Shown: positions 1 to 39,414 of the stretch, piece after piece
Layout: each line of letters begins with the position of its first letter
How positions within the stretch are numbered: position 1 is the first letter of the stretch
Assembly: GCF_001194135.2 (NCBI RefSeq)
Contig: NC_069002.1
Location: 36,346,608-36,386,021, forward strand
DNA: 39,414 bases
Reading direction: 5' to 3'
From: Octopus bimaculoides
Taxonomy: Eukaryota
The notes under the pieces: model-generated
Database searches by the model: none
Seen by the model: only the letters and a program-made list of their open reading frames with translations
What the model was told of the DNA's origin: nothing
Made by a program: the position numbers and the translations under genes

Positions 1-217
1 TGTGTGTGTGTAGCAACGAGAAAGTGAAATAAGAGAGATGTCAACACGCCTCCGTTTAACACCGTGACAGCAAATGTGTCAAACGTGTCTTCTGCATTGC
101 TAACAGTTCCATTCGAGTGGCGCCTGCACTGTGCACGTGAATATCTTAGAACATTTTTTACTCCCTTTTACAGCGCCGTCGGTCGGCCCTAGCCAAAAGC
201 AATGAATACAATTGAAA

Positions 218-287
218 AGAAGAAGAAGAAGAAGAAGAAGAAGAAGAAGAAGAAGAAGAAGAAGAAGAAGAAGAAGAAGAAGAAGAA
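218..287 (+). repeat. (GAA)n microsatellite
   Basis: Pure trinucleotide run. Confidence 0.95.
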
Positions 288-439
288 ATAGAGAAGACAA
301 AAGAGGTAGAGATGTAGAAGAGAAGAAGACAGTGATTTATTGGTGTTACATATTTGTGATTAATGATATCAAGTTGATGCAGAACCATGGAATTAGAAAA
401 GACAGGATGTATTTTATAGTGCGCTTGTTTACATGCGTG

Positions 440-541
440 GGTGTGTGTATGCATACGTATGTATGTGTACTTATACTTATGTATCCATATGTATATATAT
501 GTATGTGTATACATACGTATGCATATATATGATTATGTATG

Positions 542-575
<34 letters not shown>

Positions 576-582
576 CGTGTGT

Positions 583-619
<37 letters not shown>

Positions 620-630
620 CACACGCGCAC
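440..630 (+). repeat. Compound (AT)/(GT) microsatellite
   Basis: Seen directly. Similar tracts at about 1340-1510, 3457-3720, 5180-5260, 6020-6100, 8205-8310, 10020-10150, 15800-15920, 21530-21600 and 37820-37950. Confidence 0.95.
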
Positions 631-1007
631 ACACAATTATATACATCCTAATAGTATCAGGGAGAAAGGAACATGGCGGATGAGAAAAAGTTAGTAAAAA
701 GACAAGAGGTCTAAAACTCGATAAGGAGACAGAAAGAGAGAGAGAGAGAGAAAGAGAAGAGAGAAAGAGAAGAGAGAAAGAAAGGGAGGGAAAGGGTGGG
801 AGTAACGGAGAGAGGGGAAGTGGGAGAGAGGAAATGATGACCAAAGTGTCTGTCATTTTTTTCTGGTAGAGAGAATCGATGCAAAAAAAAAACCATTAAA
901 AGACAATATACGGAAGATTCATTCCGAAACCTTGTGCGAGTGTCTGTGTGAGGGCGGTGGATGAGTAAGACATGTTTATATACCGTATAGCTAATGTACA
1001 CACCCAC

Positions 1008-1059
1008 ATTATTATTGTTATTATTATTATCATTATTATTATTATTATTATCATCATTA

Positions 1060-1120
<61 letters not shown>

Positions 1121-1248
1121 CAAGGCGGCAAGCTGACAGAAACGTTAGCACGCTGGACGAAATGCTTGGCGGTATTTCACCCCCGTCGCTATATTCTGAG
1201 TTCAAATTCCACCGAATTTGAAATAATAATAATAATTATTATTATTAT

Positions 1249-1289
<41 letters not shown>

Positions 1290-1295
1290 TCATCA
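1008..1295 (+). repeat. (ATT)n and (AGT)n microsatellites flanking a SINE fragment
   Basis: Seen directly; (AAT)n also occurs at 1982-2046. Confidence 0.95.
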
Positions 1296-1980
1296 TTATT
1301 ATTATTTAAAACATTTTGATTCAGCCTTGTGCGAATCGTATGTATGCACATGTCATGCATATAATTGTGCATGCGTGTGTATGTATGTGCGTGTGTTTGC
1401 GTGCTTGTGTATGTACGTATATATGTAATATTTGTGTGTATGTATACATGTATGTATGTATACATGTATGTATGTAAGAATGCATGTATGTATGTACGTA
1501 TGTATGTATTAAATACAATCATAAAATTATGAAAAAAAACACCTTTTTTAAAAGACTATTTCCTGCTAATAGAATGCACATATGCGTGTTGCTGGTCTTG
1601 ATTCTAAATTTTATATATTTTTTCTTGTTGTTTTTCCTCCTTTTTGTTTCTCTTATCTCCCTTTGAATTAGATGGTGCTATTTGTTGCATATAAAACAGC
1701 ACATTAAAACCTAACGGATATTGGCTATAATTATTTTTTCTAGCGTCAGTTCGAACAAATCTTGAATGCGAAATATTGTGTTCAGAAAAACATAACTAAA
1801 AAATCATTGATAATGAATAGATAAAATATATATATATATATATAAATGATTCATTTTGTAGACATTGCATAGAAATTTTCATTCCAAGCTGTTTCTTTTT
1901 TAATTTTTATCCCGTAATTGTTTAGAAATGGAGTTTATGGCATTATTTCACATCGTCCACTTTTTCAATAAAATCGTCAC

Positions 1981-2043
<63 letters not shown>

Positions 2044-2239
2044 TAATGGTTTGAAATTTGGGCACAAATTCGGGAGAAGGAGAAAGTCGATAACATCGGC
2101 CCCAGTACTTATTTTATGGAATTCGAAAGGACGAAAGGCAAAGTGTTTTTTTTTTTTGTCTATCTTGGCTTTTATTCAATTAGTCCTTAATGTATAATCT
2201 TCTGCTGCTACTAACAACTTTTCTGTCTCACTTTGCAGC

Positions 2240-2960
2240 CTTCATTTTCTGAGGGCGCCACCTTCACTACCATTCACATCTTGGGCCACCAATCTACTAC
2301 TCGGGTCCAAGAAGATTGCTTTTACTTCGCTATCTAAGGATTTTCTGAATAGCACCGCTAACCCACCACTCACTCCCGGCAGACCACATGATAAGAATAT
2401 CTCGTAGTCATCGAAAATGAGCGCGAATGCTTGCGCATTAGAAATTGTTGTCTCGCTAATTGCAGCCACATCTAAATCGAGCAGCCTGAGGTTGTTTATC
2501 GAGTGACCTTGCTTCCAAGCTGATCCTAGGTCACGGACATTCACACACCCTACTCTGAAAACGACCGTGTTTATCGGAGAAACAAAATGGAAGAAGTTCA
2601 CCTACCTTGATTTTTGAGAGGGTCGGCTGATTCAGCTGCCTCGTCTAATGGATTATCATTAATGAAGGGCCTTCCTAAAGTCCTTTTATCCAGCTTTAGC
2701 CTAAAAGGCCCAATGACTTTTGGATATTTTTGTAAAGTTCTAGACAAGTGCTTGTGTCTGTTTTCATTAGCTGTCTGTCACGGGGAGTTTTCGACAGAAA
2801 TTTGTCGAACCCTACCCTTTTTGTATGAATGTTCGTGTTTTTCCCTACTTCTTGCCTCAGCTCGCTGATGCTCTTGCGAACAACTTGCGAAGTTTACGAG
2901 GCGTTCGGGTTTTCTTGTAAGTTGTATGAATTCTCCTTGTGATTACTGTTTCTCTTCGTA
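2240..2960 (-). mobile_element. L1/Tx1-type LINE fragment (ORF1 end and APE endonuclease start of ORF2)
   Basis: ORF 2242-2601 RVGCVNVRDL...LDLDVAAISETT...GVSGGLAVLFRK...SSRLV matches the N-terminus of an exonuclease-endonuclease-phosphatase (APE) domain. A basic ORF1-like region lies upstream. Boundaries are approximate. Confidence 0.7.
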
Positions 2961-5204
2961 TGTTTAGCAACAACAACAATAACAACAGAAAAGCATGAGA
3001 AAAAAGAGCACAAGCGCAAAATATAGATATTTCCTTTCTTGGCAGAAGGTTAGTGGGAAGGCGCAGCCATATGAATCAATATTTTGCCTCCATTAATGTA
3101 GTTTTATCTTCCTTTTTTTTTTGTTTTTGACTACTTTTTTCTGTTTTTCAACAGTATTTGCCAATTAAATGTTTGACAAATATCTTTTGAAATTTACAAA
3201 GAGGATAGAAACGGAAGCCATATAATGAGAGCATTTAGAAATTCAACTCGGCAAGGATTAGCTTTAAAATGTGTCATAAGACAATTTATTCTCGCGAGTA
3301 AATATTGTACGAGTAACGGCATATNNNNNNNNNNNNNNNNNNNNNNNNNNNNNNNNNNNNNNNNNNNNNNNNNNNNNNNNNNNNNNNNNNNNNNNNNNNN
3401 NNNNNNNNNNNNNNNNNNNNNNNNNNNNNNNNNNNNNNNNNNNNNNNNNNNNNNNNATATGTATGTATCGATGTATATATATATATATATTTGTACGTAT
3501 ATGTGCATGTATATATGTATGTATCGATGTATATATATATATATATGTATACATAAACATACGTATATATACTCACGTACATATATGTGTGTGTGTGTGT
3601 GTGTGTATTTATATATACATATATATACACATATACACATATATACATGTATATATGTACATATACGTACACAAATACACACACACACATATATATGCAT
3701 CAACATGATGCATGATGTGTTTGTGTGTTTCTATTAGTCTTTCACTCTTGTAAAACCAGTTGCTATGACGAAGTTGTAATGTTTCTTTAAGCTTCCTTTA
3801 TTGACCATCAATTTTATGGACGAGCCCATCAAGTTAGCACTAAATATTTTTTTTAATGTCAGTTCACACTCACAGATACACATTATGCACGTACAAGCAC
3901 ACAGACAGACACACATATAACTTGCACATATACATGTTATATGTCTGTGTGATGTATGAATCCTCACTTTCTCGCATATACGTGGGTTGTTACGAACAGG
4001 AAAAGCGTCGATTGGCTACGATACAAAATATCTCATGATTAAAAGATGTATTGATCAACATAAACCACATAGATATGGCAAGTGCCGAAGATAATGAAGA
4101 ACTGACGCTAAAGATGTGGCCTCTCTGATAAACAGATGCCTGAAAGTATCTGTCTTTGAGGGAAGATGTACGATAAAATTATTTATATTGTGCAATTTTA
4201 GTCCTGACGATGAAGCAGCACAAAATGATGCCGAGAGCGTAATTACCCATGATATGAAATATTGCTGTTAGATGGTTTCTCTTTTCTCTCTTCACTTGAT
4301 AGCGCTGATTCGTTTTACCTCCATATCTTCAAACTCCCTCCGAATGTGGCAAAGCGATAAGTAGACGTTGGTAGCAATACTTTTCGCGTTCGATGCGTTT
4401 GTTTGGTCTTCTAGCCAGTCGACGTTCATGGTGTAATTGGTGAAATCGATTCCTACAGGATGTCAGATACTCACGCTACATAAGCGAACCAGTTGATGCC
4501 CGTATAGTATAGTTTCAATGATCCTGGTGATAGTTGGAATGACTTCTGTGGTCGTAATCCTCTCTTATCATGAGAATGAAAAGATTTTCTGGAGACATTG
4601 GATAATAAAGGTCTTAAAAGCCTTTGTATCTCAGTTGCATCTTCTTCACATTTCTCGGTCATTCTGGAGAATAGAAACACAAATTATTCGGCAGATGACA
4701 AGAAGCTTGGTATGGAGACCGAAATGGGTACAACATCATAGAGTGTTGTACTTAAGTGTCACTATTTGCTATCTCTGCGAATTTCCCTGGTGATGAGTGC
4801 TTCAGGAAATTTAGTTTGACTGTTAGGGAGTGAGAAAAGATTTTACAAATATCAGAATTGTGGATCTTGTAGTAATTGAACTTTTTTGGCGTTTGGCCGG
4901 TATTTCCGGCACCTCTTGCATTTGGGGTGAGCTACAAACTTTTCTGTCAATCTCACCTTTGGATGTGTATCCTTCATAACACACATAACACACACCCTGC
5001 CCATCTATAAATCGTCAATGAGCAGATAACTTCTCCTTCAGTAGAGATCAGGGATCTGTCCATCACTCAACATCCTTCAATACACGGGGGGTGTTTATAC
5101 GATGTACTTATTTCAGTTTCCATCTACCAAATCCATTCACAACGCTTTGGTCGGCCCAAAGTAGAAGACACCTACATGTATATATATATATGTATATGTA
5201 TACC

Positions 5205-5263
<59 letters not shown>

Positions 5264-5774
5264 TCTTTTATTCCTTTACTTGTTTCAGTCATTAGACTGC
5301 GGCCATGCGTTGGTACCACCTTGGAGAAACTTAGGCGAATGAATTGACTAAATTGAATCTGCTACTTGATCTATCGTTCCATTTTGCCGAACTGTTATTC
5401 TTATTTGCACCTACGTAGAAAAATTCCTCACCTTCTGAAACTACTTTACACCTGTAGACCACCTCTTTAATTTTGCAACTTAATTTTAGTGGACATTATT
5501 TACGTTTTGCGCAATCGCAATTATTATCACTACCTATTATTCTACTCTATCCGACTTTTATTCTCCTATTTATATTCTCTGGTTTATTTCGCCTATTTTC
5601 TCCATTTTAACCAGGGAAGAAAAAATGTGAGAGCATCTATTATAAAATTCAAAAATAATTACTGAGTTAGAAAAGATACACAAGAAATGCTTCATATTTC
5701 GATGGGATCGGCCGACTCGATACAGGTTACCAACCTAGTAATATTTATTTATTTTTGCTGCTGTTATTTAGCAG

Positions 5775-5975
5775 GTGTTGCCTGAGTGATACTATACGGC
5801 ATTCGAAGGCCGTCTACACTGATCTCAGGCCTCTACTACCTTCATTCTTCTTAGGTAGAGCCTATCAACATCACTGTTTCTATGGAAATTCCCAGTTGTT
5901 GTCAGGATTTTTTGGGTTTTGGTATCCAAGGAGTCGATTTCCTCTACAGACCAATCAAGTATCCCAAATGTTGGC
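5775..5975 (-). mobile_element. Dong/R4-like non-LTR retrotransposon fragment
   Basis: Minus strand reads FGILDWSVEEIDSLDTKTQKILT...HRNSDVDRLYL.R..G.RGL, the post-RT motif typical of R4/Dong-type elements. Confidence 0.6.
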
Positions 5976-6021
5976 ACATTTTTACTAACAAACCCACGAG
6001 CACGTAGCTGGTATTAACACA

Positions 6022-6087
<66 letters not shown>

Positions 6088-7087
6088 CACACACACACAC
6101 ACAAGGGTACCACTGAGTAGTCGTTTGGACTGCTGGAAATAGACGTACTTCCTTCTTTAAATTTCATTTTCCTCAGTTCTCGATACACAAAAAGACAAGA
6201 TACGTCACGGCTGGAATGCTTCTCATATTAGTTGTCTGTCCACCAGAAAGATGATGTGAATGGCGACGACGACGACGACGATCACAACAAACACAATTTC
6301 CAAATATTACAATGTATTCAAGGGAGATAACATAAGTAGTATTCTCTAGTTGCCTCCCTTGGATTATAAATTTTGATCACTTTGCCTATCATTTTAAAAT
6401 TGCATGAACCTCGGCACCGGATTGGTACTTTATTTTATTTCGGTAAGATATGAGAGAACTGAGGAAAATAAGGCTAAGCATTTTATTAAAGATTCTGCTA
6501 GGTCGCTGTTTAGTTCCTTCCTCAAAATGGACTAAAGAGGACAGGAGGAGACGCGTGGGATGGAGAGCCGCTGAAGAGATCATAGAATGTGCAGCGAAAG
6601 ATTTCGAGACATGGGACATAAAATGAGGAAAATATTAAAGCTGAATTGAAGAAATGTGTGTAACAAATTGGTTTAAAAATTTGTTTTTAATTAAAAATAA
6701 TAATAAAAAAAGGACAATTTCACGTCTGGAACCTTACAAATTAACTAAATAAACGTAAATGTTATTTCTAACCTAGGAACAAGACATGATATTTTGGTGG
6801 TGCAGAATTAATGGATTATGCCACCCCAGTACTTTACTAGTATTTATATTATCGATCCCAATGTCTGAAAGTATGCAGTCTTAGTTCATATTTCTTGTGG
6901 TTTATAAATTATATTTGTTTATCTTTTTTCTCTTTTTTTTATTCCTTGTTTCACAATCTGGTTATTAATTCCAGTAATATTACTACTGTAATATTTCTCA
7001 CCTTAGCTAAGAAAGTTTCATGAGATATCACAGCAAATTTTTTGTTTGCATGGCAGCAATCTGTCAAATAGTATTGAGCTACGAAAA

Positions 7088-7329
7088 TTACAAGAGCGTT
7101 AATAAGAGGCTAAATCTACGAATTGAAGCAAAACCTGAATTGCAATAGCGGTATATTTTGTAGGATAGACAGCCTTATCTATTATGACCTTGGGCTTTTC
7201 CGACATTTGCAGACGACGTACTGTCTTCCACATTTATGTTTAAATCGTGGATAACGTTTCGTTGCAAAATTGGTTGTCGGTGCAAAATGTTTTGTTGAAC
7301 ATAGACTAACGCCGTTCGTTCTCGCGTCA
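7088..7329 (-). pseudogene. Possible degenerate knottin-family exon
   Basis: Acceptor TTTTCTCTATAG/. The phase-2 ORF is DARTNGVSLCSTKHF...KHKCGRQYVVCKCRKSPRS*, followed in another frame by GCLSYKIYRYCNSGFASIRRFSLLLTLL*. Shares CTATGTTCAA at C1 with ICK-C. Confidence 0.3.
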
Positions 7330-7607
7330 CTATAGAGAAAACAGAAAGAAACGTTGATAAAACGACTTTTAAATTATGGAATCTTAATGAATTTATGTTA
7401 TTGATTTTTTTTTTTTTGACAAAGATGATCTGACTATAATCTTTGTGTATATGTATATAATATACATATATACAACTTTAGTTGAACAAATCGACCCTAG
7501 GACACCATGGCCGCACTCGAATGACTGAAACAAGTAAAAGATAAAAGAAAAGACAAAAGATAAATCAACAGTCTTCATTGTGTGTAAGAAATTCTCAACA
7601 AGCTATC

Positions 7608-7613
7608 TTTATT
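7608..7613 (-). terminator. Polyadenylation signal AATAAA of ICK-B
   Basis: AATAAA on the minus strand about 95 nt after the stop, in the same conserved context as ICK-A. Confidence 0.55.
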
Positions 7614-7705
7614 GAATATATACTCATGCATGTGAAAACTCTTGCCTGACCAGCAACAAAATAAATAATCGAAAGGAAAATAAAATACATTGCGGAACGG
7701 AATGG

Positions 7706-7832
7706 TCATCCAATGGGAGCTATTCCGAGGTGTTCATTATAAACTTCATGACAAGGGCAGCTGGGTTTCAAAAGGCCGTTACATCTACATGACAAATTCT
7801 CACAGCAAAACAGTTCATTTCCTTTAGCTTCT
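7706..7832 (-). CDS. ICK-B terminal exon (paralogue of ICK-A last exon; encodes C3-C8 only)
   Basis: Phase-2 acceptor TATTTACAG/A is homologous to the ICK-A acceptor. Reads EAKGNELFCCENLSCRCNGLLKPSCPCHEVYNEHLGIAPIG*. The 3' UTR shares an identical 19-mer containing AATAAA with ICK-A. Confidence 0.7.
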
Positions 7833-8114
7833 CTGTAAATACAAAATATATGACCAAAATATTGTATAATCTTCCCTATTGAATAATGTAAGTGATGATA
7901 ATATGAAACAACGGTATTTCACGTAATGGAAGTCTCGTACGAAATAGTCTATGTATATACATATCAGGGCAACGTGGCCAAGCCTAGATACATAGGAGCT
8001 TGTGTTATGCCATACGTCTACGACATTATGGGTCTTTATAATGCAATGAACAGAGTTAGAGCATAAGCCAAATTTCACCCGAAACAGCCGTTAAGATAAC
8101 ACTATTACATATAC

Positions 8115-8168
8115 TTTACAGTACATTCCCTGTTCTGTACGCTGCATTTTGCATTCCATGTAAATATA
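8115..8168 (-). CDS. Candidate ICK-B exon carrying C1-C2
   Basis: Reads (S)IFTWNAKCSVQNRECTVK, matching ICK-A KCAIYKWTCTVK (C-x6-C-TVK). A phase-2 donor AA/GTATAT joins in frame to 7832. The acceptor is weak. Confidence 0.4.
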
Positions 8169-8197
8169 CTCATTAAATCTACTTGTATTATGTATAT

Positions 8198-9195
<998 letters not shown>

Positions 9196-10601
9196 CAATA
9201 ATCTGTCCTGTACTTTTCCAGGTTTATAATCTAATCTTAAGAATATTATTCCTCTTGCTCGCATTTTCCCATGTAATCCTTGTTTTTTCCGGGCTATGCT
9301 ATTTTGCTAATTAATAATGTGTCAGATGAGTCAATTAGCAGTGTCGTGGATACATTTTTCCATACCTCAATGATGCCGGTGACGTATATTAAAAGTCCCC
9401 TTAGAGAACTATATTCATAAAAAAAAGTATAGAACTATATTATCACCCTCAAATTTGATAAACAAACATTCATTATTTCTTTTCTTTTAAAACTTCATTG
9501 CATGATATTGATACCATGAAATTCCTCGAATTGAGCTCTATCATTTAAACTTTATTTATAAAATAGTTTGTGTTTTTAAATGAAAAAGTTAAGTACACTT
9601 ATATCCAATTTTTTGCCTTATATTTTTTTCATAATATTTTACCTCACAACTTTTTTGATACAATTTTTTGTTGCATGAGACCAAAACTATGAAATTCTTC
9701 ATGCTTTCTTTTACTATTGAAGGTAAGATAAATATATTTTGCTTTTAAAATAAAAACGTTATTTAGATGTAAACTTGATTGGTGGTGCTACCTACTCTCC
9801 TATAACGTTGCTACAAATTTTGATGTAAACATTTTTTTTCCTAGTCCAAATCTCAATTTTTATGCCAAAATGTAGCTAGGGACTAGTTCGCTTTAAACGT
9901 GTGAACAGTTTTCTGTTGAGTTAAGAACTGAATTAGCGACAAGCTCTGAAAGATGCTGCGTGTGAGTTAACAGCGGTCTTAAGAATATTATTCAACTACT
10001 ACCGTAGTTGAATGATATATATGTGTGTGTGTGCATGTGTGTGTGTGTGCGTGTGTGTGTATATGTGCGTGTGTGTGTGTATGTATATATATATATATAT
10101 ATATATACATATATACACATATATACATATATATATATATATGTGTGTGTNNNNNNNNNNNNNNNNNNNNNNNNNNNNNNNNNNNNNNNNNNNNNNNNNN
10201 NNNNNNNNNNNNNNNNNNNNNNNNNNNNNNNNNNNNNNNNNNNNNNNNNNNNNNNNNNNNNNNNNNNNNNNNNNNNNNNNNNNNNNNNNNNNNNNNNNNN
10301 NNNNNNNNNNNNNNNNNNNNNNNNNNNNNNNNNNNNNNNNNNTATATATACTCTTTTATCCTTTTATACGTTTCAGCCCTAAGACGGTGGCCTCACTTGA
10401 GCACTACCAATGTAATCACCGTTTCAATAGCAAATTTTACGTGATTGGCTTTGGTGAAAGAGGGAGTTCGACGACACTCCTACTCTCTTTTGAATTCCCC
10501 AGCCTTGATATTGGTTCACAAATGATATTGGTTCACTTGGACATTAGCAGGAACAAGTTGTTACTTTAAAACATATATATACATACACAGATATATATAT
10601 A

Positions 10602-10930
10602 TATATATACGGATCAACTATAAACTTTAAACAGAGATACGGTGCACATCTCAATTCTTTTAGATATGAGAAACATAGTAAATCCACAGCCCACACCAGT
10701 CACATACATCATTTTAAAAATAGGAATATTCCATATAATTGATCATGTTCCATAATAGGTTCTGGGCTTCCATACCAGGGTCAACGCTCAGCCTGTAAGT
10801 TATGCCTGAAAGAGGCATTTCACATACTAAAACATAACTCTTCAATACTACTAAATAAGTATAATGAGGTCCTAGGTACAAGCAACCACCGCTTTGTTCA
10901 TACCTTCAAATTTTATCACAGATCTAAATG
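10602..10930 (+). mobile_element. Penelope-like element, GIY-YIG endonuclease region (degenerate)
   Basis: Reads YGSTINFKQRYGAHLNSFRY...CKLCLKEAFHIL...LLNKYNEV with one stop. Flanks 10340-11300 probably belong to the element. Confidence 0.75.
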
Positions 10931-11646
10931 CAACCTAAATCACCACACAATATATATACCGAATACCCCTTAAGTAACCTCCAGCATCCATATTTGACTT
11001 TCCGATTTCTTACAACCTGTCATTTCTTTTCTTAGAGTTTTGGTTTTGGTCGACGTCTCTCTAATCAGAGAATAATCAAAACATACCATGTACACCAGGG
11101 TTTATAAACTTCAATAACTGCTTCTTTGTCATTACAGACATGAATTGAGCTTTCTTGATCCTGCTTGTCGTGGGTGTCCTTGTGTATTACATTTCTGGTA
11201 GTCCACTACGATACCTAAAGATCTTTTGCAATGGCCAACATTGATTTAGCCGGATTACACCGTGTAACAAAATTTTAATTTTTTTTTTTCGCGTCTGGTC
11301 AGTAAGTTTTATTTCCTCTTTAGCTATTTCCTCTGAAGCTAGAAATAAAAGTAAATGACTGCTACTCCTTTCACACTTTGCATTTGTGTCCTGGAGGTCA
11401 GTGTTGATTTCTTAGTTAGCATTTTGTCTGACATGGCGGAATCTCAAGAAAATAAAAACCTTTTAATTGGTGTGAGGAGAGCACTATTTAAGTATCCTCG
11501 AATACACCTCGCAGCCTCTTTATATATATATACGTGTGTGTGTATGTGTGTGTGCAAGTGTGTGCGTACGTGTGTGTGTGCAACCAAGTTAACACCTGTG
11601 TGAATTTATCTTTTGACTTATATCTGCGTACGTACGCAAGTTTGTG

Positions 11647-11985
11647 AAGGCGCATGGCTCAGTAGTTAGATCGTCGGGCTCACAATCATGAGATAGTGAG
11701 TTCGATTCTCCGACCGACTTGTGTATAGTATTCTTGAGCAAAACACTTTATTTCACGTTGCCCCAGTTCACTCAGCTGTAGAAATGAGTTGCGACGTCAC
11801 AGGTACCAAGCTGTATCGGCCCCTTTGCCTTTCCCTTGGATAACATCGGTGGCGTGGAAAGGGGAGGCCGGTATGCATGGGCAACTGCTGGTCTTCCATA
11901 AATAAACTTGCCCGGACTTGTTCCTTGGAGAGAAACTTTCTAGGCGCCATCCTATGGTCATACATGACCGAGGGGTGTATTTACC
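11647..11985 (+). mobile_element. tRNA-derived SINE (head related to the 17937-18324 element, different body)
   Basis: A-box-like TGGCTCAGTAGTTAG and B-box-like GAGTTCGATTC followed by a repeat body. Confidence 0.7.
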
Positions 11986-13390
11986 TTTTATGCATATACC
12001 TACATATCTATACAGGCGTGCGTATATATATATCATGAACACTGACTGCGCCGAGTGGTAAAGCAGTGCACTTCGTAATCATAAGGTCTTGAGTTCGATC
12101 CCCAGTGAGCAACGTCTTAGTCAAGCCTCTTTTGCTGTAACCTCGAGTCGGCGCAGTCCCGTGTTATTGAGACTGCATACGTTGATAGGAAATACAGAAA
12201 TCAGCAGAATTGACGCTGTTTGCAATTTAAAGAACAAAATTATCTCACTCTATTTTATTCCAACTCAGCTGGGAATAGTTAAATATTTACACACATTATA
12301 AATCAATGTATTGATAGTTGAACTGATCGATAACGGGTGTAGTTGTCAATAAACCTAATCTCATAAATCGGGTATATCATTTGTAGATATATTACTCTGC
12401 AATAAATATTTACTTATATTGGTTTCGAATTCTGACACAAGGCCAGCAATTTCGGGGAGAGTGGAGTAGGTCGATTACATCGACCTCAGTACTCAGCTGG
12501 TACTTATTTTGCCGACTCCGAAAGGATGAACGGCAAAGTCGACCTCGGCGGATATTGAACTCAGAACGTAAAGACGGACGGAATACCGCTAAGCATTTTG
12601 CCCGGCGTTCTAACGCCCTACTCAATGCCTTCTTTCTCTCGTACATTGAACTTAAGGTTTTTCTCTGCTGGACAAAGGAAATCTACTACTTTGCGTCCTA
12701 ATTTGTTTCTGATTAACGCATAAAGCCAGACATTTGATGAGAAAAGGAGATTAGGTGATAGCATCGACCCCAACACTTGATTGAAAGGATCAAAATCAAA
12801 GAGCTGACCTCGGCCAGATTTGAAGCTGGAATGTAACAAGGCGGGTTAAGTCCACCAAAGATGTCTTTTCCAACGCTTTAAACATTCGGCACACTCTCTG
12901 CTTTTATTATTCTGTAATAATGGTTTAAAATTTGGGATTCAAGGCCAGCAATTTTTATGGGATGGGATAAATCGATTACATTATCCTCAGAATTTGATTG
13001 ATACTTTATTTTATCGACCCCAAAAATTGAACTCGGCGCGATTTGAACTGAAAACTGAAAGAAATTCTGCTGCGCATTTTGACCGACATTTTAACGATTC
13101 TGCTAGCACGCCGCCTTTGTTATTTTTTTATTATGAAATTAAACATGCTATGCATAAATTCAAAAGTGCTGCTTTTGACTAGATTAGATAACGAAATCCT
13201 AGACACACGATCTTTGAAAAAAAGATGGCGGCCGCACCGGTGTGGCACGAATGGATCATAAACGTAGATTTATCTTCTCGATAACTGCGGAAATACGTAG
13301 ATTAACCATATCAACAGTCAAACCAAAAGTATTTACATCAAGCTGTAGAAACTGAAGATTTAATGATAACTCTAGATTTAGAGTTATCAT

Positions 13391-14170
13391 GCGCAGGTGG
13401 CTGTGTGGTAAGAAGCTTGCTTCCCAACTACATGGTTCCAGGTTCATTCTCACTGCATGGCACCTTGGGCAAGTGTTTTCTACTATAACCTCGGGCCGAC
13501 CAAAGCCTTGTGAGTGGATTCGGTAGATGGTAACCGAAAGAAGGCCAGTATATATATATATATATATATATATATNNNNNNNNNNNNNNNNNNNNNNNNN
13601 NNNNNNNNNNNNNNNNNNNNNNNNNNNNNNNNNNNNNNNNNNNNNNNNNNNNNNNNNNNNNNNNNNNNNNNNNNNNNNNNNNNNNNNNNNNNNNNNNNNN
13701 NNNNNNNNNNNNNNNNNNNNNNNNNNNNNNNNNNNNNNNNNNNNNNNNNNNNNNNNNNNNNNNNNNNNNNNNNNNNNNNNNNNNNNNNNNNNNNNNNNNN
13801 NNNNNNNNNNNNNNNNNNNNNNNNNNNNNNNNNNNNNNNNNNNNNNNNNNNNNNNNNNNNNNNNNNNNNNNNNNNNNNNNNNNNNNNNNNNNNNNNNNNN
13901 NNNNNNNNNNNNNNNNNNNNNNNNNNNNNNNNNNNNNNNNNNNNNNNNNNNNNNNNNNNNNNNNNNNNNNNNNNNNNNNNNNNNNNNNNNNNNNNNNNNN
14001 NNNNNNNNNNNNNNNNNNNNNNNNNNNNNNNNNNNNNNNNNNNNNNNNNNNNNNNNNNNNNNNNNNNNNNNNNNNNNNNNNNNNNNNNNNNNNNNNNNNN
14101 NNNNNNNNNNNNNNNNNNNNNNNNNNNNNNNNNNNNNNNNNNNNNNNNNNNNNNNNNNNNNNNNNNNNNN

Positions 14171-14218
<48 letters not shown>

Positions 14219-14440
14219 TGTGTGTGTGTGTATGTATACGTTTATGTGTCTGTGTTTGTCCCCCACCACCATCGCTTGACAACCGATGTTCGTGCTTTTA
14301 CATCTCCCTAACCTAGCGGTCCAGCAAAAGAGACCGATTGAATAACTACTAGGCTTTAAAAGAATAAGTCCTGGGGTCGATTTGTTCGACTAAAGGCGGT
14401 GCTCCGGCATGGCTGCAGTCAAATGACTGAAAGAAAAGAA
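13391..14440 (+). mobile_element. SINE family B copy with internal (TA)/(TG) microsatellite (contains a 595-N gap)
   Basis: Head GGCTGTGTGGTAAGAAGCTTGCTTCCCAAC...GGTTC and tail GCAGTCAAATGACTGAAA. Fragments recur at about 5110-5400, 7480-7550, 15615-15775, 19526-19660, 21945-22020, 22435-22520, 24530-24660 and 37090-37245. Confidence 0.8.
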
Positions 14441-14608
14441 TAGTAGAATGTGAAATAAAAACCAAGGGATAATCTGAAATAAATCAACAGCACAGTTTAT
14501 GTCTTGTTACACCTCATTGATGAATTACAATTAACCAAACAATGGTTCATATGGTAATTAGGCACTTAATAATCATCATCATGACTAAACAACTTGCGAT
14601 ACTCTATT

Positions 14609-14614
14609 TTTATT
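14609..14614 (-). terminator. Polyadenylation signal AATAAA of ICK-A
   Basis: AATAAA on the minus strand about 110 nt after the stop, within a motif conserved with ICK-B. Confidence 0.55.
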
Positions 14615-14720
14615 GAATATATACTCACGTCTGAACAAACAAAGGAATTATTGGAGCGTAAACTGAACAACAATATAATAAGATAGTCAGAGGAGTATAT
14701 AAATGTTGTGTGAAACGGAA

Positions 14721-15803
14721 TCAGCCAGATGGGGGGTTGATTCCAATATCTTCATATGTCAATTCATAACAGCGGCAGTTCGATTTCCAGAACGGGTTAC
14801 ATCTACACTCCATACCTTCACAGCAAGTATATTCTATTGTAGTCTTTTTGACAGTGCATGTCCATTTATATATTGCACATTTAATATCACGTCTTTTAGC
14901 CTCTCTATAAATACAGAAAATATGAACAGACTAATAAATACAAAAGTTACCGACAGAAGCAGCATCAATAGTATGAGGCACTCTTTATATCATTTCTAAC
15001 GTGGATGTATCATTTGGTTCTTCTTTGAGGAAAAAATCTTCGATCGAGACCAAAAGTCTAACGAGTGAAATGACAGGCGGTTATGCACAAATCCTTCTGA
15101 AGTCTCTGGAATGTTGCACACTAAATCTCTAGCGACTAAGATGGATTTGAGATTAGGGAATAACAGAGGATATACCATGCCACACCCCATTTTTCTACAG
15201 GGTCTTATAAGTTATGTTGTTGGATATGCTGGAATACTGCAGACAGTTATTAAGCCCAGGTGGATATACTGTGCGCTGGAATGTCAAACGAATATCAACA
15301 AGACACAGCACCAACACGAAGAACCCAAAAATCCAACAACAGATGTCAGACAATAAATACGATCATGTAAAACCGAAGTTGTGGTCACCAGACTCTCCGG
15401 ATTAAAAATCTCATGGATTATTACGTTTAGGGTACTGTTAAAAAAGGAGACTAATCGATATGTTCACAGTACCATAGCTTTATTGAATGTTGTCTTGAAA
15501 GAATATGGACCATTTAGTACAGGTACGCCAACTATTCCAATCTGCATTGAAGCAGTCATCGAAGTTAACGGCGGATTGATAAAAGTAATCATATAAAACA
15601 GTTAATCGATAACACATCTTTTATCTTTTACTTCTCTCAGTCATTAGAATCCGGCCATGCTGGGGCACCGCATTGAAGCATTTTAGTCGAGCTAGTCGAA
15701 CCTAGAACTGCTGATTCTGTCAGACTCATTGCCGAACCGCTACGTGACAGCGACATAAACGCAGACACAATGACATACATGCACATACAAATGCACAAAT
15801 GTG

Positions 15804-15876
<73 letters not shown>

Positions 15877-18499
15877 GTGTGTGTCTGCGTGTGTGTGTGT
15901 GTATATGTGTGTGTGTGTTTGTGTTTGGTTATAGATTTATATAAGTACAGGTTAATTGGAAGTATCAATATATATTTAGTTACTACCAATAAAAACAGAT
16001 CGAAAATAAGCGTAGGTAAGACTAACTTATCATCAGTCTACGAATAAATATTTCGCCAACAGCTCTAACACAAATACAAATGTCATAGTTATAATCGTTC
16101 ACTCCCAAAGCTAGATGGCCGTTCATGGCTCTCATGGACCGACGTCCTTTGCTGAGTGTTGTTTTTTCGTCCATCAAGGTGTCTATTCACCCACTTCACT
16201 AGACTTGATTGGGGAAATTTTGGACACGAACAAATCTGAATTGAGTGAGGCAACCTACGTAAATGAAAGATGAGTCGGCGAAAGAGAAAAGCGAGTGGGA
16301 ATAAAGACTAGAAATAATACAGATGAGTGTTTCATTGTGTGTCCAGTATACGGCCGCAATTATGCACTGACTTTGGTCTCAGATCTCACCTGAATGTACA
16401 CAAATGAACAAAGTGCTAGGTTGGATTTTATCAACCATGATAGTCGACCAACAACAAAAAGTTATACTCGAAGTAATAAAAGTCTTACCTATTTAGCGAA
16501 CCATCGACAGGTTCCCGAGCACTGAGAGCAGCTTCATCATGGACTGATATATAAGATAAGCTTTAAGATTAGATTTCGGTTTACCAGCAGAATGTTTCAA
16601 AATATTCACATGAATAGTATAGCAACAATTTAGTAATTTATTTTTAAATATACTCTACCAGAAAATCTGAAGGGAAATTTGTGAAGCAGAGACTCATTAT
16701 CTTCTTTCATACATACATACATACATACATACATGCATACATACATACATAAGTACACTAACTACATACTGAGAAATAGATATATACATGCATACACTCA
16801 TTATAAACTAAGAGAATGAGAGAGGTGGAGATAGTGTCTTGGGTAAGCAATCGAGATAAAAACAGAAATAGAATTTTGCCGTTGCACCACTTTCTTGACT
16901 TTCATACAGGGAAACTAACCAATAATGAATTGTAAAAGGCGCTGTAAAAAAACAAAATAATCATCCAACTATATTCTAGAAGGATTAAACACGGAAAACT
17001 GGAGTATTCAGTGCCTCTAAGTCGTTTAGGTTACAAATGTATTGGTGAGACATCGAGGTAAAAGAGTGATAGAAATATTTATAGATAGATAGATAGATAG
17101 ATAGATAGATCCATTCATTCATTGTGTGAGATTGATAGATAGCATTTCTTATTGGGAAGAAAGTGACTTATTACAATTCAAAAGCTTTCTTTAGAGAAAT
17201 TTTTAAAAATAAAAACGGAGTTTCATCATTAGTTTTCCATCTGTAATCAACTTACCTATTTTAAAAGATGAAATTTGATGTCTTCGAAAATTGTAGCTTA
17301 ACTGCTTTAAATATCCTGTTGAAGAACACAGACAGACAGAAAGACAGGCAGACAGGGAAGCAGACAGACAGAAGAGTGCGAGAGAAGAGGCGAGTTGCAA
17401 ACAGAACCTGATTTTCTGTTACAGGTAGAAATATTTCGCAAAAATTATTATAGCGATTCCTTTGTAACTGAAAATAGTGAACTTCAGTAGAACATCATAT
17501 TTTACTCTAGCGCTATTTTCTTTACCTTCTTTTCGACCTATGTGCTCGGATGTGTGTGCGTGTGAAGAGTCTGAAGAAATATCATAGAAATCTGTTTCCA
17601 ACGCCCCTAACTTCTTTATTGCCCACAAGGGGCTAAACATAGAGGGAACAAACAAGGACAGACGAACGGATAAAGTCGATTAAATCGACCCCAGTGCGTA
17701 ACTGGTATTTAATTTATCGACGCCGAAAGGATGAATGGCAAAATCAACCTCGGCAGAATTTGAACTCAGAACGTAACGGCAGACGAAATACCGCCAAGCA
17801 TTTCGCCCGGCGCGCTACCGATTCTGCCAGCTCGTCGCCCTCATTTAAACAATAATTGTGAAAACAAGAATAAAAGTGAAAAATGAAACGAATATGATTT
17901 TGGCACTGGTCTTTGCCCGTCATTTGACTGAAAAGTTGTTGCTGTTGGCACTCCGTCGCTAACGACGTCGAGAGTTCCAGTTGATCCGATCAACGGAACA
18001 GCCTGCTCGTGAAATTAACGTGCAAGTGGCTGAGCACTCCACAGACACGTGTACCCTTAACGTAGTTCTCGAGGATATTCAGCGTGACACAGTGTGACAA
18101 GGCTAGCCCTTTGAATTACAGGTTCAACAGAAACAGGAAGTAAGAGTGAGAGAAAGTTGTGGTGGCAGAGTACAGCAGGGTTCGCCACCATCCCCTGCCG
18201 GAGCCTCGTGGAGCTTTAGGTGTTTTCGCTCAATAAACATTCACAACGCCCGGTCGGAGAATCGAAACCGCGATCCTATGACCGTGAGTCCGCTGCCCTA
18301 ACCACTGGGCCATTGCGCCTCCACTGACTGAAAAGTAAGCACAGAAAATAGAGACAATTCCATTATATCACTCTCCTTCTTCTCCTGCCAGTACCCCTTC
18401 TCAAGTTACAAGGTCCATGTAGTACTTACCTAACTTATACGTTAAGACGTTTGAAAGTAGCACACAGTACCAAAAGCAGAGAACAAGGAGTGTTTTCAT
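14721..18499 (-). CDS. ICK-A: secreted agatoxin-like (inhibitor cystine knot) peptide precursor, 4 coding exons, 117 aa
   Basis: Exons 18499-18430, 17570-17526, 16543-16489 and 14904-14721. All introns are GT-AG with compatible phases 1,1,2 (donors GTAAGT, GTAAAG, GTAAGA). Spliced product: MKTLLVLCFWYCVLLSNVLTYKL-DSSHAHTSEHIGRKE-VHDEAALSAREPVDGSLN-REAKRR/DIKCAIYKWTCTVKKTTIEYTCCEGMECRCNPFWKSNCRCYELTYEDIGINPPSG*. It has a hydrophobic signal peptide, a KRR site, C-x6-C-x10-CC-x4-CxC-x7-CxC, a terminal Gly, and AATAAA about 110 nt past the stop. Confidence 0.8.
15000..15595 (+). mobile_element. Tc1/mariner transposase relic in ICK-A intron 3
   Basis: Reads LWSPDSPD-L..MDYYV*G.VKKETNRYVHST...CIEAVIEVNGG, the C-terminal DDE/D motif WPPNSPDLNP.DY..WG, with frameshifts. 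Confidence 0.75.
17585..17843 (-). mobile_element. SINE family A copy
   Basis: Head GGCGACGAGCTGGCAGAATCGGTAGC...GAGTTCAAATTC. Other copies at about 1121-1220 (+), 12415-12620, 12930-13115, 26600-26820, 31640-31795, 33410-33580, 36810-36950 and 38349-38548 (+). Confidence 0.8.
17937..18324 (-). mobile_element. Full-length tRNA-derived SINE with 12-bp TSD, in ICK-A intron 1
   Basis: tRNA-like head GGAGGCGCAATGGCCCAGTGGTTAGG...GTTTCGATTC. TSD TGACTGAAAAGT at 17925-17936 and 18325-18336. Confidence 0.85.
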
Positions 18500-20807
18500 C
18501 ACGTCACCTGTTAATATACAAAGTCAACAATCAGAGATATTGATAGATGTATATGTATGATGCATTTGCTACGTTGCTAGAGTTCGCATAACCACAACGG
18601 GGAAAACATGGAGCTAAAATTTAAGTGTTTTATATTTTACTGTTCTGCTTGGCTGCGTCCAATAACTGGCGATGAAATATATATGAACGACATATTACTC
18701 TTTAGATAATCAAAATTGAGTCTTCCCTATAAAGAAGAAATATGTTCCGAACGAACAGATGCTACAATACTGTAATTTGCATAAGCACGACGTTGAAAAA
18801 TAGACATCGAGCAGTGAAAAACAAACAAAAGTGTCGCATATTTTTTTGGTTAAGTTCGGTTGCTTCCAATAAGCAAAACAAGACATGGATGAACATGTGT
18901 GTAAAATATATAACACTATAATCATGTGTAAATACAACGCACCGGAATCGAACTCAGAATCTTGTGACCGCAACACCCTAACCACAAGCCACGCTTTTTC
19001 ACATAAAGTATTTCTATATTATACTATGTAAATATGTAGAACTACATATAGATGAAAATAAAAATTGGTATATATATATATATATATNNNNNNNNNNNNN
19101 NNNNNNNNNNNNNNNNNNNNNNNNNNNNNNNNNNNNNNNNNNNNNNNNNNNNNNNNNNNNNNNNNNNNNNNNNNNNNNNNNNNNNNNNNNNNNNNNNNNN
19201 NNNNNNNNNNNNNNNNNNNNNNNNNNNNNNNNNNNNNNNNNNNNNNNNNNNNNNNNNNNNNNNNNNNNNNNNNNNNNNNNNNNNNNNNNNNNNNNNNNNN
19301 NNNNNNNNNNNNNNNNNNNNNNNNNNNNNNNNNNNNNNNNNNNNNNNNNNNNNNNNNNNNNNNNNNNNNNNNNNNNNNNNNNNNNNNNNNNNNNNNNNNN
19401 NNNNNNNNNNNNNNNNNNNNNNNNNNNNNNNNNNNNNNNNNNNNNNNNNNNNNNNNNNNNNNNNNNNNNNNNNNNNNNNNNNNNNNNNNNNNNNNNNNNN
19501 NNNNNNNNNNNNNNNNNNNNNNNNNGGGTTTCAATTTCCGTCTTCGAAATTCACTCACAAGTCTTTGGTGGGCCCAAGGCTATTGCAGAAGACACTTGGC
19601 CAAATGATATTGAACTCGGAACCGCGTGAGTGGTAAGTAAACTTCTTACCTCGCCCGCGCCTATTAATATATTGTAGATAACAAGGAGACTACGTAATGA
19701 ACAAATTTCAGTGTAAAGATAAATGTAAACTTCTCGACGTAAAATACACAAGGACCTATCATTAAATATTAGAACATAGAAAAAGAACCGATGTAATCGA
19801 CTTAACCCTTCCCCACGAAGTTGCTGCCCTTGTGCCAAACTTTGAAACCAACATGTGTTTTAAAGCTGTCACTTACTCTGTTGTATTTTTTGCTGAACCG
19901 CAAAACAGGGGAACTCCACAAACCAACACCAGTTGCCAAACGGTGTGGGGATAAAACACAAAGACAAAGGCGCAAATATATGCATTCGAGAATGGAAGTT
20001 AACGGGCTTTTATAGTGGATCACGACGTACGTTTCTGCACCCCGCATCAGCTTTATGTTGACGGGTTTATTAATTTTAATGATTTCTATGCATTTGAACA
20101 TTATCCAACAACAGCTGTCTGCGGTAGTTTTCAGTGAAGTACGCGATTTTTACTCAAATTACACCAAGCAAATATATATATATATATATCTGTAATTACA
20201 CTTTAAGCTTCCATACGGTTTCCAAATAGACACTCATACCTGCGTCTACACTGGCATTACTAACTTACACACAGAACCAAAAATTATAATTTATACCAGA
20301 CCTTTTTGTTGTATCCGTCCTTTTGAATCAAATTACGTTGTGTAAATCTGACTGCGTCTTCAGAATTCTTTTAAACAAGAATCAAATACGTTCATGTTAC
20401 GTCGACTGTCTGAAAATGACCCTCCCATTAAACCCCATTTAGTTCAACCGTTCCCAACTTTCTTTAAGTGTTACGACTTCTTTTTTTTTTTACAGTCAAC
20501 ACCATGTAGAGAGCCAGATGATTAATTACTTATTAGTTAATGAGAGCATTGTTTTTTTATTGTCATCGTACCTGTGTTAATTAGTAATTAAAAAGTCACT
20601 TTAATGTATAATCTTGTTTATGTTTTTAACGTGTATCTGCCAACTACGCAAGCTATTAAAATATGAGAAACGACAACATAATGGCCATCATTGAGTATAG
20701 ATTATTCGACAACCAGTCCTGTTGTTCTTCAGAAGTATATCATCAGGAATCAAGGTGACTATAGCCAGCATCATTTTACCTACGACAATCATGTTTTGTG
20801 CCATATT

Positions 20808-21409
20808 GGATCTTTTTTAAAACGGGGGCCACATTTTTCATTAATGTTTTACGTAGTGTTTTTGGTACCGAAAGACTTTCAAACTTCGTATACTTCTCTA
20901 TTTTGTGTTATAGAACAGAAAAATATTTTTGTATTCGAATTTGTTTCATGTAAAAAGTTGTCTTATTTCGATAATTTCAACCAATCACTGACGTCCATTC
21001 AGCCGATATACATTAAGTGCCGACTACATAAACAAACGATTCTTCGTTTTATTTGCTTTTTTCACTTTAAATTTGCTTTAACCCTAACCCTAACCCTAAC
21101 TCTAACCCTAACCCTAACCCTAACCCTAGGGTTAGGGTTAGGGTTAGAGTTAGGGTTAGGGTTAGGGTTAATTGTTTCAGAATCGTTTGTTTATGTAGTC
21201 GGCGCTTAATGTATATCGGCTGAATGGACGTCAGTGATTGGTTGAAATTACAGAAATACGACAACTTTAACATGGAATAATTTATGGATTTCTTTTTTTT
21301 TAAAGAAGACTAAGAGAAAAAGATGTTTTATATGACACATTCTACCAGTGTTCCAAGTTTCAAAGTGTTTCGTTAATGAAAAATGTGGCCCCCGTTTTAA
21401 AAAAGATCC
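20808..21409. mobile_element. 602-bp non-autonomous DNA transposon (MITE) with 37-bp perfect TIRs and 8-bp TSD
   Basis: TIR GGATCTTTTTTAAAACGGGGGCCACATTTTTCATTAA at both ends. TSD GCCATATT at 20800-20807 and 21410-21417. An internal inverted repeat of about 100 bp flanks a telomeric palindrome. GG termini with an 8-bp TSD fit Merlin; hAT and P also give 8-bp TSDs. Confidence 0.85.
21079..21170. repeat. Palindromic interstitial telomere-type repeat
   Basis: (TAACCC)3 TAACTC (TAACCC)4 TA (GGGTTA)3 GAGTTA (GGGTTA)3. Confidence 0.9.
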
Positions 21410-21559
21410 GCCATATTTATTTCTGTAATTTCCTTGTTTCGGTCATTAGACTGCATTAGTGTGTGGGCATGAAATTAATAAGTGTGTGTAATTACTTACA
21501 TATATGAGTGTAAGGGCGCTTTTGTGCGTGTGTGCGTATGTTTGTGTGCGTGTGTGTTT

Positions 21560-21602
<43 letters not shown>

Positions 21603-22929
21603 ACTGAGAGGGAGATAGAGAGGCTATCTGACGTATGCGTGTTTTGTAGGAGGGTGAAGGTGAGACGACCTAGATGGCAGTGTCAGGTTGGATGAAAATA
21701 TATAAATCTCATATAAAGTAGCAAAACCGTAATACTATAACAATTAGAAATATATTAATTATAATGTTAAATAAGGGCAATTAGAGGGTACTTAAAACCA
21801 TATACAAATACGAACTAAAAATTATAAATTCCTTTAAATATATATATATATATATTTACACACATATTTACACACATATTTACACACATATATACACACA
21901 TATACATACGTATATACATATATAAGTGTATTTTTATTCTTTTACTTATTTCAGTAATGTAGATTGCAGCCATGGTGGAGCACCGCCTTAAAGGGTTTTT
22001 AGTCGAAGCAATTGACCCCACATATACACACATGCCTTTATGTGTATGTGCATATAGACAGTTAATGATAAGGCCCAATTAATGAGGAAATATGAAGGCC
22101 GCCTTCCGATTGTGACTTCAAGACACGCAACAATGTCATTTTGCCATTCATCTCTCTTTGGTCTATAAAATATGTACAAATGAAGAAGTAGTTTGAGAGT
22201 CATCGATTAACCTTTCCACTCAACGCTGGTGGCTCTGTGTCTTCTGAAATTCGAAACAATAATTGGATGTGATATGATGAAGCTCTCTGACCATTGGTGT
22301 ATGATAGCTTCATCCAGTTCATATGAAATCGGAGTTACACATTTCATCTTGAGCGTAAGTAATGGCTCTGGTCTCAAATGGAGTATAACATGTTGGGGCA
22401 AGAATTTTGGTGCATGCCGCAGAGAAAGATCTTTTACCTTTTATTTGTTTCAGTCATTTGAATGCGGCCATGCTGGGGCACTTCCTTACATCGAGCGAAT
22501 CGACCCTAGGCCTTTTCATAAGTACTTATTCTAGCTTACTCATTTGTTTAATCGCTAATGTAGAATCTTGAAGATATTTTTAGACAGTTACTGAATACCG
22601 TCCCACATTTAGAGCAAAATCGACATGCATACATTTTTTGCTGGTATCTGACGTATACCTAGAATATACCTGAAGATCATCGATTCTTCGCCTAGATTTC
22701 TCTTGCCGAGATTAGTCACTGACATCTCTAATAGACAAAGAAAATAGTGAGACCGTTAATTAATAGAGATACGTAATATTATGCTCTGTCAGAAAGTGTT
22801 GTATTTGTAAAGATATCGGTTACATAATTTTCTGTGTGGGAATCATATGCCACATGTGTTTAGCATCAAACAATCATGTTTATTCAGGTGTGTGTTTGAT
22901 ATCAATGCAACATATTGACACAATATACA

Positions 22930-23082
22930 GTGAAATGTGAAGGAAAGATTGATTTGGGATATAGAAAATAGAGAAAATACTTTCGTTTGGGTACATTTCA
23001 CATACAACATTCCGTCAAATGGAAATTGACAAACCTCACATAATTGCTTGGGACATAGTTATAGAAGCCAGAGGCTTTTGAA
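22930..23082 (+). promoter_or_regulatory. Putative promoter and non-coding exon 1 of ICK-C
   Basis: Block conserved in the paralogues, with a TATA-like TATAGAAAA and a donor GAA/GTAAGA at 23083, about 290 nt before the signal exon. Confidence 0.5.
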
Positions 23083-23382
23083 GTAAGAACATTTCATTCA
23101 CAGTTAACAGAATCGAGAATATTTATGGACAAATGCTTCGAAGACATCATCATCACCTAAATTAAATATTTACATTAGTACTTTTGTTGGAATTAAATTT
23201 GCTGTATTACTAATTGTTTAAACGATAATGTTATAAAACTTGAATTTTCAGCGAAATGAAATTGGATAGAGAAAATATCATTGTTACCTAAATTTCAGCT
23301 GTCGACCTTTGCTTCTTTGTAAGAATAAAGCTTCCGTTTTTAATTACCTTATTTGTTATATTTCTTTATCAGCAGGTGCGTG

Positions 23383-25111
23383 ATGAAAGGCATCAGTGTC
23401 TTATTGTTTTGTGCATTCATTTCATACAGCTTCTCCGATGAACAAAGTAAGTATAATCAGAAACCTCTTTTACTTTATAGTCATCAGATATGTAGTGGGA
23501 GAAAAGGGGGAAAATAGAAATGTGGAAAGAAGAAAAATGAATAACGTTATCTCAGCGGTCTTTCGTATGTACCCCATTTATATGTAATTACAGCTTTCAA
23601 ATAGATAACTCTATTTATGTACATTACTCATTGACCAAATGTTCAGAATTACGATTCTTCAATATAATATAACACATTTAATTAACGATGGCTGGCTAAT
23701 TCTTTATGTACAAATCGGGAAGAATTCTAGTGAAGTGCTGCCATCTGTTACTCCCATATAAGATCAGAACGTAAGCACGGACGAAATGACACTAAGCATA
23801 TCGTCCGTCGAAGTAATGATTCTACCAGTTCGCCACTGCCTTTAGGACTCTTAATTATTAAAATCATTACAGTATAGACTCAGCAAGTGCTATATATAAT
23901 GTTTCATGTGTTTGTTTTGTTTTGCTTTGTTGTCCTTCCATATTTTATGACTGCGTTGGTTTTTATCTCTTTTACGTATTACAAATACCCGTCACTACAA
24001 TGATGAGCAATGTGAAGTGTCTTTGTGAGGGAATATGAGTTTGAGTCGTCATGGTTCTGCATCTTACTTCAGATGATGTTATTATAAATACATCATCCTC
24101 TATTTTATGAATTATCTATTGAGTGCTACTTGAGGATTTTGGGTATTTCTACACAAAATTTTGGTAAATGGATATTTAATTCTTCAATATGTATTTTAAT
24201 ATCTCTTTCAGATGTCACTTCCGTCCATCGACAGACAACAGCTAATGTAAGTTTGAATAACATGACTCATAGGTAAGAACTACATATCTACATCTGTTAT
24301 CGAAGTAATAATAGACTAACACCCTCAGTAAGGTTTCATGGCTTATGCCGTAGTAGAGAGGTCATTAGTATTGGGGCAATCCTATTCTTAAGACTGTTTC
24401 CAAATTATAGTTTTTGCGCAAAAGAAAATGTGAAACGGAAAATATGATTGAAAAAAAAATCTTCATGAGTAAAAGTTGAATATTTGTTTATACTTTGCCT
24501 ACAAAGTAATTTAACAGTTTATTCAGATATAGGCGCAAGTATGGCTGCCTGGTTAAGAAGTTCACTTCGCAACGAAAAAGTGTGAGGGTTTAATCCCTGA
24601 ACATGTGTCTTCTGCTATACCCTCAGCCCGATCTATACTACCTCAATGGATGTGATTGAATGGAATTCTATAATATATATCTACTAGGGAGACCCGTGGA
24701 AATTCCACAGAATTGAAAAAATAATTTACGAAAGAAAAGACGATTTGCATTTTTATAGCATTCATAGTTAAGCGTTCTTTAAATATCCTTGACGTTCGTC
24801 TACATTCATTTCCTCCCGTCTCCGTCGGTGTTGTCTTTTCCTCTTTTTATCATATTTTCTTGCTGTCCCTCTCTGATCTGTGTTCGATATCTGTGCATCC
24901 TTTCTCGGGCAGCGTGTTTCCTCTGTATAAACTTTTATAAACAAATATCAAATTTTAAGCGAGCAGACGATAAATAATTGCACTTATGCGTTAAACGATG
25001 GTCACTTTGAAAAAAAAAATTCGTTCAATAAAACAAAAATTCGTTCAATAAAAAAATAATACTTTTCATTATCAACACACCACCATCACCGCCGCCACTG
25101 TCGCTATCTGC

Positions 25112-25197
<86 letters not shown>

Positions 25198-25322
25198 ATA
25201 ACTACCTCACCTGTCCATCCCTCTCTTTCTACCTTTCCCTTCAGCTAACTTTTTAATCACGTAATAAGTATTCCTTCCCCACCCCACCGCACATCGTTAA
25301 CACGTCTCTTTCTCTCTCTCTC

Positions 25323-25359
<37 letters not shown>

Positions 25360-25679
25360 CGTCTAATCCTTTCCCTTGAAAATTCCTGCCCTTCTCCCTA
25401 AACGAGAAACCATAATTTAATGACTTATTTCCTACCATATTCTGTATTTACAGTGGCAAGTGTAAGAGAACCCTATGTTCAATGTATGAGTGTAACCGAT
25501 ATTTGACAGACAAGAATTGCTGCCCAGGTGTGAATTGTCATTGTAATTTACCACAACGGATATGCATGTGTAGTTCACAAAATATCATCTATGGGACTCA
25601 TAACAGTATACTCCAAAGTATAATTGCTCTTCCCATTTTTCTTGTAAATTTACATCTTATTGACGTTCTGTTCTTGTGA
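23383..25679 (+). CDS. ICK-C: knottin precursor with hydrophobic C-terminal (GPI-like) tail, 3 coding exons, 116 aa
   Basis: Exons 23383-23446, 24212-24272 and 25454-25679, with phases 1 and 2 and donors GTAAGT and GTAAGA. Product: MKGISVLLFCAFISYSFSDEQ-NVTSVHRQTTANVSLNNMTH-SGKCKR/TLCSMYECNRYLTDKNCCPGVNCHCNLPQRICMCSSQNIIYGTHNSILQSIIALPIFLVNLHLIDVLFL*. Confidence 0.8.
25104..25355 (+). repeat. (CT)n tracts in the ICK-C last intron
   Basis: Seen directly. Confidence 0.95.
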
Positions 25680-25854
25680 ATCTTGTGGATAAATTTCATG
25701 CATCAGATTCTTTTTATACAAGGAGAAAAATCGATGAAATCACGAAGACAAAATATTTGTTTTAGGTAAGAATTTAGAACTGTAATACATACAGAAACCA
25801 AAGGAAACAGGCAAATATCAAAAGTATATTCAACTACAAAAACATCAACTAGTG

Positions 25855-25866
25855 CTGTTGCTGCTG

Positions 25867-25930
<64 letters not shown>
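25855..25930 (+). repeat. (CTA)n microsatellite 3' of ICK-C
   Basis: Seen directly; its homologue is the (TAG)n tract 3' of ICK-D. Confidence 0.95.
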
Positions 25931-27551
25931 ATCTTCAATTTTAAAACTAACTCAATTATCAAATCCTATATCAAAAGAATACTACGAATAAATTTCATGA
26001 AACAAAGTGAAATATTAAATATTAACGAGCAGAAGTTTGATTTTGTAATTTATCCCTGAAAGAAATTCACGGATGTTGTACCAAAAACTGAAAAGGTAAA
26101 GAAGAGAGAATGAGCAAAACATAACCTACCATTATGACATTTCTAAAACCCCTAAATTAGCAGACATGGTTCTTGCATTGTATTACTCATATTTTTTTTA
26201 ATAAAACGTTGTTTGTGCAAGCAATTAAAACTTCTTTCTTGTCTAGTGTTAACTAATTCAATTTTCAAAGTAAATATTTGATATAATTCTTCTAGGCACA
26301 AATTGCATTTTTCGTTCCCTATTTTCTAAACTAATAACGGGGAGAATTACTCCTTGAACAATGGCTGAAGAGATCGTACAGATTATGCATAAATCCCTGC
26401 GTATAAATATGAAGAAATTTGCAATTGATACAATCGAAATACGTGTCGGACAATTACTATAAATAAACCAAACAGAAAGTCTGAATGTTCAAATTCTTTG
26501 TTTCCCTTATTATTAGAGAGTGTGGGGGTGAGTTTGTGTGTGTGTGTGTGTGTGTGAATTTGCCTGTCTGTATGTTAGTGTGTTTGTATACACGTATTTA
26601 CGCATAATTGTAAAGAGTGATCTAGCGGAACGTTTCGCACACCGGTGCTGCTTAACGGCACATCATCCGTCTTTATGTTCAGAGTTCAAACGCTGCCCAG
26701 GTCGACATTACCTTTCATCACTCTGGGGTTGATAAAATAAGTACCAGTTGAGCACGGCGCTTGATATAATCGATTTACTCAATCACCGAAACCTTCTGGC
26801 CTTGTGCCCAAAATATGAAACACACACACACACGTGTGTGTCTGTGTGTGTAAGCGTCTGTATGCCAGTAGGTATGTCTTTTACATATATGCATATGAGT
26901 GTATGTATAGATAGAGATAGAGAAGACTAAGAGATAGGTGAATAAGAATATGAATTGGCACGCGTATGCATGTTGTTAAAATATTAGCTTCACAATCCCA
27001 CACTTTTGTCAGAAATACGGGAGGGGCACAAGCGGAAATCTTACTGAGTCGTCCAGTATAGCTTAATTTTTGTATTAATTCCATAATGCTTGCAATGGAC
27101 TTAATGTATACGAGACGTTATACTTCATGCTTATCCTCTTCCTATATTTCAAAATAACCTGAAAAGCCCGAGTCAGTACAACTGTTGTAGGTCCAAGTTA
27201 GACTACTTTGTTTATCTACCTTATCGGAACTCTTATGCTTTTCTAACACAATATTCCATACTAGACTTTTATTTGATTTATTATAGTGTCGGAAACTAAA
27301 TTAATATAGTGCAGAAGAGTCCATATAATTTTCATCTGTGGCTAACTTGTCTCTACTTTGACGTTTCTCTTTCAGGTGGTATTATATGTACTCGTATCAT
27401 TCTTCCTCAGAAATCTGAAAAGTAGGCGGTTTATTGCAAGTGCTGTTGCGTGAAGTGTCTTTCATTTCTTAATCAATACTGAAGATTTAACTTGGCCAAA
27501 CACCACACTGATGCTTGTATCTTTCTATGAGTCAATCACATGAACTTTTAT

Positions 27552-27843
27552 ATATTTTAGTCATTAGACTGCGGCAAATCTGAAGCATCATCTTGAAGAA
27601 GTTTTGTGCCAAAATGTCGAATGAATTTTAAATCTTGGTTATCATTTATCGGAAGGTGATGATGAATTGTTAAGTTACGGGGACGTAAACACACCGATTA
27701 CGTTTGTGAAACGCTGGGCAGGGGAAACAAACACAGACACAAAAGACATATATGTATATACATGCATGCATGCATACGTACATACATACATACATGAATA
27801 CCTACATACATGCATACATACATATATACATAGTGTGTATGTA

Positions 27844-27893
<50 letters not shown>

Positions 27894-28040
27894 GGGCTTC
27901 TTTCAGTATTTCCTCTACCAAATCTATTCTCACCATGGTTTGATTTACCCGTGGCTAAATACTTGTCCAAAATGCCAAGCAGTTGGACTGAACTCGAACT
28001 CGGACCATGTGGTTAGGAGGCAAACCTCTTACCACACACC
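27552..28040 (-). mobile_element. SINE family B copy with internal microsatellite
   Basis: Reverse complement of the 13391-14440 family, with an (AT)n/(CATA)n core. Confidence 0.7.
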
Positions 28041-29336
28041 CACTTTGATCTTCGGATATCTTTAAAATATTTCTTTTAAATCACTGCCAGTACAGAAATC
28101 TGATTTACTTGAATTGTGTCCCACCTATAATTTATCTCACCAGATAAAATCAAATGCAGGATGGTGATATCTGTGTTATATATGACACCGCAACGAAATT
28201 TCTATCCTTTTTTTTTTTTTATCTTTTGATAGTGATATTTCCTATTTACTTCCATCTAGAAATCAATGGAAATTGACTTCTATTCCCTTCAAACTTTGCT
28301 TTCGTGACCTGGACATCAACGTTTTCAAAGTGATCTATTTTCTATTATATTTTAGACAGATTCAGCGCTGAGTTGTAGAAACAGACATATTGTTATAGCT
28401 AATATTCTGATCAATACCACACATTTGTTGTTTAGTTATTTGACCTTGTCCACTTGAACATGTCCTTTAGTGGCTTACAATATGCGCATCTCTGATAATG
28501 AGCAGGAGTAGTGAGTGAGTATCAATGCCATATGATGAAAGGGGATTTTTGGAGTGTGAATCAATGTAAGAAAAACAAAGTCTGAAGGAAATATTAATCC
28601 TTTTTCATAGTTTCTAGAGAAAAGCAAAGAGGAAACAGAAGTTGTTACCCAAGGACAAAAATAGTGCTACACACTGTTACGATTTATGGACGTTAATGAA
28701 AGAAGCCAGATTTTCTATGTATAGCGAAAAGTGGGGAATGCTGGAACCATATTTATCGTTTTTTTGTTTCCTTGCTTTTCTTTTCTTATCTCTCTATTTT
28801 CCTGTTTCTTTTTTCTTAAATGTTATAATGTAGAACTTGCCGAATATTCTGGTTTTTACAATATTTATAGTGTGACACTCCAATGTAAATCTTACCATCC
28901 ATATCCGAAACTTAAAAGCAAGAACCACAGCGAAGAACGAAGCACAAAGAATTCGTTACGTTCAATGACGTAAAAACAAATAGGACAGCGAAGAACAAAG
29001 CACTAAATATTTGTAATAGTTTGATAAATTAATTTAATTGGAATTTCATTAAAATTTCACGGATTAATAGCATAAATATATGAGATATTTGATGCGATTG
29101 TCGTACAAAATTAAGGGTTGTTAGGAAACTCATGTTTGTTGGTTATTGTTTACATATTTTCACTTCTTTTACCATTTCCGCTCTTGGTCAACATACGTGA
29201 ATCTCTTTCCAGGATAAATTACAAAAATCAAACTTCTGCTCGTTAATATTTTATATTTCACAGTCTTTCTTGATGTTTATTCAAAGTGTTATATTGTTAT
29301 AGGATTTGATAGTTGAGTTAATTTCAAAAATTGAAA

Positions 29337-29338
<2 letters not shown>

Positions 29339-29413
<75 letters not shown>

Positions 29414-29443
29414 TCAGCAGCAGCAGCAGTAGTAGTAGTAGTG

Positions 29444-29480
<37 letters not shown>

Positions 29481-29800
29481 NNNNNNNNNNNNNNNNNNNN
29501 NNNNNNNNNNNNNNNNNNNNNNNNNNNNNNNNNNNNNNNNNNNNNNNNNNNNNNNNNNNNNNNNNNNNNNNNNNNNNNNNNNNNNNNNNNNNNNNNNNNN
29601 NNNNNNNNNNNNNNNNNNNNNNNNNNNNNNNNNNNNNNNNNNNNNNNNNNNNNNNNNNNNNNNNNNNNNNNNNNNNNNNNNNNNNNNNNNNNNNNNNNNN
29701 NNNNNNNNNNNNNNNNNNNNNNNNNNNNNNNNNNNNNNNNNNAGGAGGAGGAGGATGGGGAGGAGGTAAAGTAGCAGCAGCAGCAGCATCAACAGCAACA
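29339..29800 (+). repeat. (TAG)n/(CAG)n compound microsatellite 3' of ICK-D (with gap)
   Basis: Seen directly; flank 29281-29340 is reverse-complement homologous to 25930-25990. Confidence 0.9.
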
Positions 29801-29956
29801 ACACTTAATTGATATTTTTGTAGTCGAGTGTGTTTTGCTGTGTTTGGATCCTTTTTTGTTTTTTTGGTCTGTCTTCGTGATCTCACCGATTTTCTCCTTG
29901 TATAAAAACCAATCTAACGTATGACATTTATCCACGAGATTCACCAGAGCAGAACG

Positions 29957-32511
29957 TTAATAAAATGGTAAATTTACAATAGAAATGAGAAAAACTATTA
30001 CAGTTTGGAGTATACTGTTGTTAGCCACCTGGGTGATATTTTGAGAATTACAAAGACAGATACGGAAACGTTTACATCGACATCTGGTACCTGGGCAGCA
30101 AGCATATTGTGGTGTGTATGAGCTTCTGTCACAGTAAAGTTCGTTACAGCGCCCATGTCTCTTAATCTTCTTACTGTAAATACAGAATATGATAGGAAAC
30201 AGAATATATTATTAAATTAAGGTGTCTCGTCGAGGGAGAAGGCAAAAAATATTGGTTTTTAAAATAAAATATATTAGATATATATAAGGATCTCTTCTAG
30301 GGACCCTATTATCGATGTCTTCAACAATCTGAGTATGCCATAAGGTTCCATGAGGTTTCTAGACATGAGTTCTACTCACGTGTCAAGTTTCATCAAAATC
30401 GATAAAACGATGTAGGAGGAGTTAGCTAACAAATCCACAAACACACCCACAGATAGAACTTCCCACCTATGTAGTAGATTATATATATTCGAAACGTTTG
30501 TCCGTAAATAATTCTCCATTCTGTTTACTGAGAATGAAATGTTCTTACTTCAAGGATATCTGGCTTGTATAACTATGATTTTTATTTCTGTCCCAAACAA
30601 TTCGCATTTGACGGAACGCTATATTTGAAATGTACACAGTCAAAAGTATTTTCTCTATTTTCTATAACCAAAATCAGTCTTTCCTTCACATTTCAATGTG
30701 CATTGTGTATACATGTTGCACTGTTACCTGGATAAGCATAACCGTCTACTGCTAAACACATGTGTCATATGATCCTCACACAGAAAATCATGAAATCGTC
30801 ATCTTTACAAATATAGAACGTTCTGAAAGAGCATAATTTTACGCATCTGTTTTAATTGATGACTTCTCTCCTTTATCTCTTAGTGATTTCAGCTACTAAT
30901 CTCGGCATGGAAGAACTCGAAAAAGAATCGATGAACAGGTACTCCAGGTATTCGTCTCATACCAGAAGAAATTAATGCATGGGTAAATGATACATTTCAG
31001 GGCTCAGGACAGGCCACAGTGGAGTGCTGCTTTCACATCTGGGACGATGCTGTTCCTATATACACAACTGTCTTAGAACCGCATCCAGAGAAAGAGTATT
31101 TGACTTATCGGAATAAAATTATTCACAGATGTGCTCCAGCTTCATCCCCACAAGCATGTTCTTTCCTTCCTCCGTCTTTTCTGGCGCTACTAAACGTAAA
31201 ATGGCGTCTGACTCTGAATTCGCTTCCACCCAGGCGTTCTCATCTTATTCATCTTTCTTCTTTTCATCATTCTATTTGTGTCCAAACCTCAGGCCCAGCA
31301 GTAATTCCTACACCCAGTCCTTCCTTCCCAGGATATCAACTTCATGGAACTTTCTCCCTGTTCATACCTTTTCCGTAAGTGTTCACTTACAAAGTTTCAA
31401 GATGAAAGTGATGACAAAAATTTTGTAGGCAAAATATAAAAAAATATTATTTAATTTTTACTTATGAAAATAATTTTCTCTTCGATAAATCTCGCTTCAT
31501 ATCTTCCCCTTTCCGAGTTTCTGTTATGCAGAAACTAAAATTTAGAAACAGTCTCAGAATTTGAATTTGCCAATACGAATAACTTTTCTATCATAGACTC
31601 AAGGCCTGAAACGTTGATGGAGGGCGCTACTCCCTTACATAAGATCCTAGTTCTCAACCAGTAATTATTTCATCGACCCAGAAATGATGCAAGATGCAGT
31701 CAACATAGGCGAAATTTCAACCCAAAACAAAGCCGGAAGTAGTGACACAAAGTATTTTATCCAGAATGTTAATGATTCTGCCAGCTTACCGCCTGGGCAA
31801 TATTAAGTTAATTACATAATTATAAGAGATACAGATATGTAGTTCTTACCTNNNNNNNNNNNNNNNNNNNNNNNNNNNNNNNNNNNNNNNNNNNNNNNNN
31901 NNNNNNNNNNNNNNNNNNNNNNNNNNNNNNNNNNNNNNNNNNNNNNNNNNNNNNNNNNNNNNNNNNNNNNNNNNNNNNNNNNNNNNNNNNNNNNNNNNNN
32001 NNNNNNNNNNNNNNNNNNNNNNNNNNNNNNNNNNNNNNNNNNNNNNNNNNNNNNNNNNNNNNNNNNNNNNNNNNNNNNNNNNNNNNNNNNNNNNNNNNNN
32101 NNNNNNNNNNNNNNNNNNNNNNNNNNNNNNNNNNNNNNNNNNNNNNNNNNNNNNNNNNNNNNNNNNNNNNNNNNNNNNNNNNNNNNNNNNNNNNNNNNNN
32201 NNNNNNNNNNTATAAAAGATTAGTCAGTCATTTTGATAATTAAATGTTACATATTATATTGAAGAATCTTAATTCCGAATATCTGACCTATGTGTAGAGT
32301 TATTTATTTGAAGGTTGTAATTACATATAAATGGGGTTACGTACGAAAGACCGTTCAGGTAACGTTATTCATTTTTCTTCTGCCCCCCTTTTCTCCCACT
32401 ACATATCTGATGACTATAAAGTAAAAGAGGTTTCTGATTATACTTACTTTGTTCATCGGAGAAGCTGTATGAAATGAATGCACAAAACAATAAGACACTG
32501 ATGCTTTTCAT
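29957..32511 (-). CDS. ICK-D: knottin precursor with hydrophobic tail; middle exon lies in an assembly gap
   Basis: Signal exon 32511-32448 reads MKSISVLLFCAFISYSFSDEQ (63/64 nt identical to ICK-C). The donor AG/GTAAGAACTACATATCT at 31851-31833, matching the ICK-C pro-exon donor, abuts the gap 31852-32210. Last exon 30173-29957 reads KKIKR/HGRCNELYCDRSSYTPQYACCPGTRCRCKRFRICLCNSQNITQVANNSILQTVIVFLISIVNLPFY*. Confidence 0.7.
30490..30890 (-). promoter_or_regulatory. Orphan copy of the ICK promoter and exon 1 inside the last intron of ICK-D
   Basis: Homologous to about 22730-23140 and retains the donor GAA/GTAAGA at 30548. No signal exon follows it. Confidence 0.5.
30895..31380 (+). mobile_element. 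CR1-type LINE 3' fragment in the ICK-D intron
   Basis: Across frameshifts: RAQDRP.VECCFHIWD...LD.RIQRKSI.LIG...SYTQSFLPRISTSWNFLP, the typical CR1 ORF2 C-terminus. Confidence 0.75.
31852..32210. other. Assembly gap (N run) expected to contain the ICK-D propeptide exon
   Basis: N run. Other gaps: 3325-3456, 10151-10342, 13576-14170, 19088-19525, 29481-29742, 34330-34339, 36177-36242. Confidence 0.95.
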
Positions 32512-32836
32512 CACGCACCTAATGATATAGAAATATAACAACGGGAGTCATTAGAAACGGAATCTTTATTCCTACAAAGAAGCAAAGGTCTGCAGCTGAA
32601 ATTTAGCTAACATCTTTTCGCTGTCCAAATTTATTTCACCGAAAATCCGAGCTTTACAGCATTATCATTTAAATACTAAAGAATATAGCTAATTTAATTG
32701 CACCAATAGGTCTAATGCAAATTTAATTCCAACAAAAGTACTAATGTAAATATTTAATTGAGGTGAAGATGATGTCTTCGAAGAATTTGTCCGTAAATAT
32801 TCTCGATTCTGTTTACCGTGAATGAAATGTTCTTAC

Positions 32837-33030
32837 TCCAAAAGTATCCGGCTTCTATAAATATATGTCTGTTATTTCTGTCCCAAAAAATTATGCGAGG
32901 ATTGTCAATTTGCAGTTGGCAGAATGCTGTATGTGGAATGTACACAGTCAAAACTATTCGCTATATTTTCTATAACCCAAATCAATCTCCGCTTCACATT
33001 TCACTGTATGTTGTCCAATGCACAACAGAT
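32837..33030 (-). promoter_or_regulatory. Putative promoter and non-coding exon 1 of ICK-D
   Basis: Reverse-complement homologue of 22915-23082; donor GGA/GTAAGA at 32836. Confidence 0.5.
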
Positions 33031-34297
33031 TCTACTAGTTTCATATTTCCTCATTAACTGATCCCTGTTATCAACTGTCTATATGCACATACACGGAATC
33101 CTTTTATGTAAAAAAAAAAGTAACAGTAAGACTGAAAACGTAATGTATAGACGTAAATTTACATCTGAAGGAAATGAATTCTTTTACAGTAGTGTGACAT
33201 CTCTAATTCTCTAGATCATTCAGTAATAAAAAAATAAAAGTTTCCAAAGAAGTCTTGGTAAATTAATCTGGTCTATTAAAGACAGAAACAAAGATTATCC
33301 TATCAATTAAAAATTGATAGGAGACGTCAAACTTTTGGGTGAAAACACAACAATGTCTATATGTTGTTTTTTTATATGCCAACATATATATTCTTTTTTT
33401 CTTTCTATTCTAGGTACAAGGTCCGAAATTTTGGGGGAGAGGGCCAGTCGATTAGATTGACTCCAGTACGCAACTGGTACTTAATTTGTCGGAATTTGAA
33501 CTCATACCGTAAATATAGACGAAATACCGCTAAGCATTTCGTCCGGTGTGCTACCGTTTCTACTAGTTCGCCGCCTTATGCGAACATGTATATTGAGACT
33601 AGAAAATCGGTGCATATTCCAAATTGTTGTTTAGGAACAAGTTATTCCTACTCCAGCAGACATATTGTCAAAGACATTAAATTATCATTTAAACATTTAG
33701 TAATATAACTAATTACAACAATGGTTATAAGTACTAACGCAAATTTATAATTTACGCCGATATAATGTTTTAGAATCATTTTTAATTATTGTCTTTCGAT
33801 AAATTGGGAAAATGAGAACATTTTTCCAGAACTTATGACAAATATAAAGCTGTTGTAGTCAACATTAATATTTCCATTTGTTTCTTAACCAAAAAACCAA
33901 AACTAGAATAGCTATAGTTTATCCCAAAAGTAAAGATTAAAACTATGCATATTCACCAAGTACAAGCGCTGAATTGTAAAGCGAAAATTTGTAAATCCTT
34001 AAGTTTTTTTGAAATCTCTCTGTTTGAGGTTCTTCGGTTGTACACATGAACACAGGCAACAAAAAACGAAGCTTATAAACATATATTCTACCTCTATAAG
34101 ACATCATCATTACCATAACAATCTGTACATTGTTATTACTAATTTATATACAGCTACAATGAATGATTTGAATGTTACATACTTGTTATACTCAAACGGT
34201 AAAGTTCAAATTAGATGATGGTATTTATATATATAGTCTGTGTGCACTAGCTTTCTTATTCTTATCTCATTCTCCACTTGCTATGTATATATATATA

Positions 34298-34329
<32 letters not shown>

Positions 34330-34339
34330 NNNNNNNNNN

Positions 34340-34376
<37 letters not shown>

Positions 34377-34989
34377 CGGTAATATCTATATATATCAGTT
34401 TGTGAGGGGGTAGGTGGGTTTGTGAAAGGCATGATTAATGAGATGAGATTCAATATTACTAATCTTTGTAGCTCGAACACCTGTGTGGAGTGATAATAAA
34501 GAATAAGTCATTTCAAACAATATTAAATTTATATTCTCAGTTACGTCAATGTTCATCAATGAACGACAGACCAACATCTGTGTGTCAAGAAATTAGTTCA
34601 CATTTTTCCCTAAGGAAAACGGTTACAGGAATTTGAATAAGCAAAGTTGGGTTGTAACATCTTTTCAGCATAGCTTACACTGGATTTCAAAATGGTGGAC
34701 ACGTTTTATTTTCAAATAGAAAATAAAATAAAAATCAAATCGATTCAAATCGATTCAAAATAAATCGTCTAAAATCAATTCTATTCAAAAATATAGCTAA
34801 TCTTCGAGTCAAAATACATTAATAATAATAATAAAATGAAAGTATATATATCAACTAACAATAAATAAAAAATGAATTTATATAAAAATACTTATTTTAC
34901 CAATAAATACAAGAAAGACATTTAACAATATTACTGAAAATAAATGCAATACTTATCTTAACGAAGCTTCGATAAGATAAGCATTTTTG

Positions 34990-36108
34990 CCTTTGTTTTC
35001 GTGCAACAGTCCAGTTCCTCCGAGAAAACATCTGGAAATAAATGTTTCATATTTTATCTCAGTCCCTCAGCCTTATTCGAACCTTCGACCGAACCGACTG
35101 TATTCCCACACAAAACAGTTATGAGCGTATTCCACAAGTTGAAAAATTCCATTCACTCTGTTCCGAATAAATTAACTGAATGTTTTAGCAATTATATTTT
35201 TTGCGTTTTAATTCAGTCACGAAACATTACATTACACGCGAATTCACCGTAACACCATGTGCGACTTTTGTAGATTTAATTAATTCCAGCTTACCAATAT
35301 ACTTCCATGTTTCTTCAGTTACAATGGTAATATCACGTCCAGTGTCTAACTGCATTTTTACTCTTATATTTTTAATTTTCACATTTACACATTTCCTCTT
35401 TGTTATATTACCATTTTCTTTCGACGCAGTCTTGTTTATTCATTTTTCTTTGATCCAACGTTTTGGTTTTACAGTGCGCTTTTACGTGTCCAACTTTTCC
35501 ACAACGGGAACATTCCGCTTTCTTATTTGGGCAGTTTTCCTTTTTCCTGATTTTTGTCCTGTTTGTACTGTAGTTAAGTACACTCCTGAATTCTATTCTA
35601 TTGCGCATTTGTTTCACTTGGGAGCAATATTTATGTTCAATTTTCTCTGTACTGTATCTCAAATTTACTATTCTTTCACACTCTTCGGACATTCGTTGTA
35701 GTGTTTCAACTTGGTTTTGTTCCAGCTTAGCGAGAATTGTTCTTGCAGTTGAAGCTGCTGTTGTTGTGTTTTAGTTGCTGTTGTTGCTTTCTTTACAACT
35801 CGAGCAAACCCGCCAACAAATTTTCCATAATTTTATGATTTTTTTTTTTTTTCCGTAAAATTCGCTCAAATATACTTTTGTGAGTTTCGTAACTCCTTGT
35901 GAGTTTGTTAATTCCTCGTCGCCACTGTTGTATCCTTAATGGCGGATTGTTATAATGCCCACTCTGGTATAGCTGAATAGTCAGTTAGACCAGTAAAGAA
36001 CACGACTTTCTATATCCGACTACTACGCACTCTCCGTCGACACTGACTGACGTCACCTTATTTATAGTGACCTTCACATACCACTCGTCACGTAGGAGGG
36101 GTGTAACA
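34990..36108 (-). mobile_element. Ty3/Gypsy LTR retrotransposon 5' fragment (LTR, PBS, gag, protease)
   Basis: LTR TG...CA at 36108-35926; PBS TGGCGACGAGG at 35924-35914; CCHC knuckle CSRCGKVGHVKAHC; aspartic protease motif VKMQLDTGRDITIV near 35350. Confidence 0.8.
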
Positions 36109-37869
36109 TTATCGCTATTTCCCCCACAACACAAACACCGGCAGAAAAACAAACTTACGCGCGCGCACGCACACACNNNNNNNNNNNNNNNNNNNNNNNN
36201 NNNNNNNNNNNNNNNNNNNNNNNNNNNNNNNNNNNNNNNNNNATATATATATATATATATATATATACAGAGAGAGAGAGATACATATATTTCAAATAGA
36301 CCTACATATATTTCGACTGCATCGGTTAGTAAACGTTGTCGGTCCACTTTCTTTCGACAAGCAAATCGACCCTAAGCCCGTTCTCTATCGTTCTCATTTG
36401 CTAAATCTCCAAACTATGGCGATACCTGACACCCGCGTTTGGAGCCAACCACAGACGGAAATCACACGCCCACATATGTTTGTGTGTGTGTGTAATTTAT
36501 TAATGAGAGAGAGACGGAATATGGAAGAGACGAGGATCTCTATTGATCACTAGAAACGTTTCGACCCATCTAGCATCGATCCCTGGCGTATTCATTGGTG
36601 TAGTTGTATCTCCACAGGTGATTTTAATAAGTATCTCATTGAGATAATCTCCGTTTCGCAAGATGTCTTCTCGGCTTTCGTATATAGATGTGGCAAATTA
36701 AGGTATACATCTTCATTCTTATTGAACATCTATTGAGCAAATCACAGATACAATAAGAAATACATACTGAATGCAGTGAAAAAAAGTATTAGGTATCTAA
36801 TTACATCGACACCTGTCCTCAACTGGTACTTATTTTATCAACTGGGAAATGATGAACGGCAGCTGATATCGGCGGAATTTGAACTCAGAATGTGAGGACG
36901 GACGAAATGCCACTGACCATTTTGATCAGCGCGTAACCGATGCTGCCGGATCGCAGGGAAGGAATAATAAAACAAACCAACTGACACAACATACATTAAT
37001 CATTAGCAGCACGAAGAGACACACCAACCACAGTCCTGTTTATTTACTTATCACCGGTCAACATTATTTGTTATGATAACTTCTTTTATTCCTCTTTCAG
37101 TTTACTGGTTTTAGTCATTAGACTGCGGCCATGCTAGGGTGCCACCCTGAAGAAATTCAGTCGAATGAATCAACACCAGTACTTTTTTTTAAAGCCTGGC
37201 ACTTAGTGTATCGTTCACTTTTGCCAAACTGATAAGTTATGGGAGTCTAGAGTTTTTCTCTCTTACAAACAAGGATCGGCTTTCACAGAAGTTAATCAGA
37301 ACGAAAGTAAGTACTTAAGCAATCTTGTTTCGCGGCCAGTGGTTTTTCATATGTTGCTCTGATATGTGTGAGAAAACAGAATCGACATTTAACCGTGATA
37401 TATGGAAATAATTCTACATTATTTCAAGAAAAATGAGGAGACGATTTTTGCATGGGATTGATTCTTTCATAGGAGTATGCGCGGTATTTCATATGTGAAG
37501 CTAGTTGCACAATATAAGGTAGTTATAAATAAAATGTCATTGACCCTGTGCCTTATGGATTAGGAATGACCTGGATTTAAGCAACAATTTGGATTTTCAC
37601 AGCGACTTTTAGGAATCAGTATATGTTGGCATGTGATAAACAACATTTGTGTTATAATCTCAAATTTTGACATCTCCGAAGGGGAACATTGGCATAAGTG
37701 AGGACATAAATTCTGATATAGTTTGAAATGACGTTTTTTTCTCATTACTAAATCACATATCTGTCGAACTACATAACTTAGTAAATACTGAATCACATCG
37801 TATAAATCATGCTCTTGATATATGTGTGTGCGTGTGTACGTATTTATGTGTGTGTATTTGTGTGCATGT

Positions 37870-37950
<81 letters not shown>

Positions 37951-38348
37951 TGTGAAGAAAAGATAGAAACAATAAAGTGTGAAAATTGAGAGAGAAGAAA
38001 GCAAAAGCTGGAATAACGAAGGGTTGAAGCTGTTCAGTAAGTTACTAACAACATACAAACATCATCAACCAGCTTGAATATTGCACAAGAGAAAGTTAGA
38101 GAGTGTTTTATATAAATACCGTTCTTAATATAACAAGTATGTAGCATTTAAATTATTCATTATGGCTGTATGTAAATTAGTGATAACAATATAAAGAGTA
38201 TGTTATGGTAATGATGATGGTGGTAGTGGTAGAGCTTAATTTGTTTGTTGCCGGTTTGCATGTGTACAGTTCAAGAACCGCAAAGAGAATAGGCGGAATG
38301 TTTTACAAATTTCCACTTTATATCTCATCGGTTGTATTTGGAAAATGT

Positions 38349-38548
38349 GAGGCGGTGAGCTTGCAGAATCGCTAGCACGCCGGGCAAAACGCTTCGCGGT
38401 ATTTCATCCGCCGCTACGTTCTGAGTTCAAATTCCGACCAAAGTCGACTTTGCCCATTATCATTTTGGGTTCGATAAATTAAGTACCAGTTGAGTACAGA
38501 TGTGGTCGACTGTCCCCCTCCCTGCAAAATCCAGGCCTTATGCCTATA
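38349..38548 (+). mobile_element. SINE family A copy upstream of ICK-E
   Basis: GGCGGTGAGCTTGCAGAATCGCTAGC...GAGTTCAAATTC...GATAAATTAAGTACCAGTTG. Confidence 0.75.
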
Positions 38549-38974
38549 TTACAAAGAATTGTATTTGGAACATGTGAATCAGTTTGCCCCGTACTTTTTG
38601 GATAAACTCGAGCTTTTCTAATTATTATCTTTTGATTAATGCTAATTATTTGTGAAGAAACAGATAAACCTATTTAGGCTGGATATTTGTGTTATACATT
38701 TCTCATTATTTTATGAAAGATGTTCTTATTTTCTTTTGTCGGGACGAGACATTCACATTCATCAAACTTTGCAACAGAGCACGACTGCAGCCGTCAACTC
38801 CATACAACTATATTTGGGCGGTTTTGCTATCATCGGGTTGCTGTTTTTATTGAGTTGTTGCACCAGTATTCTTTGATTTGAAACGTGAATACACTCTGGT
38901 TTTGGTGTACCTTTGACATAGTAGTAAAAACAACAAGTTTTTATACGTTGTTTTTAGATGGTGTGTGTATGTGT

Positions 38975-39046
38975 TTGACAAGCCTCACATACTTGTTTGG
39001 GACAGAAATAAAAATAATGTTACTACAGAAGCCAGATACATTTGAA
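38975..39046 (+). promoter_or_regulatory. Non-coding exon 1 of ICK-E
   Basis: Homologous to exon 1 of C and D, with donor GAA/GTAAGG at 39047. Homology stops upstream of about 38975. Confidence 0.45.
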
Positions 39047-39371
39047 GTAAGGACATTTCATTCATAATTAACAGAATCGAGAATATTTACGGACAAATTC
39101 TTCGAAGACATCATCTTCACCTCAATTAAATATTTACATTAGTACTTTTGTTGGAATTAAATTTGCATTAGAACTATTGGTGCAATTAAATTAGCTATAT
39201 TCTTTAGTATTTAAATGATAATGCTGTAAAGCTCGGATTTTCGGTGAAATAAATTTGGACAGCGAAAAGATGTTAGCTAAATTTCAGCCGTAGACCTTTG
39301 CTTCTTTGTAGGAATAAAGCTTCCGTTTCTAATGACTCCCGTTGTTACATTTCTATATCATTAGGTGCGTG

Positions 39372-39414
39372 ATGAAAAGCATTAGTGTCTTATTGTTTTG
39401 TGCATTCATTTCAT
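39372..39414 (+). CDS. ICK-E: signal-peptide exon, truncated by the window end
   Basis: Acceptor TTAG/GTGCGTG then ATG; reads MKSISVLLFCAFIS. Near-identical to the ICK-D signal exon and intron 1. Confidence 0.7.
   Translation, partial: MKSISVLLFCAFIS

Follow-up and report, generated by a model that had tools for sequence, protein, structure and literature searches.

In the Octopus bimaculoides genome, the window analysed here (39,414 nucleotides) carries a gene, ICK-A, which we regard, with a probability of about 0.8, as a diverged paralogue, specific to this lineage, within the CCWamide/agatoxin-like peptide (ALP) family, with three coding exons at 14721-18499 on the minus strand. NCBI lists it as uncharacterized LOC128250542 (Octopus bimaculoides), and we read it as one of several diverged copies that this known family has gained in octopuses, an expansion that seems not to have been described. 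CCWamide/ALP peptides are protostome-wide knottin neuropeptides for which neither a receptor nor a function is known (PMC8557429, PMC13311285). The analysis amends the "uncharacterized protein" annotation, a probably mis-called start codon and a fused O. vulgaris gene model.

The exon model was built by hand and then compared with NCBI proteins; reading the strand for bacterial-style open reading frames was of no use at this eukaryotic locus. From the ATG at 18499 to the stop at 14721 (minus strand), three coding exons joined by GT-AG introns with consensus flanks encode a 102-aa prepropeptide (CDS 309 nt), which by exon reads MKTLLVLCFWYCVLLSNVLTYKL/VHDEAALSAREPVDGSLN/REAKRRDIKCAIYKWTCTVKKTTIEYTCCEGMECRCNPFWKSNCRCYELTYEDIGINPPSG and stop, and which is identical to residues 40-141 of NCBI XP_052831778.1 (LOC128250542 isoform X1). 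Exon 1 (18430..18507, minus strand) follows an aacag/ acceptor (slashes mark exon borders), has its ATG at 18499-18497 and ends in a phase-1 donor, TTAG/gtaagt. Its product, MKTLLVLCFWYCVLLSNVLTYKL, shows a mean Kyte-Doolittle hydropathy of 2.0-2.4 over the first ~15 residues and an n-h-c layout that points to a signal peptide. Exon 2 (16489..16543, 55 nt, minus strand), set between a phase-1 cag/ acceptor and a phase-2 donor, AATAG/gtaaga, encodes the non-conserved spacer VHDEAALSAREPVDGSLN (18 aa) and supplies AG, the first two bases of an Arg codon (AGA) that is split by the second intron (AATAG/gt...ag/A). The terminal coding exon 3a (14721..14904, minus strand) opens after a tatag/ acceptor with the last base of this codon and continues with EAKRR, an eight-cysteine domain, an acidic tail, a Gly codon and the TGA stop at 14723-14721; an AATAAA polyadenylation signal (14609..14614, minus strand) begins 107 nt past the stop. 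A SINE-like repeat lies in intron 1, and an ARAGORN search of it found no tRNA.

The NCBI coding sequence starts 39 residues upstream of M40, in exon e0 (19877..19985, minus strand; tblastn of XP_052831778; donor CAGA/gtaagt), which contributes 36 codons and 1 nt (MHIF...QQS). This exon is probably a 5'UTR exon and its start codon mis-called by NCBI. The motif TATAAAAG is situated at 20014-20007 on the minus strand, just 29 nt upstream of the e0 ATG, and the 82% nucleotide identity of e0 with O. sinensis is not above the intron level. Translation from the e0 ATG would give an N-terminal extension and thus bury the signal sequence inside the protein.

The C-terminal peptide of the precursor comprises 55 aa and is preceded by the hydrophobic N-terminus, the 18-aa spacer and an R...KRR stretch. 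Its eight-cysteine domain, CRCNPFWKSNCRC, contains the predicted cystine-knot core from Cys1 to Cys8 (14769..14879, minus strand; CAIYKWTCTVKKTTIEYTCCEGMECRCNPFWKSNCRC) with the spacing C-x6-C-x10-CC-x4-C-x-C-x7-C-x-C, and the stretch NPFWKSN between Cys6 and Cys7 carries the aromatic residues F and W. The original prediction described a complete amidated agatoxin-like prepropeptide with C-x6-C, a KRR site, a terminal Gly and an acidic tail, and all four elements are present in the minus-strand sequence. The putative prohormone-convertase site KRR (AAA AGA CGT, 14889..14897, minus strand) is nevertheless specific to O. bimaculoides in this comparison, being KGD (AAA GGA GAT) in O. sinensis; the mature N-terminus is uncertain because the site differs between these two closely related octopus species. 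The acidic tail YELTYEDIGINPPSG (15 aa, 14724..14768, minus strand) has a calculated pI of about 4 and closes with a Gly codon (14726-14724, minus strand), a possible amidation donor. This glycine is the sole basis for calling the peptide amidated; the C-terminus reads ...NPPS-G, and since Ser precedes Gly, the aromatic amide that defines the family is absent.

To place the peptide, an HMM was built from 38 published CCWamide/ALP peptides and run on 1214 six-frame segments of the window, where exon 3a was the top match (35.7 bits, E=4.8e-10 over the 1214 segments). The alignment takes in the first 39 of the 44 profile positions, interrupted by one insertion of one residue, and all eight cysteines occupy invariant Cys columns of a 25-sequence family alignment. 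In leave-one-out scoring, divergent peptides already accepted into the family reach 27.7-38 bits, and ICK-A lies within this range, under the canonical molluscs (55-66 bits). Shuffled versions with fixed cysteines scored 11.7 +/- 5.2 bits (maximum 28.6) and none of 1000 reached the real 36.5 bits, so that non-Cys residues carry signal. In Pfam, the best match of the mature peptide was PF02819 Toxin_9 (20.2 bits, E=7.6e-4, below the gathering threshold of 21.3). Of five canonical ALP/CCWamide precursors compared with Pfam, four likewise matched Toxin_9 best (21.1-25.5 bits); the fifth, a Phoronis PFW-type isoform, gave no Toxin_9 match. The conserved family layout described by Thiel et al. 2021 (PMC8557429) consists of a signal exon, a phase-1 intron, a spacer exon, a phase-2 intron and a peptide exon. 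ICK-A matches it exactly, including the phase-2 intron in an Arg codon (AG/A), and the layout was confirmed in the canonical O. sinensis CCWamide gene (CG/A) and in the paralogue LOC128250511 (AG/A). The profile score, the aligned cysteines, the Cys6-Cys7 aromatics, the three coding exons and the intron phases bear out the predicted assignment to the agatoxin-like/CCWamide family and the reading of the product as a complete prepropeptide for secretion.

The likeness could be convergent, with ICK-A derived from an unrelated knottin family that has only the Cys scaffold in common; knottin scaffolds recur widely, the Pfam match is sub-threshold and deep nodes of the tree have at most 12% bootstrap support. 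This is very improbable given a profile score far over the Cys-fixed shuffles, loop lengths equal to those of oyster CCWamide (C1-C2 = 6, C2-C3 = 10, C4-C5 = 4), and both intron phases together with the Arg codon split at the processing site, as in the family. Conversely, ICK-A could be taken for the octopus ALP/CCWamide orthologue itself, a conserved single-copy neuroendocrine peptide and the ancestral copy of the cluster: it has the motif CRCN.FW..NCRC, eight cysteines, a C-terminal Gly and the gene structure of the family, and on the profile it outscores the other three Cys exons in the window (36.5 vs 21.1, 15.7 and 13.7 bits). However, Octopus possesses a much better conserved CCWamide (...CKCNLWMQNCRCVNKLWGG; O. 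sinensis LOC118768477, O. bimaculoides A0A0L8HXQ3), which scores 61 bits in leave-one-out profiling against 36.5 for ICK-A. The canonical peptide of O. vulgaris/O. sinensis reads ...TCSKWRETCQPWSNSKSKCCDPSSLVCKCNLWMQNCRCVNKLWGG, and its mature region recurs unchanged in the O. bimaculoides fragment A0A0L8HXQ3. A tblastn search of the window did not find this gene, and in O. sinensis it lies on chromosome CM016860.1, whereas the ICK-A orthologue lies on CM016880.1. In a neighbour-joining bootstrap tree, ICK-A pairs with LOC128250511 (83%) outside the canonical cephalopod/mollusc clade, and the octopus paralogues attach within the family at no more than 12% support. One-to-one orthology with the conserved neuropeptide gene does not hold, strict orthology with CCWamide is refuted by the separate, better conserved gene on another chromosome, and we give this reading almost no credence. 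The accompanying suggestion that, of all copies, ICK-A lies nearest the ancestral one is only weakly true: it leads the four window scores, but LOC128250511 is equally ALP-like (38.4 bits), and the deep nodes of the tree are too poorly supported to decide the matter.

Decay of a duplicate would make the locus a pseudogene, or a transcribed non-functional copy, and the NCBI models prediction artefacts. All exons of the gene recur in the O. sinensis orthologue (exon 2 at L001:~13158-13217), whose ORF is likewise intact and reads ...IKR/EAKGDDVKC, with a dibasic site at the exon junction, its usual place in the CCWamide/ALP family. Among 38 substitutions in total, dN/dS is 0.57 overall and about 0.96, roughly neutral, in the spacer; changes cluster in the spacer and in the loops of the N-terminal part, whereas hardly any fall in the C-terminal half. 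In the tail, 14 of 15 residues are identical, with three synonymous and one non-synonymous change (omega about 0.07, from very small counts). The overall omega would fit decay, as would the unconserved KRR site, the duplication-rich and repeat-rich surroundings and a sister exon, 3b, without two of the cysteines; in addition, no exact-match transcript-derived protein was found when M40-start sequences were looked up in the protein collection. Against this, both species have an intact ORF, splice sites that fit the consensus and a poly(A) signal, 8/8 Cys and the entire C-terminal half are kept, including tail codons with synonymous-only changes, and NCBI annotates two splice isoforms. Decay is therefore unlikely, a slim chance at best, and a retained divergent paralogue remains our preferred reading.

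At least seven CCWamide-like Cys exons were found in two clusters on one chromosome, and comparison of O. bimaculoides with O. sinensis points to recent duplications, an inversion and presence/absence differences in the history of these clusters. Exon 3b (7706..7832, minus strand), the alternative terminal exon of NCBI isoform X2, encodes REAKGNELFCCENLSCRCNGLLKPSCPCHEVYNEHLGIAPIG and a stop. It is a copy of exon 3a from which a deletion of 54 nt, in frame, has removed Cys1 and Cys2, and it scores 19.5-21.1 bits against the CCWamide/ALP profile; the AATAAA that follows exon 3a is kept in O. sinensis and in this duplicate (7613-7608, minus strand). No counterpart of exon 3b was found in the syntenic O. 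sinensis interval. The use of different exons by transcripts had been named as an objection to the original prediction, and it applies in part, isoform X2 exchanging exon 3a for 7832-7706.

The nearest relative of ICK-A, LOC128250511 (XP_052831629-31), is located at CM046622.1:29.15 Mb in the second cluster, 7.2 Mb from ICK-A, with 51% identity over 47 aa. The two agree exactly in Cys spacing, down to the extra residue between C6 and C7 (CKCNPFWRANCRC), as well as in the intron phases and the AG/A split Arg. Unlike ICK-A, LOC128250511 has its K-R two residues further from Cys1 (HKR-NDILC vs AKRR-DIKC), another signal peptide and spacer, other CCWamide-like genes around it, and a tail, SLSLSQTALEGCRKRK, with a ninth Cys and no terminal Gly. 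A phmmer search with exon 3a across 1.84 billion representative proteins recovered only octopus proteins and one spurious match (P0004, a 1593-aa repeat protein without the Cys pattern, rejected as non-homologous), and a homologue search with an alignment of six octopus Cys exons gave no matches. In the same underlying protein collection, a word-indexed search did find canonical CCWamide in cuttlefish genome and transcriptome data.

AF2 modelling of ICK-A yielded a low-confidence structure (pLDDT 63.5) in which residues 26-30 and 38-42 make up a β-hairpin, and for which the top Foldseek matches were ICK spider toxins (agelenin, TM 0.70 on target, rmsd 2.2; E>=0.3, non-significant); the model and these matches serve as consistency checks only. 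A profile of CCWamide/ALP peptides plus ICK-A matched solved ICK toxins in the PDB at E=2e-5 to 0.1, the best being Tbo-IT2 (7AY8, E=2e-5), with Mg2a and omega-agatoxin IVB also among them, and the ICK-A sequence alone had no significant match among PDB chains.

Considering this layout, we hypothesize that the 102-aa precursor would enter the secretory pathway through the predicted signal peptide, which begins at M40 in NCBI numbering. A prohormone convertase could then remove the spacer, at KRR in O. bimaculoides and at the K-R straddling the exon 2/3 junction in O. sinensis, and the eight cysteines would pair into the four disulfides of an inhibitor-cystine-knot core. Amidation at the C-terminal Gly may leave a Ser-amide, giving a product of ~54 residues, DIKC...NPPS-NH2, with a calculated monoisotopic mass of 6339.79 Da, and use of exon 3b as the last exon would yield a 6-Cys variant from the same gene. 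Outside the cell the product may serve as a ligand, whether for signalling or, in the manner of a toxin, to modulate a receptor or ion channel. A literature search covering the locus identifiers, octopus cystine-knot and salivary peptides and cephalopod CCWamide returned nothing on the ICK-A gene. Within the paralogue reading, it is possible, though doubtful, that a CCWamide duplicate was recruited, as in spiders and remipedes, as a secreted toxin or defence peptide (for example in salivary-gland venom, skin or mucus). The multi-exon clusters with their recent rearrangements, the concentration of substitutions in the N-terminal loops and spacer, the loss of the neuropeptide-type C-terminus, the profile matches to insecticidal ICK toxins and the restriction of ICK-A-type homologues to Octopus in the protein search, with canonical CCWamide found in cuttlefish, would all suit such a role, for which ALP-derived venom peptides are precedents (PMC8557429, PMC13311285). 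On the other hand, dN/dS is below 1 throughout, with no positive-selection signal, and the literature searched does not link the locus to octopus venom.

The recruitment of CCWamide/ALP neuropeptides into arthropod venoms is a textbook example. With the octopus set, molluscs would become a third lineage for studying whether toxin-like or other secreted functions follow when this neuropeptide is duplicated, and the octopus-specific diverged copies, with new C-termini, alternative terminal exons and copy differences between species, would give a natural variant series usable for de-orphanisation of receptors or targets. Speculatively, this undescribed expansion of CCWamide-derived knottins turns over rapidly, with alternative and phase-compatible exons, and ICK-A and LOC128250511 form a distinct "PFW-type" branch of it. 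Such a branch might go back to an ancient second type of CCWamide, to which the phoronid alternative-exon isoform (CKCGPFWFNNCRC) would also belong, or it might reflect a cephalopod recruitment of a neuropeptide as a toxin or secreted effector, parallel to that of spiders and remipedes.

Among known systems, spider ICK toxins (Tbo-IT2 7AY8, mu-hexatoxin-Mg2a 6AX2, omega-agatoxin IVA/IVB and agelenin 2E2S) resemble ICK-A in the CxC...CxC β-hairpin predicted for it; they are arachnid venom peptides. Arthropod ALP/U8-agatoxin-Ao1a peptides (Sturm et al. 2016; Tribolium, Apis, Centruroides) share with it the CRCNLWGxNCRC-type core, eight cysteines, the intron phases, two successive basic sites (at the exon junction and just before Cys1) and the C-terminal Gly. 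Their C2-C3 loop has 6 residues and that of ICK-A 10, so the loop, described in the original prediction as longer than in typical ALPs, is long relative to arthropod ALPs but not to spiralian CCWamides (10 in Crassostrea, 9 in canonical octopus). The arthropod tail, QRMGLFQKW-amide, is basic and aromatic, in contrast to the acidic, Ser-ending tail of ICK-A. Insect ALP is usually single-copy.

Spiralian CCWamides (Octopus vulgaris/sinensis, Crassostrea gigas, Lottia, Platynereis; PMC8557429) likewise come from short precursors, in which a signal peptide and a spacer lead by way of a basic site to an 8-Cys peptide at the C-terminus. They also share the C[KR]CN..W..NC[KR]C core with a C-terminal Gly, and a coding region of three exons whose first intron is in phase 1 and whose second, in phase 2, falls within a basic codon. 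Nemertean family members have alternative terminal exons as well (PMC8557429, Supplement 20), and so apparently does Phoronis CCWamide, whose isoforms share the first ~45 residues. Identity of ICK-A with spiralian CCWamides is only 30-42%; it has no PW after Cys2, and its C6-C7 loop is one residue longer (NPFW vs the canonical NLW), as in Phoronis CGPFWFNNC. Its tail is acidic, 15 residues long and ends in Ser-Gly, whereas theirs are basic, 4-6 residues long and end in Trp-Gly. Unlike the canonical CCWamide gene, ICK-A is multi-copy, varies between octopus species and occupies another chromosome.

By its sequence, ICK-A (the minus-strand gene LOC128250542) appears to be a diverged paralogue within CCWamide/ALP, the knottin neuropeptide family that unites spiralian CCWamide and the arthropod agatoxin-like peptide (ALP), and to have a C-terminus that is new and, as an alternative, a 6-Cys exon. 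The window is eukaryotic in character (GC ~35%, microsatellites, assembly gaps and dispersed repeats) and derives from the O. bimaculoides chromosome record CM046622.1, ~36.34–36.38 Mb. Translation of 14915–14715 on the minus strand gives REAKRRDIKCAIYKWTCTVKKTTIEYTCCEGMECRCNPFWKSNCRCYELTYEDIGINPPSG, closed by a stop codon, as its C-terminal part, and translation starting at 18499 yields MKTLLVLCFWYCVLLSNVLTYKL, after which comes a consensus donor; a 55-nt exon at 16543–16489 joins this first exon to the Cys exon in frame. The gene model is thus composed of exon 1 (18507–18430; ATG at 18499; donor TTAG/gtaagt; phase 1), exon 2 (16543–16489; acceptor cag; donor AATAG/gtaaga; phase 2) and exon 3a (14904–14721; acceptor tatag; TGA stop; AATAAA beginning 107 nt downstream), all on the minus strand. 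The spliced coding sequence of 309 nt encodes 102 aa that exactly match residues 40–141 of XP_052831778.1, labelled at NCBI as 'uncharacterized protein LOC128250542 isoform X1'. Translation and exon modelling recovered, in place, every element listed in the original prediction of a complete agatoxin-like prepropeptide. Within intron 1, at ~17600–18330, there is a dispersed, GC-rich, SINE-like repeat of ~180 bp; similar copies lie near 12436–12615, 26666–26821, 36805–36947 and 38350–38503, several are also found in the O. sinensis locus, and ARAGORN detected no intact tRNA in the repeat.

NCBI places the translation start of LOC128250542 at 19985, in an additional upstream exon (19985–19877, minus strand) that adds 39 residues (MHIF...) before the signal peptide. 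We infer that this is probably a 5'UTR exon with a miscalled start, because a textbook signal peptide starts at M40, TATAAAAG (20007–20014) precedes the NCBI ATG by just 29 nt, and the exon is conserved no better than introns. The opposite strand carries an annotated 153-aa gene from window position 20663 to beyond 29985 (converted from the gene table), and this span suggests that the two genes are arranged head-to-head.

Family membership was assessed with an HMM built from 38 mature CCWamide/ALP peptides taken from the published supplements to Thiel et al. 2021 (PMC8557429). When every six-frame segment of the window was scored (1214 in all), the ICK-A exon was the top match (35.7 bits, E = 4.8e-10), and ranks 2–4 were occupied by the other three Cys-rich exons, at 7.7 kb (19.5 bits), 30 kb (12.0 bits) and 25 kb (9.5 bits). 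The ICK-A alignment covers profile positions 1–39 of 44, with all eight cysteines in register and one residue inserted. Shuffles of ICK-A with fixed cysteines scored 11.7 ± 5.2 bits (maximum 28.6), and none of 1000 reached the real value of 36.5; the match therefore goes beyond the cysteine scaffold. In leave-one-out scoring, accepted members reach 27.7–65.9 bits, with 61.1 for the canonical octopus peptide, and the ICK-A score falls among the divergent members (nemertean CCWamide-2/3, Phoronopsis). With Pfam Toxin_9, ICK-A scores 20.2 bits, below the threshold of 21.3, while the same model matches four canonical ALP/CCWamide precursors, out of five tested, at 21.1–25.5 bits. The C2–C3 loop of 10 aa, initially taken to be unusually long, proved to be of ordinary spiralian length. 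The amidated aromatic C-terminus, a published criterion of the family, is absent from ICK-A, whose 15-residue tail is acidic, with a pI of about 4, and has Ser-Gly at its end.

Gene structure served as an independent test. CCWamide and ALP genes have three coding exons in common, the first of which carries the signal peptide and the last the peptide, and a phase-2 intron divides the codon for a basic residue at the site of processing (PMC8557429); the supplement of the same study gives intron phase 1 and then phase 2 in Lottia, Tribolium, Centruroides and Notospermus. The ICK-A layout is an exact match, with phase 1 followed by phase 2 dividing AG/A (Arg). The same intron layout is found in the canonical O. 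sinensis CCWamide gene, where CG/A is divided within HRRRK, and in LOC128250511, the closest paralogue of ICK-A, where AG/A is divided. The corresponding junction of the ICK-A orthologue in O. sinensis is ...IK-R/EAKGDD, i.e., K-R spans the intron, as is typical of the family.

The proposal that ICK-A is itself the ALP neuropeptide orthologue was not borne out. A separate canonical CCWamide, represented in O. vulgaris by a transcript and in O. sinensis by LOC118768477 (...TCSKWRETCQPWSNSKSKCCDPSSLVCKCNLWMQNCRCVNKLWGG), is highly conserved, and the O. bimaculoides fragment A0A0L8HXQ3 has a mature region identical to it. The canonical gene is absent from the window, and in O. sinensis it is located on CM016860.1 (208 Mb), a different chromosome from that of the ICK-A orthologue LOC115223109, CM016880.1 (30 Mb); ICK-A is therefore a paralogue. 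When 1.84 billion representative proteins were scanned in full with phmmer, relatives of ICK-A turned up in octopus only. The underlying collection does contain the canonical CCWamide of cuttlefish, from genome and transcriptome data, which makes the confinement of the ICK-A type to octopods plausible rather than proven.

LOC128250511 lies on the same chromosome as ICK-A, 7.2 Mb distant, and its peptide region reads HKR-NDILCAQWQWKCAEVPRTPDETCCDGFFCKCNPFWRANCRC...; it has three isoforms with different 5' exons. It belongs to a second cluster of CCWamide-like genes (CM046622.1:29150904–29186003; local 24867–25097 on the plus strand, 6057–6419 on the minus strand and 468–695 on the plus strand), where the family profile gives its two CCWamide-like neighbours 36.8 and 13.5 bits. 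This cluster also contains a fourth small gene, at local 33221–35100. In a neighbor-joining tree, ICK-A of both species groups with LOC128250511 (83% bootstrap), and the 25-kb and 30-kb exons form another group with the O. sinensis 5.4-kb exon (66%). ICK-A is indeed the most ALP-like of the four exons in the window and may sit closest to the ancestor of the cluster, but its nearest relative in the tree comes from outside the window and the support for deeper nodes is ≤12%.

The four Cys exons of the window are, judging by sequence, true paralogues of each other, since the preceding introns agree at their 3' end (ttctgtatttayag) and the acceptor is phase 2 in each case. The 25-kb exon (25416–25676, plus strand) encodes ...KR-TLCSMYECNRYLTDKNCCPGVNCHCNLPQRICMC... 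and the 30-kb exon (29960–30208, minus strand) ...KR-HGRCNELYCDRSSYTPQYACCPGTRCRCKRFRICLC...; on the CCWamide/ALP profile they score 13.7–15.7 bits, not significantly above Cys-fixed shuffles (p about 0.07–0.12). Both are internal exons, unlike ICK-A: the knot is not followed by a stop, and the phase-1 donor GTATAC is conserved. The block with the 25-kb exon (~22600–26000) duplicates, in inverted orientation, the block with the 30-kb exon (~29700–33000), and O. sinensis has a single copy (local 1189–5846; exon at 5427–5606), so that cluster copy number differs between close species. In the O. vulgaris model CAI9738754.1, three units of a spacer and a 30-kb-type Cys exon are joined to ICK-A exons 2 and 3. 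Such read-through products are frame-compatible because of the intron phases (1-2, 2-1); the model is more likely a fused prediction, although it could be a multi-knottin transcript.

In NCBI isoform X2 of ICK-A, exons 1–2 are spliced to another terminal exon, 3b (7832–7706), which encodes REAKGNELFCCENLSCRCNGLLKPSCPCHEVYNEHLGIAPIG up to the stop. DNA alignment identifies it as a copy of exon 3a, with acceptor, 3'UTR and AATAAA likewise copied, in which a clean in-frame 54-nt deletion takes out Cys1 and Cys2. Nothing in the collinear O. sinensis locus corresponds to the interval bearing this exon (~12296–6673).

Introns are 80–91% identical between O. bimaculoides and O. sinensis, which are therefore too close for conservation to tell exons from introns. 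Omega between them (Nei-Gojobori, 102 codons, tiny counts) was 0.57 for the whole coding sequence, 0.96 for the spacer, 0.65 for the knot domain and 0.07 for the tail. All knot replacements except one fall between Cys1 and Cys3, and the tail carries three synonymous changes and one replacement; the counts are tiny, yet the pattern agrees with a secreted peptide that is functional, its spacer neutral and its C-terminal half under constraint. KRR is not a conserved site, being AAA AGA CGT in O. bimaculoides and AAA GGA in O. sinensis and exon 3b; LOC128250511 has a K-R near this place, two residues farther from Cys1.

ICK-A alone had no sequence match in the PDB. A profile of the family together with ICK-A matches the solved ICK spider toxins Tbo-IT2 (E = 2e-5), Mg2a, omega-agatoxin IVB and purotoxin-1, and also the remipede Xt3a. 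AlphaFold2 modeling from a shallow alignment (pLDDT 63.5) placed the expected CxC/CxC β-hairpin, and the top Foldseek matches of the model are ICK toxins, none of them significant. The precursor would be secreted via its signal peptide and cleaved by a convertase, presumably at KRR (O. bimaculoides) or at the K-R of the junction (O. sinensis); four disulfides would form in the knottin core, the terminal Gly may be amidated, and the resulting peptide would act as a ligand outside the cell. Even canonical CCWamide/ALP has no known receptor or function (PMC8557429; PMC13311285). ICK-A may act as a neuronal signal or as a toxin-like secreted effector, the latter with a fairly low probability.

The CCWamide/ALP family, its gene structure and its paralogue expansions in other phyla are already known; in the library searched, no literature was found on the ICK-A gene or on an octopus CCWamide-like expansion, and the annotation reads only 'uncharacterized'. 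Alternative terminal exons recur in the family: they are stated for Notospermus (Supplement 20 of PMC8557429), and Phoronis isoforms have their first ~45 residues in common. The Phoronis CCWamide isoforms (PMC8557429 supplements: comp81603 seq3/seq7; comp71831 seq1/seq7) combine a common signal and spacer with two knottin ends, either canonical CNLW-type or CGPFWF[NT]NCRC-type. The latter has a one-residue C6–C7 insertion and a PFW motif, like ICK-A and LOC128250511, a likeness that could reflect either an ancient common type or convergence.

Follow-up and report, generated by a model that had tools for sequence, protein, structure and literature searches.

Divergent cysteine core and gene-converted 5′ ends in octopus paralogues related to the precursors of CCWamide and of agatoxin-like peptides

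Two genes of Octopus bimaculoides, here called C and D, carry in their last exon a cysteine core that is a sharply bounded hot spot of divergence, changing between orthologues at about four times the rate of the flanking non-coding DNA. Gene conversion, and not exon-specific constraint, keeps C, D and a further gene, E, similar at their 5′ ends. Judged from intron phases, cysteine frame and profile matches, C and D belong to an octopus-lineage expansion of an old protostome neuropeptide family, its prepropeptides known as CCWamide in spiralians and agatoxin-like peptide (ALP) in arthropods (Thiel et al. 2021, PMC8557429; Sturm et al. 2016). We consider it probable that such an expansion, gene conversion at the 5′ ends and diversifying pressure on the hypervariable loops of a knottin core jointly account for the data.

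The window, the whole stretch of 39,414 nt that was analysed, corresponds to O. bimaculoides chromosome CM046622.1:36346608-36386021 and is 100% identical to GCA_001194135.2. C (+ strand) and D (- strand) are neighbouring paralogues in convergent orientation; C is isoform X3 of LOC128250541 and D is unannotated. The shared gene build consists of a signal exon (phase 1), a pro exon of about 20 codons (phase 2) and a last exon, which encodes a dibasic KR site, a core of 34-36 residues with the pattern C-C-CC-CxC-CxC, and then a tail some 30 residues long. The features of gene C are:

20663-20754, + strand: first exon of gene C (LOC128250541), located by tblastn of P0001; the junction between 20754 and 23373 has GT..AG
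23373-23446, + strand: signal exon; ATG at 23383, 64 coding nt (MKGISVLLFCAFISYSFSDEQ), ends in phase 1, donor GTAAGT
24212-24272, + strand: pro exon, 61 nt (NVTSVHRQTTANVSLNNMTH), preceded by a phase-1 and followed by a phase-2 intron
25454-25679, + strand: mature exon; stop codon 25677-25679
25455-25469, + strand: GKCKR
25470-25571, + strand: eight-cysteine core
25572-25676, + strand: hydrophobic tail

The first exon, coding (MRNDN...) according to NCBI, is probably 5′ UTR. The pro exon is absent from the model of the sequence-only reading; it restores the frame and reproduces the NCBI XP model P0001, with the spliced 64+61+226 nt giving the P0001 translation from MKGIS on. The two-exon gene implied earlier, signal joined directly to mature, is wrong: the phase-1 end of the signal exon does not fit the phase-2 start of the mature exon, and splicing the two directly breaks the frame and gives nothing rich in Cys. 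The mature domains themselves are encoded as described, TLCSMYEC...RICMC at 25470-25571 (+ strand) and GRCNELYC...RICLC at 30050-30154 (- strand). In-frame indels set them apart in two loops, Cys2-Cys3 and Cys6-Cys7, and their charges differ (core net charge +1 in C and +5 in D), again in agreement with that reading. The features of gene D are:

32448-32511, - strand: signal exon, coding part (MKSISVLLFCAFISYSFSDEQ), ends in phase 1
31852-32210: assembly gap in intron 1, which hides the pro exon of D
31850-31851, - strand: last 2 nt of the pro exon; the donor GTAAGA is readable just below the gap
29957-30173, - strand: mature exon; stop codon 29957-29959
30158-30172, - strand: KKIKR
30050-30157, - strand: eight-cysteine core
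29960-30049, - strand: tail
29481-29742: assembly gap in the 3′ flank, adjoining an (AGT)n trinucleotide microsatellite

The mature exon of D is in no annotated protein of the searched database; its O. sinensis orthologue was assigned by position (L004:5429-5639). The sequence on either side of the gap at 31852-32210, whose true length is about 0.5 kb, is collinear with the O. sinensis orthologue as well as with paralogue C. Readable sequence resumes past it with AG followed by GTAAGAAC, the end of the pro exon and its donor, so the pro exon is unread and the frame of D stays a predicted one. The gap at 29481-29742 lies at least 215 nt past the stop codon and leaves the coding sequence unaffected. 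Further members of the cluster are:

18430-18499, - strand: gene B (LOC128250542) signal exon (MKTLLVLCFWYCVLLSNVLTYKL)
16489-16543, - strand: gene B pro exon, 55 nt, ends in AG
14721-14904, - strand: gene B mature exon, with EAKRR, the eight-cysteine core, then YELTYEDIGINPPSG
7706-7832, - strand: exon A, alternative 3′-terminal exon in isoform X2 of gene B, with six Cys only
39363-39414, + strand: gene E signal exon, incomplete because of a gap and the end of the window

Gene B is a conserved CCWamide-like paralogue. Gene E lies head-to-head with D, and its mature exon is outside the window, at the window-equivalent positions 42301-42540.

An exhaustive HMM search of 1.84 billion representatives returned 12 relatives only, 11 from Octopus spp. 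and one a chiton protein named 'toxin Tbo-IT2-like'. Aligned by hhalign with 11 published CCWamides, the C/D-type group scores a probability of 95.5 (E=1.4e-8) and the B-type group 99.5 (E=3.8e-22), and the eight Cys columns align as well. Three coding exons, signal first and mature last, are common to gene C (64 + 61 + 226 nt) and CCWamide/ALP, as is a basic cleavage site before the eight-cysteine peptide; in C and D the last exon has KR as its residues 4-5, and most paralogues retain it. The introns of C and B follow phase 1 then phase 2, the same as in the CCWamide gene of Lottia, which has a 20-residue pro exon between them (PMC8557429). At the phase-2 junction, B has a split Arg codon (AG closing the pro exon, A opening the next), in line with the Arg or Lys of CCWamide/ALP; C and D have a split Ser codon there (AG/T). 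The C/D type also differs in its lack of the CxCN(L/F)W..NCRC motif; the Cys6-Cys7 loop is KRFRI in D (a single aromatic, Phe) and NLPQRI in C (aromatic-free), and NPFWKSN in B. An amidated C-terminal aromatic residue is absent from C and D, which have the hydrophobic tail in its place, and the C-termini of B and A are Gly preceded by non-aromatic residues. Canonical CCWamide genes are conserved and occur in one or a few copies, whereas the octopus genes form clusters with hypervariable loops.

The cysteine spacing is identical to that of the spider Toxin_9 knottins (mu/omega/U8-agatoxins, Tbo-IT2, purotoxin). The best PDB matches are omega-agatoxin IVA/IVB, purotoxin-1 and Tbo-IT2, all weak (E 0.12 or worse). 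In the Pfam Toxin_9 search (PF02819, gathering cut-off 21.3 bits), C and D have no match; B is borderline (21.1 for the exon alone, 15.7 for the full model) and the relatives P0015 (25.1), P0016 (22.4) and P0014 (22.2) pass. The octopus genes further differ from the spider toxins in having introns and a pro exon, like the neuropeptide lineage.

The cores of D and its O. sinensis orthologue are 41% different, the flanks 11% (Fisher p=3e-10); taken apart, the adjacent intron differs by 7.5% and the 3′ flank by 12.6%. In the control gene B, core divergence is 0.09 compared with 0.13-0.15 for the flanks. The eight Cys columns are invariant in 10/10 paralogues and orthologues, all with the open reading frame and splice sites kept. 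A codon model with 7-10 paralogues gives a family-wide loop omega of 3.4-5.5, point estimates that have an upward bias (the median for scrambled loops is 1.7-2.2) and that come from 30-33 codons only, with uncertain loop alignments and evident recombination among paralogues. The likelihood-ratio test for omega above 1 is significant (2ΔlnL 22-32), exceeding the maximum of 8.3 in 100 simulations at omega=1 and the 9.7-17.0 of the scrambled controls. The proposal of a fast core under diversifying selection is partly supported: the excess over the flanks is real, and the family-wide omega, with the bias noted, is above 1. On the refuting criterion that the sequence-only reading set itself, mature-region dN/dS at or below 1, it fails for the C-D pair, in which this ratio is 0.6-1.0 and saturated. 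The C-D-E trio gives an omega of 1.01, and the D-E loops are likewise saturated, with omega about 1. For the core of D versus the O. sinensis copy, dN/dS comes to 1.9 without reaching significance.

Synonymous sites of the core are raised too (D versus O. sinensis, pS 0.39 compared with 0.11 in the flanks, p=9e-4, although NG86 overstates pS where codons differ at two or three positions), so selection on point mutations alone is insufficient for the pattern. This synonymous excess agrees equally well with selection and with an explanation in which hypervariability is mainly mutational or recombinational, with short paralogue-templated conversions (cassette exchange) or targeted hypermutation replacing the core of about 110 nt and selection preserving the Cys frame only. 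The sharp boundaries of the hot spot on both sides and the gene conversion demonstrably active in the cluster speak for this explanation. However, none of the 10 known cores are closely alike, no donor was found for the core of D or of its O. sinensis orthologue, and in the closest pair, F1-F2, pN is well above pS (0.43 and 0.13). We regard a mainly mutational or recombinational origin as possible but doubtful.

The signal exons at 23383-23446 (+ strand) and 32448-32511 (- strand) differ at 1/64 nt, a match that was not equalled in 100 shuffles, and the exon-adjacent intron and tails align at about 80-85%, both as first noticed from the window. The identity runs past the exon, with 0/62 differences in the next intron bases:

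23390-23508, + strand: 119-nt run without differences between C and D (57 exon nt, 62 intron nt); D copy at 32386-32504, - strand

We read this run as a recent gene-conversion tract between the gene copies; C-D divergence in its flanks is 0.14-0.19. Between species, the signal exon differs from the O. sinensis copy, which has lost the ATG, at 7/63 positions (0.11), the same as the intron (0.11), and divergence over the tract region is 0.11-0.13. D and E are 94-98% identical in their 5′ regions and 68% in their mature-exon regions. The view that purifying selection had 'frozen' the signal exon has to be given up, since the identity includes intron and the exon changes between species at the neutral rate.

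These observations also bear on whether C and D are venom toxin genes of the conotoxin kind, in which purifying selection would freeze the signal exon and diversifying selection on point mutations would drive the loops. The core does evolve faster than its neutral flanks, omega exceeds 1 across the family, the scaffold is common to spider agatoxins, and CCWamide/ALP peptides were recruited into spider venom (PMC8557429, PMC13311285). The cluster resembles conotoxin superfamilies in its conserved 5′ part, its fixed Cys frame with hypervariable loops, the rise of both nonsynonymous and synonymous divergence in the mature region and its tandem clustered paralogues. Against this, the 5′ similarity in octopus comes from conversion tracts spanning intron and upstream DNA and is gone between species, the C-D omega is 1 or less, core pS is raised as well, and secreted toxins do not typically end in a conserved hydrophobic tail. 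The octopus genes have no sequence relationship to conotoxins, and the literature searched has no report of such peptides in cephalopod venom. This combination of venom role and conotoxin-style selection appears, as a whole, unlikely, and the label 'toxin' for C and D is an analogy only, their resemblances placing them in the CCWamide/agatoxin-like neuropeptide family.

That C and/or D are decaying duplicates under relaxed constraint, or pseudogenes with loops diverging by neutral drift, is very improbable: D is unannotated with its pro exon unread, the C-D omega is about 1 and the O. sinensis orthologue has damaged-looking 5′ exons, but neutral decay cannot outrun the flanking non-coding rate 4-fold, and the eight Cys, splice sites and open frame persist in 10/10 copies and KR in most.

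In the explanation that we favour, an expanded CCWamide/ALP family with converted 5′ ends and loops under diversifying pressure, the precursor would enter the secretory pathway, a proprotein convertase would cut it after KR, and the core would fold as a four-disulfide knottin. Changing binding partners, whether in prey or in the octopus itself, would then put the diversifying pressure on the loops. The raised synonymous divergence leaves room for a contribution from paralogue-templated exchange or local hypermutation.

The tail that follows the core comprises 30-35 residues, of which the last 15 or so are hydrophobic. Its coding frame is free of stops, of which the two other frames contain 26 and 9, and in nine members it shows a Kyte-Doolittle value of 1.9-2.5 in frame 0 with 0-2 charges; the hydrophobicity is a property of the coding frame only. 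Omega for the tail is about 0.9-1.1, so constraint on its sequence is weak. A low-confidence AF2 model (pLDDT 60) predicts a helix for the tail and a hairpin at residues 27-31/36-40. Foldseek with this model gave knottins as best matches, none significant (E above 4). The tail most likely holds the domain at a membrane or is a C-terminal propeptide that is removed.

A more specific proposal, to which we assign a low probability, is that the C/D subtype is a membrane-tethered knottin, with the tail acting either as the signal for GPI attachment or as a minimal transmembrane anchor and the hypervariable domain displayed on the octopus cell surface. The GPI-anchored 'prototoxins' Lynx1/Ly6 offer a functional analogy only, a disulfide-rich domain of toxin fold followed by a near-chargeless C-terminal hydrophobic segment; they have a three-finger fold, whereas a knottin is predicted in octopus, where the tethering is purely inferred. 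If tethered, the agatoxin-like domain would be a cis-acting modulator of ion channels or receptors, or a recognition tag, and alternative last exons on one set of signal and pro exons would provide extra diversity.

Genes C (plus strand, LOC128250541) and D (minus strand, unannotated), the paired eight-cysteine peptide genes, are convergent, tail to tail, in a window of 36% GC with eight N gaps. The window matches Octopus bimaculoides GCA_001194135.2, chromosome CM046622.1:36346608-36386021, at 100% identity. Both exons that the sequence-only reading had given each gene are present; it missed a third coding exon, the middle (pro) exon, which for D is hidden in an assembly gap. The elements found are as follows.

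23383-23446, plus strand: C signal exon, coding part, 64 nt from the ATG
24212-24272: C pro exon, 61 nt, bounded by cag and GTAAGA (NCBI model and sequence)
25470-25571, plus strand: C core (eight-cysteine) peptide string
30050-30154, minus strand: D core peptide string
32448-32511, minus strand: D signal exon, coding part, 1 base different from C
from 39363, running off the window: signal exon of E, the third gene

The signal exon ends in phase 1 and the mature exon opens in phase 2 (…TTTACAG/T), so a direct join is out of frame in both C and D and gives no cysteine-rich product; splicing of 64+61+226 nt in C yields a 116-residue precursor. Below the gap at 31852-32210, D reads AG followed by GTAAGAACTACATATCT, a match to the end of the C pro exon with its donor, which places the D pro exon inside this gap. 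The two sides of the gap align collinearly with C as well as with the O. sinensis orthologue, in which the equivalent interval measures ~485 nt. The gap at 29481-29742 falls in a trinucleotide microsatellite of the D 3' flank, at least 215 nt past the stop. The sole NCBI models matched by a query with the D protein were isoforms X3 and X2 of LOC128250541; C is X3 (P0001, exact match), and the D mature exon is absent from every annotated protein in the searched database. The first exons of C (20663-20754, plus strand) and of the divergently transcribed gene B (19875-19985, minus strand; LOC128250542, a conserved CCWamide-like paralogue) are 680 bp apart. Both are probably 5'UTR, since translation from the upstream ATGs of the NCBI models (MHIFAP…, MRNDN…) would place the signal peptides in the interior of the precursors. 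The first intron of C contains a telomere-like, head-to-head palindrome, (CCCTAA)8(TTAGGG)7, at 21079-21170, the centre of an inverted repeat (20808-21409) with further arms at 20808-20844 with 21373-21409 and 20938-21000 with 21222-21283. A dispersed repeat of ~150 nt, SINE- or MITE-like (73-82% identity), lies in introns and spacers of the cluster (17675-17873, 12470-12615, 38343-38491, 36800-36953, 1090-1221, 33492-33575, and 23764-23832).

The signal exons of C and D are one base apart, as had been read from the sequence (1/64; no chance match in 100 shuffles), but their likeness stems from gene conversion and not from constraint. Between C and D, divergence is 0.14-0.19 upstream, 1/64 in the signal exon, 0/62 over intron positions 1-62, and 0.15-0.16 beyond, with an identity run of 119 nt (23390-23508). 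Between D and its O. sinensis orthologue, the corresponding values are 0.12, 0.11 (7/63), 0.11, and 0.14. Identity that spans into the intron and is lost between species indicates that the local copies evolve in concert through gene conversion, and not that purifying selection acts on the exon specifically. G0 and G1, paired genes of another cluster, have an identity tract of their own, and the signal peptide of B is quite different. Over 440 nt upstream plus the signal exon, D and E share 94-98% identity, which drops to 68% around the mature exons; the two as mis-scaffolded haplotypes are thereby rejected.

The core of C and D differs in the manner described from the sequence, with indels in the inter-cysteine loops and a contrast in charge (C +1, D +5). 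By the Nei-Gojobori method, the pair shows pN 0.46 and pS 0.59 in the core (ω 0.60), pN 0.63 and pS 0.63 in the loops without cysteines (ratio about 1, saturated), and pN 0.22 and pS 0.17 in the tail, the ~30 residues after Cys8; the neighbouring DNA diverges by 0.21 (adjacent intron) and 0.22 (3' flank). Maximum likelihood gives ω 0.70 for the pair (2ΔlnL 0.12) and 1.01 for the C-D-E trio. Since dN/dS above 1 is beyond what the C/D pair by itself can show, further last exons of the C/D type were brought in: five lying in another cluster, at 29.2 Mb (L001 and L002), then E and LOC128250536 (L005). The closest pair, F1 and F2, has loop pN 0.43 against pS 0.13 (Fisher p=0.019), with flanks at 0.06-0.13. 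A one-ratio codon model gives loop ω of 4.7-5.5 (7 sequences) and 3.4-3.9 (10 sequences), with 2ΔlnL of 22-32 under three codon-frequency models; the highest 2ΔlnL in 100 simulations under ω=1 was 8.3. Scrambled loop codons gave median ω 1.7-2.2 and a highest 2ΔlnL of 9.7-17.0, so the point estimates are inflated; the likelihood test nevertheless stands. Diversification of the loops is thus supported across the family and, as shown below, by the orthologue, but not by the C/D pair itself. A mosaic history, in which the 3' half of C groups with G1 of the other cluster and not with D, was unsupported (bootstrap 0.69, noisy alignment).

Around the B orthologue in O. sinensis (L004), the sequence runs collinear with the minus strand of the window, and the locus holds one C/D-type gene, at the position of D. 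The 5.3 kb with the C signal, pro, and mature exons (20807-26164) has no counterpart at L004 8841-9639, whereas the C first exon does have one (L004 9694-9771); the C block is either an inverted duplication in the O. bimaculoides lineage or an O. sinensis loss or assembly collapse. D differs from its orthologue by 0.075 in the intron (80 nt), 0.126 in the 3' flank, 0.07-0.13 in wider collinear blocks, 0.154 in the tail, and 0.407 plus 6 gap columns in the core (108 nt). The proposed comparison of mature region with neighbouring DNA therefore places the core above its flanks (Fisher p=3e-10). In the control gene B, core pN and pS are 0.088 and 0.098, the flanks lie at 0.13-0.15, and the tail is strongly conserved (ω 0.07). 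The core is thus a genuine hot spot with sharp boundaries, and one particular to the C/D type. In the O. sinensis gene, the 5' exons look damaged: the signal exon (L004 1505-1567) is 63 nt with a 1-nt deletion and AAA in place of ATG, and the pro exon (L004 2230-2289) is 60 nt. Its mature exon is undamaged, keeps all 8 cysteines, and is 100% identical to the O. vulgaris model P0009. The damaged 5' end could reflect pseudogenisation, another 5' exon in use, or assembly errors.

Selection on point mutations does not fully account for the core. Between D and its orthologue, the loops show pN 0.56 and pS 0.39 (ω 1.9, not significant), and this pS exceeds the flank rate (p=9e-4). With synonymous sites raised, templated micro-conversion or local hypermutation may contribute to the divergence; a donor core was not found among the ten copies available. 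The E core as donor of the O. sinensis core is rejected (0.60 difference), and neutral decay is rejected by a core rate above the flank rate.

Relatives were sought with a profile in 5.8 billion proteins and, exhaustively, with HMMER in 1.84 billion representatives. Only about a dozen were found, in O. bimaculoides, O. sinensis, and O. vulgaris, save one chiton protein named 'toxin Tbo-IT2-like' by NCBI. Pfam gave no match for C or D; the conserved members P0014, P0015, and P0016 pass Toxin_9 and B is borderline. A sequence search of the PDB returned weak knottin matches (E≥0.12), and Foldseek against the PDB with an AF2 model of the C last exon (pLDDT 60) returned nothing significant. The scaffold is that of the spiralian CCWamides, the agatoxin-like peptides (ALP) of arthropods (PMC8557429). 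In Lottia CCWamide (supplement of PMC8557429), a phase-1 intron separates the signal exon from a 20-residue pro exon, and a phase-2 intron precedes the mature exon; the same phases are found here, with the split codon Ser in C and D and Arg in B. In profile-profile comparison with 11 published CCWamides, the B-type group matches over the whole precursor (E=3.8e-22) and nine C/D-type sequences match over the cysteine domain (E=1.4e-8). Splice pattern and profile matches together identify C and D as divergent CCWamide/ALP members. Unlike CCWamide, they lack the CxCN(L/F)W..NCRC motif, with one aromatic left in that loop in D and none in C, and have lost the amidated aromatic C-terminus. C and D are best labelled a fast-evolving offshoot, specific to octopuses, of the CCWamide/agatoxin-like peptide family; the searchable literature yielded no description of this offshoot, and 'toxin' as a word for C and D is unsupported. 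A canonical-looking O. bimaculoides CCWamide, …CSKWQMACTTSSKRPDARCCSGLVCKCNIWGANCRCDDTLG, is encoded outside the window (P0015, LOC106867751; P0013/P0014, LOC128250511/510) and is identical in O. vulgaris. This gene is probably the conserved ancestral type, the source of the fast-evolving copies.

All nine C/D-type proteins carry ~30 residues beyond Cys8 with the pattern SSQN.IH…ILQTVI.FLIF.VNLPSY, a 15-residue Kyte-Doolittle maximum of 1.9-2.5, and 0-2 charged residues; the tails of B, A (the alternative last exon of B), and the conserved members are short and polar. In seven sequences, the coding frame of the tail has 0 stops versus 26 and 9 in the other two, and the hydrophobic reading is limited to the coding frame, C excepted. 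AF2 predicts a helix at low confidence. Tail ω is about 0.9-1.1 family-wide (0.5 between orthologues), so it is the general character of the tail, more than its sequence, that is constrained. The tail would serve either to anchor the product in the membrane, by GPI or a transmembrane segment, or as a C-terminal propeptide. A GT directly follows the conserved ILQ(T/S) codons in 8 of 10 paralogues (C 25617, D 30004, L005 31806); in E, this GTAAGC is the NCBI donor to a further exon (…DDRRYG) replacing the hydrophobic tail, which may thus be optional in some copies.

Two more last exons on the minus strand carry the C/D acceptor motif TTCTGTATTTACAG, and the NCBI model LOC128250542 uses one or the other behind a single signal and a single pro exon.

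14721-14904, minus strand: B last exon
7706-7832, minus strand: A last exon, without Cys1-2
18430-18499: B signal exon (LOC128250542)
16489-16543: B pro exon (LOC128250542)
42301-43119, window-equivalent (L005 31639-32457): E exons used by the LOC128250541 model

In LOC128250541, the last exon is C's own or that of E, 17 kb off, across the opposite-strand gene D. F1 and F2 form a tandem of last exons, 1 kb apart, with a single signal exon (L001 21904-22120 and 22871-23087). The joining of one signal and pro set to several last exons may reflect genuine combinatorial splicing or an artefact of the models.

The locus splits 'toxin-style evolution' into two processes that are usually lumped: conversion by which the 5' exons evolve in concert, and a sharply bounded hot spot in the core with synonymous sites raised as well. 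Here, with a chromosome-level genome, the old question of hypermutation versus selection can be tested. Among protostome peptide families, CCWamide/ALP is an orphan one, and its sole known offshoot is the agatoxin-type venom peptides of spiders. Octopuses are a second lineage expanding this scaffold, with clustered, fast-diversifying genes so far annotated as 'uncharacterized'. Expression in the salivary gland would make the products the first cephalopod knottin venom peptides and a parallel case of this hormone being weaponised; neural or tethered products would instead form a new class of rapidly evolving endogenous ligands.

Follow-up and report, generated by a model that had tools for sequence, protein, structure and literature searches.

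Two knottin genes of Octopus bimaculoides, C and D, encode a C-terminal extension after C8 whose most probable single interpretation is a GPI-type tether, with a probability of about 0.35. Both lie in the window, that is, the whole stretch of 39,414 nucleotides analysed here, where their tails read exactly as an earlier note on this DNA had reported (Table 1). C and D are members of an Octopus subfamily of knottin precursors for the secretory pathway. In these, a signal peptide is followed by an N-glycosylated pro-region with K-R at its end, then by a hypervariable, agatoxin-like core with 8 Cys and, last, by a C-terminal extension of about 30 residues. The extension begins with a polar linker of 12 residues (SSQNxIHVxNNG) and closes with an uncharged hydrophobic end (ILQTVIAFLIFLVNLPSY), an architecture common to many paralogues. 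We propose that the extension acts as a membrane-tethering signal: once the signal peptide has led the precursor into the ER, the hydrophobic end, itself only marginally hydrophobic, would keep the precursor attached to the membrane on the lumenal side, GPI transamidase would most probably remove this end by cutting within the linker, either at Asn or at a small residue, and the knottin would be left lipid-anchored on the cell surface, the tail-less relatives A and B being secreted freely. As the tail is anchor-shaped but changes at a UTR-like rate, a putative natural cell-tethered toxin-like peptide in Octopus is plausible.

Table 1. Features of the knottin cluster in the window, in order of position.
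Feature	Position	Strand	Remarks
Comparator knottin exon A	7706-7832	-	6 Cys only; tail HEVYNEHLGIAPIG, then stop; used in LOC128250542 isoform X2 (P0011)
Comparator knottin exon B	14721-14904	-	Soluble tail YELTYEDIGINPPSG, then stop; leader exons 18441-18499, 16488-16544
First exon of RefSeq model LOC128250541	20663..20754	+	In-frame upstream ATG; 34-aa N-terminal extension
Signal-peptide exon, gene C	23373..23446	+	ATG 23383; MKGISVLLFCAFISYSFSDEQ; donor AAA/GTAAGT, phase 1
Pro-region exon, gene C	24212..24272	+	NVTSVHRQTTANVSLNNMTH; three N-x-S/T sequons
Terminal exon, gene C	25454-25679	+	Last coding exon, RefSeq LOC128250541 isoform X3; acceptor ttctgtatttacag at 25454
Terminal exon, gene C, first part	25454..25571	+	Pro-region end (GKCKR) and 8-Cys knottin core TLCSMYECNRYLTDKNCCPGVNCHCNLPQRICMC
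Tail, gene C	25572-25676; stop 25677-25679	+	SSQNIIYGTHNSILQSIIALPIFLVNLHLIDVLFL, 35 aa; residues 1-27 homologous to family tail
Conserved proximal 3'UTR block, gene C	25680..25750	+	Conservation among paralogues at least that of tail
Assembly gap	29481-29742	.	Within (TAG)n/(CTA)n microsatellite in D 3' flank, 215 nt past D stop; non-coding
Conserved proximal 3'UTR block, gene D	29870..29956	-	Collinear with C 3' flank
Terminal exon, gene D	29957-30173	-	Inverted duplicate of C, tail-to-tail; exon start 30173
Terminal exon, gene D, first part	30050..30173	-	KKIKR and knottin core HGRCNELYCDRSSYTPQYACCPGTRCRCKRFRICLC
Tail, gene D	30049-29960; TAA stop 29959-29957	-	NSQNITQVANNSILQTVIVFLISIVNLPFY, 30 aa; stop at ancestral family position
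Signal-peptide exon, gene D	32448..32521	-	ATG 32511; MKSISVLLFCAFISYSFSDEQ; boundaries by homology to C exon
Further signal-peptide exon, start only	39372..39414	+	MKSISVLLFCAFIS; cut by window end; marks another C/D-type gene

An N-terminal signal-peptide exon is present in each gene (MKGISVLLFCAFISYSFS...), and those of C and D confirm the signal that had been assumed for the tailed knottins. The exons of LOC128250541 were placed by tblastn of P0001, and the model was rebuilt exactly with GT-AG introns. Its first exon is probably 5'UTR, since the paralogue models begin at MKGIS and lack the 34-residue extension. A pro-exon of D was not detectable in the read sequence and may be located in a gap at 31852-32210; as protein searches returned no D protein, the gene may be broken or simply unannotated. 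Both sides of the gap at 29481-29742 are collinear with the 3' flank of C (25569-25750 with 30052-29870, and 25867-26158 with 29402-29108), so that the flanks have the expected order and orientation; no reading frame runs through the gap. C and D are young duplicates and, therefore, not independent instances of the tail.

The tail extends beyond these two genes. About 30 residues follow C8 in nine intact knottin exons of O. bimaculoides (C, D and at least seven sister copies nearby) and in one pseudogene fragment, always in the same frame and, except in C, with the same stop position, leading to the consensus SSQNxIHVxNNGILQTVIAFLIFLVNLPSY before the stop. Stops right after C8, named in the earlier note as a mark of neutral read-through, occur in none of the nine intact exons, yet the O. 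vulgaris homologue L001 ends in CRCKQ and a stop, with the whole tail and the proximal UTR missing and the rest intact. The O. vulgaris model P0006 keeps the first 11 residues after C8 (SSQNMIHVANN). The cluster that contains C and D also includes genes with no tail, namely A, B and further B-type genes, and consequently encodes two kinds of C-terminus. A and B end as had been claimed, and this part of the proposed mixture of diffusible and tethered versions holds; the tethering itself is a putative property of the tailed members.

The tail forms the extreme C-terminus of the precursor, with an uncharged hydrophobic stretch of about 16-19 residues and no cytoplasmic residues. Charged residues are absent from this stretch in eight of the nine intact exons, the exception being C with one Asp in its frameshifted end. 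GPI signals are described as a hydrophilic spacer followed by 15-20 hydrophobic residues (PMC9997660; PMC6726743), a description that the octopus tail matches. The 19-residue insertion energy, summed from a hydrophobicity scale, is about +2.6 to +6.8, which would make the tail too weak for a stable transmembrane helix. From the GPI-like architecture put forward earlier, the signal peptide, the terminal hydrophobic stretch and the absence of a cytoplasmic tail were all found, but, the last Cys of the knot excepted, no site in C or D combines small residues at omega and omega+2 with a spacer of 5-10 residues. Under a strict rule (omega in S/N/G/A/D/C, omega+2 in G/A/S, spacer of 5-10 residues), the sole site in C and most paralogues is the last Cys of the knot itself. 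N10-x-G/S sites in six tails, D and the pseudogene included, leave a spacer of at most 2 residues in five and of 6 in P0007, and the alternative N-N-S site of D has no spacer.

It is also possible, and not much less probable than the tether, that the tail is translated merely since the stop falls 30 codons past C8, as a conserved non-core flank of a hypervariable cassette that has no function and is trimmed or tolerated by the cell. Tail diversity is 0.205 (0.224, 0.221 and 0.169 at the three codon positions) compared to 0.179 in the next 70 nt of UTR; the tail thus varies as fast as the adjoining UTR, with no codon-position bias and no third-position excess, and pN/pS is approximately 1 within the main group. 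Accordingly, its conservation among paralogues could be that of a homogenised or young flank instead of selection on the peptide. Extra divergence is confined to the core, with pS = pN = 0.45 compared to 0.13-0.26 in tail, UTR and intron. Consistent with such a passenger are also the last 8, mostly hydrophobic residues of C (HLIDVLFL), acquired by a 1-bp deletion that shifted the frame into the ancestral 3'UTR, the frame still open in the pseudogene, the tail-less L001, and P0002 (isoform X2), whose tail is homologous but charged and not hydrophobic. The UTR read-through considered in the earlier note applies to the end of C; apart from this end, the nine intact exons keep the frame. Against the passenger reading, an uncharged hydrophobic end of 18 residues should be costly on a secreted knottin of about 40 residues. 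Tail codons 2 and 3 (TCA, CAA) could each become a stop in a single step, but truncation is seen in none of the nine exons. In the hydrophobic part 18 of 24 distinct variants stay hydrophobic and none is charged (P=0.09), pN/pS falls to 0.45-0.7 between the two tail subgroups, and O. vulgaris retains the first part of the tail. Among 720 open stretches of this window (all six frames, stop-terminated, 30 codons or longer), a chance set in which the few coding exons were left, just 2-3% have ends as hydrophobic as those of C and D (last 18 residues). Every test of constraint is marginal (P about 0.02-0.15), with about 0.08-0.15 for no stop arising in the tail and about 0.02 for retained hydrophobicity, which is not independent.

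That the extension is a C-terminal propeptide cleaved without any lipid anchor, its hydrophobic end acting transiently in sorting, folding or shielding of the producing cell, we consider unlikely. A protease would cut, for example, behind the near-invariant Asn11, where a small residue and next an aliphatic one are found, to give a soluble knottin ending in ...SSQNxIHVxN(N). The best-kept part of the tail is indeed N-[GSA]-[ILM]-x-Q-[TS], in which all 12 tails keep N11 (replaced by T in two), some small residue at position 12, Q15 and T/S16, and it persists in P0002 despite the charged distal tail; proteolytic maturation is already used at the K-R before the core. In plants, legumain cuts cyclotide and knottin precursors behind an Asn/Asp that precedes a small residue, an aliphatic one and a hydrophobic C-terminal tail of short length; legumain and the GPI transamidase subunit belong to the same peptidase family. 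However, no basic processing site lies between core and tail, we know of no animal precedent for Asn-directed tail removal in toxin-like peptides, the evidence of constraint is as weak as for the GPI-type tether, and nothing in silico separates these two readings. It appears improbable that the mature peptide is secreted with its tail and uses it to partition into membranes, much as with the hydrophobic C-terminal tail in omega-agatoxin IVA/IVB or with spider two-domain knottins and their C-terminal helix. Omega-agatoxin IVA/IVB and mu-agatoxin are the best solved relatives of the family profile, AlphaFold2 models a single helix over the tail (residues 45-73), and the short tails of A and B (EHLGIAP, EDIGINP) presumably recall that of agatoxin IV; but the profile matches have E-values of 1-9, the helix has a pLDDT of about 50, and the tail, which bears no charge, greatly exceeds the cationic or amphipathic tails of known toxins in hydrophobicity, so that a free peptide would be poorly soluble. 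Very improbable, finally, is a product from which the tail is absent, because transcripts splice it out (e.g. at GGTATAC / AGTATAC, codons 11-13) or are not expressed, the RefSeq CDS being an automatic longest-frame call. The P0006 model leaves the exon exactly after ...HVANN, the protein collection searched contained no transcript-derived copy of any family protein, and isoforms join one leader to different knottin exons, which makes gene modelling here uncertain. Yet P0006 obviously fuses several cassettes over 121 kb and has weak internal donors, eight O. bimaculoides RefSeq models (seven genes) all have the tail annotated as their terminal coding sequence, and an AATAAA lies some 300 nt farther downstream in C as well as in D.

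The octopus core shares its 8-Cys framework, C-x(4-6)-C-x(7-10)-CC-x4-C-x-C-x(5-8)-C-x-C with CC-x-G, with the agatoxin-type spider knottins (mu-agatoxin I, omega-agatoxin IVA/IVB, delta-palutoxins; Pfam PF02819 Toxin_9), and a beta-hairpin is predicted over C5-C8. All seven matches of the family profile to PDB sequences were agatoxin-type spider toxins, and the best Pfam match for B was Toxin_9 with 21.1 bits (cut-off 21.3), although no match in the Pfam, PDB and fold comparisons exceeded a curated or statistical threshold. The label of an agatoxin-type ICK, given in the earlier note, thus refers to the cysteine framework and to sub-threshold matches. Unlike agatoxin genes, those of the octopus are multi-exon and molluscan, and agatoxins have neither the glycosylated pro-exon nor the hydrophobic extension of 30 residues. 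The B-type paralogue P0012 is named 'Agouti domain-containing protein' in UniProt and ASIP is among the weak fold matches, but the agouti domain of Agouti/AgRP has 10 Cys with different spacing, and no Pfam Agouti match was among those listed at E <= 10. Conotoxin-type precursor genes likewise have conserved signal, pro-region and flanks around a hypervariable mature cassette and form tandem clusters, but represent another fold family and lineage without a long hydrophobic C-terminal extension. Cyclotide and plant knottin precursors carry Asn-small-aliphatic and, after the knottin, a hydrophobic tail removed by an asparaginyl endopeptidase, as the octopus tails keep N-[GSA]-[ILM], but in that pathway of plants the tails are much shorter and the backbone is cyclised, and we know of no evidence for it in animals. 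As to the GPI-type tether, Lynx1, other Ly6/uPAR 'prototoxins' and Drosophila sleepless/quiver are GPI-anchored toxin-fold channel modulators, but have a three-finger fold instead of a knottin, and their anchoring was shown experimentally, while that of the octopus knottins is putative and their omega region non-canonical. A natural tethered knottin was not found in literature searches, in agreement with the earlier note. Engineered tethered toxins (conotoxins, agatoxins or designer knottins with a GPI signal) likewise place a knottin on a GPI or membrane tether to act on channels of the expressing cell, but are artificial fusions with a borrowed GPI signal and a long linker. Tethered-toxin variants appear in PMC9191634.

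The hydrophobic tails that the earlier note had described behind the knottin cores of exons C and D were both read as claimed, and such tails turned out to be broader than reported, extending over a whole subfamily. After the eighth cysteine of the core (C8), C continues with SSQNIIYGTHNSILQSIIALPIFLVNLHLIDVLFL and D with NSQNITQVANNSILQTVIVFLISIVNLPFY, each up to the stop codon, and exons A and B show the short, polar endings with a terminal Gly previously ascribed to them. A six-frame scan of the window, which is eukaryotic DNA rich in AT and microsatellites and contains eight assembly gaps, gave these four cysteine-rich exons, each preceded by the common acceptor ttctgtatttacag. The framework C-x(4-6)-C-x(7-10)-CC-x4-C-x-C-x(5-8)-C-x-C is of the agatoxin type; eight Cys with CC-x4-C-x-C-x(5-8)-C-x-C were found in B, C, D and all paralogues, and just six in A, where C1 and C2 are missing (REAKGNELFCC...) and which is nonetheless the coding end of a RefSeq isoform. 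B, with 21.1 bits, stayed just below the Pfam Toxin_9 cut-off of 21.3, and A reached 16.4; no match was obtained with C and D, and those of the paralogues to Toxin_9, Toxin_7 and Toxin_35 were all sub-threshold. PDB sequence matches of the family profile were exclusively mu-agatoxin I, omega-agatoxin IVA/IVB, purotoxin-1 and delta-palutoxins (E 1-9). AlphaFold2 models (pLDDT 58-60) contained the expected C-terminal hairpin, the tail being drawn as one helix of low confidence; Foldseek matches included J-atracotoxin, mu-agatoxin, ASIP and ACTX, all with E > 1, and the full model including the tail led to no useful Foldseek match. The knottin resemblance is thus real at the level of the motif, and no match passes a curated family cut-off.

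Table. Positions of knottin exons, associated exons, duplicated blocks and repeats in the window
Feature	Position	Strand or orientation	Basis
Knottin exon A	7706-7832	minus	six-frame scan
Knottin exon B	14721-14904	minus	six-frame scan
Knottin exon C	25454-25679	plus	six-frame scan; fourth exon of P0001
Knottin exon D	29957-30173	minus	six-frame scan
Tail of C after C8	25572-25679	plus	
Tail of D after C8	30049-29957	minus	
First exon of C model	20663-20754	plus	rebuilding of P0001
Signal-peptide exon of C	23373-23446 (coding 23383-23446)	plus	rebuilding of P0001
Pro-exon of C	24212-24272	plus	rebuilding of P0001
Signal-peptide exon of D	32511-32448	minus	
Further signal-peptide exon	39372-39414	plus	
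C/D duplication block	25390-25469 vs 30242-30158	inverted	self-comparison
C/D duplication block	25569-25750 vs 30052-29870	inverted	self-comparison
C/D duplication block	25867-26158 vs 29402-29108	inverted	self-comparison
Interspersed repeat, about 130-150 bp	12470-12607, 17675-17846, 26663-26806, 36800-36947, 38343-38497	both	
Repeated 0.5-1 kb block	22624-23613, 30488-30981, 32295-33014, 38975-39414		

When the predicted D precursor was used as query, two O. bimaculoides RefSeq proteins were obtained, isoforms X3 (P0001) and X2 (P0002) of LOC128250541. X3 is 100% identical to the window, and four exons joined across GT-AG introns reproduce it exactly. In its precursor the signal-peptide exon (MKGISVLLFCAFISYSFSDEQ) is followed by a pro-exon of 20 residues, where three N-glycosylation sequons (NVT, NVS and NMT) are present, one or two of which are kept in paralogue pro-exons, and then by a terminal exon with GKCKR, the 8-Cys core and the tail. 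As judged by eye, the signal-peptide exons of C and D encode MK(G/S)ISVLLFCAFISYSFS. In RefSeq, translation of C begins further upstream, at an in-frame ATG in the first exon, which would put the signal peptide internal; as paralogue models are without this ATG, the first exon is probably 5'UTR. Compared with a two-exon structure leading directly from the signal-peptide exon to the knottin exon, the RefSeq structure has a pro-exon in addition and its splice sites are stronger. For D, too, there is a separate signal-peptide exon, with an ATG at 32511. Its pro-exon, expected near the gap at 31852-32210, was not found in the read sequence and no D protein was returned by protein searches, so that gene D may be incomplete or just unannotated.

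Self-comparison of the window identified C and D as an inverted, tail-to-tail duplication. The gap at 29481-29742 lies 215 nt beyond the D stop codon within a (TAG)n run and is crossed by no reading frame; the 3' flank of C carries the same (CTA)n repeat (25860-25930), and from the self-comparison matches the flanks of the gap are collinear with it. This (CTA)n microsatellite, found at the same 3'-flank position in several paralogues (in the window also at 29340-29480 plus the gap, and in the copies of locus L002), is the cause of the assembly gap beside D. The tail is not a repeated mobile element, as the sole match within the window is the D copy. Among other repeats, an interspersed one with 74-83% identity is without Rfam family match, as is the whole window, and a 0.5-1 kb block recurs around and before the signal-peptide exons of C, D and a fifth copy. 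Part of this block also lies within the D intron, which suggests a rearrangement or a mobile element. The further signal-peptide exon (MKSISVLLFCAFIS) is cut by the window end, and the cluster therefore extends past it.

Family matches were confined to Octopus proteins, both in a profile search covering 1.84 billion representative proteins and in a second search by word index. The word-index query with exon C alone had no match, despite P0001 containing this exon; the full-length D precursor found the family. Seven further O. bimaculoides RefSeq proteins (LOC128250513, 514, 516 with two isoforms, 517 and 536) were all located on the same 37.7-Mb chromosome, each with the same kind of tail ending, and examination of four of these loci led to additional unannotated copies. 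Including C and D, nine intact exons and one pseudogene fragment were obtained, with the consensus SSQNMIHVTNNGILQTVIAFLIFLVNLPSY between C8 and the stop codon. The fragment (locus L003, 12339-12503) belongs to the LAILY subgroup, the second beside the main group of VNLP-type tails, and has a stop in the core, no acceptor and a tail frame that is still open. Stops right after C8, proposed in the earlier note as a sign of neutral read-through, were seen in none of the O. bimaculoides copies. The stop position is common to all copies except C, which according to the alignment lost one base (TTA-CCA to TTA-CA) and therefore ends in HLIDVLFL, read from sequence that is 3'UTR in every other copy; in D the stop is at the ancestral position, with TGA changed to TAA. 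As the O. vulgaris protein P0006 contains ...CRCSSQNMIHVANN, at least the start of the tail is older than the O. vulgaris/O. bimaculoides split. Cross-species evidence at the DNA level comes from a single dispersed copy in O. vulgaris (L001), a homologue that is intact in other respects, with signal-peptide exon, pro-exon and an 8-Cys exon that ends with CRCKQ and stop. In the alignment it lacks the entire tail and the proximal UTR, which take up about 450-800 bp in copies of O. bimaculoides, and homology starts again in the distal 3' flank, indicating that a family member can dispense with the tail. The tail of P0002, VAPEVDNAILQTCHIMVSIKKTVMAELAVDDRRYG, kept the N-A-I-L-Q-T motif but is charged.

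A GPI signal comprises an N-terminal signal peptide, cleavage at the attachment residue omega, a hydrophilic spacer of 5-10 residues and 15-20 C-terminal hydrophobic residues (PMC9997660; PMC6726743). In C the hydrophobic stretch runs from ILQS to the C-terminus over 23 residues, one of them Asp; in D it has 19 uncharged residues and in the paralogues 16-19, except for P0007 with a detected stretch of just 10. The stretch is interrupted by Q15, T/S16, N26 and P28 (tail numbering from C8). Small residues at omega and omega+2 are a general feature of such signals. A rule-based scan for a small omega (S/N/G/A/D/C), a small omega+2 (G/A/S) and a spacer of 5-10 residues (PMC9997660) returned, for C and most paralogues, the last half-cystine of the knot as sole fitting omega (C-S-S or C-N-S). 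For C this was C-S-S with a spacer of 10, and for D C-N-S (spacer 9) or N10-N-S (no spacer). Six tails, those of D, of the pseudogene and of four further copies, have N10-x-G/S; in P0007 it is followed by a spacer of 6, in the remaining five by one of at most 2. Of the GPI architecture claimed before, the precursors show the signal peptide and a terminal hydrophobic stretch of the right length, with no cytoplasmic tail; the omega region appears non-canonical. Conservation within the tail is highest at N11, at position 12 (always a small residue), at Q15 and at T/S16, a pattern that would suit an Asn-directed enzyme, either a transamidase or legumain. Positive summed insertion energies are typical of GPI signals, and values of +2.6 to +6.8 were calculated over 19 residues with a hydrophobicity scale. 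On this scale, a stable transmembrane helix or anchor in place of GPI is unlikely.

Within eight copies of the main group, nucleotide diversity was 0.205 for the tail (0.224, 0.221 and 0.169 by codon position) and 0.179 for the following 70 nt of 3'UTR; the six-copy set sampled first gave 0.135 for the UTR and 0.256 for the last 60 nt of the intron. With diversities this similar, the tails of the paralogues are no more alike than their flanking non-coding DNA. Tail pN/pS was about 1 for comparisons inside the main group, and comparisons of this group with the LAILY subgroup gave 0.45-0.7. In the core pS and pN were both 0.45, and tail, 3'UTR and intron flanks differed by just 0.13-0.26. This hypervariability at synonymous as well as non-synonymous sites (25454-25571, 30050-30173 and the exons of loci L002-L005) resembles conotoxin-type accelerated divergence, or gene conversion sparing the core. 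The probability of no stop from at least 64 substitution events was 0.08-0.15. Random substitution would have preserved hydrophobicity less well (P about 0.02, for sequences that are not independent), and in the hydrophobic part 18 of 24 distinct variants stayed hydrophobic (59% expected) and none was charged (P = 0.09). Overall, these tests for properties required of a membrane signal are marginal (P 0.02-0.19). Hydrophobic ends like those of C and D occur in 2-3% of the chance open stretches in the window, so that the tail is not the default product of AT-rich sequence, as the earlier note had considered; the part of that objection which holds is that a short, mostly hydrophobic stretch can arise in this way, as shown by the frameshifted end of C. 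Few parts of the locus are as well conserved as the first ~50 nt of the 3'UTR (25674-25725, 29910-29962 and loci L002-L005). The stop codon lies within a TGACGT...ACGTCA stem, both sides of which are altered in D (TAACGT...ACGTTA) in one compensatory event. A conserved RNA structure is an improbable reason for the conservation of tail and UTR, for which RNAalifold gave a weak stem of -5 kcal/mol with a covariation term of 0 and one compensatory change. Further along, C and D each have an AATAAA at a distance of about 300 nt.

A GPI-type tether of the C/D-type knottins is consistent with the overall precursor architecture and is our tentative reading, to which we assign a probability of about 0.35. 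It is weakened by the non-canonical omega region, the UTR-like rate, the accidental ending of C and the tail-less and charged-tail members. All but the first of these observations would also be expected of a tail that is a neutral passenger behind the core, against which the retained hydrophobicity speaks, and we consider such a passenger doubtful. The conserved N11 region, with legumain as the possible enzyme, would fit a propeptide that is cleaved without transfer to a lipid; this is unlikely. A tail that is retained and partitions into the membrane appears quite improbable. The tether would be formed by a transamidation of GPI type, directed to Asn in the conserved tail, and would display the knottin on the producing cell. 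Its extension to a natural family of lipid-tethered knottins in Octopus, with at least nine fast-diversifying agatoxin-like cassettes that are GPI-type anchored beside freely secreted, tail-less relatives, is possible but rather doubtful.

That the tails are an annotation artefact is highly improbable. In RefSeq isoforms one set of leader exons is joined to different terminal knottin exons (20663-25679, plus strand; 7706-18499, minus strand). X3 of LOC128250541 ends in exon C and X2 in a knottin exon absent from the read part of the window, and in LOC128250542 X2 (P0011) exon A is used and exon B left out, which reflects either real alternative cassette use or mis-modelled tandem paralogues. 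In O. vulgaris, P0009 (L001 10001-16576, OX597817.1) departs from the knottin exon by a GT inside it and is therefore without the true end CKCDKKPTDCRCKQ before the stop, and the P0006 model is a 121-kb fusion of several cassettes. These annotation problems in two octopus genomes hold even if the tail is no anchor. The same is true for the knottin gene cluster itself, which is undescribed until now and seen so far in Octopus only.

In literature searches no mention was found of the family leader sequence, of an octopus knottin or of a natural GPI-anchored knottin, in agreement with the earlier statement that no natural tethered agatoxin-type ICK is known. Should the tail indeed function as an anchor signal, the family would supply the first natural membrane-tethered knottin known to us or found in these searches. 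This would mean that tethered toxin-like modulators evolved a second time, independently and on another fold, in an animal with a complex nervous system and chemotactile senses, and it would offer a ready library of diversified, cell-autonomous channel ligands. Such tethered knottins would be cell-autonomous modulators of ion channels or receptors and the knottin counterpart of Lynx1, sleepless and laboratory tethered toxins. The likeness to the Ly6/uPAR prototoxins Lynx1 and sleepless is limited to the proposed mode of tethering, as the octopus Cys pattern is of the knottin type and no LU/UPAR_LY6 Pfam match was obtained. Agouti domains differ by their 10 Cys, compared to 8 in the octopus family; Pfam Agouti was not among the matches listed at E <= 10, and P0012 alone bears an agouti label in UniProt. 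In its architecture the octopus cluster is conotoxin-like, with a conserved leader and conserved flanks around a hypervariable core in which synonymous sites are elevated too.
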